From: an uncultured Spirochaetota bacterium
GTDB lineage: Bacteria; Spirochaetota; Spirochaetia; SZUA-6; Fen-1364
Length of the DNA stretch: 64,000 nucleotides
Direction of reading: 5' to 3'
Assembly (NCBI GenBank): GCA_963745235.1
Contig: CAVUXE010000062.1
Coordinates: forward strand, 1-64,000
Each line of letters starts with the position of its first letter. The first letter of the stretch is position 1. The notes under the pieces are model-generated. The model made no database searches, had not been told where the DNA came from, and saw only the letters and a list, made by a program, of their open reading frames with translations. Below, piece by piece: positions 1 to 64,000 of this stretch. Made by a program: the position numbers and the translations under genes.

Positions 1-207
1 AATAGGGGCAAGAAAGGAAGACAAATGAACGGGCGAATTGCTGATGCTCCCCAGCGGGCGTGATCGTAGTACCCGGGACGGGACTTTGAGGAGGGGCGAC
101 CTTCCGTTGATCAGTGGAGCGCGGCCGGATCGGCAACCGTGGATAGTAGCTCTTTGTCGGAGGGCGTGATCGCAGCAGTGGCGGAACGGGGGGTGTCGTG
201 CAGGTTC

Positions 208-315
208 TCAGTCCAGGGAGGCGGGATCGAGTCCCGGCGGTGCCCTTCCTATCTTGAGAAGGTGACGCAGGATCGTGCGTACCTCGGAAGGATCAGTGAT
301 GACGGCGATGAGCTT
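208..315 (-). pseudogene. C-terminal remnant of an IS91-family (rolling-circle) transposase
   Basis: Manual minus-strand translation gives KLIAVITDPSEVRTILRHLLKIGRAPPGLDPASLD*, resembling the conserved tail (MxxIAxIxDxxxVxxILxHL) of IS91/ISCR transposases. The upstream sequence is unrelated. Confidence 0.55.
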
Positions 316-354
316 CTCGATGTAAGCGAACGAGCGCGTCGCGGCGCCTCCATA

Positions 355-560
355 TCAGGCAGCAGCGTCGATCATATACAAGAACCCGAACAAGCCCATG
401 CCGATGCCCACGAGAACCAGGATGAGCATGAACGGCAGGTAGGAGAAGTTCGCCGGAAGCTCGGCCAGGAGGATAAAGCCCGCGGCAAGCACCAGCATGC
501 CGGTGGTAGCAAGGCCCCGGGAGCCGTAGCGGTCCGATGGCCAGCCTGAAAATGGACCCT
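355..560 (-). pseudogene. internal fragment of a DHA2-type MFS transporter
   Basis: G.WxSDRYGSRGLATTGMLVLAAGF...LVGIGMGLF matches MFS motif A plus two TM helices. No N- or C-terminus is present. Confidence 0.6.
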
Positions 561-711
561 CCGCCCGGTCTTGTGGAGGAAGCCGCTTGCGCGGCATCAT
601 TGTTGCTCATTGAATTACCGACTCTGGTACTGCTCTGGCAGGGATTGCAACCAGCCTATTCACCGGGACAAAGAGGTCAAGGGGGTGATATCATCCAGCG
701 GGTGGAAGCTC

Positions 712-1458
712 ATGAAGCTCGAAGGCAAAGTAGCGATCGTGACCGGCGGCGGGCGCGGGATTGGCAGGGCAATTGCGACAGCCTTCGCGCAGGAAGGAGC
801 CAAGGTCACCGTGGTTGCCGCCCGCCAGGAGGCAGAGATTGAGGAGGTCGCCTCGAGAATCGGTGGTACGGCGCTTGCTGCCGACGTGTCCAAACCCGCT
901 GATGTCCAGCGGCTCGTCGAGACGGTGATTTCAAGGTTCGGCGAGATCGACATTCTCGTCAACAACGCCGCTCGGGGGATGCGGTTCATCAACGAGGATT
1001 TCATGACTACTCCGAAGCCTTTCTGGGAAACCGATCCTGACGCATGGCGAATGGTGATCGACACCAATGTGAGCGGTGTATTCTTGCTCACGCGGGCGGT
1101 GGTTCCTCACATGCTCTGGCGTGGTTGGGGACGGATCATCAACATTTCGATCAACCGCGAGACGATGGAAAGGAAAGGCTTTACCCCCTACGGACCGTCC
1201 AAGGCAGCGCTCGAGTCAATGAGCATGATCTGGGCGCAAGAGCTTGCAGGCACCGGGATCACTCTCAACATGCTCCTACCTGGCGGCGCAACGAACACAG
1301 GAATGATTCCCGAGTCCCTCCCCGAATCCAAGCGCCGCGAGCTGATCGATCCAGTGGTGATGGGGCCCCCTGCAGTTTACCTGGCTTCTGACGAAGCGGG
1401 CGATATCAACGGACAGAGGATCGTAGCCAAGGAGTGGATGAAGAACAGGTCGAACTGA
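712..1458 (+). CDS. short-chain dehydrogenase/reductase (SDR)
   Basis: MKLEGKVAIVTGGGRGIG (TGxxxGxG), NNAA and catalytic YGPSK (YxxxK). Start placed at ATG 712. Confidence 0.93.
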   Translation: MKLEGKVAIVTGGGRGIGRAIATAFAQEGAKVTVVAARQEAEIEEVASRIGGTALAADVSKPADVQRLVETVISRFGEIDILVNNAARGMRFINEDFMTTPKPFWETDPDAWRMVIDTNVSGVFLLTRAVVPHMLWRGWGRIINISINRETMERKGFTPYGPSKAALESMSMIWAQELAGTGITLNMLLPGGATNTGMIPESLPESKRRELIDPVVMGPPAVYLASDEAGDINGQRIVAKEWMKNRSN

Positions 1459-1636
1459 CGCGCGAGCTTGAGTTGTCCGATCCGTCTTTGATTTGGCGTC
1501 GGGAGAGACGGGGAACCTCTCCCTCGATGTCCATGTCCGAGACGTTCACTGGTCCATTCCCCGCCCACGCGCAACCTCGAACAGTCTGTCCGGAGTGCCC
1601 GAAGAGTTATATAACAGCCAATAAAAGGATCCTCTC

Positions 1637-1918
1637 ATGAAGCAGCTCATGTTTGCCACTTTTCTGGGAATCATCTGCCTTATGCCCGCAAGCGCGGCCG
1701 GGCCTTGGCTGGAGGCGCGGGAGGAAATGGGCGGACCGTACACCATCGCCTACAGGATCTTCACGGGTGACTACCGGGACAACAGTCCTGTCTTCAGCTC
1801 CTTGATAAGGGAGCTGCGCGCCGCCGGCATCGCTTCCACGCGCACTATTGGGATCTATCTGGATGATCCAAAAACAACGGCGCCGCAGGAACGGCGAAGC
1901 GTGATCATGATCAAGTAG
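1637..1918 (+). CDS. secreted GyrI-like small-molecule-binding protein, probably truncated
   Basis: Signal peptide, then TGDY...GIYLDDPKTTAPQERRS, typical of GyrI-like domains. The ORF stops partway through the domain. Confidence 0.5.
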   Translation: MKQLMFATFLGIICLMPASAAGPWLEAREEMGGPYTIAYRIFTGDYRDNSPVFSSLIRELRAAGIASTRTIGIYLDDPKTTAPQERRSVIMIK

Positions 1919-2031
1919 TACGCCAGGCTATCGAAGTATTTCTGCTTGGCACCATGAAGAAGTCAAGCGGCAGAACCGCGACCGGGAAGGTCGCGAACGC
2001 CCGACGAGGTGAATGACAGGAGGGGTTATCG

Positions 2032-2508
2032 GTGAGAGAGGCAAGTCTTGTGAGGGGGCTGGCGATCGCTGCCGTGGCGTGGCAGGGTTTCCTGGGAGGA
2101 GGCGTAGTGCGAGCCCTTGTGGAGACCCCCGCCTGGCAGCACGTTGGGGCCGCCATGTGGGCCGACTTCAGTCGCAGCGCGGATCTTGGTCCTGGGATGG
2201 TCGTCTACCCGATCTTCGGGATCGTCTCCTGGGTGGTCGTGCTGGCCACTGCGGTCGTCTTCACCCTCGACCGTCGGGCCAATCGCGCTGCTTCCGTGCC
2301 GATCTATGTCGCGGCAGCGTTTTCAATCGTGGCAGCGATTACCACTGTAATCGCGGCTCCAACCATGATCAGCATCAGGGGAATGCCTGACACAGCCCCT
2401 GCGATTCGAGAGGCATTCGCTCGGTTTACGCTTTGGGGCGTCTATGTGAGAGGAGCCGCGTTCGCGCTGTCGTTCCTGGGGAGCCTTGCTGCGCTTGTTG
2501 TTCTGTAA
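2032..2508 (+). CDS. small membrane protein (DUF1772/anthrone oxygenase-like)
   Basis: Four hydrophobic helices, a VETPAW motif, and an RBS-like AGGAGG upstream of the GTG start. Confidence 0.6.
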   Translation: MREASLVRGLAIAAVAWQGFLGGGVVRALVETPAWQHVGAAMWADFSRSADLGPGMVVYPIFGIVSWVVVLATAVVFTLDRRANRAASVPIYVAAAFSIVAAITTVIAAPTMISIRGMPDTAPAIREAFARFTLWGVYVRGAAFALSFLGSLAALVVL

Positions 2509-2639
2509 GACGTTTTTTGATCGAGGTCACAGTCATGCCTGAAGGCGTCCGAAGGTGAGAGCGCAAGAAAAGCCACACGGAAACCCTCGGAGGTGCTGGC
2601 AATAGCGGGCGGCCTCGGCGTCACGTCGCGCCGGTGCCG

Positions 2640-3518
2640 CTAAAAATAAGGAGCCGGTTCGAGCCGCATGTATTGCGGGCTGCCTTTCAACGCAGCGTTC
2701 TGCTGGGCATAGTCAAAGGCCGTCTTTCCCTCCGAAGACCTCATGCTTCTATTTGCCCCCGCCCGCAGAAGAATCGGGATCACGTCAGGGTTCTTGCCGA
2801 ACGCGGCCGCGAACATGAGAGGAGTCATGCCTCCGTTGCTTCCCTGATTGACGTTCGCTCCGGCCCGAAGAAGCACTCTGATGATATCGGGATTCGTATT
2901 GTTCCAGGCCGCTATCATCAAAGCGGTCTGACCGCAGTTATCCCGGTCATCGATTTTTGCGCCGGCGAGCAGAAGCGCGCAGATGATTTCTGGATTCGGG
3001 TTGCCCTCCGCCGCGTGCATGAGGGCCGTCTCGCCATTGAAGTCCTTCTCCTGCACTTTTGCCCCCTCTTTGAGGAGCACTGAGACAACGGAGGGGTTCG
3101 GATTGTCTCCAACCGCGTACATGAGGGCGGTCACGCCTTCATAGTTCTGGTCGTTGAGGATGGCCCCTGCTCTCAGAAGGGCCGAGACGACTTCCGGATG
3201 CGCGTTCTTCCCGGCCGCGTACATGAGAGGCGTAACGCCGTCGTTGTTTCGGTCATCTATTCGGGCGCCGGCATGCAAGAGGATGGCGATGACTTCCAGA
3301 CTCTGGTTGTTTCCGACCGCGGACATCAGGGGAGTCCGCCCCTTGTCATCTTTCTTTTCGACTTTTGCGCCCGCTTCTATTGCCGCAACGACCTGTCTTC
3401 CTGTCCCCTGTTTCACCAGGTCCATGAAGCTCTCTGCGAAAGGATGCTCTACCACGGCGAAAGCCCCGATGACAACGATTGCCACCAGGAGCGCCGATCT
3501 TGTGCCTGCCATTTTCAT
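2640..3518 (-). CDS. secreted ankyrin-repeat protein
   Basis: N-terminal signal/TM segment, then about six 34-aa repeats GxTPLMxAA..N....V...LL.AGA. Confidence 0.93.
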   Translation of the reverse strand: MKMAGTRSALLVAIVVIGAFAVVEHPFAESFMDLVKQGTGRQVVAAIEAGAKVEKKDDKGRTPLMSAVGNNQSLEVIAILLHAGARIDDRNNDGVTPLMYAAGKNAHPEVVSALLRAGAILNDQNYEGVTALMYAVGDNPNPSVVSVLLKEGAKVQEKDFNGETALMHAAEGNPNPEIICALLLAGAKIDDRDNCGQTALMIAAWNNTNPDIIRVLLRAGANVNQGSNGGMTPLMFAAAFGKNPDVIPILLRAGANRSMRSSEGKTAFDYAQQNAALKGSPQYMRLEPAPYF

Positions 3519-3803
3519 TCCATGACTCTCTTACGTTCAAGCTACCCGACGGGTTCAAAAGTATGCAGCGTCGATTATAGGGATTAGCAACGCCTGTGTC
3601 TTTGGACGAACCGGCTATTTTGTATACTTATTGTAGACACGAAGTGTCAACGTCGTTTGAAGCGGCGCTGTCGCGCCTTACTCCTGCGCGTCGGTGGCAC
3701 GAAAATCACCGAAGATGCATTCCTTTCGTCGCAGCCCCGAAGCACGGTGACGAGGGCGTCCAATCCAAACCGCCCGCACCCAGTGAGAGATGCGGGCGAA
3801 CCT

Positions 3804-4139
3804 TCAGCGTTGGGTCGGCCAAAAAGCCCTGAGCTCGATCCGGCCGAAGCGCGCCATGGGATGCTTTGCCGCGACTTCTATCGCCTCATCGAGATTTGCG
3901 CATTCAAGGACGTCGAAACCCGCGATCCATTCCTTGGTCTCCGCGAACGGGCCGTCAGTCCTTATGATTTTGCCGTTTCGATTGCGAACCGTGACGGCCT
4001 GGTCCACCTCCACGAGCCGATTGCCCAAAACGCGAACTCCACGGCCGTCCATTTCGGAAACCCAGGCCTCGACATTGTCCTGCTTGGGATCATATGGTTC
4101 CGCCGCAGGATCCGTACAGACAAACATCAGGTACCGCAT
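3804..4139 (-). CDS. YciI/DGPF-family protein
   Basis: DGPFAETKEWIAGF signature and an HP-x-A-x-x-G-x-IELR C-terminus. RBS AGGAG precedes MRYLMFV. Confidence 0.92.
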   Translation of the reverse strand: MRYLMFVCTDPAAEPYDPKQDNVEAWVSEMDGRGVRVLGNRLVEVDQAVTVRNRNGKIIRTDGPFAETKEWIAGFDVLECANLDEAIEVAAKHPMARFGRIELRAFWPTQR

Positions 4140-4252
4140 TGTCAACTCCTGCAATCAATCAGGCCGCCGGTCCCAGCTCGTCGAAACCGGGCACCGACCC
4201 TTCCCTCAGCCCTGGCACTTCTTTCGGCTTTTCGCCTCTCACTCACGCAATA

Positions 4253-4278
4253 GTCGTCGTAAACTTCCGAACTCGACA
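4253..4278 (-). promoter_or_regulatory. ECF42-type sigma promoter TGTCGA-N16-CGAC
   Basis: Minus strand reads TGTCGA gttcggaagtttacga CGAC about 115 nt upstream of the DGPF gene, matching the ECF42 consensus (TGTCGA / CGA(T)C). Confidence 0.65.
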
Positions 4279-4344
4279 AATGATGGGGCCGCGTCAGCGG
4301 GTGTTGCGCTCCTGCAGCTTGCCGTTGCCCACCGAGAGATTCCT

Positions 4345-6432
4345 TCAAGGAACAAGCCGCGTTTTGGCCGCGCTTCCCGGCACGTGATAGTGCAGCTCGA
4401 TTTTTCCGTCCGCCCTCCGCGAGACGCCGGATAGGATCAGGATGCTTTCCTCCGAAGCGGTGTATACGATCGTGTCTTTGCCGGTAGCGGCTTCTACTCG
4501 ATGGATCTCGTGCGGATTGCCAACACATCCGGAGGGCCCTATGTAAAACAGGTCGTCATTGCTGTTCGACGCATATGCTTGATTTACCGTCTGGAAGCTG
4601 GCTCCCGGCTGTCCGTTGAGGTTGAGAGAAAGCCAGGGCGTCGGTTCGCAGGATCCTCCCGCCCCGTAATCGAAGCCCGGAGCATGGACAAGGACGGTTT
4701 GACTATTCGAAAGCCAACCGTACAGGAGGTAGATGTTTGCGGTATTCGACGTGGTGTATCCGTTGAAGTACGCGGTGCCGTCTTTGTCCGTCAGGTAAGT
4801 CATGTTTCCGTGCGCGTCCATGACTGCGAGGACGGTGCTGACGGGCATCGTCGCACTCTGCGAATCATGACAGGTCAGAAACGCAATGGCCAGCTTTTGG
4901 CCGTCCGGCGAAACGCGCGCATCGCACGCCGTAGCAGGCATGGATAACGCGTCCCGCGCCTGCTTGATCCAACTCCCGATCGGCTTGCCGTTGAACATCC
5001 GAGATGCGTCTATCCGCGCGGGATCGACCGTGACCGCACTGTTGGACAGGCAGGCCGCGAGAGCGCTCTGCGATTGCACTGCATCGGGAATCACAGGTGC
5101 GGGCACGATCTTCATTTGATCGCCTGGTCGTTTGGTTTGCGTGCCTGAAGTCGGGTTGGCGACGGTCCACGTGGTTCCCCCATCGGATGTCGCGTAGCTC
5201 AGGTTCCGACCCGAACCGCCCGGGAGGATCAAACCGGCCGCGATCGATCCATCAACGTCGTCGATGAAACGGGGAGAGGACGGAGTGAAAGCGGCAATCA
5301 GGTCGGGGCTCACATCCTTGGGGAAGGGCAGCTCGATCGGGGACCAGGTCGCCCCGCCGTCGGAGGTCGCGTAGAGGAAGGGCCCAAGCGATCCGCTTTC
5401 CGACCTTTCGCGAGCGACCACTATGAAACCGTAGTCGCCGTTTCGAAAGGTCACGCCCATGATCCGTCCATCCGTCGGAAGTCCCGCCCTGTTTCCCGAG
5501 CCCGCCGAATCCGATCGAGATAAGGCAGTAGCCCAGGTGGCCCCGTTGTCGTGCGAGCTGAATACGCTTTTTGCGGTCCCTCCGCCGGGGCTCGCTTCCT
5601 GGGCAACCACCACGATGCGTCCAACCGCCGGAAAGCCTGCGTAGATCGGATTGTCCGGAAGCGAGATCGCGGGCACGACAATGTCAAGCGAGTAAGCCAC
5701 ACTCTGGTCATTCGCGGGACTCACCGAGATGACGAAGCTGGTACTCTCTGGTATCCGTACGGCGACCTGCCCATGACGCGACGGTTTCGATTCAGTGAGG
5801 GCATGACCATTGACCAAATAGCTGACGTTGAGCGACGTCTCGCCTCCAGGAGAAGCAAGATCGAGAAGCAGCGTCTGCCCCGCGTGTGCGTCCAGGAGGT
5901 AATCCACGGGGAGCCCGCCTGGCGTCTGTCCCTTTCGAACCGCTGCGACTCCACCCGGACCGAAACGGACCGGCGCGGGCACCTCAATGCTCAAGACATA
6001 CCCGCCGCCGTTGAGGTCCCTCCCCATCGCTTGTGTACGCCTTGCCGTGACGTCGACGTAGTACGCGCCGCTCCTCGGAATGAGCGCTTGAAAGTCGGGC
6101 GTCCCCTGCCCGGTTCCTGGGAGCTCGTTTTTTGTTGATGCGTCCGTTACTCCCATCGCGACCGCACTGGGCGCCGAATCAAGATGAAGCATGAGCGGCT
6201 GTCCGGCGGAAACATCGACCTCGTAGCGATCCTGGCCGTTCGCGCTCACTGTGCCGCTTACGACGATCCGCGTCGAACCCGGCGGGAACGTCAGGCGAAT
6301 GGCCCCTGAAGTGGGCGATGAAGCCTGCCCGAATGCGGCAATCGCTGAACCGAGCGTTAGCACGAAAGCCGTGACAACGCGCCCGATTTTCGCGGTCGCA
6401 AGAGCTTTCGCATTGCTCCGCTTTTCGACCAT
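4345..6432 (-). CDS. secreted multidomain protein (two PPC-like beta-sandwiches, Asp-box/BNR repeats, uncharacterised C-terminus)
   Basis: Signal peptide; repeated F.PG....V.G....Y...A.AGQ.L units; SxDxGxTW Asp-boxes (SHDNGATW, TSDGGATW, TSDGGTTW). Start at ATG 6432 after AGGAAGGA. Confidence 0.75.
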   Translation of the reverse strand: MVEKRSNAKALATAKIGRVVTAFVLTLGSAIAAFGQASSPTSGAIRLTFPPGSTRIVVSGTVSANGQDRYEVDVSAGQPLMLHLDSAPSAVAMGVTDASTKNELPGTGQGTPDFQALIPRSGAYYVDVTARRTQAMGRDLNGGGYVLSIEVPAPVRFGPGGVAAVRKGQTPGGLPVDYLLDAHAGQTLLLDLASPGGETSLNVSYLVNGHALTESKPSRHGQVAVRIPESTSFVISVSPANDQSVAYSLDIVVPAISLPDNPIYAGFPAVGRIVVVAQEASPGGGTAKSVFSSHDNGATWATALSRSDSAGSGNRAGLPTDGRIMGVTFRNGDYGFIVVARERSESGSLGPFLYATSDGGATWSPIELPFPKDVSPDLIAAFTPSSPRFIDDVDGSIAAGLILPGGSGRNLSYATSDGGTTWTVANPTSGTQTKRPGDQMKIVPAPVIPDAVQSQSALAACLSNSAVTVDPARIDASRMFNGKPIGSWIKQARDALSMPATACDARVSPDGQKLAIAFLTCHDSQSATMPVSTVLAVMDAHGNMTYLTDKDGTAYFNGYTTSNTANIYLLYGWLSNSQTVLVHAPGFDYGAGGSCEPTPWLSLNLNGQPGASFQTVNQAYASNSNDDLFYIGPSGCVGNPHEIHRVEAATGKDTIVYTASEESILILSGVSRRADGKIELHYHVPGSAAKTRLVP

Positions 6433-6634
6433 ATCTTCCTTCCTGTTCGGAATATGCCGCGTCATTTTCAACTGGTCAACGCGTATGCAAATAACGAGAA
6501 GCTCGATTCCCAGGAACCGCTCCGCTTGCACGTGGCACCATGAAAGGTTGACTGCGCCGGCGCCTGTTCGGAGGGAGGCGATGTTTCAAGCTTTGGCTTG
6601 AATGGTGCCCCATTCTATGATATCATTCAACCAG

Positions 6635-7249
6635 ATGACCGAAAATACAAGGCACCGGCCTAGCACTTTCGCAAGAAGAAAAGAGCTTGTCGGAATCACG
6701 TACAGCCTGATCGCGACACGAGGACTTGAGGGTCTGCGTACCAGGGACGTCGCTGAGGCGGCGGCGATTGATACCGGGACCCTCCACTACCACTTTCCTT
6801 CGAAAGAGTTGCTGATTCAGGCGGTCGTTGAACGACTGAACGAGGAGTTTCGCGCCAACCGCTCGGGAAGGGACGACCCGCCTTCGAACGCGTCCGATGA
6901 GCTTCGGAACGAGGTTTTCGACGTGGTTTCGCGTGTTCAAGAATCCCCGCAGCAGCTCGTTGTGATGCTCGATTTTGTGGTGCGGGCTTCGCGGGATAGC
7001 GCCGTGGCCGAGATCCTGGGACGAACGCAAAAGGAATGGAACGATTCACTGGCAGGATTGTTCAGTCGAGGGATTGAGCAGGGCCTGTTTCGCTCTGATG
7101 TTCATCCCGAAACCGGGGCGAGCCTGTTGCGAGCTCAACTGATTGGCCTGGCGATGGTGAGTTTGATGGCGCCGGCACAAGCCAGAGATCTGGCCTCAGC
7201 GCTTCTTATGCAACTTCAGTCCTGGCTCGCGAAGCCTCAGAGCACCTGA
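6635..7249 (+). CDS. TetR/AcrR-family transcriptional regulator
   Basis: HTH GLEGLRTRDVAEAAAIDTGTLHYHFPSKELL. TTGAAT-N17-TATCAT lies just upstream. Start uncertain. Confidence 0.92.
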   Translation: MTENTRHRPSTFARRKELVGITYSLIATRGLEGLRTRDVAEAAAIDTGTLHYHFPSKELLIQAVVERLNEEFRANRSGRDDPPSNASDELRNEVFDVVSRVQESPQQLVVMLDFVVRASRDSAVAEILGRTQKEWNDSLAGLFSRGIEQGLFRSDVHPETGASLLRAQLIGLAMVSLMAPAQARDLASALLMQLQSWLAKPQST

Positions 7250-7265
7250 TCGGGAGGTAAAGAGG

Positions 7266-8879
7266 ATGCCCCGCCAATCGCAAAAGACAATTACGCCCGG
7301 CATAGTAATGGAGCGAAATGTGCCAGTTCCCATGTCTGACGGCATAAGGCTGTTTGCCAACGTCTTTCGTCCCGCCACATCTGGCCGCTACCCGGCAATT
7401 CTATCAGTCACGCCGTACAGTAAGGACAAGCTGCCGGATCGGAAGATCATGTTTTTTATGCGCATGTGGGGCGTTCGCTTTGGAAAGCTGCGGTGCTCGC
7501 GGTGGACCGGCTTCGAATCACCGGACCCCATGTATTGGGTGAAAGAAGGTTATGTCGTAGCTCAGGCGGACATTCGCGGTATGCATACATCCGAAGGTTC
7601 GGCTGGAATGTTGACGGATCAAGATGCAACTGACTATGCCACTTTCATTGAATGGGCTGCAGCCCGAGAGTGGTGCAACGGAAGGGTAGGGTTGCTTGGA
7701 GTTTCATACCTTGCAATGTCCCAATGGCGCGTTGCACCTTTGCGGCCGCCGTCGCTGAAGGCGATTTGCCCATGGGAGGGTGGGGCTGCGATCGACTTGC
7801 TTCGTGAAATGGCTTATCAGGACGGGGTGCCAGAAACAGGTTTTCTGAATACATGGTGGAAGAACCGCATGCTTCGCGGGCATAATCGTCGCTTCCCTGT
7901 TGCCGAGGATTATCCAGCCGACGCGCTGAAGCACCCGCTCGATGATGCTTATTGGGCGGGAAAACGACCTGAGCTTCGCGCCATTGCCGTACCGGCCCTT
8001 GTGTGCGGCAGCTGGTCAGATCATGGATTGCACAGCCGAGGCTCATTTATCGGCTTCGAGGAAATTGGCTCAAAACGAAAATGGCTGTTTACCCACGGGC
8101 GCCGGAAGCTTGAAACCTTCTATAGTGAAGAAGCCCTCGCAACGCAGACCGCCTTTTTTGCACAGAGCCTCAAAGAACAGCCAGACGCAATGAAGACCAT
8201 GCCGGCCGTGCGCCTTGAGAGACGGAGAAGCTTCTATGAGGGTGACGTGCGCGGTGACTCAGCGTGGCCCCTGGAAAACGTGCGAGGTCAAAATCTGCAT
8301 CTGTGCGCATCGACCAATATGTTGATGGAGCACCCGCTTCAAGATGGATCAGTTGCTGAGTATGAATCAACAAAGAAGCATGATAGCGCTCAATTCTCCT
8401 ACTCATTTACGGAGGATGCTGAGATAACCGGTAGTATGGCCCTGAAATTGTGGGTAAGCTGCCTGGACTCCGATGATCTTGATCTGTTCATAACAATCCA
8501 CAAGATAGACCGGCAAGGAAGAGAAGTGTACTTTCCCGGCTTCAACGGATTTTCCAGAGATTGCGTTGCGAAAGGGTGGCTTCGTGCCTCACTTCGTCAG
8601 CTCAACCTTCAACGTTCTACCACGTTCCGGCCTTGGCATGGTCTTGAAAAGAGACAGGCCATTCAACCAGGAGATGTGGTCCCCGTTGAAGTTGAGATAC
8701 ATCCTTCGAGCACGTTCTTTGAGGCAGGTACAATCCTTCGTCTTGCTGTTCAAGGCCGCGATGCAGCTTCCTATCCGGTCTTTGCCCATAAGAAAAGCGT
8801 CAATCACGGCAAGCATCTCATTCATTGCGGTGCGAAGCACGATTCACGACTCATGATACCTAGAGTACCGGATATCTGA
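7266..8879 (+). CDS. CocE/NonD-family hydrolase (peptidase S15-like)
   Basis: VPMSDGIRL, DIRG...SEG, nucleophile elbow GVSYLA and a PepX-like C-terminal domain. Confidence 0.93.
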   Translation: MPRQSQKTITPGIVMERNVPVPMSDGIRLFANVFRPATSGRYPAILSVTPYSKDKLPDRKIMFFMRMWGVRFGKLRCSRWTGFESPDPMYWVKEGYVVAQADIRGMHTSEGSAGMLTDQDATDYATFIEWAAAREWCNGRVGLLGVSYLAMSQWRVAPLRPPSLKAICPWEGGAAIDLLREMAYQDGVPETGFLNTWWKNRMLRGHNRRFPVAEDYPADALKHPLDDAYWAGKRPELRAIAVPALVCGSWSDHGLHSRGSFIGFEEIGSKRKWLFTHGRRKLETFYSEEALATQTAFFAQSLKEQPDAMKTMPAVRLERRRSFYEGDVRGDSAWPLENVRGQNLHLCASTNMLMEHPLQDGSVAEYESTKKHDSAQFSYSFTEDAEITGSMALKLWVSCLDSDDLDLFITIHKIDRQGREVYFPGFNGFSRDCVAKGWLRASLRQLNLQRSTTFRPWHGLEKRQAIQPGDVVPVEVEIHPSSTFFEAGTILRLAVQGRDAASYPVFAHKKSVNHGKHLIHCGAKHDSRLMIPRVPDI

Positions 8880-9000
8880 CATCTCCGCCCGCGGAAGCTT
8901 GACCTGACCCTGGAACGGGGGCGCGGGCGGGCGCGCACGGAAGGGCTCAGGCTCTCGTATAGCATGCCTGACCGAAATGCGGTACAGTGCGCGACTCAGT

Positions 9001-10627
9001 ATGGTAAACCTCTCCAACCTCCGCCTCGCCTTCGGCGAGCGCGTCATTTTCCACAACGGGGACTTCCTGCTGCGCCCCGGCGACAGGGTCGGCCTGGTGG
9101 GGCCCAACGGCGCTGGGAAGACCACGCTGTTCAAGGTGATCTGCGGGCTGGAAGCCCCTGACGAGGGCACCGTTTCCATGGACCCCGGCACAGTGGTCGG
9201 CTACTTCTCCCAGGACGTTGGGGAGATGGCAGGCCGGAGCGCTCTCGAAGAAGTGCTGGCCGGAGCGGGTCGCGTGTACGACGTGGGCAGGGAGATGGCG
9301 GAGCTGGAGCATCGCATGTCGGACGCCAAAGGCCCCGGGCTCACCGACGCCGAGATGAACCGCTACGGCGAGCTGCAGATCGAGTTCCAGCACGGCAACG
9401 GCTACGAGCTGGAGAACCGCGCAGAGGCCATCCTCACCGGACTGGGCATCGGAAAGGACCGCTTCCGTCTGCCTGTGGAGAGCCTTCAGCGGCGGATGGA
9501 AGATGCGCATCGCCCTGGCGCGCATCCTCCTGCTCTCGACCCGACGTTCTCCTGATGGACGAGCCCACCAATCACCTGGACCTGGAATCCATCATGTGGC
9601 TGGAGGAGTGGCTCTCCACGTTCAAGGGAGATCTTGTCATGACCAGCCACGATCGGGAGTTCATGACTCGCATCTGCAGCCGCACGGTGGAAGTGGATGG
9701 GGGCGCCATCACCACCTATGCCGGTGACTACGACTTCTACGTGAGGGAGCGGGCCATGCGCCGCGAACAGCTCATTGCCTCCCAGAAGCGGCAGGCTGCG
9801 ATGCTCGCCAAGGAAGAGCGGTTCATTTCCCGGTTCGGAGCCCAGGCCTCCCACGCCGCGCAGGTGCAGTCACGGGTGAAGACCATCGAGAAGATCGAGC
9901 GCATCGTCATTCCCCCGGATCCCAAGGAGATGAAGGTACGCTTCGCGCCCGCGGGCCGCAGCGGCGATGTCGTGGTGAAGCATGGAAGATTTGTCCAAGA
10001 CATGGAGGCGCCTGCCGACGGCTCGCTCCGTGTTCCACGGCCTCACGGGCGTGGTCAGAAGGCTGGACAAGATCGCCCTCACGGGCGTCAACGGGGCGGG
10101 GAAGTCCACGCTCCTGAAGATCATCACGGGACAGGCATCGCCGAGCCGCGGCGAGCTGCACCTTCGGCGCCGGCGTGAAGGTGGGCTACTTCAGCCAGTA
10201 CTCCAGCGACATCCTCGTTCCCGGCCGCACGGTGTTCGAGGAAGTCGAGGAGCGCATACCGTTGGCGAGCGAAGGTGCCATCAAGAACATCCTCGGCGCT
10301 TTCCAGTTTCATGGGGACGATGTTGACAAGAAAGTGGCGGTGCTCTCCGGCGGAGAGAAGAGCCGTGTGATGCTGGCCTGCATCCTTGCCCTTCCGGTCA
10401 ACTTCCTGGTCCTGGACGAGCCGACCAATCACCTGGACATTGCAAGCCGTGAGGTGCTGCTGGAGGCACTGCAGTCGTTCGAAGGCACGCTGATGATCGT
10501 CAGCCACGACCGGTACTTCCTGCGACATCTCACCAATCGCGTCTTCGAGATCGACCACGGCTCGCTGCGGGTGTATGAGGGCGGCTACGGGGAGTACATG
10601 GAACGCAGCGCCGCCAAAAGCGCGTGA
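9001..10627 (+). CDS. ABC-F family ATPase, split by several single-base frameshifts
   Basis: Two Walker A motifs (GPNGAGKT, GVNGAGKS), LSGGEK, DEPTNHLD twice, SHDR and an ABC-F linker, spread over consecutive frames. Confidence 0.9.
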
Positions 10628-10680
10628 CTGAAGCGCCTGAGTGCTTGACCGCAAACCCCGGGGCGTGATACTATAGTCAT

Positions 10681-10938
10681 ATGTCCATGGTCATGAATGG
10701 CGAAGGAAGAACAATTCCCGCAGGGCAATTCAAGGCGCGCTGTCTCTCACTCATAGATGAGGTGAGTCAAACCCATCGGGTGATCACCATAACGAAACGC
10801 GGCAGACCTGTGGCCAGGCTCGTCCCGCTGGAGGAGGAGAAGCCGCGGAGCCTGTACGGCTCTTTTGCGGGGCACGTTCTGGAGGAAGGCGATATCGTGA
10901 GCCCGACGGGTGAAGAATGGGGGGCGGAGCGTGGATAG
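10681..10938 (+). CDS. Phd/YefM-family antitoxin
   Basis: AGQFKARCLSLIDEV...ITKRGRPVARLVP; overlaps the downstream PIN gene. Confidence 0.92.
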   Translation: MSMVMNGEGRTIPAGQFKARCLSLIDEVSQTHRVITITKRGRPVARLVPLEEEKPRSLYGSFAGHVLEEGDIVSPTGEEWGAERG

Positions 10939-11349
10939 ACCCGTTCTCTTGGACACTCACGTGTGGGTATGGCTGATGGAAGGCCGCGCGGGGGTGAGCG
11001 CAGAGGCCGTCCAACTGATGGAGCGAGCCGGGAGAAGAGTCGTTCCTGCGGGTCAGTGTCATCTCCGCGTGGGAAGTCGGCATGCTGGAGGCCAGGGGAA
11101 GGCTCCGCTTCGACATCCCTTGCGAAAAGTGGGTGGAGACCGCTTTCGGGCTGCCAGGGCTGTCCTTGATGCCCCTCACGCCTTCCATTTGCGTTCGCAG
11201 CTCCCGGCTTACCGGGCATCTTCCACGGCGACCCGGCTGATCGACTCATCGTGGCAACGGCCCGAGAGCTTGGAGCAGTACTGCTGACAAGGGACGAGCC
11301 CATTCTCCAATACGCCGCACTGGGTCATCTGCGGGCGCTGGCGGCGTAG
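10931..11349 (+). CDS. vapC: VapC (PIN domain) toxin, frameshifted
   Basis: LLDTHVWVW ... VSVISAWEVGML ... FHGDPADRLIVATA ... LLTRD, read across frames. Confidence 0.88.
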
Positions 11350-11365
11350 GCCCAAAGGCGAATAC

Positions 11366-12277
11366 ATGAGGTATCGCACGCTGGGGAAATCCGGCATAGA
11401 GGTGTCAACTGTCGGTCTGGGATGCATGTCTCTGGGGACTGAGAAGACCAAGGCAGAGCGCACCATTTGCAGGGCTCTCGATCTGGGAGTCACGCTTTTC
11501 GACACCGCTGACTTATATGACAAGGGCATCAACGAGGAGCTCGTAGGAAGTGTGCTCCACGACGTCCGTGACAAGGTGGTGATTTCCACCAAAGTGGGAA
11601 ATCGGCGACGCACGGACGGCTCGGGGTTGGACTGGGATCCTTCCCGGGAATACATCCTGAAACAGGTCCACGAGAGTCTTCGCCGGCTCCGCACGGACTA
11701 CATCGATCTGTACCAGCTGCATGGCGGGACCATTGAGGATCCCACGGAAGAGACGGTCCGGGCGTTTGAGCAGCTGCAACAGGACGGCCTTATCCGCGCC
11801 TGGGGCATCTCATCGATACGGCCCAATGTAGTGCGGCGATACGCTGCCATGGCCAGGGGCGGGGCGGCCAGGGTCTCTTCGGAGATGGTCCAATATAGCA
11901 TCCTCGACCGCAGACCGGAAGAGGAAATCCTGAACACAGCCGCAAGCGCGGGAATTGGGGTCCTGGTGCGAGGGGCGGTGGCTGGTGGTCTTCTCGCGGG
12001 AAAGCCCCCGGCAGCATACCTGGAACTGACTACCTCCGAAGTGCGCACTGCGCAGGAAGCCCTGCGCGTGATGTGCGAACGAGACAAGGATTTGCCTGGT
12101 ATGGCCATCGCGTTCGCACTGAGCCACCCTGCCGTGACCGCCGTGGTGGCAGGAGCCAGCAGCGTGGCTCAGTTGGAGGCAAACGCCGCCGCGTCCGACT
12201 TTCCGCCGCTGGCGGAGAGTAGCCTGCGGCTCCTGAGGGACGCAGTCCGCCAGCTGTGCTACTCGAGCCATCGATAG
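11366..12277 (+). CDS. aldo/keto reductase
   Basis: GLGCMS, FDTADLY, STKVG and SLRRLRTDYIDLYQLH motifs. Confidence 0.95.
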   Translation: MRYRTLGKSGIEVSTVGLGCMSLGTEKTKAERTICRALDLGVTLFDTADLYDKGINEELVGSVLHDVRDKVVISTKVGNRRRTDGSGLDWDPSREYILKQVHESLRRLRTDYIDLYQLHGGTIEDPTEETVRAFEQLQQDGLIRAWGISSIRPNVVRRYAAMARGGAARVSSEMVQYSILDRRPEEEILNTAASAGIGVLVRGAVAGGLLAGKPPAAYLELTTSEVRTAQEALRVMCERDKDLPGMAIAFALSHPAVTAVVAGASSVAQLEANAAASDFPPLAESSLRLLRDAVRQLCYSSHR

Positions 12278-12402
12278 GCGCCCGCAAGAGGCTGGAAGGC
12301 GTGATTCAGAGAAACACCCCGAACCACAGATCCGTTGGACAACGCAACGTCTGAAAGCCGACTCCAGTCGCTCGATCTGCCGCGCGCGGATACCCGCTGA
12401 AC

Positions 12403-12822
12403 CTAAAGGACGAGAAAGCCTTCCCTTTGTGCGGCCAGCTTCAGTTTGTCATCACTGGTGACAAGCGCCAGCGAAGAGGGATCCTCATGTGCAGCCACCA
12501 GGGCTGCTCCGAGTTGCACGGCGTCTGTGGCGCGCAGAGGATGCATTCGCAGCAGTCGAATAGCCCGTTTGCGCACTTCTTCGGACGGGAGGATTTCAAC
12601 GCAGGTTTCGCAGAATGCATCAAGATTTCCCAGGGCTTGAACCAACCCTCGCTCATCGAGAGATTGTTCCCTTTGAAGCCGGTTGAGCGCGGAGGCGCAT
12701 TCAATCCTGCTTCCCCACCAGGTTACGACGTGTGCGTCTTCCTTGAGGAGTGACGTTCTCCTCTCCGACTCAGGCTCAGTGACGAACAGGGAAATCAAAG
12801 CAGACGAGTCCCAGTACCTCAC
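12403..12822 (-). CDS. vapC: VapC (PIN domain) toxin
   Basis: YWDSSAL...E....LRATDAVQLGAA...VTSDDKL..AA.REGF. Confidence 0.93.
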   Translation of the reverse strand: MRYWDSSALISLFVTEPESERRTSLLKEDAHVVTWWGSRIECASALNRLQREQSLDERGLVQALGNLDAFCETCVEILPSEEVRKRAIRLLRMHPLRATDAVQLGAALVAAHEDPSSLALVTSDDKLKLAAQREGFLVL

Positions 12823-13116
12823 CTGGCGTCACGATCCTTGACGAGTGTCTCAGCCCCCAAGGCTCCCTCCGGAAGGCGTGGCCGGGGCCGCCTGAGAAAA
12901 GCGACCATGTCGAGCGGGTGGCGGGGCGCGGAAGCAGCGCCGGATTTGACGAGCGCATCTGACCCGCTCAGCATCGGGAATATCCGCATGATTGACTGGC
13001 TCCAGTCTGGCTACCGGCTTGTCGCGGTCAAAAATCAGCACTGTTTCCCCTTTTTTTACATCATTCAGATAGCTACTGAAGTGGCTTTTCGCTTGGCTCA
13101 CGTTGGTTCTCTTCAT
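12819..13116 (-). CDS. Phd/YefM-family antitoxin, frameshifted in its 3' half
   Basis: NVSQAKSHFSSYLNDVKKGETVLIFDRDKPVARL. An alternative frame ends ETLVKDRDAR* in a GTGA overlap with vapC. Confidence 0.88.
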
Positions 13117-13135
13117 ATGACTAATGTGGTCATAT
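13115..13135. promoter_or_regulatory. TA autoregulatory operator ATATGAC-N7-GTCATAT
   Basis: Perfect 7-bp inverted repeat overlapping the antitoxin start codon and a TTGACT-N17-CACATT promoter-like sequence. Confidence 0.65.
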
Positions 13136-13256
13136 CGTAGAGGTCAGTCAACTCTCCCGCGGGTCGGCGGCATGGCGAATTATTCGGTATCTTTCTGCAG
13201 GAGTGTCCGCTGCCCTGTCGCAGGGAGCGGGCGCCTGCACCGGAGGTGGTTGCGCC

Positions 13257-13895
13257 ATGAAAGAGTCGGTTTGCCCGACGAGGGATCGGAAGATCCCCAA
13301 CATCCTCACCAACAACCTGCTTCGCCATCTCTTTTCGCCGCCCGGGCGGCTCCTGGAGAAATACGTCGGGCGGGGAGAGCGAGCCGCGGACCTCGGCTGC
13401 GGAGCCGGCTTTCACACGCTCCCCATGGCGCGCATTGTCGGAGGGGAAGGAAGGGTCTACGCCGTGGACTTCGACCCGAAGGCTATTGCCCGGCTGGAGC
13501 GGCAGGTGAAGCGCCGAGGATATGACCACATCATTGAATCGCGCACGGCATCGGCTTCCGCCATCGACTTCATAGAGAGCCGGTCCATCCACTTCGTTCT
13601 CGCCGAGGGGCTTCTCTGCTGCATGACAGATCACGCCGGGGTTGTCCGCCAGATCCGGAGAATCCTCCACCCGGCGGGGCGCGCGTACCTGAGCGTGATA
13701 AAGCTTGCCCGGGCGGATGATCCCCGGGCGGTTTCGAGGGAAACGTGGAAGCTGCTTCTTTCCAGCTTTCGCCTGCTGGGCAGCGGCGAGGGCCTCCTGA
13801 CCCGCTGGGCTCTCGTGGGCCCGGGTGAAGGCGGTTCATCCGCCGAGCCGCTTTTCGAAGAGACCGTCCACACCGGCCGGCTCCCCTGCTGCTGA
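13257..13895 (+). CDS. class I SAM-dependent methyltransferase
   Basis: DLGCGAG motif I, VYAVD and RILHPAG. RBS GGAGG precedes ATG 13257. Confidence 0.88.
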   Translation: MKESVCPTRDRKIPNILTNNLLRHLFSPPGRLLEKYVGRGERAADLGCGAGFHTLPMARIVGGEGRVYAVDFDPKAIARLERQVKRRGYDHIIESRTASASAIDFIESRSIHFVLAEGLLCCMTDHAGVVRQIRRILHPAGRAYLSVIKLARADDPRAVSRETWKLLLSSFRLLGSGEGLLTRWALVGPGEGGSSAEPLFEETVHTGRLPCC

Positions 13896-13932
13896 GAAGG
13901 CGGCTGCTCCTTCGGGTTCCCGACTTTCCCCG

Positions 13933-15045
13933 CTACCTCTCGAAATCGGTCACCGACGTGCTGATGTGGGCGCTCAGAGCCGCATCCCCCGCAGGGCCTG
14001 TGCGGGACGCAACCATGCCCACCAGCCTGCTCTGGGCATCGTCTCGGCGTCTTGCAAACTCGAGATCCTGCGGCGCCCAGCCTTCGAGCAGCCGGGTCGC
14101 CAATCGCCTGCGCTTCCAGTATTCCAGCGACCTCGGGGAGCCCTCCGCGTAATCGTAGTCCTTCCAAAGAGGGCAGAAGGATCCGTTCTCCAGAACGGCC
14201 GCGCGATACAGCGAAACGCACGGCATGGAGGAAGCTGTGAACCAGATAATCGCCCGCCGCTCCTCGGCGCGCATCTCCACCACCATGGATGATGTCGTGG
14301 CATTGTTGACCAGCCCGCCGCCGTGCATGCACAAGCTCCTGGTCCCGCTCACTCTGGCGCCATGGGAACGCAGGGCGGAAAAAACTGTCTCGATGGTGGC
14401 CCCTGGGGTTCTGATCCTCGAAAGGGAGAACGCTCTGCGGAAATCCCCCTGTGCGATCAGTCCATAGACGCGATTGCTGACGCGGCGTCTCCAGGAATAA
14501 CCCGGCCTCTTCTCCGCGGCCGTGGCGGGATCACAGCGATCGAAGTCATCCTCAATTGAGTAGCAGTTTGAGATGGCCCCGGGCGCCGTGAGCCTGTGCG
14601 CGGCCCAGCGCCTGCCGGCCGTTTCGATGATCCAGGCTTCCGCGAAGTCCGCCGCCAGGTAACTGTTGTCATAGAAGAGCTTCCCCCGGTATGCACCGTT
14701 TCCGCCCTGCGTGTGCGCCTCCGTGAAATGCCCTATGAAATCAACAGCCTCCTCTGCCGTTCCCGCCTCCTCCAGGGCCTGTCGGAGAATGTCCATGCCC
14801 AGCACGCCATCACGGGCCGGCTTCCAACGGGAGAACACAGCCTCGTTTCCCACCACGACGCCGCGGGCGTTGATTCCCATCTCCGCCCCGCGCATCCACA
14901 CCGGCCGGGACAGGAGAAGCGGCCAGTGCGGTCCAGGGGACAGCGTCATGACCTGAGGCTCGTCCGGATTCCGATCAGAGTTCTTGCCAAAGAAAGCCGG
15001 GCCGTTCCGTGTCGCGCTTGATGGCACCCAAAGAGTGTCGCACAT
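13933..15045 (-). CDS. peptidase C69/secernin-like Ntn hydrolase
   Basis: Starts M-C-D-T (N-terminal nucleophile Cys); FGKNSDRNPDEPQ, WMRGAEMGIN, GNEAV, SLCMHG. Confidence 0.92.
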   Translation of the reverse strand: MCDTLWVPSSATRNGPAFFGKNSDRNPDEPQVMTLSPGPHWPLLLSRPVWMRGAEMGINARGVVVGNEAVFSRWKPARDGVLGMDILRQALEEAGTAEEAVDFIGHFTEAHTQGGNGAYRGKLFYDNSYLAADFAEAWIIETAGRRWAAHRLTAPGAISNCYSIEDDFDRCDPATAAEKRPGYSWRRRVSNRVYGLIAQGDFRRAFSLSRIRTPGATIETVFSALRSHGARVSGTRSLCMHGGGLVNNATTSSMVVEMRAEERRAIIWFTASSMPCVSLYRAAVLENGSFCPLWKDYDYAEGSPRSLEYWKRRRLATRLLEGWAPQDLEFARRRDDAQSRLVGMVASRTGPAGDAALSAHISTSVTDFER

Positions 15046-15140
15046 ATCTGCAGCATAGAGCCGCGCAACAGCCTCCGCAAGGGAGAGCGGCAAGGGAGCG
15101 GGCGCCGTTCCCTGCGGGCGGATTTCGCTATATTTCCCCC

Positions 15141-17024
15141 ATGAGGAACGTCGACGAGCTTCGTGATCCGGCATATCTCAAGCGGATCATCTCTCGCTCC
15201 GCCACGGTCACAACGACGTTCGAGCTGAAGCACTCGCCGGCCGAGCTGTGGCCCTTCATTTCGAACACGGACATGGTCAACAAGAGGATGGGTCTGCCTG
15301 CCGTGACATACAGCTTTCGCAAGAACGCCGCCGGGGGGACCTTTGTCCATGGCAAATTCCGCGCGGGACCGCTGATGGTGGACTACGAGGAGCTTCCCTT
15401 CGAATGGCTGGCGCCGCGATTCTTGAGATCGGATCGGGTTTTCCAGAATGGACCTCTCAGGCTGATGCGTTACGAGGTGGAGCTTTCGCCGCTTCCCGCG
15501 GGAGGGACAGGGGTCCTGGTGGCGCTCACGATTTCCCCCTCTTCCATCGGGATCCTCGGGAAGCCGATTATTCGAAGCTTCCTGAGCCGATTTGAAAGAG
15601 TCTACCGCGACATCGACTCCCGGCTTGAGCAGAAGAGCGTGGTCATCCCCGCGGTCGGGTTTCTGGAGGACGGAGAATCCGTCAGGAAAAGAGCGCGCGC
15701 GCTGGCGGAGGACTGGGAGGGTCTCATGCCGCGCAGTCCGATCCCCCTCATTGTGGCAGAGTTCATCTCCAGCGCTCCGGACAGATTTCTCCGGCGGATT
15801 CGTCCGTTCGAGTTGGCCGCCCAGCACTCGGTAAACCGCCTGGAAATGCTCAAGTTTTTTCTTGCAGCCACGCGAAAGGGGTACCTGAACATGAGCTGGG
15901 ACATCCTCTGCCCGTCGTGTGGAGGAGACAAAGCCAAGTCTCCGTCTCTTGATGGAGTCACGACCAATGCCCATTGTGACTCTTGCGATATCGATTATGG
16001 GGTGGCCTTTGATCGGAATGTCGAGGTGACTTTCTCCCCCGCCACGAAGGTTCGAGATATCGGAACCGGCATCTTTTGTTTCGGAAATCCAGCCAATACA
16101 AGCCACGTCGTGGCACAGCACTCCGTGGAACCGGGCGAAGTCTCGCGGTTGACCCTCGTCCTTTCCGAAGGCCGGTATCGGCTGCGATCTCCCACGGTGG
16201 GCGGCCGAATGCTTTTCGAGGTCAGGGGAGACGGCAGGGACACGGCCCGCCTGGAAGCCATCCTGGACGGTGAGCTTGCAACGCAGGGCGTGAGCATGAT
16301 CGGGGCGAGCGTCGACGTGGAGATCAGGAACCCCAAGCGCTATACACAGACGGTCCGGATAGAAAACCTGTGGTGGCTCAGACACGCCACCACGGCTGCT
16401 TTCGTGACCTCCCTCCAGGACTTCCGTGACATGTTCAGCTCTGAAGCGCTGGCCCCCGGCATCCGGCTCGGGATCTCGAATCTGGCCATCATGTTTACCG
16501 ATCTCAAGGGCTCGACGTCTCTGTATGACAACTTTGGAGACGCCAAGGCATTCTCCCTTGTGCAAAGTCATTTCGACATCCTCCACCGGGTCATCGCGGC
16601 TCACATGGGCGGGATCGTGAAGACCATCGGAGACGCGGTCATGGCGGTATTCCAGCGCGCGGAGTATGCCTTCGAGGCGGGACTCGCCATCCTCCGCGAG
16701 CTCGAGGAGTGGAATCCCGGTCATGATGAAGGAGACAGGATCGCAATCAAGCTTGGCTTCTACGAAGGCCCGTGCATCGCGCTGACGCTGAACGAGAAGC
16801 TGGATTATTTCGGCTCCACCGTGAATCGTGCAAATCGGGTGCAGGACCAGAGCCGCGGCGGTGAAATGGTGCTGCCGGATCGGGTCTTCCGCTCGAAACC
16901 GATCCAGGACATCCTGAAGAGCGAGGCAGAGCGGGGAATCAGGACGAACGCGGAGAGGTTCGAGGCTACCCTGAGAGGCTTTGCAGAACCCCAGATCCTC
17001 TACCGCGTGAGCCTGGGTTCATGA
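15141..17024 (+). CDS. class III adenylate cyclase with SRPBCC-like and DUF5939-like N-terminal domains
   Basis: FTDLKGST, VKTIGDAVMA, DYFGSTVNRANR; central WDILCPSC...HCDSC...VEVTF...FC.G.P region. Confidence 0.9.
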   Translation: MRNVDELRDPAYLKRIISRSATVTTTFELKHSPAELWPFISNTDMVNKRMGLPAVTYSFRKNAAGGTFVHGKFRAGPLMVDYEELPFEWLAPRFLRSDRVFQNGPLRLMRYEVELSPLPAGGTGVLVALTISPSSIGILGKPIIRSFLSRFERVYRDIDSRLEQKSVVIPAVGFLEDGESVRKRARALAEDWEGLMPRSPIPLIVAEFISSAPDRFLRRIRPFELAAQHSVNRLEMLKFFLAATRKGYLNMSWDILCPSCGGDKAKSPSLDGVTTNAHCDSCDIDYGVAFDRNVEVTFSPATKVRDIGTGIFCFGNPANTSHVVAQHSVEPGEVSRLTLVLSEGRYRLRSPTVGGRMLFEVRGDGRDTARLEAILDGELATQGVSMIGASVDVEIRNPKRYTQTVRIENLWWLRHATTAAFVTSLQDFRDMFSSEALAPGIRLGISNLAIMFTDLKGSTSLYDNFGDAKAFSLVQSHFDILHRVIAAHMGGIVKTIGDAVMAVFQRAEYAFEAGLAILRELEEWNPGHDEGDRIAIKLGFYEGPCIALTLNEKLDYFGSTVNRANRVQDQSRGGEMVLPDRVFRSKPIQDILKSEAERGIRTNAERFEATLRGFAEPQILYRVSLGS

Positions 17025-17952
17025 GAAGCGCGCCGCGTCGGTAGCTTCCCGGCGCCATCCCCATTTCACGCTTGAAGGCGGTGCTGAAAGCAGCTTCGGA
17101 TCCGTAGCCGATACGCTGGGCAATCTCTTCGAGAGTGGCGTCGGTCCGCTCCAGGAGCTCTGCAGCTTTCATCATGCGGTGATTCGTCAGGTACTCCAGC
17201 GGGGCCATGCCTGCAACCTGAGCGAAGCGCAAAGAGAACTTTGTGCGGGACATGCCCGCCTGCGCCGCCATGTCGGCAACGGTCCATGGGCGTTCAAGAT
17301 TGCCATGGAGAGCTTCGGTGACGCCATGCAGCTCCTTATCGAACATCAGGGCAAGGGGGTTGCTCTGGCAGGGCCTTCGCTGCACCTGATGTTCCGCCAT
17401 GTCGAACCTCAGGATCTGGATGAACAGAACCTTCAGCAGCTCGGAGCCTGCGGCACGTGACCCGGGCTCGGAGGACTTTTTCTCCCGGCAGAGCATCTTG
17501 AGAATGATGGAGATGGTCCCCGCGTTTTCGTCTGAGTCGGCTTTGATATGAACAACCTTGTCCATCGCTTTGAGGGTCGGCCTGGCGAACGGGCCGTCGA
17601 ACAGGAGCTCGCCGGCGAGCAGCGTGGACTCAGCGCCGCGCTTCCCGTATGTGAGCGTCATCCCATCCGGCTCCAGAGAAAGGTTGGAAAAAGGAACGAC
17701 CGCGCTTTCCCGGCTGTCGCGCAGCAGGTGCGGGTCACCGTGGGGAAGCATGACCAGATCACCTGCATTCAAATATGCCTGGATACCTGAGTCCGGCAGC
17801 TCGAGAAAGCAGCCACCCCGGGATACGACGTAGAACGGGGACGCATCCTCCCGCACCGGGAACTCGATGCCCCAGGGCGCGCTCAAGATCGCGTTGTAGC
17901 TCGCCCCCCCACGCAACCGAAGAGTCTCCAGAAGGTCTGACAGTATGTCCAT
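16966..17952 (-). CDS. AraC-family regulator with cupin-type sensor domain
   Basis: MDILSDLL..LRL, PWG, PWTVADMA..AGMSR, IGYGSEAAFSTAFKR. Confidence 0.94.
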   Translation of the reverse strand: MDILSDLLETLRLRGGASYNAILSAPWGIEFPVREDASPFYVVSRGGCFLELPDSGIQAYLNAGDLVMLPHGDPHLLRDSRESAVVPFSNLSLEPDGMTLTYGKRGAESTLLAGELLFDGPFARPTLKAMDKVVHIKADSDENAGTISIILKMLCREKKSSEPGSRAAGSELLKVLFIQILRFDMAEHQVQRRPCQSNPLALMFDKELHGVTEALHGNLERPWTVADMAAQAGMSRTKFSLRFAQVAGMAPLEYLTNHRMMKAAELLERTDATLEEIAQRIGYGSEAAFSTAFKREMGMAPGSYRRGALLMNPGSRGRGSGVLQSLSG

Positions 17953-18056
17953 GTGCTCGTTCTCTTCATGGATCGTTCAGAAACCCTGAACGACAAAACA
18001 TAAAAAAAGTATAATCTATTATTCTCCATTCGGCAAGTCGAGATCACCTTTGACGC

Positions 18057-18668
18057 ATGAACATGAACCAGACTATCTCCCCAGTTTCCCAGCTCGATGA
18101 CGCAGCGTTGGATCTGCTGTTTCGGGAGGCTCGCAGCTTCTCGTTCTGGCAGCCGCGCCCAATTGATGAGTCCGTGATCCGCAATCTCTACGATCTGCTC
18201 AAGTTCGGCCCGACGAGCGCAAACACCTCGCCGGCGCGTTTTGTGTTCCTGACGAGCGACGAAGCCAAGGCCCGGCTGGTGCCCCTCATGCCCGAGATGA
18301 ATCGAGAGAAAACGCGAACCGCGCCGGTTGTCGTCCTGGTGGCCTACGACCTGAAGTTCTATGAGAAGTTGGACAAGCTCATGCCCCACCGTGACTACAA
18401 GCCGTGGTTCACGGGCAACCCCGCATATGCGGAGAAAACCGCCAGGCAAAGCGGCACGCTGCAGGGCGCTTACCTCATGCTTGCCGCGAGGTCCCTGGGC
18501 CTCGACTGCGGACCCATGCTGGGGAATGACGATCAAATCAACGCCGAGTTTTTTCCCGAAAGCTCCTGGCGCCTCAACTTCGTCTGCGCGCTGGGTTACG
18601 GCATACGGGAGAAACTCTTCCCGCGCCTGCCGCGCCTGGACTTCGATGAGGCAGCGTTGATCCTATAG
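18057..18668 (+). CDS. RutE-like nitroreductase (malonic semialdehyde reductase family)
   Basis: LFREARS, GPTSANTSPARF, LQGAYLMLAARSLGLDCGPM, FPRLPRLDFDE. Divergent from AraC. Confidence 0.88.
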   Translation: MNMNQTISPVSQLDDAALDLLFREARSFSFWQPRPIDESVIRNLYDLLKFGPTSANTSPARFVFLTSDEAKARLVPLMPEMNREKTRTAPVVVLVAYDLKFYEKLDKLMPHRDYKPWFTGNPAYAEKTARQSGTLQGAYLMLAARSLGLDCGPMLGNDDQINAEFFPESSWRLNFVCALGYGIREKLFPRLPRLDFDEAALIL

Positions 18669-18747
18669 CTCATGCGGCCAGGCACTTTTTCCTGTATTTG
18701 AGCTGAAAGGATTGCCCGTGCATGCAGTCAGAACCGAATGAAGCCCA

Positions 18748-19791
18748 TCAAGGAGCAGCCATGCGATAGGTTGTGTCGATGAGCGCGAAGCGGCCACGCA
18801 CTCCGCGCGTCACATGAATGACCCTCTTCGAGTCCACGATGATCACATCGACTCCGAGATGCTGTGCAAAGGCAAGGCCGTGTTCCACGCCTAGGGCCAT
18901 GATGCACAGGGTGGGCCCATCGGCGTTGCGCATTCGATCCGTGATCACCGTCACGGATACCACGCCGTCATCCACGGGATAACCGGTGCGGGGATCCATA
19001 ATGTGCTGGTAACGCCGCCCGTTCCTCGTGAAGAATTGCTCGTAGGACCCGGACGTATTGACTGCTTCATCACGCACCTCGACGATGCCCAGAGAAACTC
19101 CGGTCCGCGCGTCGGGTTTCTGGATGCCGATCCGCCATGGGGCTCCGTCCGGCCGTGATCCCAGGGCAACGACGCTTCCACCGACATCCACGACCCCGCT
19201 CCGCACGCCACGGGCGGCGAGGATGCGGCCGGTCTCCACTGCCGCGAAGCCCTTGAGGAGAGCCCCGAAATCCAACGTCATGCCGGGGCGGCGCAAAGCG
19301 ACCGTTCTTGCCTGCTCGTCCACAACAGCATCTTTCCAGCCGATCAGCCGAAGCGCGGAGTGGATCTGTTCCCGCGGCGGGACATGGGCTTTGTCGCTTC
19401 CAATGCCCCAGAGCTTGACCAGCGGGCCCACGGTCGGATCAAACAGGCCGTCGGTGAGACTGGCAAGCCGGATGCCTTGGCGCAGCGCTTCGAGAAAGTC
19501 CTCGGAAACGTGCACCGCTCCCGTTCCCGCGGCCCGGTTTACCGCAGAAATCTCCGAGTCCGGGCTGTGCATGTTGAACTCCCGCAGGACCGCCTCGATG
19601 CGCTTGAAAGAGGCGGCGAACGTTGCGTCATCGGCGTGGTCGTAGAGAGTCAGAGTCGTTTTTGCAAAGGGGAACTCTCGAGTCTGCGTGACAGGGCCGC
19701 CCGGGGCGGAGCACGCGGAGAGCATCAGGGAGCAAAAGAGAGCTGCGGCCCCTGCGAGGGCACCGCCGACTTCGGACAGCCTGTTCCTCAT
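18748..19791 (-). CDS. apbE: FAD:protein FMN transferase lipoprotein
   Basis: Lipobox LSAC, FDPTVGPLVKLWG, LDFGALLKG, TSGSYE, HIMDPRTGYP. Start uncertain. Confidence 0.92.
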   Translation of the reverse strand: MRNRLSEVGGALAGAAALFCSLMLSACSAPGGPVTQTREFPFAKTTLTLYDHADDATFAASFKRIEAVLREFNMHSPDSEISAVNRAAGTGAVHVSEDFLEALRQGIRLASLTDGLFDPTVGPLVKLWGIGSDKAHVPPREQIHSALRLIGWKDAVVDEQARTVALRRPGMTLDFGALLKGFAAVETGRILAARGVRSGVVDVGGSVVALGSRPDGAPWRIGIQKPDARTGVSLGIVEVRDEAVNTSGSYEQFFTRNGRRYQHIMDPRTGYPVDDGVVSVTVITDRMRNADGPTLCIMALGVEHGLAFAQHLGVDVIIVDSKRVIHVTRGVRGRFALIDTTYRMAAP

Positions 19792-19866
19792 GGCGGCCGG
19801 TACACTATCGTTCTTGACTCTCTTGGTCAAACTCCTGGGCTTCTGGCGCGGCTCTCTGCAACGGTT

Positions 19867-20262
19867 TCAATCTTCGATAGTGCTCATGGCCTGGAAGGCT
19901 TCCGGCAAGCGCAGCAGCTTTCCTTCCCTGCCGATGCAGGCAAAGGAGAGTCGGGCATCAACCAGGAGAGCGCCTTCCCGCAACACCCGCTGGCGTAGCG
20001 TGGCCTTCACGGCCTTCGCTTCCATGAGCTCCGTCGTGACCTCGAGTGTGTCTCCGAGGTGCGCGGAGCGCCGGTAGCTGACGTCCACGTGGGTTACCAC
20101 CAGGAACATTCCCTTGTTGTGCAGGTCAGGAACGTCGACGCCGTGCTCCAGCATGTACTCCGTTCGCGCCCGTTCCATGAACCGAAGGTAATTCGCGTAG
20201 TACACTACGCCACCGGCGTCGGTATCTTCGTAGTAGACTTTCACCGTGAAGCTGTGGGGCAT
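19867..20262 (-). CDS. ybgC: YbgC/FadM-family acyl-CoA thioesterase
   Basis: VYYEDTDAGGVVYYANYLRFMERARTE. RBS AGGAGG. Confidence 0.9.
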   Translation of the reverse strand: MPHSFTVKVYYEDTDAGGVVYYANYLRFMERARTEYMLEHGVDVPDLHNKGMFLVVTHVDVSYRRSAHLGDTLEVTTELMEAKAVKATLRQRVLREGALLVDARLSFACIGREGKLLRLPEAFQAMSTIED

Positions 20263-20473
20263 GGAGACCTCCTGGGCGCCGCGGTTATTGTCCCTGGAGA
20301 GGCCCTGCCTCTGCAAGCGCCTGCCAGTGATCGTCTGACTACGCGAGACATCCCTCCACACGCCGCGCGGCAGGCGAAGTCCACGGAAGCTCCGCGTACA
20401 ACCAGAAGAGGCTGCCGTTGTTCCGCGGGCTCGACCGAAGGGATTCCAGGCCGTTCGGGGTCAGCGATGGACG

Positions 20474-20908
20474 CTATTTCCTCCAGGGAATTGCCGGCAG
20501 GGGGCTGCCGGTCTCCAGGTAGGTTTTCAATCCACAGAGGATGAAGGTCCAGCCGTTTGCAGCCTGCTGCGCGCCGCTTGCCGACATGTCGATGTCGTGC
20601 GTGATGAGAAGCTTCACCAGCGGGCCCATCTGGGTGATTTCAAAAACCACGGTGGTGTTGTCCGTGCTGGTGCCGCTTCCCCAGGTGTAGGAAAGACGCT
20701 TGTTCGCCTCCACCTCCAGCACCTTGCCCTTGACCTCGATGTTGCCCTCGGGCGTTGTGATGGTCACCGGGGACCCAACCTTCCAATCCGACTCCACCTT
20801 TCTCCCGAACCAGTACTGCTGCGTGAACTGGGACGTGGTGAGCGCCTTCCACACCTTCTCCGCTGTGCTGTTGATGATCGTCTGGTACAAGAATCCTTCC
20901 TTAGCCAT
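20474..20908 (-). CDS. SRPBCC/AHSA1-like protein
   Basis: EKVWKALT...QYWFG...SDWKVGS...GW...L.GLKTYLETG. Confidence 0.93.
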   Translation of the reverse strand: MAKEGFLYQTIINSTAEKVWKALTTSQFTQQYWFGRKVESDWKVGSPVTITTPEGNIEVKGKVLEVEANKRLSYTWGSGTSTDNTTVVFEITQMGPLVKLLITHDIDMSASGAQQAANGWTFILCGLKTYLETGSPLPAIPWRK

Positions 20909-21227
20909 TGCCCTTCTCCTTGTCTCTCTCGAGTGTCTCTTTCAGCACTGCCAGTGCCTCGAGCCTTTTTTCCTCAAACTTCCTGATCCACCGTTCGTAA
21001 ACCGCCTGGAGCGGAACGGGGTTGAGGTAGTGAATCTTCTCCCTTCCCTTCCAGACGACGAGCACAAGCTCTGCCTTCTCGAGGACTGCCAGGTGCTTGG
21101 ACGCCGCCTGGCGGGACATCCTCAGGTTCGAGCAGAGCTCCCCAAGGGTCTGTCCATTATTCCTGTAGAGAGCATCCATCAGCTTGCGCCTGCCCGGGTT
21201 TGCCAGCGCCGAAAATGTCTTGTCCAA
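20901..21227 (-). CDS. ArsR/SmtB-family regulator
   Basis: F.ALANPGRRKLMDAL...MSRQAASKHLAVLE.A.LV...GREK.HYLNPVP. Likely TTG start at 21227. Confidence 0.92.
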   Translation of the reverse strand: MDKTFSALANPGRRKLMDALYRNNGQTLGELCSNLRMSRQAASKHLAVLEKAELVLVVWKGREKIHYLNPVPLQAVYERWIRKFEEKRLEALAVLKETLERDKEKGNG

Positions 21228-21237
21228 TGGCGATATT

Positions 21238-21257
21238 ATGCATCCTTTTGGTTGCAT
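21238..21257. promoter_or_regulatory. ArsR operator ATGCATCC-N4-GGTTGCAT inside a TTGACA-N16-CATAAT promoter
   Basis: Imperfect palindrome spanning the minus-strand promoter immediately upstream of arsR. Confidence 0.65.
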
Positions 21258-21297
21258 GTCAAGAGCTGTTTCAAAGGTTGGTCACGAGAGGAACTTG

Positions 21298-21323
21298 ACA
21301 GTTTAACTTGCAAGTTAAACTGT
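21298..21323. promoter_or_regulatory. perfect 26-bp palindrome, probable MarR operator
   Basis: ACAGTTTAACTTG|CAAGTTAAACTGT overlaps TTGACA/TTGCAA -35-like boxes and ends 18 nt upstream of marR. Confidence 0.75.
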
Positions 21324-21341
21324 TTATTGTATTGTCTCCCC

Positions 21342-21770
21342 ATGCCACGAAAGACCCTTGAAGCCGACCTGACCGATTTGGGCCACGCGGTCGGGCTGCT
21401 GCTGCGCCGACTGCGCGCTGCGGCCGGCTCACAAGAGCTTTCACTGAGCGAGGATGCAGTTCTGAAGCGTCTCTTCAGGGATGGGCCCGCAACGACGGCG
21501 GACCTTGCGCGCGCAGAGGGAATGAGGCCGCAGTCCATGGGAACCATCATCGCCGCACTCGAGCAAAGGGGCATGGTGGAGCGCAAGCCGCATCCCACCG
21601 ATGGCCGCCAGGTGAATATTGAGCTGACCGCCCGGGGAGCGGCCGTCCGGAAGATCGCAAGCGACGCAAAGCGGACATGGCTGGCTCAAGCTATCGCCCA
21701 CCTGGATGAAAGAGACCAGGAAACCTTGTTCGCTGCCGGCAGAATCATCACGCGCCTGGTGGAAAAGTAG
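21342..21770 (+). CDS. MarR-family regulator
   Basis: DLARAEGMRPQSMGTIIAALEQRGMVERKPHPTDGRQ (DxR motif). Confidence 0.93.
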   Translation: MPRKTLEADLTDLGHAVGLLLRRLRAAAGSQELSLSEDAVLKRLFRDGPATTADLARAEGMRPQSMGTIIAALEQRGMVERKPHPTDGRQVNIELTARGAAVRKIASDAKRTWLAQAIAHLDERDQETLFAAGRIITRLVEK

Positions 21771-21775
21771 TCACG

Positions 21776-22996
21776 ATGGTCATTTGGAAAAGAAACCTCA
21801 TCGTCTGCTGGTTCGGAATGTTCGTCACCGGCATAGGAATGAGTCAAATCGCTCCTGTGCTGCCTCTGTATATCAGGCTTCTTGGTGTTGCCAGTACCGG
21901 TCTCATTGAACAATTCTCTGGAATTGCTTTTGGTGTCACTTTCATAGTCTCAGCCATTTTCTCACCTGTCTGGGGACAAGCCGCCGACAGGTTTGGACGA
22001 AAGCCCATGCTCCTGCGGGCGAGCCTTGGCATGGGAGTAGTCATATTCGTCATGGGTTTTGCGCAGAATGTTTATGAGCTGATCGGGCTCAGGTTGCTGC
22101 AGGGAGTCATTACTGGCTACAGCACAGCGTGCACCACGTTGATCGCCACGCAGACGGACAGGGAACATGCGGGGTGGGCTCTGGGGACTCTTTCAACCGC
22201 AGGGATCGCCGGTTCCCTGCTCGGGCCGTTGATTGGCGGCTACTTCGGAGAGACCTTTGGCTTTCAAAGTATCTTCTTCATAACTGGTGCGCTGATGCTG
22301 GTTGTTTTCGGGACAACTGCTCTCTTCGTGAAGGAATCTTTTGTTCGGCAAGACAAGATGGTGCTTCGCGTCAGGGAAGTATGGAAGTCCGTCCCTGATA
22401 AAAGCCTGACTGTCACACTGTTTGTGACCTCCTTTGCTCTGGCCCTTTCCCTGTACTCCGTTGAACCGATAGTTACAGTCTATGTCACCCAGCTTTCCTC
22501 GGACACCACTCATATCGCGCTGCTTGCTGGGATGGTATTCTCCGCCGCGGGGCTGGCAAATATCCTCTCAGCGCCGCGATTGGGAAGGCTCTCCGATAGA
22601 ATAGGACCACAGAAAGTCATGGTGGTGGCAATTTTCGCGGCGGGGCTGATTTTCATACCGCAAGCCTTTGTCAGAAACCCATGGCAGCTCATGATGCTTC
22701 GCTTTCTCGCGGGTCTGGCGATGGGAGGATTGAATCCTGCCGTGAATGCGCTGGTGAAGATAATTACCCCCGATGCCCTGGCGGGCAGGGTGTTTGGTCT
22801 CAACGTCTCGGCACAGTACCTGGGTGTATTCGGTGGTGCGATCCTGGGAGGCCAGGTGGCGGCTTTCCTGGGAATCAGGTACGTGTTCTTCGTCACGAGC
22901 GCGGTGCTGTTGATCAACGGTGTGTGGGTCTATCTGAGAGTCCACAAGAAGCTCAGCGTAACTCCAACCCGTGGGGAGCAGCACGCTCTATCCTGA
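21776..22996 (+). CDS. DHA1 MFS efflux transporter (MdtG-like)
   Basis: WKRNL...WFG, SPVWGQAADRFGRKPMLLRASLGM; 12 TM segments. Confidence 0.93.
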   Translation: MVIWKRNLIVCWFGMFVTGIGMSQIAPVLPLYIRLLGVASTGLIEQFSGIAFGVTFIVSAIFSPVWGQAADRFGRKPMLLRASLGMGVVIFVMGFAQNVYELIGLRLLQGVITGYSTACTTLIATQTDREHAGWALGTLSTAGIAGSLLGPLIGGYFGETFGFQSIFFITGALMLVVFGTTALFVKESFVRQDKMVLRVREVWKSVPDKSLTVTLFVTSFALALSLYSVEPIVTVYVTQLSSDTTHIALLAGMVFSAAGLANILSAPRLGRLSDRIGPQKVMVVAIFAAGLIFIPQAFVRNPWQLMMLRFLAGLAMGGLNPAVNALVKIITPDALAGRVFGLNVSAQYLGVFGGAILGGQVAAFLGIRYVFFVTSAVLLINGVWVYLRVHKKLSVTPTRGEQHALS

Positions 22997-24413
22997 ACAC
23001 CACAGCATGCTCGCTCGCAAGCTCGGCCGGTGGGACGATCCTGAGCGCGTCAGGCTTGAGCTCCCACCGCACGGGGGCGGAGGATCCAAGCATGCGAACC
23101 GATTTGATCTCTGAGGGATAGACATTGGCCGCCACCGAGCTGATCACCACCTCCGCCTTCGGCGTGCCCATGCAGGTGGCATACAGCGAGTCATCGTGCG
23201 TTGTGAATCGAACGTCGCGCTCGGAATAGGCAATCCGCTGGTCCTCGTTGAAGGGTCCGCCGCGCTCCACCTTGGCTGGACCTTCGCCATAGACCACCCA
23301 CGGCGTCGTTTCGAAAATCGCCTCTCCATTGATAGCGAGCCATTTGCCCATTGCGCGAAGCAGTTGCTGTGCCTCCTCGGGGATCTGCCCGTTGGGCTTG
23401 GGGCCGACATTCAGCAGCAGGTGGCCGTTCTTGCTGACGTTGTCTACCAGATAGTGAATGAGCTCTGCCGGAGACTTGTAGCCGGTATCCCGCATGTACC
23501 CCCACCCTTGCCCGGCGTCCACGGTCGTGTCTGTCAGCCAGTCCTGGTAGGCCATCTCGCCGAAGCGCCCAAGCTCCAGGTCGATCAGGGCACTCCCGGG
23601 AACCAGGTTGTGCCACTTGTAGGTTGCAACGACTTCCTTCCGCTTGCCCTCGGCCCAGTTGTAGAATCGCGCAAGCATCTCCCTCTTGTAATGCTCCTGG
23701 AGGTATCCGATGCCGAAATCGAACCAGAGGAGCTCGGGCTCGTACCTTTCGATGACCTCGACCGTCTTGTCCAGCCATCGCCTGAGAAAGGCTTCGCTGG
23801 GCCGCTTCAACCTCGGCCAGAGCTTGGCGATATCCGCCTCCGCGTAGACTTCCCTCGGAAGCTCGTTGTCGTGCCCCTCCCCGTAGAGCCCGGCAAATTG
23901 CGGGTCAGCCGTATCGAACTCCTTCCTCCAGTGAGGAAAGAACCACCAGTTCTCCGCGTGATGAAGGGCCACCATGAAACGCATTCCTGCTGCTCTGATG
24001 GCCTTCTGGAGCTTCCCGACAACATCCTGCCTCGGTCCCATCTTCGCGGCGGTCCAGTCGGAGTAGCGGCTGTCCCACATGGCAAACCCGTCATGGTGCT
24101 CCCCCACGGGTCCGGCGAACCGGGCTCCCGCATCCCTGAACAGCTGTGCCCACTCGTCAGGATCGAACTTCTCACCGCGAAACTGGGGTATGAAATCCTT
24201 GTAGCCGAAGCGATCGGGCGGGCCGTACGTGCTGACATGGAACTCGTGCTGGGGAGTTCCCTCGCGGTACATGTTGTAGGGGTACCAGCTTACATTCGGG
24301 CCGCAGGCGGGGACGGAGTAGATCCCCCAGTGCGTGTATATGCCGAACTTCGCGTCGCGAAACCAACGTGGTGTTGGGTGATTGCGGAGCGAGCTCCATG
24401 AGGCTGTGTACAT
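22953..24413 (-). CDS. alpha-L-fucosidase (GH29)
   Basis: WFRDAKFGIYTHWGIYSVPA, EHHDGFAMWDS, LWFD nucleophile, VSKNGHLLLNVGP, NGEAIF.T.PW. Confidence 0.95.
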   Translation of the reverse strand: MYTASWSSLRNHPTPRWFRDAKFGIYTHWGIYSVPACGPNVSWYPYNMYREGTPQHEFHVSTYGPPDRFGYKDFIPQFRGEKFDPDEWAQLFRDAGARFAGPVGEHHDGFAMWDSRYSDWTAAKMGPRQDVVGKLQKAIRAAGMRFMVALHHAENWWFFPHWRKEFDTADPQFAGLYGEGHDNELPREVYAEADIAKLWPRLKRPSEAFLRRWLDKTVEVIERYEPELLWFDFGIGYLQEHYKREMLARFYNWAEGKRKEVVATYKWHNLVPGSALIDLELGRFGEMAYQDWLTDTTVDAGQGWGYMRDTGYKSPAELIHYLVDNVSKNGHLLLNVGPKPNGQIPEEAQQLLRAMGKWLAINGEAIFETTPWVVYGEGPAKVERGGPFNEDQRIAYSERDVRFTTHDDSLYATCMGTPKAEVVISSVAANVYPSEIKSVRMLGSSAPVRWELKPDALRIVPPAELASEHAVVFRIERAAPHGLELR

Positions 24414-24447
24414 CCGCGACCTCCTTCCCCAATTCGTAAATGATAAT

Positions 24448-24566
24448 TACTAACCAAGAATAGAAGTCGGCAAAAGCAGCGTCAAGTAACGAAAGAGTAA
24501 CGAAATTTCCTCTTGACGATACAAAACAAGGCTCAATAAATTAGGTTAGAAATGTATACTAACCAA
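24448..24566. promoter_or_regulatory. repeated TACTAACCAA boxes in the divergent promoter, probable ROK operator
   Basis: TACTAACCAA occurs at 24448 and 24557. The second copy forms an imperfect inverted repeat with TAGGTTAG at 24542. AT-rich intergenic region. Confidence 0.5.
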
Positions 24567-24667
24567 TCCCCTCTATTTCGCCTCTGCTCTACAGCTTCGA
24601 ACATATGCGCCGTTGGCGCATTTGAAAAAGCTCACGAACGTGTTTCATTCGTGAAGGAGGCTATTCG

Positions 24668-25988
24668 ATGAAGATATCTTTGGCAGCCATCGTCATCGCG
24701 ATGGGCGTTGTCCTTGCGGCATATGGAGGCGGTCAGTCGGAGCAAGCAAAGTCCAGTCAGCAGTACGTCATCCGCTTCATGATGCGCGACACGCCATCCA
24801 CCACTGCCGGGGTGACCCAGGTGGGCGACGTTTTCCAGCGCGGCATCGACAAATACGTCCAGGCGCATCCGAACGTCAAGGTCATGAACGAATCCATTTC
24901 GGATGACGCTTCCTACACCAACAAGCTGGCCACGGACATTGCCGCGGGGACTCCCCCCAATATCTTCAACTACCCCGGGATCGCCAATATCGTCGGATAC
25001 GCCAGGAACAAGGTCGTTCTTAATTTCGCTCCCTACCTGGCAGCAGACACAAAGTGGCGTGATGGCTTTGCGCCGGGAAGAGTGGAGATGTTCGACCTGA
25101 CCAGCTATGGCGTCCCAGGGGTCTACTCCATTCCATTTGCGGTCAACCCCGAGCCCTTCTATTACAACAAGGACCTCTTCGCGAAGGCGGGCATCACGGA
25201 CGCGCCCAAGACCTGGCCGGAGCTCCTTACCGATATCGACAAGCTGAACGCGGCTGGCATTACGCCCATTGGAATCGGCAATAAGAATACCTGGAGAGCC
25301 GGCCACCTGCATACGGGCATTTTTTACAAGTACGTCGGAGTCGAAGCTGCCGTGAAGCTGGGCCTGCGACAGATGAAATGGACGGACCCTGACGTCGTTG
25401 CCACTTTCCAGAAGCTTCTGGATCTGAAGGACCACAACGCCTTTGAGCCAGGATTCAACGGCGTGGATTACGATACAGAGTTCGCCGGCTTCATCCAGAA
25501 CAATTGGGCCATGGTCTACAATGGGCTATGGGCGCTGGCCAGGATCGAGCAGGAGATGGGAGGCGCCGCAAAAGTGGGAGTGTTCCTGATGCCCTCGTTC
25601 CCCGGCCGCCCGTTCGCCGACAACGATATTTCCTATCCGTCGCAGATGCTTGCCAGTGGAAGGCTCTCCAAGGATGCGGAGACCGCCACCGTGGACCTGG
25701 TCAAGTATCTCACCGGCCCTGAAGTCAGCCGGTTGGCTTGCGAATGACGCGAAGTCCAATCCTCCGCGGACGGATTTCATGGTCGATCCCGAGAAGGTAG
25801 GCAAGCTCTGGACCCAGATCCGCGGGCTCATGTCGACCATCAAGCGGACCGGCCACGACACGTTTGCTTACGACCCGCTCCCCGGCCTGGAGTTCTCCAT
25901 GAAAGACGAAATTGCGGGCATGCTGGGAGGTCAGCTCACCCCAGAGCAGGTGGGAACGGACATTCAGACCTTTATCAGCACCCATTAA
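24668..25988 (+). CDS. sugar ABC transporter substrate-binding protein, frameshift near 25730
   Basis: AYGGGQSEQ N-terminus, AAGTPPNIF, FYYNKDLFAKAGI, PKTWPEL. The C-terminus continues in the 25650..25988 frame. Confidence 0.9.
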
Positions 25989-26012
25989 CGACGGGCTCCT
26001 GGGATCAAGGCC

Positions 26013-26901
26013 ATGGTAGCGACGTACCGCAGGAGCACTCGGGTCATAGCGCTCTTTCTGGCGCCGTCTCTGTTGATCTATGGCGTGTTCCTTGTCATTC
26101 CCATCGTCGCAAGCCTGCTGCTGTCCTTCTACGACTGGCCCGGGATCCTGGGAGCCCCGTTTGATTTCACCGGATTCAAGAACTTCAGGATTGTCCTCAG
26201 TTACCCGCAGTTCTGGGAGTCCGTCCGTCACATCTTCTGGTGGATCATCCTCACCTTGCTCACGCAGATCCCGATTGGCTTTCTTCTTGCGAACCTTTTC
26301 ACTACCCGGTTTCGGGGCTACGCGATTGTCAAATCGATCGTATTTCTTCCCCAAGTAATCTCGGTGACTGCCATCGGGATGTTGTGGTACTTCATCCTCC
26401 AACCGCAGGGGGTCCTCAACGCGGCAATTGCCCTTCTCGGGGTCCCTCGAATATCGCGCGGCTGGCTGGCGGATGCGGGAACCGCAATGACCTCGGTCAT
26501 CCTGGTCAACACGTGGATCGGCATCGGGTTTCACATGACGGTGTTTTTTGCAGCAATATCGGGGATATCTGACAGCATCCTCGATGCGTGCAAGCTGGAT
26601 GGAGTCACGGGCTTTGCAAGGCTGATCAACATGACAATCCCTTTGACATGGAATGCGCTCAGGATTGCGATTGTCATCGCTATCACGCAATCCCTGCGCG
26701 CGTTCGACCTCGTGTTTGTCATGACCGAAGGGGGACCCAACGGGCTCACGCAAGTGCCAGCAACCCTGCTGTATCGGGAATCCTTTCGCTTCCAGAGGTT
26801 TGGCGTGGGGTCGACCATTCGGGCTGTTTATCCTGCTCATAAGCCTTGCCGTCACGCTTCTGAGCCTGCGGTTGTTGAGGCGGGAAAATGTGGAGTACTA
26901 G
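26013..26901 (+). CDS. carbohydrate ABC transporter permease, frameshift near 26820
   Basis: FLPQVIS, DACKLDG (EAA loop), FDLVFVMTEGGP. The shifted frame ends LLRRENVEY*. Confidence 0.92.
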
Positions 26902-27727
26902 GCTTGTGGTGCGGCGCGCCCTGATGTGGCTTTTCCTGGCGCTCCTTGTGGTTGTCTATCTATTCCCGTTGTACTTCGACCTCATCTCTTCGGTAAAATC
27001 GACAACGGAGATTTTCGCCAGGCCTTTCTCCCCAACGTCCAGCCCCCTGTTCTCCAACTACGGGGTTGCGCTTCGTACCGGCCACATCCACATCGCATTC
27101 CTCAACAGTCTTGTCATTTCCGCGGGAACTATTCTCATCACGGGCGCAGTAGCCTCCCTTGCCTCTTTTGTGCTGGCCAGGATGCTGTTTCGCCTGCAGA
27201 ATGCCATCTACGTCCTCTTCATCATGGGGCTGATGATTCCTGTCCAGGCCGTGATCATTCCCCTGACAATCGGCGTCACCGTTGCAGGGCTGAGGGGCAA
27301 CTTCTTCATCATCATGTTGATCTTCACGGCGCAATACCTGCCCCTGGCTGTTTTCATCCTCGTCGGCTTCATGAAATCCATTCCGACAGAGCTGGAAGAA
27401 GCAGCCTATGCTGACGGTGGAGGACACCTCACCATCTTCTTGAACGTCATCCTCCCGTTGAGCAAAGCCGCAATGTCCACAGTGACCATCTTTGTCTTTC
27501 TCTATTCCTGGAACGATCTCCTGGTCCCCCTTGTCTTCACGGTAGGGGAAACCCAACGAACCCTTTCGATCGGGCTCCTCTCCTTTTTTGGCGGAATGAC
27601 GGGGCAATCGAGCTACGGGGCCTTCATGGCCGCCGCCTTATTTGCGATTCTTCCTCCGATCGTTCTCTACCTTGCGGCCTCTGAAAGGGTACAGCAGGGA
27701 CTAACCGCGGGCGCCTTGAAGGGTTGA
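26888..27727 (+). CDS. carbohydrate ABC transporter permease
   Basis: IPTELEEAAYADG, WND, GLTAGALKG. Confidence 0.95.
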   Translation: MWSTRLVVRRALMWLFLALLVVVYLFPLYFDLISSVKSTTEIFARPFSPTSSPLFSNYGVALRTGHIHIAFLNSLVISAGTILITGAVASLASFVLARMLFRLQNAIYVLFIMGLMIPVQAVIIPLTIGVTVAGLRGNFFIIMLIFTAQYLPLAVFILVGFMKSIPTELEEAAYADGGGHLTIFLNVILPLSKAAMSTVTIFVFLYSWNDLLVPLVFTVGETQRTLSIGLLSFFGGMTGQSSYGAFMAAALFAILPPIVLYLAASERVQQGLTAGALKG

Positions 27728-27728
27728 A

Positions 27729-28907
27729 ATGGAAATACGAACAGGGGACCCCGAGCTGGCGAGGGAGATCAACAAGGCGCACGTTCTGAACCTGCTGCGC
27801 GGCCGGGAGATGATCAGCAGGGCTGACATAACCCGGGCTCTGCAGCTGAGCAAGGTGACGGTTTCCGCCGTTGTCAGCGAGCTCATCGAGGAAGGCCTGG
27901 TCAAAGAGATCGGGGAAGGGAACTCCCTTCCCAGCGGGGGAAGAAAGCCTCGGCTCCTCTCCCTGAATACGGATCAGAAGTATGTGATTGGAATCGATGT
28001 CGGCAAGACGAGCATCGTTTGCGCCATGAGCAACCTCCGAGGTGATCTTCTCACCGAGACGCGCACACCCACCGCAAAGGAATCAGAGGTTGAGAGTATT
28101 GTCGGCCAGGCGCAGTCCGTCGTTGAAGATGTGACCAGGCGATCGGGTGCGGCCAGGGAACGCATACTGGGCATTGGCCTCTCCGTGGCCGGAATCGTGG
28201 ATCGAAAGACCGGCTTCATCAAGTTCTCGCCTGATTTCGGATGGCAAAGCGTGCCTATCGCTTCCCTTCTGAGCCAGCGAAGCGGGTTCACCGTGGAGGC
28301 TGACAACTGCACGCGGGTCATGGCCCTGGGTGAAAAGTGGTATGGCGCCGCGCGCGGCGTCGCCAACGTCTTTTACGTGAACATCGGCTACGGCATTGGC
28401 TCTGCCTTCGTCATCAACGGCCAGATCTACAACAACAACAGCGAGTTTGGACACCTCTTCATCACGAAGGCCCCCGTGAAATGCGACTGCGGGAAGCAAG
28501 GCTGCCTGGAGGCAGTCTCCTCGGGACACGCAATCGAGAGGACCGCCAACGAGCAGAAGAAGAGCGCGGATTGGATCACCGCCAGCATGCTGGAGAAAAT
28601 GGCAAGGCAGGGAGACGCCCAGGCGCTCGCCATTTACGAATCCGCGGGCAAATACCTGGGACGCGCAATTTCGATCATCGCAAACGTTTTCAATCCGGAT
28701 AAGGTGATCCTGGGGGGAGGGGTGGCATTAGCCGGTGACCTCCTGCTTCGACCCATCCGACAGGAATACGAGAGCCACACCATGGAGGCAATCAAGTCAT
28801 CCACCGAGATCGAGGTTTCAGCGCTCGGGTTGGATGCCGGGGTCTACGGCGCGGTGGCGGTGGCTCTCAACCGGTTCGTGTTCAAGCCCGAGGTGATAAA
28901 CACGTAG
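27729..28907 (+). CDS. ROK-family transcriptional repressor
   Basis: N-terminal HTH (ISRADI...LSKVTVS), GGRKP, GIDVG, EFGH and CDCGKQGCLE. Confidence 0.95.
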   Translation: MEIRTGDPELAREINKAHVLNLLRGREMISRADITRALQLSKVTVSAVVSELIEEGLVKEIGEGNSLPSGGRKPRLLSLNTDQKYVIGIDVGKTSIVCAMSNLRGDLLTETRTPTAKESEVESIVGQAQSVVEDVTRRSGAARERILGIGLSVAGIVDRKTGFIKFSPDFGWQSVPIASLLSQRSGFTVEADNCTRVMALGEKWYGAARGVANVFYVNIGYGIGSAFVINGQIYNNNSEFGHLFITKAPVKCDCGKQGCLEAVSSGHAIERTANEQKKSADWITASMLEKMARQGDAQALAIYESAGKYLGRAISIIANVFNPDKVILGGGVALAGDLLLRPIRQEYESHTMEAIKSSTEIEVSALGLDAGVYGAVAVALNRFVFKPEVINT

Positions 28908-28952
28908 GGACGTCAATGGAGGGCTCGTTTTTCGCCCATCGAGAGTGGCACC

Positions 28953-29030
28953 CTGGTAACTTAGTCCTACTCCGCGCGCGCTGAATGGTAACTTCTCTCT
29001 ATTGAAGGATTCCAAATCGCTCCATCAGAA
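28953..29030 (+). repeat. conserved ~78-nt upstream element, copy 1
   Basis: Ungapped match to 30943..31020, 62/78 identical by manual count. Confidence 0.85.
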
Positions 29031-29090
29031 TGGGAATGCCCCTGGCAAGAGTGTTTTCGATGCCGTAGTTCCGCGAAACGGAGGTTGGCT

Positions 29091-30518
29091 ATGAAGATAC
29101 TCCTGGTCAAACCTGCCCACAACCCGGCTCTCTTTGCCCCCATGTGGGGAGACCCCTTGGAGCTGGAATATCTAGCGGCGGCCGTACCGGGCCACACAGT
29201 CGAGATCCTGGACATGAGAGTCGACAACAACCTCCAGGGGAAACTGGAGGCGTTCAGGCCACGCCTGGTGGGTGTGACAGCCAATACCTGCGACGTCCCC
29301 GTGGCCAGAGAAGTGCTTCGACAGGTCAGGAGCTTCGACAGCAGGATAGTCACGGCCGTTGGAGGGAATCACGCGACGTTCCTTCCGGTCGATTTTGCCG
29401 AACCAGCCGTGGACTTCATTTTCCTTGGCATGGCGGACATTTCCTTCAGGGATTTTGTGGACCGACTCGACGCGGGAAGAAATCCGAGGGACGTCTGCAA
29501 TCTGGCGCTGGTCCGCAACGGCGGACTGGAGTTTTCAGAGCCCAGGAAGTTCGATGTGGACCTCGACAGCCTTCCTTTTCCGGCGCGGCACCTGACGGCC
29601 AAATACCGAGGAAAATACCGGGACCTGACCGGGAACCGGACTGCCCAGGTGATGACCAGTCGGGGTTGCCCTTTTCGGTGCACCTTTTGTTCCTGCTGGA
29701 AGATAATGAATGGCACGTACCTTACGCGCAGCCCGGAGTCGATTGTCGAAGAGTTGGCTTCACTCGGTGAAGATGTCGATTCCGTCCAATTCGCGGATGA
29801 CAACACGCTCCACGATGTCGAGCGGGCCCACCGTCTTGCCCGGCTGATCAGGGAAAGAAGAATCGGGAAAAAACTGTCCCTGTATGCTCGGGCGGATCTC
29901 ATCGCCCGGCATCCTGACCTCATTGAAGCCTGGAAGGAAGCGGGTCTGGCTTACGTGACCGTGGGGGTCGAGTCATTCAGGGAAGACGAGCTCTCCCGGC
30001 TCAACAAGCGGACGTCGGTTGAGATCAACAACCAAGCTATCCGTATTCTCGGCAGGTTGAGGATCGGCAACGCCGCGCATTTCATTGTCAACCCCGAATA
30101 TACGGAGGACGATTTTCAGGCGCTTCTCCGCTATGTGTGCGAGAGCGGCCTTTTTCAGCCCACCTTCACCGTCCTGACCCCTCTTCCGGGGACAGACCTC
30201 TATCAAAGCGTCCATGATCGCCTGCTGATAAGGGATTACGCCTACTTCGACCTTGCCCATGCTGTGCTTCCAACCCGCCTGAGCCGAAAGGCCTTCTATG
30301 ATCAATTGGTCCGGCTCTACACGGCAACGTATTCATTTCAGCGCTATTTCCGTTCGCTTTTGGATGATCTGCTGTCCGGATTGAAGAAGGACGGGCAGCC
30401 TGTGGCGAGTGTAGACCGGCTTTCGTTTCTCAAGCTTTGCATCCTCCATGTCGTTGCGTATCCCCTGGCGCTCAAAATGAGAAGAATCTACAAGTCTGAG
30501 CCTCTTCAAGAGTCGTAG
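29091..30518 (+). CDS. cobalamin-dependent radical SAM methyltransferase (HpnR-like)
   Basis: B12-binding N-domain (PLELEYLAA, VGGNHAT), SRGCPFRCTFC, DDN, GVES, TPLPGT and an HpnR-like DY..FD..HAVLPTRL...FY tail. Confidence 0.9.
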   Translation: MKILLVKPAHNPALFAPMWGDPLELEYLAAAVPGHTVEILDMRVDNNLQGKLEAFRPRLVGVTANTCDVPVAREVLRQVRSFDSRIVTAVGGNHATFLPVDFAEPAVDFIFLGMADISFRDFVDRLDAGRNPRDVCNLALVRNGGLEFSEPRKFDVDLDSLPFPARHLTAKYRGKYRDLTGNRTAQVMTSRGCPFRCTFCSCWKIMNGTYLTRSPESIVEELASLGEDVDSVQFADDNTLHDVERAHRLARLIRERRIGKKLSLYARADLIARHPDLIEAWKEAGLAYVTVGVESFREDELSRLNKRTSVEINNQAIRILGRLRIGNAAHFIVNPEYTEDDFQALLRYVCESGLFQPTFTVLTPLPGTDLYQSVHDRLLIRDYAYFDLAHAVLPTRLSRKAFYDQLVRLYTATYSFQRYFRSLLDDLLSGLKKDGQPVASVDRLSFLKLCILHVVAYPLALKMRRIYKSEPLQES

Positions 30519-30550
30519 TTGCGCCTGGCCTGGGCACCGAAGGGGCACCT

Positions 30551-30937
30551 ATGAAAAGGGTGTTTGTCTTTCTTCTTCTTGCTCAATTGGCTCCCTCTCA
30601 ATTGGTCGACGCCCAATCGTTGGCAGGGGTATGGGTTTCTGAACATATTATTCTGGTGCTCGTCAACTTCAGCATCACATTCAATTCTGATATGAGCTAT
30701 GCCGTGGATTGTATTCTTGGAAAAGCAGTCGGAACCTATGCGACCGAAGACGGCAAGATTCTCTTTACTCCCACGAAAAGCGACATCAACAATGCAAAGG
30801 CAAATGATATAGGAGGCATCAATATCTATGCGTACGAGTTCACAGACGAAAGCACACTCCATCTCAGCAGTGGGTGGGTCAGCATAATACTCTTAAGGAA
30901 AGAAGTGTACGAAAACAGGCTGAAAGGGCAGAAGTGA
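30551..30937 (+). CDS. hypothetical secreted protein
   Basis: Signal peptide followed by LAGVW and a beta-rich, lipocalin-like composition. Confidence 0.6.
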   Translation: MKRVFVFLLLAQLAPSQLVDAQSLAGVWVSEHIILVLVNFSITFNSDMSYAVDCILGKAVGTYATEDGKILFTPTKSDINNAKANDIGGINIYAYEFTDESTLHLSSGWVSIILLRKEVYENRLKGQK

Positions 30938-30942
30938 CCGCA

Positions 30943-31020
30943 CTGGTAACATAGTCCTACTCCCTGCCTCCCAAATGAGAAGTTCTCTCTATTGAAGGAT
31001 TTCTCAACGCTCCCTCAGAA
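30943..31020 (+). repeat. conserved ~78-nt upstream element, copy 2
   Basis: Matches 28953..29030 at an exact offset of 1990 nt. Confidence 0.85.
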
Positions 31021-31061
31021 ATTCTAATGCACGCCAGGGCATCTGTCCCGAGGAGGAAAAG

Positions 31062-32351
31062 ATGGGCTTCTACAATACTGACAATTGGCCCGAAAAGTCG
31101 GAGTACTACCGCTGGCCGTGGTCGAGCAATGACAATCCCGTGCAATGGCTTGAAGTCACGGATCTGTGCAATATCCACTGCAGGGGCTGCTATCGCTCGC
31201 ACATGGAAGGTCACAGGCCATTAGAGGTCTTGAAGGAAGAGGTCGACTTCTGCATCAGGAACCGGAACATCGATACGGTCTGCATTGCCGGAGGCGAGCC
31301 GCTGATCTACCCCGATATCGTCAGGCTTGTCGACTTCATCTCCCGACGGGGGCTCAAGGCCAACATCATCACCAATACCCAGGCAATGACGGAAAAGCTG
31401 GTCGGCGAGCTTCTGGACGCGGGGATCTACGGTTTTACCTGTCATGTCGACATGGTTCAGGAGAGGCCCAACGAGCCCAAGGCCTCCTCGGAGCTCGAGC
31501 TTATGCCCAGGCGCCAGCAGATCGCAGATCTTCTCTACAAGGTGGGAAAGGGAAAGATATACCTGACCTTCAACGCGACCATCTACCATGAGAACTTCAA
31601 GTACATCCCGGACATTGTCTCCTGGGCGCACAGGAACGTGGAGAAGGTCTCCGGGCTGGATTTCGTCACGTACCGGGGAATCCCGCTGGGAAAGAACGTG
31701 ACGTGGGACGTCGAGGAGGGACACGGGGCCACGGACCTCAGCAAGACTTTCGGATACACGGACAGCTATGAGCAAATCGACATTACCTCCGTGGACGTCT
31801 ACAACGTGATCAAGGATCATTTCGGGGGCGCCTTCGAGCCGTGCGCCTACCTCGGAGGCACAGGGGATGTCCGGCAATACAAGTGGTGGGGCCAGGCTTT
31901 CATCATCGAGCGGGACGGAAAACTCCATGGATCGGTGAGTCCCAGACTCATGGAGCTGCTGCAGATCAGCCACCACTGGTTCACGGGCAAATACTTCATG
32001 TATCTCAGGGCAAACCGCGCTCCGCGGTTCGTTATCCTGCTCACCGCCCTGATCGGGGATAAGAAGATGCGAAACGCCCGACGGAGCATCCTGAAGAGCC
32101 TGGTCAACCCGCTCTCCTGGTTCCGCCAGATCCGCTTCCAAAGCATAGGGATCAACCAGCCCCCTGACATGCTCGAGAACGGAATGTCGTGCATGTGCGA
32201 AGGCTGCCCTGATGCGTGCGTGTGGAATGGAAATCTCGTCAGCTCGTGTCGCCTGGACGAATACAGGCGCTACGGCAAGCTCATGAGCGCGATCGTCCAC
32301 GAAGAAAACAGCCAGAACACCACGGAAGCCCTGACGGCGAACAAAGCATGA
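31062..32351 (+). CDS. radical SAM protein with a Cys-rich C-terminus
   Basis: CNIHCRGC, AGGEP and C-terminal SCMCEGCPDAC...SSCRLDE. RBS GAGGAGG. Confidence 0.92.
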   Translation: MGFYNTDNWPEKSEYYRWPWSSNDNPVQWLEVTDLCNIHCRGCYRSHMEGHRPLEVLKEEVDFCIRNRNIDTVCIAGGEPLIYPDIVRLVDFISRRGLKANIITNTQAMTEKLVGELLDAGIYGFTCHVDMVQERPNEPKASSELELMPRRQQIADLLYKVGKGKIYLTFNATIYHENFKYIPDIVSWAHRNVEKVSGLDFVTYRGIPLGKNVTWDVEEGHGATDLSKTFGYTDSYEQIDITSVDVYNVIKDHFGGAFEPCAYLGGTGDVRQYKWWGQAFIIERDGKLHGSVSPRLMELLQISHHWFTGKYFMYLRANRAPRFVILLTALIGDKKMRNARRSILKSLVNPLSWFRQIRFQSIGINQPPDMLENGMSCMCEGCPDACVWNGNLVSSCRLDEYRRYGKLMSAIVHEENSQNTTEALTANKA

Positions 32352-33196
32352 GGCCGTTGAATCCGGTCCGATTCGTCGCGGCCCTCAAAAGCCTGTTGGA
32401 TGGGAAGGTCGAGATCCCGGAGGCATTGGCGGAGAATCAGCTCCTCAAGATCCTCTTGAATCGCAGGTCCGTGCGCCGCTTTCAGGAAAAGGACATTCCT
32501 GAGGAAGTGTTTCGGGTCATCCTGGAGGCAGGACGGCTTGCGCCAAGCGCGGTCAACCTCCAGTCCTGGGCCTTCGGGGTCTTCGACCAGGAGTCCTGGC
32601 GGCAGACTTTCGACAAGCCGTTGCCCTTCAAGGGAAACAAGGCCCTGATCATCACCGGTGACCTCCACCGTGTGCGGCTGGCCCTTGAAGAGTTTCCCTT
32701 CAAGCCCCTGGTCGAATACACCCTCGGGGTAATGAACGCGAGTATTGCCGCCTATGCGATGAATATCGCAGCGGAAGCGTGCGGCGTCTCTTCGGTCATG
32801 CTCTCGGAAACCGGTGAAAGCGGGTTTTACGACGCCCTCTCCCTCAAGAAAAAGCTCCGCCTCCCCGACGGCGTGTTTCCCGTCATGACGATCGTTTTCG
32901 GCTATTGCGCGGCGCGGCCCCTGGGGATGCCGCCCAAGCTCCCGCTTTCCGAAATTACGTTCGCCGGCCGGTACAAAGAGCCCGACGACAAAGCCACGAG
33001 GCGGTGGCTGGACCAGATGCGGGCCGGCTACCGCGCTCTGTACATCACGAGATCCTTTCAGGGGCAGCTCAAGCGTTACCTTTCGAAAATCGATCAGGCA
33101 GAGGCGGGATTGCACAAGCTCATATTCTACGCGAACAGCGCCAGACATCTCGACGATGGGAGGCGGGCGGGTGTTGCCGCCGTGCCACCGGGATGA
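32348..33196 (+). CDS. nitroreductase-family flavoprotein (NfsA-like)
   Basis: NRRSVRRF, APSAVNLQSW and LPDGVFPV....GY. ATGA overlap with the upstream gene. Confidence 0.9.
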   Translation: MRPLNPVRFVAALKSLLDGKVEIPEALAENQLLKILLNRRSVRRFQEKDIPEEVFRVILEAGRLAPSAVNLQSWAFGVFDQESWRQTFDKPLPFKGNKALIITGDLHRVRLALEEFPFKPLVEYTLGVMNASIAAYAMNIAAEACGVSSVMLSETGESGFYDALSLKKKLRLPDGVFPVMTIVFGYCAARPLGMPPKLPLSEITFAGRYKEPDDKATRRWLDQMRAGYRALYITRSFQGQLKRYLSKIDQAEAGLHKLIFYANSARHLDDGRRAGVAAVPPG

Positions 33197-33993
33197 CGGA
33201 TTCCAGGATTCCCGCTTCAAGGGAAACGCCGAGAGTCACGTGCATCATACCGGCCTATCAGGAAGAGAAGAGGATCGCCCGCGTTCTGCGGGTGGTTGAG
33301 AACCACCCGTGGATAGACCAGATTGTCGTGGTGGTGGAGGGCACCGACAACACCGCGGCGGTGGCGAAAACATTCAAACGCGTCGAGCTGTTGGATCTCG
33401 GTGACAGGCGGCTCGGCAAAAGCCACGCCGTCATGAAGGGGCTGGAGGTTGCGCGTCACGACATCATCATGATGCTCGACGCCGACCTCCTGGGTCTGAC
33501 GCAAGACAACCTGTCCGCCCTCATCCTGCCGGTCCACAACAGAGAGGTGCATGTCACGATGAGCCTGCGCCGGAACTCGCTTCTTTTCTTCCGTGTCATG
33601 GGCGTCGACTTTGTCACGGGTGAGCGGGTTTTCCGCAAGGAGATCCTTGGCGACCATGAGCGACTGACGGCCCATCCGGGCTACGGTCTCGAAGTCTTTT
33701 TCAATCAGGAAGTCATTGACCAACACCGCACCGTGCTCGTCGTGTATTGGCGCAACGTCCGTTCGGTCAGGGTTGAAGAGAAGTACGGTTTCTTCCCCGG
33801 ACTCAAGCTCGACTGGGTGCATTTCCGAGAGGGCTACAGGACCCTCACCCTCGGCGGCTTTTTCCACCAGGTATGGAGCCTGCGCGGCAACTCAGCGCGC
33901 TCACGCAAGCGGATAGCGGCCAGCCGCTCTCACCGCGCGCGCAGTCAGCGTACCCGCGCAGAACCCTCGGCGGTCTTTACGGGAAACGGGTGA
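33193..33993 (+). CDS. glycosyltransferase family 2
   Basis: IIPAYQEE, GTDNT, GKSHA and the DAD motif (MLDADL). ATGA overlap with the upstream gene. Confidence 0.9.
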   Translation: MTDSRIPASRETPRVTCIIPAYQEEKRIARVLRVVENHPWIDQIVVVVEGTDNTAAVAKTFKRVELLDLGDRRLGKSHAVMKGLEVARHDIIMMLDADLLGLTQDNLSALILPVHNREVHVTMSLRRNSLLFFRVMGVDFVTGERVFRKEILGDHERLTAHPGYGLEVFFNQEVIDQHRTVLVVYWRNVRSVRVEEKYGFFPGLKLDWVHFREGYRTLTLGGFFHQVWSLRGNSARSRKRIAASRSHRARSQRTRAEPSAVFTGNG

Positions 33994-34156
33994 TTCATTC
34001 CATCGGATTGACTTCGCAAGGCGGGATGGACTGTCAGGCGATATCATTGGAGCCTGTGCCGCGCCTTTTGCGGAAAATCATAGTTGTTGCCCACCGGCGA
34101 TATTCAGAGAGATATTGGAGCCTGGCTCATGCACATTTGGAAAGGAGGTAGCCTCC

Positions 34157-35521
34157 ATGCCGAGAAAAGTGAATGCGCTCCTTCCACAGCCAAGTTTCAG
34201 TGAGCCTGTCTTCAGCGAAGGAGTACCGACGGCAGACCCCACCGGGTTCAAAGTAACTCCCGAGGACGAGCAACTGTACAACGGAATCGAAGATCTTCTG
34301 AAAAAAGACGTCGTAGGGTTCCCTGCCTCCCGCGGCGCCCCGCAAGATGTTTTGTCTCTGGAGAGCACGTGGGGGAGCCATGGGTCAGAAGTGATCAGGT
34401 CAACACAGGCTGCGGGCCAAATCGTGTTTCACGCCATCGGTGACAGCGGCGCCTCCAGCGCCAAGAGCTTCCCGGATGAAATCAAGGTTGCCGACGAAGT
34501 CACAAACGACTTCCACTCTTCGGATGTCGGTGAGCGACCCGCTTTCCTGTATCACCTTGGTGATCTCGTTTACAACTTCGGGGAGTCAGAATACTACTAT
34601 GACCAGTTCTACGATCCTTTCCGCGATTATCCCGCGCCGATTCTTGCGATCCCCGGCAATCACGATTCATTCATCGTGCCGAACACGCCATCTGGACAGG
34701 AGCCTTTGACCATCTTCACCAGGAACTTCTGCGCTTCGAAACCTGTCGTGACGCGTGAGGCCGGGTCACTTCATCGCACCGCCATGACGCAACCGGGAGT
34801 CTATTTCACGCTTGATGCGCCCTTCGTGCGCATCATTGGACTCTTCAGCAACGCGCTGGAAGATCCGGGGGTACTATCGAGTGAGAACGGCAAATGGAAA
34901 GCCGTGCCAGACCTTCAACTGAAATTCCTGGAAGCTCAGCTTGGCAGGATAAAGGCGGAGAGCTTCGCGGGAGCGCTGCTGCTGGCAGTCCACCACCCGC
35001 CATTCAGCTACGCTACGCAGACGACAAGGACCAAGGGAAGCTCGGGCGGCAAGCACCAGGGCAACTCCGTCATGCTGGGACAAATCGACGAGATTTGCAA
35101 GGCGCAGCACGTCTACCCCCATGCATTTCTTTCGGGGCACGCGCACAATTATCAACGCTACACGCGCAGCCTGGTTTTCGACAACAGGCAAATTTCTGTC
35201 CCGTTCGTGGTCTGCGGGGACAGCGGGCATAACGTGAATCCACTGGTGCGGGGGACACGAAACGGGCAGAAGGCCAGCGAGCCTTCAGACGAAGCTGATG
35301 TCGGCTACCTGGATACCTCCGCGATCCTGCAGCGCAAGGGCCTTGTGCTCAACAGGCACGACCAGAGGAACTATGGCTATTTGCGGATCGTGGTGAACGC
35401 GAAGCAGCTGATCATTGAGTTTCATCCAGCGACGCAGGGCTCGCGCAATGCGGGGGTGGATCAAGTGACAGTGGATTTGGCCAGCCACTCGGTTGTGAAA
35501 GCGGCGCGTCGGGGGCGTTGA
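34157..35521 (+). CDS. metallophosphoesterase (purple acid phosphatase-like)
   Basis: GDSG, GDLVY, PGNHD, HHPP and GHAHNYQR. RBS AGGAGG. Confidence 0.88.
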   Translation: MPRKVNALLPQPSFSEPVFSEGVPTADPTGFKVTPEDEQLYNGIEDLLKKDVVGFPASRGAPQDVLSLESTWGSHGSEVIRSTQAAGQIVFHAIGDSGASSAKSFPDEIKVADEVTNDFHSSDVGERPAFLYHLGDLVYNFGESEYYYDQFYDPFRDYPAPILAIPGNHDSFIVPNTPSGQEPLTIFTRNFCASKPVVTREAGSLHRTAMTQPGVYFTLDAPFVRIIGLFSNALEDPGVLSSENGKWKAVPDLQLKFLEAQLGRIKAESFAGALLLAVHHPPFSYATQTTRTKGSSGGKHQGNSVMLGQIDEICKAQHVYPHAFLSGHAHNYQRYTRSLVFDNRQISVPFVVCGDSGHNVNPLVRGTRNGQKASEPSDEADVGYLDTSAILQRKGLVLNRHDQRNYGYLRIVVNAKQLIIEFHPATQGSRNAGVDQVTVDLASHSVVKAARRGR

Positions 35522-35560
35522 CGGTTCCGGCAGGCGCGGGCAGCGCCAACCAGAGGGCCC

Positions 35561-36991
35561 ATGAGCAGTCTCCGCTATATCGTAGTATCGGACCTCCACC
35601 TTGGCGCGGCGAACAGCATTCTCACGTCTCTTACACCGGATAACCGGGAAACCAGTCCAAACAAGGCCAGCGATCTTCTTGTCCAGTTCGCAGCATGTCT
35701 GCGGGACGTGGCGAGTCTCCACCAAGGCGGGCCGCGCCCCACGCTGATCTTGAACGGCGACATCCTCGAGCTTGCTTTGGCCGGGACAAACGAGGCGACA
35801 ATGGCCTTTCGCAAGTTTTTTGAGGCACTGACCGGCAACGGGGACGCCACGCAGTGGCCGTTCGACAAGAAGATCTACTACCTTCCGGGGAACCACGACC
35901 ATCACCTGTGGAATGTCGCGCGTGAGAGACAATACAGGGAGAACTACATTGCCAGGACTCGAGCGGACGAGCCCCTGAAACCCGAGTTTCAGACCACAAA
36001 CATGTTCAATGACGAGTCTCTCAAGCCGATTCCCTGCGACTACCTCGACCTGGCAGTGAAGCCACTGCAAGCCGCCTCGGATGCCTCATTTCTCACGGTC
36101 TATCCAAACTTTGCTCTTCTGAACGGCGACAAGACTCGCTGTGTCGTGTTCCATCACGGTCACTACATAGAGTCGATCTACTCTGCCATGACGGAGCTCA
36201 AGAAACTGTTCTTCCCCGCCGAAGGCTTCCCGCGAGCTATTTGGGACCTCGAGGCTGAGAACGGAGCATGGATCGATTTCTTCTGGTCCGCGCTTGGCAG
36301 GTCGGGCCAGGTGGGCCGGGATGTCGAATTGATGTACGACAAGATGCAAAGCAGCCGGGAGCTCGAAAAGGTCCTCGCGCGGTTGGCCAGGTCCCTGTCG
36401 GAGAAGATTCCTCCCCGGCAGAGATGGACATCTCTCCTCATGACCCCCGCCATGAGCTTTCTGCTCAGGCACCTGGCGGGTCCTCTCGCCGTGCGGGAAG
36501 TCCATCACACCGGTTCAGTGCTGAGCGGGGACGCGCAGCGAGGGTTGGCGAGATACATGGAGGACTACGTGCTCCGAGAAATCACCCGTATCCAGGACCT
36601 GTCAGTTCCGCGCGACATGACTTTTGTGTTTGGACATACGCACAAGCCATTTGAATCGGAGGGCAGGTTCAAAGGCTTTCCGAAGGTCACATTGCTGAAC
36701 TCGGGTGGATGGGTGGTGGATACCGCCGTTGTTTCCCCGCTGAAAGGTGGCGCCGTGATAGTGGTGGATGACGATCTGAATGTCGCTTCGCTTCGAATGT
36801 ACAACGAGCATGATCCTCGATACCCCGTGCGCGTGTGCGTTCATGCCGCTGAGGACAACCCCCTGTTTCGCGCGCTCAGCCGGTCAGTCGATCCAGCGGC
36901 GGAAACGTGGCGCAGATTCTCGGAGCTGACAGACGCCGCGGTCGACGCTCATCGACAGAACCTCTTTTTTCATATCTCAGCCCGTTCCTGA
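35561..36991 (+). CDS. calcineurin-like metallophosphoesterase
   Basis: SDLH, NGDILE, PGNHD, HHGH, FGHTH and NSGGW. Confidence 0.88.
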   Translation: MSSLRYIVVSDLHLGAANSILTSLTPDNRETSPNKASDLLVQFAACLRDVASLHQGGPRPTLILNGDILELALAGTNEATMAFRKFFEALTGNGDATQWPFDKKIYYLPGNHDHHLWNVARERQYRENYIARTRADEPLKPEFQTTNMFNDESLKPIPCDYLDLAVKPLQAASDASFLTVYPNFALLNGDKTRCVVFHHGHYIESIYSAMTELKKLFFPAEGFPRAIWDLEAENGAWIDFFWSALGRSGQVGRDVELMYDKMQSSRELEKVLARLARSLSEKIPPRQRWTSLLMTPAMSFLLRHLAGPLAVREVHHTGSVLSGDAQRGLARYMEDYVLREITRIQDLSVPRDMTFVFGHTHKPFESEGRFKGFPKVTLLNSGGWVVDTAVVSPLKGGAVIVVDDDLNVASLRMYNEHDPRYPVRVCVHAAEDNPLFRALSRSVDPAAETWRRFSELTDAAVDAHRQNLFFHISARS

Positions 36992-37077
36992 CCGCTTGCA
37001 ACGGAGGTGCGCATATGCCGTCCAACCAGCCGCAGTCTGCGCCAGACTGATAATTGCTATTCCATGCACGATTTTTG

Positions 37078-37105
37078 TTGACTTGTATACAATCCGGTAT
37101 ATAAT
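37078..37105 (+). promoter_or_regulatory. sigma70-like promoter TTGACT-N16-TATAAT containing the GntR/FadR-type palindrome TTGTATACAA
   Basis: The palindrome at 37083-37092 sits between the -35 and -10 boxes upstream of fdrA, and the cluster encodes a GntR. Confidence 0.75.
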
Positions 37106-37169
37106 GCGCTATACATCAACGATAACGTCGGATCAAGCCAGTGCCCAGACAAGCATCGAGGAGCGTACC

Positions 37170-38744
37170 GTGAAGAAGGCGATTGTCCGCAAGGATTCGT
37201 ACTTCGACTCAGTCTTTCTCATGTCATTGAGCAAGAAGCTCAAGACGCAGCCGGGCGTGTCGGACGCGGTTGTCGCCATGGGAACTGCGATGAACCTGGA
37301 GCTTCTCCGATCCCAGGGCTACGCGGCTCTCGAGCTCTCGGGGGCAGGTCCCAACGATCTGCTCATGGCGGTGGATTGCGCTGAGGAGCCTGCCGTCGAG
37401 GCGGCGTTCAAGGCGGCCGCGGATCTGCTTGCCCGCAAGCGAACGAGCTCCGGTTCCGCGGGGGGGGCGTCTCAGCCGGCCTCCATTGAAGGCGCGGTCC
37501 AGGAGATGCCGGGCGCCAACCTGGCCATCATCTCGCTGCCGGGAGCCTATGCGGCTCGAGAAGCGCGAAAGGCGCTGGAACGCGGCCTGCACGTCATGCT
37601 CTTCTCAGACAACGTCAGCCTGGAGCAGGAGATCGCCCTCAAGAAACTGGGTCGATCGAAGGGCCTGCTCGTGATGGGACCGGACTGCGGGACGGCCATC
37701 ATAAACGGGGCGCCCCTCTGCTTCGCAAATGTCGTCAGGCGCGGACCCGTGGGAGTCATCGCCGCGTCCGGCACTGGTCTGCAGGAGGTGACCTGCCTGG
37801 TGGATCGCTACGGATCGGGCATCAGCCAGGCCATTGGCACCGGCGGGCGGGATCTGAAGAACGCCCGCGTCGGGGGCATCACGATGCTCATGGGCGTGGA
37901 AGCGCTGTCCAGGGATCCAGCCACCTCCGTGATGGTCCTGGTCTCCAAGCCGCCCGCCGCAGACGTGGCGGCGAAGGTGCTGGACGCACTCGGCTCTTCC
38001 GGCAAGCCGGCCGTGGTGCTCTTCCTGGGCCTGGATCCTGCCGCAGCAGGCAAGCTGCCGCCCAACGTGCGCCTTTGCGACAGCCTGGAGGGCGCCGCCG
38101 CGCAGGCCGTCGCGTTGGCGCGCGGAACACCGCTCAGCGAATCAGAGCGGGGAGGGGAAGCGTCTTTTCTTGCAGACCTGGTCAAGCGCGAGACCAAAGG
38201 CATTGCAAAGTCCCAGCGCTACCTGCGCGGGTACTTCACGGGCGGGACGCTCGCGGACGAGGCGATGATCCTCCTGCACCGCCTGACCGGCGCAGTCCAT
38301 TCGAACAACCAGACGGACCCTGCCTTCGTCCTGAAGGACCCGAAGGTGTCCGTCGGACATACCATAGTGGATCTTGGAGACGACGTCTTCACGGTCGGCA
38401 GGCCGCACCCGATGATCGATCCGAGCACGCGCACCGAGCGCATTGCGGCGGAGACGGGAGACTCCTCCATCGCGGTCGTCCTGGTCGACGTCGTGCTGGG
38501 CTACGGATCGCACGAGGACCCGGCAGGAGCGATGCTTCCCTCCCTGGTGGAGGCGCGCCGCGCGGCCCGGGCCAGGGGCGGTTACCTGCCCGTCATTGCA
38601 TCCGTCACGGGAACCCCGGGTGATTTTCAGGGCTACGCCGGCCAGGTGGCCAAACTGGAAGCCGCAGGCTGTGTCGTCATGCCCTCCAACTATCGCGCCG
38701 CCGTCCTTGCGGCAAAAGTCCTGGAAAAGGTGGCGCCCCGATGA
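37170..38744 (+). CDS. fdrA: FdrA/YahF-family acyl-CoA synthetase-like protein
   Basis: YFDSVFLM, MGT, FSDNV, VMGPDCGT, AASGTGLQEV, GTGGRDL, GGTL, GRPHPMIDP, DVVLGYGSHEDP. Confidence 0.95.
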   Translation: MKKAIVRKDSYFDSVFLMSLSKKLKTQPGVSDAVVAMGTAMNLELLRSQGYAALELSGAGPNDLLMAVDCAEEPAVEAAFKAAADLLARKRTSSGSAGGASQPASIEGAVQEMPGANLAIISLPGAYAAREARKALERGLHVMLFSDNVSLEQEIALKKLGRSKGLLVMGPDCGTAIINGAPLCFANVVRRGPVGVIAASGTGLQEVTCLVDRYGSGISQAIGTGGRDLKNARVGGITMLMGVEALSRDPATSVMVLVSKPPAADVAAKVLDALGSSGKPAVVLFLGLDPAAAGKLPPNVRLCDSLEGAAAQAVALARGTPLSESERGGEASFLADLVKRETKGIAKSQRYLRGYFTGGTLADEAMILLHRLTGAVHSNNQTDPAFVLKDPKVSVGHTIVDLGDDVFTVGRPHPMIDPSTRTERIAAETGDSSIAVVLVDVVLGYGSHEDPAGAMLPSLVEARRAARARGGYLPVIASVTGTPGDFQGYAGQVAKLEAAGCVVMPSNYRAAVLAAKVLEKVAPR

Positions 38745-40192
38745 GCGGTACGAAAAGCAATACCTCCAGCGTCGGTCCGGTCCTCGACCTCTTCAGCGGG
38801 GAGATCAACGCGGTCAATCTTGGTCTCGAATCCTTTGCGGAGAACCTCCGGGCCAATGGCGTGGCTGCCGTCCAGGTGAGCTGGAAGCCCCCCGCGGGCG
38901 GTGACCAGGGCATGATCGCTGCCCTGGACCGTCTTTCCGCCGGGGCGAAGGTGGACATCGAAGCCGCGAACCAGGAAGCAGCGTCCCGAATTCTTTCGGG
39001 CAAGCCGACCGTTGTCGACGTCGGAACGGCAGCCGAGGTCATCCCCGGCATGACAAAGACGACCATTCTCCACGCCGGACCTCCCGTCACCTGGCAGCGC
39101 ATGTGCGGTCCGATGCGCGGGGCCGTCATCGGCGGCCTCATCTACGAAGGGCTCGCAAAAAACCGCGTGGAGGCCGAGAAGCTTGCTGCTTCGGGAGAGA
39201 TCACGTTCGAACCCTGCCATCACCACAACGCGGTGGGCCCGATGGCGGGCGTCGTAACGGCCCGCATGCCCGTATGGATCTTCGAAAACACCACCTTCGG
39301 CAATCGCGCGTATTGCACGTTCAACGAAGGCCTCGGCAAGGTGCTTCGCTACGGCGCCTTCTCGGAGGAGGTCATCGCCCGCCTGCAGTGGATCGAAACC
39401 GACCTCGCTCCTGTCATGAAGAAGACCCTTGCCCTCCACGGGCCCCTGGACATGAAGAACATCATTGCCCAGGTCCTGCAGATGGGAGACGAGGGACACA
39501 ACCGCAACCGCGCCGGTACCTCCCTCATCATTCGGGAGCTCGCCCCGTATCTCGTTCGTCTCGGCGAGGACCCCGAAAAGATAGCGAAGATCCTGTCCTT
39601 CATGCATGCCAACGACCATTTCTTTCTCAACCTCTCGATGCCCGCCTGCAAGTGCACCGTCGCTGCCGCTGAGGGCATCGAAGGGAGCTCCGTCATCACC
39701 ACCATGGCGCGCAACGGCACGGATTTCGGCATTCGGATTTCCGGGCTCGGCGATCGCTGGTTCACGGGGCCCGCCTCCATGGTGGAGGGTCTGTACCTTC
39801 CCGGTTTCGGTCCTCAGGACGCAGCGCCGGACATCGGGGATTCGGTCATCACGGAGACGGCGGGCATAGGCGGCTTTGCCATGGCGGCCGCCCCCGCCAT
39901 CGTGCAGTTTGTCGGGGGCAGCCCCGAAGACGCCGTGGCAGTCACGCGGCGCATGTACGAGATCACGGTGACGGAGAACGACGTCTACCGGATCCCCATC
40001 CTGGATTTCCGCGGCACACCGACGGCCATCGACCTTCGCAAGGTCGTGGAGACGGGCATCCTGCCGGCCATCAACACGGGCATTGCCCACAAGGAGCCCG
40101 GCGTCGGCATGGTGGGCGCCGGTCTGGTGAAGCCGCCCGAGAATTGTTTCAAGGACGCACTGGCCGCCTTTGCGGAGGCCTACTCAGAGTAA
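38741..40192 (+). CDS. DUF1116 protein (YahG/YlbE-AllG family)
   Basis: LHAGPP, MCGPMRGA, PCHHHNAVGPMAG, NEGLGKVLRYGA, MGDEGHNRN, ARNG, DIGDS, INTGIAH. Confidence 0.95.
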   Translation: MSGTKSNTSSVGPVLDLFSGEINAVNLGLESFAENLRANGVAAVQVSWKPPAGGDQGMIAALDRLSAGAKVDIEAANQEAASRILSGKPTVVDVGTAAEVIPGMTKTTILHAGPPVTWQRMCGPMRGAVIGGLIYEGLAKNRVEAEKLAASGEITFEPCHHHNAVGPMAGVVTARMPVWIFENTTFGNRAYCTFNEGLGKVLRYGAFSEEVIARLQWIETDLAPVMKKTLALHGPLDMKNIIAQVLQMGDEGHNRNRAGTSLIIRELAPYLVRLGEDPEKIAKILSFMHANDHFFLNLSMPACKCTVAAAEGIEGSSVITTMARNGTDFGIRISGLGDRWFTGPASMVEGLYLPGFGPQDAAPDIGDSVITETAGIGGFAMAAAPAIVQFVGGSPEDAVAVTRRMYEITVTENDVYRIPILDFRGTPTAIDLRKVVETGILPAINTGIAHKEPGVGMVGAGLVKPPENCFKDALAAFAEAYSE

Positions 40193-40203
40193 GGAGGAAT
40201 CGC

Positions 40204-41079
40204 ATGAAAATCATCGATCTGACCGTTCCCCTCGGCATCGGCACGCCTCCCTGGCCGACCTACATCCCGCTGCAAGTCCAGTATTTCAAGCGCCTCGCGC
40301 CAAACGGCGCCAACGGCCAGGTCGTCACGCATTCCAACCACGTGGGGACCCACCTCGACGGAGAGATCCATTTCTACACACCCGGCAAGGACATCGCGAG
40401 CCTCACCATGGATTTCCTCGTCCACGACGGCGCCGTTGTGGATCTCTCCGATGTCTGCGGGGACTACGATGTCTATACCTCCAAGATGGTGGAGGAGCGC
40501 GTCGAGGTGAAGGAAGGTGACATTCTCATCATCCACACCGGCTTCCATCACTATGGGTGGGACCAGCCGACCGCGGACGAGGTGCGCTACATGATCAAGC
40601 ACCCGGGGCCGGACCGCGAGTTCGCGGAGTGGGCGAAGAAAAAGAAGCTGCGCTGGATCGGCGTGGACTGCGGCTCCGCCGACCACCCCATGAACACGAA
40701 GATCAAGGAGTGGATGCCGGTGCAGGCCAAGGAGTGCGACGAGCATTTCAAGGCGAAGTACAAGAAGTCCCTGGATGACTTCTTCACCCCGGATAAGTAC
40801 CAGCTCATGCACATCGAGATGTTCAACAAAGGGCTCATCCACGCGGAATGCGTCGGGGGGGACCTTGACCTGCTGCTCAACCAGCGAGCAACCATCGGCT
40901 GCTTCCCCTGGCGCTTCGTCGACGGGGAGTCCAGCATCTCCCGCATTGTCGCCCTGGTCGAGGACAAGCGCTACGACGAGCTCATGGCGAAAAAGAAGAA
41001 GGCAGAGCTCACCCGGTTCGGGGATGTCGCGGGAGCGAAAAACCCCTGGCTTCATGAAGAGGCAAAAAAGACACGGTGA
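40204..41079 (+). CDS. cyclase-family (KynB-like) metal-dependent amidohydrolase
   Basis: HVGTHLDGEIH (HxGTHxDxxxH), GDILIIHTG, GVDCGSAD, IHAE. Confidence 0.92.
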   Translation: MKIIDLTVPLGIGTPPWPTYIPLQVQYFKRLAPNGANGQVVTHSNHVGTHLDGEIHFYTPGKDIASLTMDFLVHDGAVVDLSDVCGDYDVYTSKMVEERVEVKEGDILIIHTGFHHYGWDQPTADEVRYMIKHPGPDREFAEWAKKKKLRWIGVDCGSADHPMNTKIKEWMPVQAKECDEHFKAKYKKSLDDFFTPDKYQLMHIEMFNKGLIHAECVGGDLDLLLNQRATIGCFPWRFVDGESSISRIVALVEDKRYDELMAKKKKAELTRFGDVAGAKNPWLHEEAKKTR

Positions 41080-41127
41080 GCCGAGACCTCTGATCTCACA
41101 CCACCACACATCAGGAAGGAGTATTTC

Positions 41128-41821
41128 ATGGCTATTGACGAACTCGAAAAAAAGCTTCGGCCGCCCGAGGTCCAGCTCGCGCCATATCCGTCCAAGGTCA
41201 TCACCCTTGCCTCCGGCGAGCTCATGGTCGTCCGCGAGTGCAGGCGTGAGGAGGCCGGCGTTCTCCTGGGAACGGTCTATCCCCTCCTGGGAGTGGCGAA
41301 GGACTTCTACGACATTGTCGCCGCGCGCATGTACAACGAGATCCTCGCGTGGTTCCGCTACCGCATTTCGAACGAGTTCGTCCTGGTAGGCGCGATCAAG
41401 GGCGAGATCGCGGGAATCGTCACGAGCCGCCACGTGGACCCGAAGCTCGGCATGAGCCTCCACACCCTTGCGATCAAGCGCGGCCTTCGCGTCGGCGCCC
41501 AGCTTTTTGCCTCCAAGATGGAGCACCACATCGAGTATCTCAAGGAAGACGAGGTCTGGATCGTCGCCGAGAGCCCCATCGGCTTCAAGCGCTGGATGAT
41601 CGAGTACGAGCTGGAGGACCGCTCCGCGCAGTACCCCGCCGTCCGCCACGAGCTCGGCGGAGTGCCCACCTACGCCCTCACCCGCAAGCTCTGGGACGCG
41701 GTCAAGAGCGTGAAGTGCACGGGCACGCGGCCCGTGCCCACCGGAGGTCCTCAAGACCGCCAGCAAGCTCACCATGCCGAACGAGTATGTACAGCTGCCA
41801 GGCTGGAAGAGGAATGCCTGA
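41128..41821 (+). CDS. GNAT-fold protein; a +1 indel near 41740 makes it appear fused to the next gene
   Basis: HTLAIKRGLRVGAQLF resembles GNAT motif A. The shifted frame reads PEVLKTASKLTMPNEYVQLPGWKRNA* and ends in a TGATG overlap. Confidence 0.65.
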
Positions 41822-43020
41822 TGGCGCCACGGGTCGGGATCGTCGGCGCCGGCCACTGCAGATTCGGCAACTCGAGCGATTATGACGTGGTGGACGTCAT
41901 CGCCTATTCGGTAAACGCGGCCTTCAGGGACGCGGGCGGTCTCAATCTGCGGAAGGAGGTCGACCAGGTTTTCGTTGCCAACATGGCAGCGGGCCTTTTC
42001 AACAGGGAGACCGCCCTGGCATCCGCGGTGATCAGCAGGATGGACATGGAGCCCTGCCCGGCGGAGCTCGTTGAAAACGGCCCGGCATCCGGCGCCAGCG
42101 CGGTCAAGCTCGGGTACATGGCCATTGCCTCGGGGATGGCGGACGTGGTGCTGGTTGCCGGCGGTGAGGTCATGCGCTCCGTCACCGGCTGGGAATCAAC
42201 CGACATTGTGGCAACAATGGCCCACAAGGAAGCGGAGTACAACATGGGCCTCACGCTTCCGGGCTTCGCGGGGATGTTCACGCGTCTGTACATGGAGAGG
42301 TACGGCTTGACGGAGAGGGACCTCGCCCTTGTGGCCGTGAAGGACCACGACAACGCGGCGAAGAACACCTACGCGCACGTGCAGATCCCCGTGACAATCG
42401 ACGCGATAGCAGATGGACCCAACGCGGACGTGGTCAACAATTACGTCGCGGAGCCCCTGCGCATGTATTCGACCTGTCCGGTCACGGATGGGTCCGCGGC
42501 GCTCATCCTCGTGAACATGGACTCGCCGAAGGCGAAGCTTTTCAAGAAGAAGCCGATCAGGATCGCCGGCATAGCCTCCGCGACGGATACCCACTGCGTC
42601 CACAACCGCAAGGACCCGCTGGTGCTCGACGCGGTGCGGCTCTCCGCGGAGAAGGCGTACACGATGGCGGGGATCGGCCCCAAGGACATTTCATTCGCGG
42701 AGCTCCATGATGCCTTCGTGATCTTCGAGCTCATCGTCAGCGAGGAAGTGGGTTTCTTCGAGCGCGGCACGTCCTTCCTCGCGGTGCGCAGGCATGAGAC
42801 GGACCTGAACGGACGGCTGCCCATCAACACCTCCGGCGGGCTCAAGGCGAAGGGTCATCCGGTGGGCGCCACGGGGGTCTCCCAGATCTTCGAGCTGGTG
42901 CGGCAGCTTCGAGGAGAGGCGGAGGAGGGTCGCCAGGTGAAGGACCCCAGGTATGGCATGGCGGTCAACTTCGGCGGATTCGGCAACAACGTCGTGACCA
43001 CGATCCTGGCCAGGGACTAG
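41821..43020 (+). CDS. SCP2/archaeal-type thiolase-fold protein lacking the nucleophilic Cys
   Basis: ENGPASG in place of ExxCASG, PVTDGSAA, ELHDAF, NTSGGLKAKGHPVGATG, NFGG. Confidence 0.9.
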   Translation: MAPRVGIVGAGHCRFGNSSDYDVVDVIAYSVNAAFRDAGGLNLRKEVDQVFVANMAAGLFNRETALASAVISRMDMEPCPAELVENGPASGASAVKLGYMAIASGMADVVLVAGGEVMRSVTGWESTDIVATMAHKEAEYNMGLTLPGFAGMFTRLYMERYGLTERDLALVAVKDHDNAAKNTYAHVQIPVTIDAIADGPNADVVNNYVAEPLRMYSTCPVTDGSAALILVNMDSPKAKLFKKKPIRIAGIASATDTHCVHNRKDPLVLDAVRLSAEKAYTMAGIGPKDISFAELHDAFVIFELIVSEEVGFFERGTSFLAVRRHETDLNGRLPINTSGGLKAKGHPVGATGVSQIFELVRQLRGEAEEGRQVKDPRYGMAVNFGGFGNNVVTTILARD

Positions 43021-43031
43021 AGAGGGCAAGC

Positions 43032-43415
43032 ATGGTTGATTTCAGCGTCTATGGCGAGCAGACTCCCCATATCAGCGCGTTCCGTTGCGAGAAATGCGGG
43101 ACGCTGTACTACCCGGCTCCCATGGTCTGTCGGAAGTGCGACTCGATCCGGGATCCGACGACCAACAAGGGCTGGGAAGAGTTCGATCTGGAGGGGCCGT
43201 GCACACTGCTCACCTGGACACGCGTGTGGAACCTGCCCGAAGGGTTCAACAGGAAGTTCCTCATGTTCGGGATGGTGGAGTTCGAAAACGGCCTGCGCGC
43301 CTCCGGACGCGTCGAGATGGAGGGTGATCCGCAGATAGGGATGAAGCTCACCGCCACGACAATCGAGGCTGATGAGCGTCCCGGCAAGCCCGTGAAGGTC
43401 TTCGTTTTTTCCTGA
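43032..43415 (+). CDS. DUF35 Zn-ribbon/OB-fold protein (thiolase partner)
   Basis: CEKCG.LYYPAP.VCRKC followed by an OB-fold; adjacent to the thiolase-like gene. Confidence 0.9.
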   Translation: MVDFSVYGEQTPHISAFRCEKCGTLYYPAPMVCRKCDSIRDPTTNKGWEEFDLEGPCTLLTWTRVWNLPEGFNRKFLMFGMVEFENGLRASGRVEMEGDPQIGMKLTATTIEADERPGKPVKVFVFS

Positions 43416-43569
43416 CGTCGGTCATCGTGGATGCCCGCCGTCGACTGGTGGTCGAAAACTTAGCGGCCGAAGGAGGACACAAGGCTCGAATTCCGTCCCA
43501 TTCATGGGGACGGCGAAACGCGCCGGCACGGCCAGGGCCGTAGACCGACGCACACACACGGAGGCATCC

Positions 43570-44814
43570 ATGGCTCATTTCGCGAAGATCTACGACATCG
43601 AACAGACGCCGCCCATCGGGAGGGCAATCCCCCTCTCTTTCCAGCACGTTTTTGCGATGTTCGGCGCGACCATCCTCGTGCCCCTGCTCACGGGGCTCGA
43701 TCCCTCGGTCACCCTGTTCTGTTCCGGGCTGGGCACCATCATTTTCCACCTGGTCAACAAGGGGAAGGTCCCGGCCTATCTTGGCTCTTCCTTTGCGTTC
43801 ATCGCGCCCATCATCGCTGTCTCCAAGGTCTATGGAGCGCAGGGGGCCTTCACCGGCATGATCGCCGCGGGCCTCGTGTACGTCGTCGTCTTCGTCATCA
43901 TTGCGATTGTCGGACTCAAGTGGATTGCCCGCGTCCTTCCGCCGGTGGTCGTCGGGCCAATCGTGATGATCATCGGTCTCAGCCTTACCCCGGTTGCCAT
44001 TCAGGAAGCGGAAACGGGGCTGATCACCGCCATGATCACCGCTCTCATCGTCATCTTCGCCGCCATCTTCGGGAAGGGGTTCTTCAAGATCATCCCGATC
44101 CTGCTCGGCACGGTGGGCGGCTACATTGTGGCCGTCCTCTTCGGACAGGTGAAGTTCGACGCGATCAACAGCGCGGCGTGGATAGCCCTGCCGCACCTCA
44201 CCATCGTCACCGGCCACCTGCCCATCCTTGCATGGGGGGCTGTAGCGCTCATCGCGCCGGTCGCAATCGCGACGATGGTCGAAGACGTCGGCCACCTCCT
44301 CGTGATCGGGGACACGGTGGAGCGCGACCTGATGCACAACCCGGGCTTGCACAAGGTCCTTCTGGGCAACGGTATTGCGACCGCGGTCGCCGGCTTCCTG
44401 GGCGGAGTCCCTGAGACGACCTACGGTGAGAACATCGGCGTCCTTGCCATCACGCGCGTTTTCTCCTCCCGCGTCATCCAGGGGGCAGCGGTCATCGCGA
44501 TCCTCCTCAGCTTCATCCAGAAGTTCGGCGCGGCCATCCAGACCATCCCGCAGCCGGTTCTGGGCGGTGTAACGATCATCCTCTACGGCATGATCGCATC
44601 CGTGGGCCTGCGGACGCTGATCGAGAACAAGGTGAACATGGCCAGTAACCGCAACCTTCTCATCGTGTCAGTCATCTTCTCCTTCGGTGTCGGCGGCATC
44701 GTCTTCAAGTTCGGCCCCGACTTTGCATTCGCAGGGATTGCATCCGCTGCGATTGCCGGCATCATTCTCAACCTGATTCTGCCCCCGGATAAGGAGAGCG
44801 AGGCAAAGGCCTAG
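43570..44814 (+). CDS. NCS2 nucleobase permease (UraA/PyrP-like)
   Basis: QHVFAMFGATILVP, YLGSSFAFI, TTYGENIGVLAITRV, IPQPVLGG. Confidence 0.94.
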   Translation: MAHFAKIYDIEQTPPIGRAIPLSFQHVFAMFGATILVPLLTGLDPSVTLFCSGLGTIIFHLVNKGKVPAYLGSSFAFIAPIIAVSKVYGAQGAFTGMIAAGLVYVVVFVIIAIVGLKWIARVLPPVVVGPIVMIIGLSLTPVAIQEAETGLITAMITALIVIFAAIFGKGFFKIIPILLGTVGGYIVAVLFGQVKFDAINSAAWIALPHLTIVTGHLPILAWGAVALIAPVAIATMVEDVGHLLVIGDTVERDLMHNPGLHKVLLGNGIATAVAGFLGGVPETTYGENIGVLAITRVFSSRVIQGAAVIAILLSFIQKFGAAIQTIPQPVLGGVTIILYGMIASVGLRTLIENKVNMASNRNLLIVSVIFSFGVGGIVFKFGPDFAFAGIASAAIAGIILNLILPPDKESEAKA

Positions 44815-44907
44815 AACGCCTTCTCAGCCGCGCTCGCGCGGCGCAAGGCGCGCGGGACCCGCCGTCCCCTGGCGACGGGTCCTGCATTCCAGGCCCTGAG
44901 CTCGAAT

Positions 44908-45579
44908 ATGGCCAAAGCAAGCCTGAGTCAACCCATCTACACGCAGCTCTCAGAGCGGATCCTCCGCTGGGACTACCTTCCCGGGCATCGCTTCACCGAA
45001 GAGGGACTGTGCAGGGAGTTCGGGGTCAGCCGAAGTCCCATCCGCGAGGCCCTCAACACGCTTGCGGAGAACGGGCTGATCGAGAAAAGGCACGGCCATG
45101 GCTACAGCGTGAAGGTCCTCAATATCGTTGAGATAAACGAGCTCTACGACGTCCGTATCGCGCTGGAGACCTATGTCGTGGAGACGATCTGCAGGGTCGG
45201 CATGGATGACAGGCACCTCAAGGAGCTCACCTCGTTCTGGTCAAGCATCCATTCACGTTTGCCGGAGATGGCGAAGGCCGTGGCGGCGGCGGACGAGGAT
45301 TTCCACGAGACCCTCGCCAAGCTCACCGGGAACACGACCCTCGCCAGCACGCTGAAGAGCGTCGACCGGCGGATCCATTTTGTCCGTCTGGCGGATATCA
45401 CCACGGAGGAGCGCGTGCGCGCGACGTGTCTCGAGCACCTGGAGCTTCTTGCCGCCATCCGTGACAGGAATGCGGCGCGAGCCCGCGAGGTCCTCCGACA
45501 GAACATCGAGGGGGGCCGGTCTTCCGTCGAACGAGCGATCAAGGACGCTTTGGCGCATGCCTACCATGCCCGCGAATGA
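44908..45579 (+). CDS. GntR (FadR/FCD) family regulator
   Basis: PG.R..E..L..EFGVSRSPIREAL..L; FCD motifs DEDFH, GN and EH. Confidence 0.94.
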   Translation: MAKASLSQPIYTQLSERILRWDYLPGHRFTEEGLCREFGVSRSPIREALNTLAENGLIEKRHGHGYSVKVLNIVEINELYDVRIALETYVVETICRVGMDDRHLKELTSFWSSIHSRLPEMAKAVAAADEDFHETLAKLTGNTTLASTLKSVDRRIHFVRLADITTEERVRATCLEHLELLAAIRDRNAARAREVLRQNIEGGRSSVERAIKDALAHAYHARE

Positions 45580-46516
45580 GATCATGGTCCGGGCACTCTC
45601 TGTCGGGGCCGCCGCCTCGGCGGCGCTTTCTAGCGCGGGAGCCGGGCTCCGCGTCCACAGCGTATTCCGCTCCACCATGAATCTTGAAGTTGAAGGGACG
45701 GACATCCTGGTCGCATTGGCCGGGCCGCAGGGCGTTCGTTATCCCCACACGGTGGTTCTTGGCAACGACGAGGACTTCCTGACGTGGCCGCACCCGGTCG
45801 GCAGCGGCGGCTCCCGGGAGGGTACCTGCATTCGCCTCTGCCACCAGGACAACAGGCGAACCGTGGACCTCGGTCGGGCGCGAAGGCGGCGCCGGCGGAT
45901 TCTTCCTTCGGTCCGTATTCCTGGACCTGTGTACAACGCCTGCGCGCTCAGGCTTTCCGAGCTCCAGGCGGATCTTGGCTGCGACCTTCGTCTGCGCGGG
46001 CCGGGAGCCCTGACCGGGGCATCAACGGTCATGGGAAAGTCTCTTTGTCGTTCCGCCCTTGCACTCGGCGCGGCCGCTTCGGCAGACAGAGCATCGGCCG
46101 CGGCCGTTCGTCTGGCAACCGTCTCCCTGGTTGGAGCAGGAGGCGGTCTCACCCCCTCGGGGGATGATTTCCTGTGCGGCTTCATAGCTGCCGCGCGCTG
46201 CTCGGGAGAGCAGCAGACGCACGAGGGGTCCGCTCTCGTCCTGACGTTGGCTGAGGCCATCCAGGAGGTCATCCGGTCGACAGGCGAAATAAGCGCGTCG
46301 CTCCTTCGATGCGCGCTGGGGGGGCACTGGCCCGCGCCACTGGCGGACCTGGCGGAAGCCCTTTCCGCGGAGCGTGAGCCCGAAGCGCTCCGCGCTCTTG
46401 GGGATCTGTGCGGACTCGGACACAGTTCGGGTGCCGACATCGCGACCGGCTTCCTGTACGGCCTCCACGTCCTGGATGGCGCGGGGCAGGGAAGGTCGCG
46501 GCAGTCCGTTGGATAG
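45566..46516 (+). CDS. DUF2877 protein (YahE/YlbF-AllH family)
   Basis: VHSVF..T.NL, LVGAGGGLTPSGDDFLCG, GHSSGADIATG. Confidence 0.92.
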   Translation: MPANEIMVRALSVGAAASAALSSAGAGLRVHSVFRSTMNLEVEGTDILVALAGPQGVRYPHTVVLGNDEDFLTWPHPVGSGGSREGTCIRLCHQDNRRTVDLGRARRRRRRILPSVRIPGPVYNACALRLSELQADLGCDLRLRGPGALTGASTVMGKSLCRSALALGAAASADRASAAAVRLATVSLVGAGGGLTPSGDDFLCGFIAAARCSGEQQTHEGSALVLTLAEAIQEVIRSTGEISASLLRCALGGHWPAPLADLAEALSAEREPEALRALGDLCGLGHSSGADIATGFLYGLHVLDGAGQGRSRQSVG

Positions 46517-46530
46517 GAAGAGGAGGCACT

Positions 46531-47346
46531 ATGTTGCAGAGGTTTCAGTACGCGGCGCCGGCAACCCGGGCAGAGCTTTTCAGCCTGCTGGGCGAAAAGA
46601 AGGGCAGGGCGCGGCTTCTTGCGGGAGGGACCGACCTTCTGGTCAACATCCGCAACGGGGTGATGAAGCCTGAGCTGGTGATCGACATCAAGAAGGTCAA
46701 GGGTTATTCCGGGATATCCTGGAGCTCCTCCGAGGGCCTCGTCATCCGTCCCGCCGTTACGATCAACGAGGTCCTGCAGGACAAGGAGGTACGGGACCGG
46801 TACCCGCTCCTCGCAGAGTGCGCGCACGACCTCGCATCGTACCAGATCCGCAACAGGGCAACCGTCATCGGCAACGTCGTCAACGCATCACCCTGTTCGG
46901 ACATGGCTCCCGCGCTTCTCTGCCTGAACGGAAAAGCCGTGATCGCTTCCGCCCGCGGGGAGCGTGAAGTTCCTTTCGCTGAGTTTTTCAAAGGGGTCAA
47001 GAAGACCGTCGTCCAGGACGACGAGGTCCTTGACCGCATCGTGGTCCCCGCCTCCTCGGTCGGAGCGCGCGGCTCCTATCGAAAGCTGAAGAGAATCAAC
47101 GGGCACGACCTCGGAATCGTCGGGGTGGCGCTCATGAGACAGGACGGTACCCTCCGCCTCGGCATCAGCTCCTCCGCGCCCACGCCGGTTCTCGTGGACG
47201 GCCTCAAGGAGCGTGATGATGCGGAGAAGGTCGTGGCGGCCGCCCGCAAAGCCATCAGCGCCATCAGCGACGTGCGCTGCTCAAAAGAATACCGGGAATA
47301 CATGGTCGAGGTGTACGTCAGGCGGCTTCTCGCGGAGGTGCGGTAA
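46531..47346 (+). CDS. molybdenum hydroxylase (XDH family), FAD-binding subunit
   Basis: LLAGGTDL, SYQIRNRATVIGNVVNASPCSD, ISDVRCSKEYR. Confidence 0.94.
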   Translation: MLQRFQYAAPATRAELFSLLGEKKGRARLLAGGTDLLVNIRNGVMKPELVIDIKKVKGYSGISWSSSEGLVIRPAVTINEVLQDKEVRDRYPLLAECAHDLASYQIRNRATVIGNVVNASPCSDMAPALLCLNGKAVIASARGEREVPFAEFFKGVKKTVVQDDEVLDRIVVPASSVGARGSYRKLKRINGHDLGIVGVALMRQDGTLRLGISSSAPTPVLVDGLKERDDAEKVVAAARKAISAISDVRCSKEYREYMVEVYVRRLLAEVR

Positions 47347-47837
47347 TGAAGATACGAGTTACAGTCAACGGCCGGGTCTATGAACGCGACGTGGAGGAGC
47401 ACACAACCCTCATCCGATTCCTCCGCGAGGACCTGGGATTGACGGGCACCAAGGAAGGCTGCGGCGCCGGCGAATGCGGCGCGTGCACGGTGTTCCTGGA
47501 TGGCAAGACCGTCAATTCCTGCATGGTGCTGGCCGTGGAGACCAACGGATCCACCGTGGAAACGATCGAGGGCGAGGCGAAGGAGGGCAAGCTCTCCGTG
47601 ATCCAGGAGGCTTTCGACCGGCACCACGCGGTCCAGTGCGGCTACTGCACCGCGGGAATGGTCATGTCCGTGCGTGAGCTGCTGCGGCGAACGCCGAAGC
47701 CCACGGTGGACCAGGTCAAGGAAGGCATCGAAGGCAATTTCTGCCGCTGCACCGGCTATCAGCAGATCATCGAAGCCGTTCTCGACGCTTCGGGACAGCC
47801 GGAACTCGCCAATAAGGGGGAGCTGAAACATGCTTAA
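47346..47837 (+). CDS. molybdenum hydroxylase, 2Fe-2S subunit
   Basis: GTKEGCGAGECGACTV, NSC, QCGYC, GNFCRCTGY. Confidence 0.96.
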   Translation: MKIRVTVNGRVYERDVEEHTTLIRFLREDLGLTGTKEGCGAGECGACTVFLDGKTVNSCMVLAVETNGSTVETIEGEAKEGKLSVIQEAFDRHHAVQCGYCTAGMVMSVRELLRRTPKPTVDQVKEGIEGNFCRCTGYQQIIEAVLDASGQPELANKGELKHA

Positions 47838-50283
47838 GAAAATGGATCCCAGGGAACTTGCCCACGTGGGCAAGGGCGAGCGGCGTCTGGAAGCCATCGC
47901 GAAGGTGACGGGGGACGCCGTGTTCACGAGCGACATGGCCTTCCCCGGAATGCTCTCCGCCCAGGTGAAGAAGAGCCCTCACGCCCGCGCACGAATCCTG
48001 AAAATCGACGTCTCGAAGGCGGAGGCCCTGCCGGGCGTTCGCGCGGTCCTCGTGGGCGCCGAGCTCAACTACAAGCTGGGGTTGTACGTCGTGGACAAGG
48101 ACATCCTCGCCAAGAACGAAGTCCGCCACTACGGCGAGGCAGTCGCCGGGGTCGCCGCTGACACCCCCGAGATTGCGCGCGCGGCGGTTGACCTCATCCA
48201 GGTGGACTACGAGCCTCTCCCGCCCGTGCTCAACCACATGGATGCTCTCAAGCCCGACGCTCCTCTCGTGCATCCCGATCTCGGGACGTATGACTACGTT
48301 CCCGTCTTCAGCCCCCAGCCGCACACCAATATCCCCAACCTCTCCCGTACCCGCAAGGGAGACGTGGAAAAGGGCTTCGCCGAATCCGAGTGGATCATTG
48401 AGCGCGAATACACCAATCCCTCGGTTCAGCATGTGCCAATGGAAACCCACGTCGCCATTGTCGAGTGGAACAACGGAGACGAGATCACGATCTGGACGAG
48501 CGCGCAGTCGCCGTTCACCGTGCGCAACCTCTTCTGCTACACTTTCAAGCTCCCGCTCAACAAGGTCCGGGTGATCGTCCCCCACGTCGGCGGTGGTTTC
48601 GGCGGCAAGGCGGGCATTCACCTCGAGCCGCTGGCCGCCTGCCTCTCGCGGAAAGCCGGCGGCATGCCGGTCAAGCTGCAGGCCTCGCGCGAGGAGGAGT
48701 TCAGCCTCCTCCCCTGCAGGAGCGCCCTGACGTACAGGATCAAGACCGGCGTGCGCGCGGACGGAAAGATTCTTGCCCAGCACCTCACCCTGTATTGGGA
48801 CGCGGGCGCGTATGCAGACTACGCGGTCAACGTCACGCGCGCCTCCGCGTACTCGGGCGCCGGGCCCTACGAGGTGCCGAACGTCTGGCTGGATGCCTAC
48901 ACGATCTACACGAACAAGCCCTACGGGACGGCCTATCGCGGGTTCGGGCACGTGGAGTTCTTCTGGGGACTCGAGCGCCACATGGAGCTCATTGCGGTGG
49001 CCATCGGAATGGACCCGCTGGAGTTCAGAAAGAAGAACCTGCTCAAACCCGGATCGGTCACCATCACCGGCGAGCTCATCACGGAGCACACGGGGAGCCC
49101 GACAAAGTGCCTGGATGCCGTGGCGAAGTCAATCAATTACGGTTCGCTGACCAGGGAAGAGTCCGCGCGGGAAAAGCGAACCGGGCGCAAGATCGGCAAA
49201 GGCATCGCCACCCTTCACAAGGCGCCGGCAATGCCCTCGTTTACTGCCACTGCTGCCGTGGTCAAGATGAACTCCGACGGCTCCGTCATCGTCAACGTCG
49301 GCCTCACGGAGATCGGCCAGGGTTCAGCCACCGCGGTGGCACAGATCGCCGCGGAGCGGCTGCGCTTTCCCATGGCGAAGGTGAAGGTCGCGATTGAGAA
49401 GGACACCGACAAGGAGCCCTACGACTGGCAGACCGTCGCTTCCAAGGGGATCATCCTCACGGGCAACGCGACCATCCTGGCCTGCGACGACATGCTGAGG
49501 CAGGCGTATGACGTTGCCGCGCAGGTCCTTCGCGCACAGCCCATGGACCTCGACCACGACGATGAAAGGATTTTCATCAAGCACCATCCCCAGAGCTCGG
49601 TCAGCTTCGCCGCGATATCCGTGGGCTACGCCTACCCGAACGGCAACGCAATTGGCGGCCCCCTCATCGGTGTCGGGCGCTACATGGCGCAGGGCCTCAC
49701 GAACCTGGACAAGGAGACCGGGCAGGGACTTCCCGCCCTGGACTGGACCTACGGCGCCCACGGAGTGATCGTGGAAGTCGACCCCGACACGGGCGAGTAC
49801 AAGGTGATCAAGGTTGCGTCGGCTTTCGATGTCGGGCGGGTCATCAATCCCGATATCGTGCGCGGGCAGGCTATCGGCGGCATGATCCAGGGGCTGGGAA
49901 CTGCGACCTGCGAGGGCTACATCTACGACGAGGCCGGGCACCTGCTCAACCCCTCGTTTACGGACAACAAGATCCCCACGGCCAAGGACCTGCCGGAGGA
50001 GATCGAGAGCATCGCGGTGGAGGTCGCGCAGCTGGACGGCCCCTTCGGCGCGCGGGGCGTCGGAGAGCACCCGATGATCTCGGTGGCGCCGGCTCTCGGC
50101 AACGCCATTCAGCAGGCGGTTGGTGCGCTGCTTCTCCATATGCCCATCCGCTTCGAGGACGTGTGGAGGGCGCTTCGCAAGAAAGAGCCGATCGACAACT
50201 GGATCACGAAGACGCCGACGGGCTCCTGCCGTTCCGACGCCGCGGCACGGCTTCATTCGCCGGACCACGCGGCGGCGCCCTGA
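47830..50283 (+). CDS. molybdenum hydroxylase, molybdopterin-binding subunit
   Basis: KVTG, GGGFGGK, AYRGFG, IGQG, GQ..GG..QGLG and the catalytic GVGE. Confidence 0.96.
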   Translation: MLKKMDPRELAHVGKGERRLEAIAKVTGDAVFTSDMAFPGMLSAQVKKSPHARARILKIDVSKAEALPGVRAVLVGAELNYKLGLYVVDKDILAKNEVRHYGEAVAGVAADTPEIARAAVDLIQVDYEPLPPVLNHMDALKPDAPLVHPDLGTYDYVPVFSPQPHTNIPNLSRTRKGDVEKGFAESEWIIEREYTNPSVQHVPMETHVAIVEWNNGDEITIWTSAQSPFTVRNLFCYTFKLPLNKVRVIVPHVGGGFGGKAGIHLEPLAACLSRKAGGMPVKLQASREEEFSLLPCRSALTYRIKTGVRADGKILAQHLTLYWDAGAYADYAVNVTRASAYSGAGPYEVPNVWLDAYTIYTNKPYGTAYRGFGHVEFFWGLERHMELIAVAIGMDPLEFRKKNLLKPGSVTITGELITEHTGSPTKCLDAVAKSINYGSLTREESAREKRTGRKIGKGIATLHKAPAMPSFTATAAVVKMNSDGSVIVNVGLTEIGQGSATAVAQIAAERLRFPMAKVKVAIEKDTDKEPYDWQTVASKGIILTGNATILACDDMLRQAYDVAAQVLRAQPMDLDHDDERIFIKHHPQSSVSFAAISVGYAYPNGNAIGGPLIGVGRYMAQGLTNLDKETGQGLPALDWTYGAHGVIVEVDPDTGEYKVIKVASAFDVGRVINPDIVRGQAIGGMIQGLGTATCEGYIYDEAGHLLNPSFTDNKIPTAKDLPEEIESIAVEVAQLDGPFGARGVGEHPMISVAPALGNAIQQAVGALLLHMPIRFEDVWRALRKKEPIDNWITKTPTGSCRSDAAARLHSPDHAAAP

Positions 50284-50302
50284 CGCCGAAGGGGAGTGGA
50301 AG

Positions 50303-50978
50303 GTGGAGCACACAACGGGCTGCGACTGCATCGTGCTTGCCGCCGGCGCCTCCCGGCGCATGGGACGGTGCAAGCTCTACCTTCCCTTCGGGACAGGGAC
50401 CCTCATCGAGACGACAGTCGGCAATGCGCGCTCGGCAGGGCTGCGCGTGATTGTGGTGACGCGCAAGGAAGATGAGCGCATATCCGCCCTGCTTGGCGCC
50501 GAGGTCACGGTGGTCCGCAACTCCAACCCTGAGCGGGGCATGGCGTCGTCCCTCAGGGAAGGAGCGCGGCAGGTAACCGCGGAGCGCTTCTTCTTCATCC
50601 CCGCGGACATGCCCTTTGTTGGCGGGGATGTCTACCTCATGTTGGCGGCCATCAACTCGGCGGGGCCGGTGATTCCCACAGCGGACGGCAGGCGAGGCCA
50701 TCCGGTCCCTCATGCCCTCCACTCTCATTCCCGCAATCATGGATCTCCCGGATGATGTGCCCCTCAAGGAGTTGATCTCCGCAAGCGGACCGATGTTGGT
50801 CGACGTGGCAGACACATCGATCCTGCGAGACATCGACACGTCGGAGGAGTATGAAGTCGCAACCGGCGGGGTCCTTCCCGCGGCCACGGAAGGCCCCTTC
50901 GCCGGGCGCGCGGCACGAACGGAAATTCAGCGCAGCTTCATGTTCGCACCCAATACTGCTCATGGAGGTAAAGCATGA
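50303..50978 (+). CDS. MocA-like molybdenum cofactor cytidylyltransferase, frameshift near 50710
   Basis: VLAAGASRRMG, GMASSL, PADMP, RRGHPV; DIDT..EY in the next frame. Confidence 0.88.
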
Positions 50979-51166
50979 TTTCATCGATCCAGAGCAGTGC
51001 GGGCTGGCTTCCAGCGAGCCACGCTTCGCAGGTCCCTTCCCCGGAGGTTCGGGGCGAAGTGGAAAACGACGGCGACGGTGATGATGTCTCCGGCTCCCTG
51101 AAAGCCACGGCGGCTTCCCGGAGTCTCCCCGCGTACATGGGGAACAAGATCAACACGCTGGCGTAG
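50975..51166 (+). CDS. small hypothetical protein (63 aa)
   Basis: RBS GGAGGT, an ENDGDGDD motif and an LPAYMGNKINTLA tail reminiscent of YjfB-like small proteins. Confidence 0.55.
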   Translation: MISSIQSSAGWLPASHASQVPSPEVRGEVENDGDGDDVSGSLKATAASRSLPAYMGNKINTLA

Positions 51167-51253
51167 GTGATCCGCTCTCTGGCCGGGCCGTGACGCAGAG
51201 GGGGTCAGTTCTCCCTCGTGCGCGCGGCTCGGCGTTTCAAGAATGCGCTTTTT

Positions 51254-51899
51254 TCAGGAGCCGCGCTTTTCTTTTTCCGCGTATCCGACGGTCTGACCAA
51301 AGAGAACGCGCTGGCTCCTCGTGAGGTTGAGCCGGGACGACAGCTCAGCCTTGTTGCAATTGTGAAACCAGGCCGCCAGGCCTTGTGAGGCGGCATACAG
51401 GTAGACATTCCCGGGCAATCAGGCCCGCGTCCACAAAGGAGTAGGCCTTCTGAGTCTCGGGGTCCTCGAGACCCGGCTCCTGGAATGGCGCCTTTCTCAG
51501 CCTGTCGATGTCCACAACGTAGATGAGACGCACCGGGGCCCGCGCTCCCGCCTTTCCCTGACCTCTTCCAATGGCCAGCTCCCGAAGGTCTCCGGCCACG
51601 ACGGGCGTGAGGCAATGGGGGACGGGCTCGTAGCGATAGATACCCTCGGCCAGGGCAACATACAGATCTATTTCCCGGGAGTTGCTGGCTGACGCCGCGG
51701 TGCTTCCGGGGATTCCGAACGGCCCTTTCCTGCGGTTTATCCCGCACGCCGACCACAGCAGGTTCGACAGCGTTTGCAGGGAAAGCTTCCTCTCGCCGAT
51801 GGAGCGGTCTGTTCTTCTCCTGACCAGGGCCGCGTGGACTGGCGTCCCCCGACCGGGCGTTGGTTTCGGAAGAGCGATCTGGCGCATCAGATCAGCCAC
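51254..51899 (-). CDS. SagB/ThcOx-like nitroreductase-family protein, frameshift near 51412
   Basis: IALPKP, LSNLLWSACGINR, TAASASNSREIDLYV. The shifted frame reads GNVYLYAASQGL...GQTVGY. Confidence 0.85.
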
Positions 51900-51900
51900 C

Positions 51901-52068
51901 CTACCTGGCAGCCGCCTTCAGCTTTTTCAGCGCAGCCTCTCCGTAGTACTTGCAGACTCCCTTGACCGAGTCTTCCTTGACCTTGAGCTCATCGATGAGC
52001 TTCTTGACCTTGCCCGCGGAAATCCCCAGTGCCTCGGCAAGCTTCCCCGTCGTGTAGAGTTGTCCCAT
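51901..52068 (-). CDS. small basic HTH-like protein (55 aa)
   Basis: RBS TGGAGG; MGQLYTTGKLAEALGISAGKVKKLI resembles an HTH. Confidence 0.6.
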   Translation of the reverse strand: MGQLYTTGKLAEALGISAGKVKKLIDELKVKEDSVKGVCKYYGEAALKKLKAAAR

Positions 52069-52138
52069 GAGCTTCCTCCACTGCGATTGTGCGATGTTCT
52101 CAGAGTCTACGCCATTCTGCCCGGCAGCGCAATGAGCG

Positions 52139-53629
52139 GGGTGCAAATTCCGGCTGTTGGTAGTTTTGGGGCTAGAAAGGTCCCTCCCAGCGCGTGGTAA
52201 ACTACCACTGGCAAAAATCTCGAAGCTGGGAGGGAAAGGACAATGGATTCTCTGGTAACGCAAATCCTTGAAAACTTCAAGGCAGCATATGGGCTGAAGA
52301 TCACCGACAGCAGCGACATGTTTCTGACCGAGAAGAACCTTCTGGAGTTCCTCATGAGACTGGGACGCGCAACCATGGGCGCCGTCTTCGAGCAGTTGGA
52401 CACGGGCTATGAGGGAGCCGTCATTCGCAAAGACGCTCGGAAGTACAAGTTCGTAGGCTACCGCAGGACCAGTCTTCACGGACTATTCGGGATGGTCGAA
52501 TACCGGCGAGCCTACTACTTCAGTAAGCAAGAAGGCGGTGGGGGATACTTTCCCCAGGATGAGAAACTGGGAATCCAGATGCGACACACTCCCCGGCTGC
52601 CAGTACTTTCTCTCCTCCTTTACAGGGCGGGAGGCCTATCAAAAGAGCCTGGATCGGTTTCACGAGATCTTTCGCCCTGATGCAACGGAGCTGATCTCCT
52701 TGAGGAAGTCCTTGGACATGGACGCAGAGTTGGGCGAGCGTCTGGAGGGGCTGCGACAAGAGGAGATCGCGCAGGTCTTCGACAAGAGGCAGCTCATAGC
52801 CAAAGAGAATGTGATCAAGGAGCGGATGGCAGTGTCGGTGGATGCCACGAAGCTTCGCCAGCGAGGAGAGGAAGAGCGAAGTGTTGATGGCAAAAGAACT
52901 TGCCCGACCGTGTGGCGCGATGTGAAGGTGGGGGCGGTCTCCTCGATTGGCTGGGACGAAAAGCAGCAGGAGGCGTTTTGCACAGCCAGCAGCTACGTCA
53001 GCGGCATCGAACACGCCGATGAGTTCTTCAAGCGCTTGACGGTGGAGGTGCAACGCCGAGCGGAGGATGTGAAAAAGACGCGGCTGGTGTTCCTGGCTGA
53101 TGGGGCGAAGTGGATCTGGGATCGTTTCGTTGAGCTTGCTCCGCCCAACAGCACCTTCATTCTGGATTTCTATCACGCCTGCGAGCACGTCTCGGAGCTG
53201 TGCAAGAAACTCTATGGCGAACAGACTCCCGAGTACTGGAAACATTTCAAAGCTTGGAAAACCACCCTCTGGGAAGGAAAAGTCGAGACGTTCCTCCAAG
53301 AATTGCATGTGATTCGTGACATGGTTGAGCACAGGGACTACCGCGACCTCATCCAAGGGCAGATCGACTATTTCACCGACAACAAAGAAAGGATGCAGTA
53401 TGACGTCTACCGTGGTGCCCGCCTTCCCATTGGCAGCGGCACCATCGAGAGTGCCTGTAAGAACGTCATCGCGGGCCGAATGAAGCAGGGAGGCATGACG
53501 TGGTCGGAGACAGGGGCAGACGGGATGCTGCAGATCCGCAGCTCCATTGCAAGCGGCCGCCATCTGCAGGATTTCCTGGCCACGCTGGACCGGGCAGCGT
53601 AAATCTACCTACTTATTGAAATCGCTCCC
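52139..53629 (+). mobile_element. ISKra4-family insertion sequence (~1491 bp) with a 9-bp target site duplication
   Basis: CAATGAGCG flanks both sides (52130-52138 and 53630-53638). Imperfect terminal IRs read GGGTGCAAATTC.....GTTGGTAG / GGGAGCGATTTC.....GTAGGTAG. Confidence 0.88.
52243..53602 (+). CDS. ISKra4/UPF0236-type DDE transposase, frameshift near 52592
   Basis: SVDA, ADGAKWIW, LDFYHACEH, LPIGSGTIESACKNVIAGRMKQGGMTWS. Confidence 0.92.
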
Positions 53630-53655
53630 CAATGAGCGAGCCGGGCATGGTCGGC

Positions 53656-55308
53656 TCATATGACCGCCCGGGCCGCCGCCCTGCCGGCGGCCCGGCCTGA
53701 AAAGAGGCAGCCTCCGAGAAAAGTGCCCTCCAAAGCCCGGTACCCGTGCATTCCGCCGCCTCCGAACCCCGCAACTTCTCCGGCGGCGTACAGGCCGGCA
53801 ATGGGCTCTCCATTCCCGCCGAGAACTCGGGATTCAAGGTCGGTCTCCACCCCGCCCAGCGTCTTTCGGGTCACGATTCGAAGGCGTACGGCGATCAAGG
53901 GGCCTGCATCAACGTCGAGAATGCGGTGGGGCCGCGCCACGCGGACGAGCCTGTCCCCCAGGTATGCCCGGGCTCCCCGGATAGCGGTCACCTGGGCGTC
54001 CTTGCAGAAGCGGTTCCCGATCTCCCGATCCCTGGCCCTCATCTCCTGCTCGACAGCCTTGAGATCGATGAGATCTGCCCCTCCAAGCCTGTTCATGCCT
54101 CTGACAAGGTCCGCCAGGATCGGGCTGACGACGAAATCCTCTCCCTTTTCCTTGAATGCCTCGACGGGAGGGGCGGCCATCCGTCCGCGCCGAGAGCGCA
54201 TGACCCGCAGCAGGCTGTGGGACGCGAGGTCGGGATTCTGCTCCGAGCCGGAAAGCGCGAGCTCCTTTCTCATGATTCGCTGGTTGAGGATGAACCAGGA
54301 GTGGTCGTGGCCGCCTGCGGTGATGTACCGCACCGCCCCCATGCTGTCGAAGCCCGGAAAAAGGGGAGGGGGCAGCCGCCGGCCCGTTGCGTCCAGCCAG
54401 AGCGGCGACGGTCCTGAGAGAATACGGATCCCGTGGCGGCTCCAGACCGGCGTGTGGTTCTGGATCCCTTCAGGGTAGTGCCACATCCTGTCCAGGTTGA
54501 TGAGATGGCCGCCGGATTGCCGCAGGACTCGGAACATGCTCCCGTCCACGGAATCCGGTACTCCCTGGAGCATGCTGCGCGGCGGCTCTCCCAGAGCTTT
54601 CGGCCACTGTTGCCTCACCAGGTCGTGATTGCCGCCCATTCCTCCCGATGTGACAATGACCGCCTGAGCTCGATACTCGAATGGCCGAAGCGGCGACGAG
54701 GAGCTCTTCTGCCCACGGGCAGCAGGGCTGGGCTCAAGGACGTCACCGTACACGCCATCCACCGCGGAGCCGGATGTGCGGATGCCCGTGACCCGGTGCC
54801 GGAAGCGGAATGTGAGAAGCCCGGCCTCGTGAGCCTCCCGGGCTCTTCGCAGGAACGGCGCAAGAACGCCGGGACCCGTTCCCCAGGCAATATGGAATCT
54901 GGGAACTGAGTTGCCGTGACCCGTTGCAAGGGATCCGCCGCGTTCCGCCCAGCCTACGACGGGAAAGATGCGGATGCCCAGGGAACGAAGCCACCCCCTT
55001 TTCTCCCCGGCTGCAAAGGCCACGTACGCCTGGGCCCAGCGCAAGGGCCAGACATCCTGCGGCCTGTCGAAACCGGCGCTCCCAAGCCAGTCCTGAAGGG
55101 CAAGGTCAAAAGAGTCCCGAATGCCCAGCCGTCGCTGTTCGGGTGAGTCCACGAAAAACAGACCCCCGAAGGACCAGAAGGCCTGTCCGCCCAGCGAGGC
55201 TTCCGGCTCCTGATCCAGAATGATCACTTTGCGTCCGGCGGCTGCCAGCTCCCCGGCGGCCACGAGGCCGGCCAGGCCGGCCCCCACAATGACAACGTCG
55301 GCATCCAC
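53656..55308 (-). CDS. FAD-binding dehydrogenase (KsdD/SDH-like flavoprotein family)
   Basis: GAGLAG, GGQAFWSFGG, GNSVPRFH, RKTLGG, ALEGTFLGGCLFSGR. Confidence 0.92.
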   Translation of the reverse strand: MDADVVIVGAGLAGLVAAGELAAAGRKVIILDQEPEASLGGQAFWSFGGLFFVDSPEQRRLGIRDSFDLALQDWLGSAGFDRPQDVWPLRWAQAYVAFAAGEKRGWLRSLGIRIFPVVGWAERGGSLATGHGNSVPRFHIAWGTGPGVLAPFLRRAREAHEAGLLTFRFRHRVTGIRTSGSAVDGVYGDVLEPSPAARGQKSSSSPLRPFEYRAQAVIVTSGGMGGNHDLVRQQWPKALGEPPRSMLQGVPDSVDGSMFRVLRQSGGHLINLDRMWHYPEGIQNHTPVWSRHGIRILSGPSPLWLDATGRRLPPPLFPGFDSMGAVRYITAGGHDHSWFILNQRIMRKELALSGSEQNPDLASHSLLRVMRSRRGRMAAPPVEAFKEKGEDFVVSPILADLVRGMNRLGGADLIDLKAVEQEMRARDREIGNRFCKDAQVTAIRGARAYLGDRLVRVARPHRILDVDAGPLIAVRLRIVTRKTLGGVETDLESRVLGGNGEPIAGLYAAGEVAGFGGGGMHGYRALEGTFLGGCLFSGRAAGRAAARAVI

Positions 55309-55395
55309 AGTGAGCGGTATTGTATCACGAGGGGGAGCGCCGGGAGCGCCAGGCACGCTTGCGCCCTGATTCCCGCCCGACTAAACTGGTTGATC

Positions 55396-55779
55396 ATGAC
55401 GGAGACCTTCAAGAAGCTCAATTACAAGGCGCAGAAGCCGATTCTCGTTTTCAATGCGCCTGCCTCATTCGCCGGTGAGATCGGTGCCATGCGTGAGGCT
55501 GAGGTCCACACGACGCCGAAGAAGGGCCTCACCTACGGCTTCGCGCTTGCCTTCGCGGTGATGAAAAAGGACCTCGTGAAGGCCGCGAAGGACCTGAAGC
55601 CGTTCGTTGAAGCCGAGACGGTGCTCTGGTTTGCATACCCCAAACAGACGTCCCGGGCTTTCGCGAGCGATCTGAACCGTGATTCGTGCTGGGCTGCCCT
55701 CGCTCTTTTCGGCCTTCAGCCCGTGCGGCAGATCGCAATAGATGAGGATTGGAGCGCCTTGCGGTTCAAGCGGGCCTAG
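55396..55779 (+). CDS. conserved hypothetical protein (DUF3052-like)
   Basis: KKL, NAP, LWFAYPK, DLNRD and AIDEDWSALRF motifs. Confidence 0.8.
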   Translation: MTETFKKLNYKAQKPILVFNAPASFAGEIGAMREAEVHTTPKKGLTYGFALAFAVMKKDLVKAAKDLKPFVEAETVLWFAYPKQTSRAFASDLNRDSCWAALALFGLQPVRQIAIDEDWSALRFKRA

Positions 55780-55812
55780 TGCATGAAGGCGAAAGCGAGC
55801 CTCTGCAGGAGG

Positions 55813-58800
55813 CTACCGCACCACGAGCACCTTGCGGATCTCGTCGAACCCCGGGCCCACCACCCTGATGAAGTAGATCCCTCGCGCCACCGCGCGGCCG
55901 CCGCGGTTCTTCCCGTCCCACGCCGTGGTGTACTCCCCGGCGCCCTGGGAGCCGCGCTGCAGCACGTTCACGATGCTCCCGCTGAGGTCGAATACGGTGA
56001 TGGTCACCTGGCCCGCGGTGCTCAACGTGTAGTGCAGGTACGCGGTCTGCCCGTTGTCGGGACGAATCACGTTGTTCGTGATCGTGACCCCGCCGCGCTG
56101 CTGGATCAATGCATGGATCGTGTACTCGAAGGGCCGGACACTGGCCGGGTTGGAGGGATCAGCGGGGAGCGCGCAGGGCAGGATGTGACCCGCGCCATCG
56201 TTCAGAAGGAACAGGAACTGGAAGAGAGCCCCATCCTTGATCGCCGGATCGGTTACGGGGATGATGAAGTCCCGAAGCGCCCCGTTGATGCCAGTCGTCG
56301 CTATCGGGCCGCGCGCCTGGGTGTCCCCGGGAGTGTGAGCGCGATCTCCGTTCGAGTTCCCCGGCCATAGCGAGGTCGCCCCGGGCGGGATCCACAGATT
56401 GTTGAAATCATAGGCGGTCGGCGGGTTGACGTCCCAGTACAGTGTCACGGTGGCTCCAGACAAGCCCGGAGGCATCACGCGGGCCTCAAGGAACGTGTTC
56501 TGCGGCGGCAGCCACTTCGTGCCGTCGAACGTCGTGACCATGCCGAGCCCCCCGCGTGTCGGGTCCCGCGTGATCTCCTGGTCCTGGGCAAGCACCGGGG
56601 TGACAAAACCCAGCCCCAAATCGGAAATGTTGTGGGCGGCCCCCGCGAGCATCGCCCTGCCGCTGTAGGGCGGCCCCCCTGGAGCGCTCGGGGGAAGGTT
56701 CCCGTCCGGGTTGGTGTTCGTGTATGCTCCGGGGTCGCCGGGTGAATGTGTCTGGAATGTCGCCGGCTGGTTCGTCGGATAGTCGAAGAAGCTTGGATAC
56801 ACCTGGCTCCAGATCCCTGTCGCCCCGGCGACGATTGTTTGAGCACCCGCAAGAATGTCGTTCACTGCCAGGGGTGTGCTGAACGTAATGATGGCAGCAT
56901 GAGCTCCAGTCCCGCTCATCTCCACCGGCTGAACCGTGACGGGGCTTCCCGAGTAGGGGAGCGGGAGCGAAAGGCTCGTGCTGCTGATAACCGCTGTCGC
57001 TGTCTGGTTGCCGTACACAGGCTCGGAGAAATGGACGTACGCCTGCGTCGCGTTCAGGGCCGCCAGCGTATAGGTGATCACCGGCCGCGCGCCGCTGGCC
57101 GCCACATACAGCTTCGCGGTGGTGCCCACGTTTCGCGCCACCAGTGCGCCGCCCACCGAGCTGGCGAGAGTCGTGTTGGCCGTCACCTGCCACGTCGGGG
57201 TGGCGCTGGTATCCTCCTGCGGCCCCTCCTGCAGCAGGATATCGAACACATCCGTGTTCACCCCAACAGCCGCAAACCCCGTCACCGCGTAGCCCTGCAC
57301 CTGCACCTGCAGTCCCGTGAATGTGTCGTTCAGCGAGATCCCGGACTGGACCTGTACCCGTATCCGGTCGATCCTCCCGCTGGCGTTCGCGTCCAGTGTC
57401 CAGCTGGCCACGATCGGGATCGAGAAGACCCAGTTGTGGTTGTTGCTCCCGTCCTCCACGTTGGGCCCGGGTATGATGGAGGCGGTGGCCCAGCTCCATG
57501 CCACGATGGCGTAGTTGACGTTCGGCGCCGTGGCCGAGACGTTCGCGATCACCCACTGCCCCACGAGACCCGGAGGAGGAGAGCCGTTGACCGTTGCATT
57601 CTGGCTGTCAGTGGTCAGCGTGATCAGTTGGCTGGTACCGCCGGCGCCACCCAGCACCGTGAAGCTCCCTCCCGCCACGACAGTCTGCGTCATCATGTGC
57701 TGAAACTCGATCGTCTTGCCGTACGCGCTGGCCGCCGTCACGCTGAAGTTGTACCAGCTGTTGCTCCCGTTGATCGACAGCGTCGTCGCGGCGTTTGCCA
57801 GCGTAAAGGACACCGTCCCCGTTCCCGGGTTGAACGTCCCCGCGTTGTTCCACTGGGCCCCGTTCATGGTGATGGTGAAAGTCCCGGCGTTCAAAATCCC
57901 GCCCGCAGTCACGTTCAGCGCCGCATTGATCCCGATGTTCGCCTGCAGGGTGGTGTTCCCGGTTGCCCCCACCGTGAGGTTGGCGAACGTCGTGACCGTC
58001 TGGATGGACCCCGTGCCCGCGAAGGTCACGGTGCTGGACTGGGAGTTGAAAGTCGTAACGCCCCAGTTGGCGCCGACCTGGATCGCTTCGCTCCCGGTTG
58101 CCGTCAACGTCCCCGCTCCCGTCAAGGATGCCCCCACCGTCAAAGCGAATCCATTCAGTGTCAGCGTCCCGCCGCTCACCGCCAGGTTGCTGGTTGCCTG
58201 TACCGCACTGGCGAGGCTTCCCCCGCTCGAACAGTCCAGGTTGTTAAACGGATCCGTTCCGATCCCCTTTGTTGTGATCGGACTTGCTGAGGTCAGGGTT
58301 ATTGTTGAGCTGCCCGCGCTGAAGGTGAAATTGGGGCTGGAGGAGTTCCACGCTCCCGCAATGGTGTGGATGAACGCCCCGGTCCCGGCCAGCCATTTTC
58401 CCTGCGTCATCGTCAACAGGTTGCTCACCGTCAGGCCGGCTGTGGATGTCACCGCCGTTCCCGCCGTCCCCTTGTTGATCACCAGGTCATAGAAGCTCAG
58501 TCCTCCAACGTTGGCTGCCGTCCCCCCTGTCAGCGCCACGGTGCTGCTGGCGGCGGTGAAAGCGCTTGGGGTGAAGTCTGCCCCCGTCGTGATCGTCTCA
58601 CTCCCTGTCGCCGTCAGCGACCCCGCTCCGCTGATCGAGCCGCCCACCGTCAGCGCCTCTCCATTCGTTTTCCACGTCCCCCCTGGCAACGTCATCGATA
58701 GCGTGATGTTCGCCACGCCTGTGGCACTCGCTGCCTGCTGATACGTCTTGCCCGGTGCGTTCAGGGTCACCGAGCTGAAGCTCTGCGTGTTGCTCGTCAC

Positions 58801-61800
58801 CGTGAAGGGTCCCGCTCCGATCCCCCCCGTGAAGCTCACCGTGCTGGTGGACGGGTTGAAGATGGCGATGTTCCAGTTGCCCCCGACCCCGATCGCCTCG
58901 CCGGCAGTCGCGGTCAGTGTCCCTGCTCCGGTGAGGTCGCTCCCCACCGCCAGTGCGTTCCCGCCCAGCCTCAGCGTCGCTCCGCCGTTCACCGCAAGCG
59001 CAGCCCCCACGGTCAGTGGGCTCCCCGTCACGCTCACTGTCCCCTGGATGGTCAGATTGTTCGGCCCAGCCACGGCACACTGGATCGTCGTCCCCGCTCC
59101 GCTCATCGTCAGCGTCGATGTGCCCGCGTTGAACGTCCCGGCTGTCACTCCAACATTCCCGCTGGTGCTCGCGGCGTCATTGCCCAGGTTCAGGGTCCCG
59201 CTGCTCATCGTGATCCCGCCGCCCCCCACCGCCAGCACACCGGTGCCGCTGGAGCTCACCGTGCCTCCACCGACCGTCAGGGCTGCCGCGGAAATGGTGC
59301 CGCTGGTCTGCGTGATGTTCCCCGCGTTCACGGTGATGCTGTTCGCCCCCGCGCTCAGCGTGCCCGGTGTCCACCGTAATGGTCGCGTTGGCGCTTCCCA
59401 TGGTCAGACTCTGCCCCAGTGTCAGCGTCTGCCCCGTGATCACAAGCGTCCCCGTGGTCATTGTCAGCGCACCGTTCAGCGTCAGCGCGCCGCCTGCCAG
59501 CGTCACCAGGTTCCCGCCTGCCCCTTTGCTCATGGTCAGCCCGTTGATCGTCAGCCCTCCCCCGGGCACCGTGAAGCTGGTGCTCCCTCCTGTCAGCACG
59601 ATCACGCTCGTCGAAGGTACGAAGCTTCCCGCGATGTCCACGTTCCCGCTCGCCGTGATGTCGATTCCCGCGGAGGCCGTCAGGGTGGTTCCACTCACGA
59701 TGCTCAACGAGGAGAAGGACGCGTTGTCAACCAGGGTCAGGTTGGTCCCCGCGCCCGCCGTGGCCGCGGCTCCCAACGTGTTCGTCGAGGAAGTCAGTGC
59801 CTGAGCTCCTCCCTTGTTGAAGGTGAAGGTTCCGGCCCCCGCCGTGTAGAGGCTGCCCGCTGCGAAGGTAACCGTCGCCCCCGCCACCGTCACGTTGCCC
59901 CCGCCACCGGCGTTCAACGCCCCGCCTCCGCCGTTCACCGTCAGGTTTCCGGTCAAGGTCAGGTTGTTCGTTCCCGTGGCCGTCGAGGCGCCGTTGTTGA
60001 TCGTCAGGTTGACGATGGTGGTGTTGCTGGCGAGTGTCGCGGGCTGGGAACCCGCGTTGGCGATCGTCGCACTGTCAGACCTGTTGGGCACGTAGCCGCC
60101 GTCCCAGTTGTTGCCGTTGTTCCAGCTGGTGCTGACGGCGCCCGTCCACGTCAGCGTGCTGGCGCTGAACTCCCACCCCGGTGCCGGAGGGGCAATCGTG
60201 TTGTTGCCGTTGTCCCCGCTCGTGTTCGCCGTGATGATGTTCACGCCCTGCACCTGGCTGTCCTGCACAAGCGCATACGCCACGTTCGAGGTGGCGCTCG
60301 GATTGATGATCCACTGCGCAGGGGACGCCGTGCTCAAAAGGCTGACCAGTGATCCGGCGAGCCCGGCTATCGTGAATGTGCCCCCGACCCCGATGGTCTG
60401 CGTGCTGCCGCTGGTGAACTTGATCGTCTTGCCCGCTTGCAGGCAGCTGAAGTTGTAGAAGGTCGTGTTCCCTGCGATGACCGCGGTGCCCGGACCCGCG
60501 AAGCTCACCGTACCGGTTCCCGGGACGAACGCGCCGCTGTTCGACCAGCTTGTGCTGACCGTGATGGTCTGGCTGGCGGAGTCGAGGGTCGCGCCGCCCA
60601 GTATGGAGATGTTGGCAATCGTGATCGCTCCGCCAGCCGTAGCAGTGCCGGAGACAACCGTCAGCGTTCCGTTCAAAGTGAGCCCGGATGGGATCGTGAA
60701 GGAGCCTCCCGCAACGCTGATGTTCAGGACGTCCAGAGTGGTCCCGCCACTGGCCGTGATAGCTCCGCTCAACGTCGATCCAACCACACCGAGATTCAGG
60801 GTGCCTGCTGTCGCCGTCACGTTGCCCAGGACCGCGGTGGTCCCATTCTGGATGGTCACCGCCGTGGCGCTGGCGTTGGTGGTGCTCAGCGTCCCGGTGC
60901 CAAGGTTGATCGGGTTGCCCCCTCCGTCGACGAGGATCGTTCCCGAGCCCGCGTTCACCGTGGACCCCGCCGCCTGCGTCACCCCTCCGGCACCCGTGAG
61001 GGCCACGTTGTTGGCCCCCGTGGTGGTGATGCTGTTTGCCCCCAGGGCCAGCACCCCCGCGGTGGTCGTGATGGTCACGGGGCTGGCGTTGGTGCCCACC
61101 GAGCCGCTGAGGGTCAGCCCCGTGCTGTCAGTCAGGCTGAAGGCCCCGCCGCGGGTCACGCTGCCCAGGGTGGTGATGGAGTTGGTTCCCGTCCCGCTGG
61201 GCACAAGGGCGATGGAGCTGCTCGTATTGGCCGTCAGCGTCCCGGCGGTGATCCCCGTGTTCAGGGTCTGCGTCAGGGCACCCGTGATGTCCCCCGCGCC
61301 CAGCACCACCGTGCCTGTGGCGCTGATGTTGCCCAGGGCCACCGTGGTGGCGTTCTGGATGGTCACCGCCGTGGCGCTGGCGTTGGTGGTGCTCAGCGTG
61401 CTGGCGTTCAGCTGGATGGCCGCCGCACCGCCGTTGATCGTTATGGTTCCCGCCCCCGCGTTCACCACCGCCGCGGAGGACTGCGTATAGCCGACCCCCG
61501 TCAGCTGGATGGTGCCTGCTGCCCCGCTACCGGAAATGCTGCCGTCCACCGTCAGCGACCCGCTGGTGTTGATGATGCTCACCCCGTTGGTGATCGTGCC
61601 CGCTGTAATGGGCCCCGTCTCCGTCAGCCCCCCGGCGGTGCTCACCGTGAGGCTGAAGGCGCCGCCGCGGGTGACTGCATCCAGAATGGGGATGGAGTTG
61701 GTTCCTGTCCCGCTGGGCACAAGCGTTATGGCGCCCCCCGTGTTCGCCGTCAGCGCCCCGGCGGTGATCCCCGTGTTCAGGTTCTGCGTCAGGGCACCCG

Positions 61801-64000
61801 TGATGTCCCCCGCGCCCAGCACCACCGTGCCTGTGGCGCTGATGTTGCCCAGGGCCACCGTGGTGGCGTTCTGGATGGTCACCGCCGTGGCGCTGGCGTT
61901 GGTGGTGCTCAGCGTCCCGGTGCCAAGGTTGATCGGGTTGCCCCCTCCGTTGACGAGGATCGTTCCCGAGCCCGCGTTCACCGTGGACCCCGCCGCCTGC
62001 GTCACCCCTCCGGCACCCGTGAGGGCCACGTTGTTGGCCCCCGTGGTGGTGATGCTGTTTGCCCCCAGGGCCAGCACCCCCGCGGTGGTCGTGATGGTCA
62101 CAGGGCTGGCGTTGGTGCCCACCGAGCCGCTGAGGGTCAGCCCCGTGCTGTCAGTCAGGCTGAAGGCCCCGCCGCGGGTCACGCTGCCCAGGGTGGTGAT
62201 GGAGTTGGTTCCCGTCCCGCTGGGCACAAGGGCGATGGAGCTGCTCGTATTGGCCGTCAGCGTCCCGGCGGTGATCCCCGTGTTCAGGGTCTGCGTCAGG
62301 GCACCCGTGATGTCCCCCGCGCCCAGCACCACCGTGCCTGTGGCGCTGATGTTGCCCAGGGCCACCGTGGTGGCGTTCTGGATGGTCACCGCCGTGGCGC
62401 TGGCGTTGGTGGTGCTCAGCGTGCTGGCGTTCAGCTGGATGGCCGCCGCACCGCCGTTGATCGTTATGGTTCCTGCCCCCGCGTTCACCACCGCCGCGGA
62501 GGACTGCGTATAGCCGACCCCCGTCAGCTGGATGGTGCCTGCTGCCCCGCTCCCCGAGATGCTGCCAGTCACCGTCAGCGATCCGCTGGTGTTGATGATG
62601 CTCACCCCGTTGGTGATCGTGCCGGCTGTAATGGGCCCCGTCTCCGTCAGCCCCCCGGCGGTGCTCACCGTGAGGCTGAAGGCGCCGCCGCGGGTGACTG
62701 CATCCAGAATGGGGATGGAGTTGGTTCCTGTCCCGCTGGGCACAAGCGTTATGGCGCCCGCCGTGTTCGCCGTCAGCGTCCCGGCGGTGATCCCCGTGTT
62801 CAGGTTCTGCGTCAGGGCACCCGTGATGTCCCCCGCGCCCAGCACCACCGTGCCTGTGGCGCTGATGTTGCCCAGGGCCACCGTGGTGGCGTTCTGGATG
62901 GTCACCGCCGTGGCGCTGGCGTTGGTGGTGCTCAGCGTCCCGGTGCCAAGGTTGATCGGGTTGCCCCCTCCGTTGACGAGGATCGTTCCCGAGCCCGCGT
63001 TCACCGTGGACCCCGCCGCCTGCGTCACCCCTCCGGCACCCGTGAGGGCCACGTTGTTGGCCCCCGTGGTGGTGATGCTGTTTGCCCCCAGGGCCAGCAC
63101 CCCCGCGGTGGTCGTGATGGTCACAGGGCTGGCGTTGGTGCCCACCGAGCCGCTGAGGGTCACCCCCGTGCTGTCAGTCAGGCTGAAGGCCCCGCCGCGG
63201 GTCACGCTGCCCAGGGTGGTGATGGAGTTGGTTCCCGTCCCGCTGGGCACAAGGGCGATGGAGCTGCTCGTATTGGCCGTCAGCGTCCCGGCGGTGATCC
63301 CCGTGTTCAGGGTCTGCGTCAGGGCACCCGTGATGTCCCCCGCGCCCAGCACCACCGTGCCTGTGGCGCTGATGTTGCCCAGGGCCACCGTGGTGGCGTT
63401 CTGGATGGTCACCGCCGTGGCGCTGGCGTTGGTGGTGCTCAGCGTGCTGGCGTTCAGCTGGATGGCCGCCGCACCGCCGTTGATCGTTATGGTTCCTGCC
63501 CCCGCGTTCACCACCGCCGCGGAGGACTGCGTATAGCCGACCCCCGTCAGCTGGATGGTGCCTGCCGCCCCGCTCCCCGAGATGCTGCCAGTCACCGTCA
63601 GCGATCCGCTGGTGTTGATGATGCTCACCCCGTTGGTGATCGTGCCGGCTGTAATGGGCCCCGTCTCCGTCAGCCCCCCGGCGGTGCTCACCGTGAGGCT
63701 GAAGGCGCCGCCGCGGGTGACTGCATCCAGAATGGGGATGGAGTTGGTTCCTGTCCCGCTGGGCACAAGCGTTATGGCGCCCGCCGTGTTCGCCGTCAGC
63801 GTCCCGGCGGTGATCCCCGTGTTCAGGTTCTGCGTCAGGGCACCCGTGATGTCCCCCGCGCCCAGCACCACCGTGCCTGTGGCGCTGATGTTGCCCAGGG
63901 CCACCGTGGTGGCGTTCTGGATGGTCACCGCCGTGGCGCTGGCGTTGGTGGTGCTCAGCGTCCCGGTGCCAAGGTTGATCGGGTTGCCCCCTCCGTTGAC
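55813..64000 (-). CDS. giant surface/adhesin-like protein, beta-helical repeats plus C-terminal FlgD-Ig domain; 5' end outside the window, frameshift near 59365
   Basis: ORFs 59177..63928 and 55813..59331 join by removing one G. G/T/A/N-rich beta-helix repeats; C-terminal QRGGVTITNNVI...WDGKN..G..VA.GIYF...RKVLVVR. Confidence 0.88.
60846..64000. repeat. intragenic higher-order tandem repeat, 1023-bp unit made of 507 + 516 bp subunits, at least 3 copies
   Basis: TTCTGGATGGTCACC recurs at 60846, 61353, 61869, 62376, 62892, 63399 and 63915. Units are nearly identical at DNA level. Confidence 0.96.

Follow-up and report, generated by a model that had tools for sequence, protein, structure and literature searches.

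The window is a stretch of 64,000 nucleotides from a contig of an uncultured Spirochaetota bacterium. Between positions 37078 and 50755 it carries 13 types of gene, all on the + strand, as confirmed by profile searches with Pfam and NCBIfam. An earlier note on this DNA had described such a co-oriented cluster, and the observation is real: each type that it named was found on that strand. The features are listed below.

37078..37105, + strand: sigma-70-like promoter site (TTGACT-16-TATAAT, near-consensus, 11/12 matches)
37170..38744, + strand: FdrA/AllF-like subunit, succinyl-CoA-synthetase-alpha-like (NF004760, 520 bits, cut-off 433)
38741..40192, + strand: AllG/DUF1116-like subunit (PF06545, 337 bits)
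40204..41079, + strand: cyclase-family (KynB-like) metal-dependent amidohydrolase (PF04199, 106 bits), proposed ring-opening enzyme
41128..41821, + strand: GNAT-fold protein of a small unnamed family (predicted fold), frame broken by an extra base near 41736-41745
41821..43020, + strand: thiolase-fold protein without both catalytic cysteines (Thiolase_C_1, 143 bits; Thiolase_N, 88 bits)
43032..43415, + strand: DUF35 zinc-ribbon/OB-fold partner protein (zf-ChsH2)
43504..44814, + strand: NCS2 nucleobase permease, closest to uracil permease (Xan_ur_permease, 314 bits; alternative start 43570)
44908..45579, + strand: GntR/FCD transcription regulator (GntR and FCD, Pfam)
45584..46516, + strand: AllH/DUF2877-like subunit (PF11392, 85 bits; longest ORF begins at 45380)
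46531..47346, + strand: Mo-hydroxylase FAD subunit, CoxM-like (FAD_binding_5)
47346..47837, + strand: Mo-hydroxylase [2Fe-2S] subunit, CoxS-like (Fer2 and Fer2_2)
47830..50283, + strand: Mo-hydroxylase molybdopterin subunit, CoxL-like, of no curated subfamily (three Mo-hydroxylase domains)
50303..50755, + strand: short MocA/MobA-like nucleotidyltransferase for Mo-cofactor maturation (NTP_transf_3, 109 bits)

The limits given earlier for the cluster, 37078 and 50978, need correction. Position 37078 belongs to the first hexamer of the sigma-70-like site and is no gene start, and the last gene stops at 50755. Sites as good as TTGACT-16-TATAAT number 2 in the whole 15-kb region against 2.2 expected, so that only its placement just upstream of the first gene favors the site as a promoter. 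The sequence points to GTG at 37170, behind GAGGAG, as the most likely start of FdrA; the longest ORF begins at 36996. The genes of the cluster overlap or have short intergenic gaps. Co-transcription, a check proposed in the earlier note, gains support from contigs of RNA libraries (two peat metatranscriptome runs of one study), which cover six cluster genes and span two junctions, thiolase/DUF35 and DUF35/permease. This coverage leaves out the AllG, GntR, AllH and Cox genes, and nothing is concluded on the expression of these.

The gene set is conserved together elsewhere, as the earlier note had anticipated, and the first of the note's refuting conditions thereby falls away. Among 80 related loci, retrieved with the GNAT-fold protein as the query, nine core genes occur all together in 39; of the 41 loci whose flanks are long, 31 have the full set. 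The loci with all nine genes represent eight or more phylum labels and four or more gene (module) orders; the labels in the record titles are Spirochaetota, Myxococcota, Acidobacteriota, Caldiserica, Eisenbacteria, Alphaproteobacteria, Bacillota and Coriobacteriales. This joint recurrence across phyla in several orders places the cluster beyond a chance neighborhood. The modules also occur apart. Six of the 41 long-flank loci have only the GNAT-fold, thiolase and DUF35 genes (the triad), and three Verrucomicrobiota/Lentisphaerae genomes have an FdrA-AllG fusion apart from the triad. The fusion lies with a cyclase gene in both contexts fetched, and no Mo-hydroxylase lies beside it in the one context checked by Pfam. 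An apparent second Mo-hydroxylase set in the Verrucomicrobiota loci, made of + strand ORFs, had no Pfam match and was discarded as shadows of minus-strand TPR genes. The cluster occurs in soil, peat, wetland and sediment metagenomes, habitats being named only from the labels of runs that hold half or more of the words, and it has cultured carriers, for example Sphaerochaeta halotolerans, Gracilinema caldarium and Clostridium sp. HCS.1. A literature search found no description of the cluster and no matching characterized pathway, as the earlier note had supposed of the gene combination. The cluster is thus apparently undescribed and widely shared among anaerobic bacteria.

The window encodes FdrA, DUF1116 (AllG) and DUF2877 (AllH) family subunits together. 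FdrA has CoA_binding and Ligase_CoA domains (Pfam) and is 42% identical to E. coli YahF and 42% to AllF, and AllG is 49% identical to YahG and 48% to E. coli AllG. The AllH proteins of the 80 loci fall into two clusters of 33 and 9 loci. In the AllG tree, E. coli AllG, YahG and the genome's second paralogue sit on long branches (2.27, 1.79 and 2.4, respectively), and the separating fork is weak (79/90). The tree cuts across taxonomy, as expected of a cluster moving as a unit. The complex is inferred to be a sister of the E. coli oxamate carbamoyltransferase, which was purified as AllFGH (PMC11326118); oxalurate is the sole proven substrate of any FdrA/AllG/AllH enzyme. The absence of carbamate kinase, remarked on earlier, holds for the window, where none was found, but not for the cluster at large. 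The kinase gene is present within the cluster in 11 (by clustering) to 13 of the 80 loci, after AllH in the inspected loci L022 and L027, and all four of the cluster kinases tested score above the TIGR00746 cut-off. The window's genome has a carbamate kinase on another contig (C29).

The cyclase-family gene immediately follows AllG in most loci that have both; L136 and L169 are exceptions. Its translation contains the stretch HSNHVGTHLDGEIHF, which we take to be the His-rich metal motif of the PF04199 family. The protein is below the equivalog cut-off for kynurenine formamidase (arylformamidase; TIGR03035, 41.5 bits vs. 223) and scores 33 bits against the solved KynB, a kynurenine formamidase. 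An independent search with the cyclase as the query gave matches in 20 of 401 genomes of the phylum, and the triad adjoins the cyclase in 8 of the 12 contexts fetched from it. No barbiturase (AtzD/TrzD family) is present among the window's cluster genes by Pfam. A TIGR02714 search for barbiturase in the genome itself gave no match and is uninformative, since the model was also silent in 14 of 14 control genomes.

The permeases point to a pyrimidine. The window's permease is below the uracil-permease equivalog NF007995 (405.6 bits, cut-off 477) and scores 298 bits on RutG and 204 on pbuX. Three of six tested loci have a permease that passes NF007995 (L091, L056 and L085, with 600, 561 and 643 bits), which supports the earlier guess of a pyrimidine substrate, and in all six a uracil permease or RutG model beats the xanthine permease model (pbuX). 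The permease gene is found in just 24-28 of the 80 loci. The GntR gene, which interrupts the cluster in the window, occurs in 31 (by tblastn) to 35 (by clustering) of the 80 loci. Beside the Clostridium clusters there is instead a regulator of the PucR family, named for purine catabolism.

CoxM, CoxS and CoxL have the architecture of a three-subunit Mo/FAD/[2Fe-2S] hydroxylase. CoxL is under every equivalog cut-off among the NCBIfam models (XdhA 499/780, 4-hydroxybenzoyl-CoA reductase 480/995, pucD 424/784, xdhB 324/850 bits), including that of CO dehydrogenase. Its closest solved structure is 4-hydroxybenzoyl-CoA reductase and no hydroxylase of nucleobases, in a comparison that included no known uracil dehydrogenase. 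An Ala follows its GGGFGGK motif, presumably at the place of the substrate-binding Glu of xanthine dehydrogenases. The MocA-like protein scores 108 bits vs. 186 on TIGR03310, and its gene is found in only 7 of the 80 loci by tblastn.

As assembled, the GNAT-like and thiolase genes of the window form a single in-frame ORF of 630 aa. Set against four relatives, the window carries a single extra base near 41736-41745, and the base is absent from one peat metagenome contig; the fusion is probably an assembly or strain artefact. The designation GNAT-like, proposed earlier, is borne out by the predicted fold and not by sequence, as the protein has no Pfam or NCBIfam match. A model of L017, an intact homologue (86% identical), has a pLDDT of 89.6 and a pTM of 0.88, and Foldseek returns 210 PDB matches to it at E <= 0.001, the top ones being GNATs (probability 1.00, TM 0.47-0.52). 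In a PDB sequence search with the family profile, matches to ribosomal proteins were dismissed as chance, and there was no other match. The acyl-CoA pyrophosphate-binding motif of GNATs is Q/R-x-x-G-x-G/A. At its expected place the protein has a conserved R-G-L-R-x-G-A stretch, which is not an exact fit. The family is small (218 representatives among 1.84 billion).

The nearest matches of the thiolase-fold protein are thiolases of the archaeal type (7yvy, 253 bits; 6esq, 217 bits). The description of it as Cys-less was correct: the nucleophile is replaced by Pro in 80 of 80 homologues (ENGPASG vs. the canonical EAACASG), and the HDCF position reads HDAF in 72, HDPF in 4 and a gap in 4. His296 and His346 are retained. 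Lacking either catalytic cysteine, the protein cannot perform thiolytic cleavage by the standard mechanism, which tells against the cleavage of a CoA ester that the earlier note had assigned to it together with the DUF35 and GNAT proteins; decarboxylation of a malonyl thioester would fit better. In 74 of 80 loci the DUF35 gene comes after the thiolase gene, and the DUF35 protein has four invariant cysteines (C19, C22, C33 and C36). A complex prediction for the three proteins scored 0.01 against a mark of 0.32, which is evidence for neither side. An amidase or CN-hydrolase gene lies alongside the triad in 9 of 80 loci, so that the triad may start from an acid and not an amide.

Sister clusters in which the triad is replaced suggest what it may achieve. 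In one type, an amidase and a family-III CoA-transferase take its place. The amidase, first seen in genome G155, lies beside the CoA-transferase in 10 and with a cluster-type cyclase in 9 of the 11 contexts fetched, and the triad is absent from all 11; conversely, the CoA-transferase is absent from all 80 triad loci. Among solved structures, the amidase comes nearest to malonamidase E2 (147 bits), which has a modest lead over GatA (130 bits), the next one, and over other amidases. For the CoA-transferase, the nearest structures are YfdE (367 bits) and chains deposited as formyl-CoA transferase, which act on oxalate. In the other type, found in G698 (L171) and G038 (L104), the cluster includes an mmdA-subfamily Carboxyl_trans protein, a biotin carrier and a Na+-pump beta subunit. 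Carboxyl_trans of G038 scores 797 bits on mmdA, under the cut-off of 998.8, and the beta subunit 507 bits vs. 190 on TIGR01109. The permease of G038 is xanthine-permease-like (pbuX, 218 vs. 87 bits), and L104 also has two small conserved ORFs. Upstream of the Bacillota loci L076-L078 stands an isolated OAD_beta gene; its neighbors encode an ammonium transporter and a beta-lactamase-like protein, a carboxyltransferase is missing, and the gene was left out of the cluster. The AllG proteins of both variant types nest within the clades of triad-type clusters (starred in the tree), which indicates that the amidase/CoA-transferase and Na+-pump variants arose by exchange of parts in a single pathway. 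Ureidomalonate, guessed in the earlier note, and malonamate gain support as intermediates from the enzymes of these clusters: an amidase resembling malonamidase, a CoA-transferase of the dicarboxylate type and a biotin-dependent Na+ pump of the (methyl)malonyl-CoA-decarboxylase type.

From gene content and conservation, which are observed, we infer all the chemical steps that follow. We consider it somewhat probable that the cluster serves an oxidative, ATP-conserving catabolism of a pyrimidine base (uracil and/or thymine) in anaerobes. Of the earlier interpretation, this reading keeps the conservation, the pyrimidine and ureidomalonate, and gives up cleavage of a CoA ester by the thiolase-fold protein and the cluster-wide lack of carbamate kinase. 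The overall route would be from uracil or thymine through barbiturate and ureidomalonate to carbamoyl phosphate and malonamate, and from the latter to acetyl-CoA and CO2. The base would be imported by the UraA-like permease and hydroxylated at C6 by the three-subunit Mo-hydroxylase, matured with the MocA-like protein, to (5-methyl)barbiturate. The cyclase-family metal hydrolase would open the ring to give ureido(methyl)malonate. FdrA/AllG/AllH would then cleave this N-acylurea by phosphorolysis into carbamoyl phosphate and (methyl)malonamate, and carbamate kinase, which some genomes encode within the cluster and the window's genome at another place, would yield ATP. The triad would turn the amide into acetyl- (or propionyl-) CoA, CO2 and NH3. 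As a guess at the division of labor, the GNAT-fold protein may form the malonyl thioester and the thiolase-fold protein decarboxylate it, pulling the first step, with its two retained His as the oxyanion-hole histidines. GntR (PucR in Clostridium) would regulate the pathway. Several observations count against this reading: the low scores of CoxL and its nearest structure, the lack of a permease gene in most loci and the sub-threshold score of the window's own, the PucR regulators, the xanthine-permease-like protein of G038, oxalurate as the one proven substrate of such a trio, the kinship of the variant CoA-transferase with YfdE, the modest lead of malonamidase E2, the mmdA score under its cut-off, the FdrA-AllG fusions apart from the triad, the amidases that accompany the triad in some loci, the D-hydantoinase-family genes of the genome and the frameshift in the window's GNAT-fold gene.

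A bolder version, which we hold to be doubtful, is that anaerobes of many phyla ferment uracil/thymine oxidatively and gain ATP via both carbamoyl phosphate and acetyl-CoA, by means of a new GNAT/thiolase/DUF35 machine. The GNAT-fold protein would reverse N-acyl transfer (malonamate + CoA -> malonyl-CoA + NH3), and the cysteine-free thiolase, held by DUF35, would pull this uphill step by decarboxylating malonyl-CoA. A single soluble complex would thus do the work of three enzymes (amidase, CoA-transferase and decarboxylase). The FdrA trio would, in this version, represent a general "N-acylurea phosphorylase" family acting on several substrates, and this would offer a starting point for E. coli YahEFG.

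Other substrates deserve consideration. Another cyclic ureide (e.g., a hydantoin/parabanate-type five-membered ring or an allantoin-derived product) could give oxalurate, from which the trio would make carbamoyl phosphate and oxamate, with the downstream module handling oxamate/oxalate as oxalyl-CoA. Oxalurate is the only substrate proven for such a trio. The kinship of the variant CoA-transferase with YfdE and formyl-CoA transferase chains, which are oxalate enzymes, also fits, and an amidase with a CoA-transferase is compatible with a path from oxamate through oxalate to oxalyl-CoA. We nevertheless find this alternative unlikely. Biotin-dependent carboxyltransferase decarboxylases require, by established mechanism, a 2-carboxyacyl-CoA, and the mmdA-type carboxyltransferase/Na+-pump of two variant clusters thus needs malonyl- or methylmalonyl-CoA, not oxalyl-CoA. 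Further, malonamidase E2 is the nearest structure to the variant amidase, acetyl/malonyl-type thioesters are the ligands of the thiolase fold, some cluster permeases pass the uracil-permease equivalog, the window's cluster has no allantoin genes, and the cluster AllG is equally distant from E. coli AllG and YahG.

Degradation of a purine (xanthine, urate or a relative), with the Mo-hydroxylase as a xanthine dehydrogenase and the other enzymes handling a ureido-imidazole intermediate, appears quite improbable. XdhA is the best NCBIfam model for CoxL, but the score of 499 is well under the cut-off of 780, and Ala follows GGGFGGK where xanthine dehydrogenases would have the substrate-binding Glu. 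The PucR-family regulators next to the Clostridium clusters and the pbuX-like permease of G038 are in its favor; against them stand the preference of the six cluster permeases tested for uracil/RutG models and the paucity of cluster enzymes for breaking down an imidazole ring, and a purine would not be expected to give a malonyl-type end module. Substrates of the nicotinate, quinoline and indole types were discarded for want of a ureido group, which a trio forming carbamoyl phosphate and a carbamate kinase would need. That the FdrA-trio, thiolase and Mo-hydroxylase operons are adjacent without a shared pathway is already disfavored and carries only the slightest probability. The modules are separable, as seen in the triad-only loci and in the FdrA-AllG-cyclase sets of Verrucomicrobiota, and a regulator gene splits the window's cluster; yet the set recurs jointly across phylum labels and gene orders, its AllG tree crosses taxonomy, its genes overlap or nearly so, and RNA-library contigs cross two of its junctions.

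The proposed pyrimidine pathway combines elements of known systems. The anaerobic allantoin pathway of E. coli (AllFGH and AllK) uses the same FdrA, DUF1116 and DUF2877 families and the same logic, in which an N-acylurea is cleaved with phosphate and the ureido group yields ATP. The cluster trio is, however, just 42, 48 and 34% identical to AllF, AllG and AllH, respectively, and equally far from the uncharacterized YahF/YahG, all reference sequences being on long branches. No allantoin-pathway domains are present among the window's cluster genes by Pfam, and the trio is accompanied by a CoA module, a Mo-hydroxylase and a hydrolase of the cyclase family; its proposed substrate is ureidomalonate, whereas that of AllFGH is oxalurate. 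The E. coli yahEFG-yahI-yahJ cluster, also uncharacterized, has by annotation FdrA-like, DUF1116 and DUF2877 genes beside carbamate-kinase-like and amidohydrolase genes, and shares the design of ring hydrolase, trio and kinase. It differs in that YahJ is of the amidohydrolase and not the cyclase family, in having neither Mo-hydroxylase nor triad, and in sequence (42-49% identity).

The oxidative pyrimidine pathway of aerobic actinobacteria consists of uracil/thymine dehydrogenase, barbiturase and ureidomalonase. It has the same intermediates as proposed here (barbiturate and ureidomalonate) and begins with oxidative hydroxylation. The cluster has neither barbiturase nor ureidomalonase, and ring opening is assigned to the cyclase-family enzyme; the ureide would be kept as carbamoyl phosphate and not hydrolyzed to urea, the carbon would end as a CoA thioester, and the carriers are anaerobes. 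Thiolase-DUF35 pairs are likewise known from the archaeal thiolase/HMG-CoA synthase/DUF35 complex, BbsAB, Ltp2-ChsH2 and PhlABC. In the archaeal complex, as in the cluster, the pair has a constant neighbor, the gene of a third enzyme. That third enzyme is HMG-CoA synthase in the archaeal complex and a GNAT-fold protein in the cluster, the cluster thiolase has Pro (nucleophile) and Ala (HDCF) in place of Cys, and a physical complex of the cluster triad is hypothetical. Relatives of Na+-translocating methylmalonyl-/malonyl-CoA decarboxylases and of malonamidase E2 occupy the triad's place in sister clusters; they are absent from the window and non-homologous to the triad.

If the proposal is true, a common, horizontally mobile cluster would provide a new nucleobase sink in anoxic habitats and couple uracil oxidation to substrate-level phosphorylation. 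The recently identified FdrA/AllG/AllH class would gain a second substrate, and the cyclase-family hydrolase, the unnamed family of GNAT-fold proteins and the thiolase/DUF35 pair that lacks the cysteines would each receive a function. The existence of cultured carriers opens every step to direct testing. Anaerobes are known to break down pyrimidines by a reductive route; the oxidative one, which belongs to aerobic actinobacteria, is little studied, and its dehydrogenase is poorly defined at the gene level. Two genes of the D-hydantoinase family score above cut-off in the window's genome, and the reductive route may thus coexist there with the cluster.

The window carries 13 tightly packed plus-strand genes within 36996-50755. 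Their domains, which the earlier note had listed from the sequence alone, were confirmed with Pfam and NCBIfam. Likely gene starts, chosen from start codons and ribosome sites, are given where assigned.

Genes of the cluster
Likely start 37170, plus strand: FdrA, with CoA_binding and Ligase_CoA domains; FdrA subfamily model 520 bits (cut-off 433)
Plus strand: AllG (DUF1116), 337 bits
Likely start 40204, plus strand: cyclase-family hydrolase (PF04199), 106 bits
Plus strand: 630-aa open reading frame, GNAT-like in its first 200 residues and thiolase in its final 399
Plus strand: DUF35 protein (Pfam/NCBIfam)
Plus strand: NCS2 permease (Pfam/NCBIfam)
Plus strand: GntR/FCD regulator (Pfam/NCBIfam)
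Likely start 45584, plus strand: AllH (DUF2877), 85 bits
Likely start 46531 (CoxM), plus strand: CoxM, CoxS and CoxL, the three-subunit Mo-hydroxylase (Pfam/NCBIfam)
Likely start 50303, plus strand: short MobA/MocA-like nucleotidyltransferase (Pfam/NCBIfam)

Position 37078, proposed earlier as the start, is not a gene start; a TTGACT-16-TATAAT site (11/12) opens there with its first hexamer. Two metallophosphoesterase genes flank the cluster upstream (34115-36991; tandem, ~470 aa each, with calcineurin-like phosphoesterase domains, immediately adjoining it), and minus-strand ORFs without a Pfam match and a flavoprotein gene lie downstream. Since none of these flanking genes is kept beside the cluster in 80 related loci, the unit is taken as 37078 to 50755.

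The related loci come from an alignment scan with the GNAT-fold protein, one genome per species, which gave 565 relatives; gene counts cover the best 80 loci among them. Thiolase is present in 77 and DUF35 in 74 (with the GNAT-fold gene, the triad), cyclase in 56, AllG in 54, FdrA in 52, CoxM, CoxS and CoxL in 51, 50 and 45, GntR in 31, permease in 24 and the MocA-like gene in seven. AllH, poorly conserved in sequence, was found in 15 of the 80 by tblastn and in 33 + 9 by clustering (examples Pfam-checked). All nine core genes occur together in 39/80 loci. Among the 41 loci with long flanks, 31 have the full set and six the triad alone. By record titles, the loci belong to Spirochaetota, Anaeromyxobacter, Acidobacteriota, Caldiserica, Eisenbacteria, Alphaproteobacteria, Bacillota (Moorella, Clostridium) and Coriobacteriales. 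Cultured carriers include Sphaerochaeta halotolerans 4-11, Gracilinema caldarium, Clostridium sp. HCS.1, C. lamae, C. rhizosphaerae and Neomoorella stamsii. Clostridium sp. HCS.1 has a single compact row: PucR, AllH, FdrA, AllG, cyclase, GNAT, thiolase, DUF35, CoxM, CoxS, CoxL, permease. The cyclase, used as an independent query, was found in 20/401 genomes of the phylum (14/153 genera), and the triad adjoins it in eight of the 12 contexts fetched. Judged from sequence, the cluster is an accessory, mobile unit, because its modules (FdrA-AllG-cyclase, GNAT-thiolase-DUF35 and (AllH)-CoxMSL) occur in at least four orders among the loci, the GNAT-fold gene is found in only 7/41 close relatives, and the AllG tree cuts across taxonomy.

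Eight loci from Verrucomicrobiota/Lentisphaerae (L029, L030, L033, L038, L039, L048, L057, L058) have the triad standing alone with a divergent CN-hydrolase gene. An FdrA-AllG fusion lies at a separate locus in three of the five such genomes checked; the cyclase adjoins it in both loci fetched, and no Mo-hydroxylase was found beside it in the single locus annotated by Pfam. Hydroxylation may thus be optional, or encoded elsewhere. An apparently decayed copy of the cluster occurs in a complete genome (L132, G368:C1:657300-677299), with FdrA, cyclase and CoxL partial, DUF35 present, and the GNAT-fold and thiolase genes absent. Two adjacent small ORFs (132 and 162 aa), absent from the window and without a Pfam or NCBIfam match, adjoin the cluster in four loci (L104 6862-7794, L014 5066-5822, L016 5020-5796, L059 54-809), directly 3' of the permease gene in L104 and L014.

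Sequence searches of Pfam, NCBIfam and the PDB gave no match for the GNAT-fold protein. The confident AlphaFold model of an intact homologue (L017, 86% identical to the window's protein; pLDDT 89.6) matches GNAT acyltransferases among solved structures (probability 1.00, TM ~0.5), and its ESM Atlas neighbours are auto-named N-acetyltransferases. The family is small (218 proteins, mostly fragments, recovered by profile from 1.84 billion representatives) and tight (57-88% identity across phyla). A distant paralogue (39% identity; L012 11284-12009 and L011/L105) lies 6 kb from a variant cluster in genome G038, on the opposite strand, and adjoins an oligopeptide-type ABC transporter without a thiolase or DUF35 gene alongside. 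The thiolase-fold protein is nearest to archaeal-type thiolases, whose EAACASG is replaced by ENGPASG in 80/80 homologues; HDAF replaces HDCF, and both oxyanion-hole histidines are retained. The acyl-enzyme of a true thiolase cannot form on it. DUF35 retains four zinc-ribbon cysteines. CoxL scores under all curated equivalog cut-offs and is nearest to 4-hydroxybenzoyl-CoA reductase among solved structures; it retains the GVGEHP glutamate, which we take to be the catalytic base of hydroxylases.

The GNAT-fold gene is separate (213-236 aa) in 78/80 relatives, the remaining two being cut by contig ends. Most of the separate proteins end in ...PGxKR, an ending that the window encodes in another frame only. 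Within 41736-41746, in a G run near 41741-41746, the window has one base more than four relatives, which breaks the GNAT-fold gene and joins the thiolase gene in frame to give the 630-aa ORF. One independent contig from a peat metagenome (X2, depth 4) has one base fewer at 41736. The sole carbamate-kinase-like gene of the window's own genome, an assembly 86% complete in 104 contigs, is also split over two frames (C29:194700-195633; L095/L103; model positions 2-245 in one, 241-307 in the other); this second likely indel hints at assembly indel errors. Both frame breaks are taken, short of proof, as assembly or strain indels and not as a real fusion.

Several features bear on the substrate. Three of six cluster permeases tested pass the uracil-permease cut-off (600, 561 and 643 bits vs 477), and uracil permease or RutG outscores xanthine permease in all six; the window's permease reaches 405.6 bits on the uracil-permease model (cut-off 477). 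Evidence against a pyrimidine includes permeases that are not uracil-like, for example that of G038 (pbuX 218 bits vs uracil permease 87), and the PucR-family regulator of the Clostridium clusters. The E. coli FdrA/AllG/AllH enzyme has been purified as an oxamate carbamoyltransferase that converts oxalurate to carbamoyl phosphate (PMC11326118). The cluster's trio very probably likewise frees carbamoyl phosphate from an N-acylurea. Carbamate kinase lies within the cluster in 11-13 of the 80 loci, immediately 3' of AllH in those inspected, and all four tested pass the equivalog cut-off. The window's genome has a second AllG-FdrA pair (C3 ~25780-28750, minus strand; L142 7780-10751), 41-49% identical to the window's, its AllG on a very long branch of the AllG tree; no cyclase, triad or Cox genes were detected beside it. 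Two D-hydantoinase/dihydropyrimidinase-family genes of the same genome (C37:230767-232122, C29:160570-161934) score above the curated cut-off, so a reductive route for pyrimidines or hydantoins may exist alongside.

The end module is exchanged in sister clusters. In genome G155 a family-III CoA-transferase (450 bits) and an amidase (202 bits) come after the cyclase, in the triad's place. A class-wide search with this amidase matched 23/401 genomes. Of 11 contexts fetched from these 23, ten have the amidase adjoining the CoA-transferase, nine have a cluster-type cyclase, seven FdrA and/or AllG, three CoxLMS and none the triad; the variant-type CoA-transferase is found in 0/80 triad loci. The amidase is nearest to malonamidase E2 among solved structures (147 bits; next molecule GatA, 130), and the CoA-transferase to YfdE (367 bits). 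Inside their clusters, G038 (L104/L012) and G698 (L171) have three extra genes of biotin-decarboxylase type. One encodes a carboxyltransferase assigned to the methylmalonyl-CoA-decarboxylase alpha subfamily (797 bits, under the 998.8 cut-off); the others encode a biotin carrier and the beta subunit of a Na+ pump (507 bits vs 190). G038 has a gamma subunit as well. In G698 the complete alternative set stands in a single row, in the order permease, FdrA, AllG, cyclase, CoA-transferase, amidase, decarboxylase, CoxLMS. Because AllG of G038 and G155 nests inside starred clades of triad-type clusters in the tree, these variants are regarded as module swaps within one pathway. Upstream of the Bacillota clusters, a gene for a Na+-pump decarboxylase beta subunit (L076 5836-6972, L077, L078) stands by itself, with no carboxyltransferase; genes for an ammonium transporter/P-II fusion and for a beta-lactamase-like protein lie next to it.

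Read together, these lines of context suggest that the trio product is an amide, which would be hydrolysed, CoA-activated and decarboxylated by a biotin enzyme; such a sequence fits malonamate, malonate and malonyl-CoA (or methyl homologues). Malonamate would be the expected remainder after phosphorolysis of ureidomalonate, the ring-opened barbiturate. In the proposed pathway, uracil or thymine would be imported, hydroxylated to (methyl)barbiturate by the Mo-hydroxylase and ring-opened by the cyclase-family hydrolase; the FdrA trio would then yield carbamoyl phosphate and malonamate, with ATP from carbamate kinase. The triad would be a one-module equivalent of the sister clusters' amidase, CoA-transferase and decarboxylase. 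Malonyl decarboxylases are found among both GNAT-fold and cysteine-free thiolase-fold proteins, and a thiolase/HMG-CoA synthase/DUF35 complex couples an uphill step to a downhill one. On these precedents our guess is that the GNAT-fold protein makes a malonyl thioester that the cysteine-free thiolase decarboxylates. The triad may instead begin with malonate, because an amidase or CN-hydrolase accompanies it in 9/80 loci.

A route through oxalurate, oxamate and oxalyl-CoA in place of the malonyl one would draw on the sole proven substrate of any FdrA trio, and YfdE is an oxalate enzyme. We nevertheless consider it unlikely, as the biotin decarboxylase in variant clusters, the amidase's likeness to malonamidase and the thiolase fold speak against it. 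A purine substrate is less likely still, for it would take a larger set of enzymes than the cluster encodes, and chance adjacency of the genes, contradicted by their conservation, is scarcely credible.

Oxidative pyrimidine catabolism and ureide cleavage yielding carbamoyl phosphate are already known in kind; we class at least one enzyme system in the cluster as new. Searches of the main text of openly accessible papers gave no description of the gene combination or of an anaerobic oxidative pyrimidine route. Metagenomes of 12 studies, from soil, peat, wetland and sediment, contain the stretch. Near-identical contigs from two peat metatranscriptome runs, both belonging to one study, lie on FdrA, cyclase, the GNAT-fold gene, thiolase and permease; RNA libraries can contain DNA, and the contigs are no proof of single transcripts. 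One contig spans the thiolase/DUF35 junction (42966-43217), and another runs from DUF35 through the intergenic region toward the permease (43357-43565).
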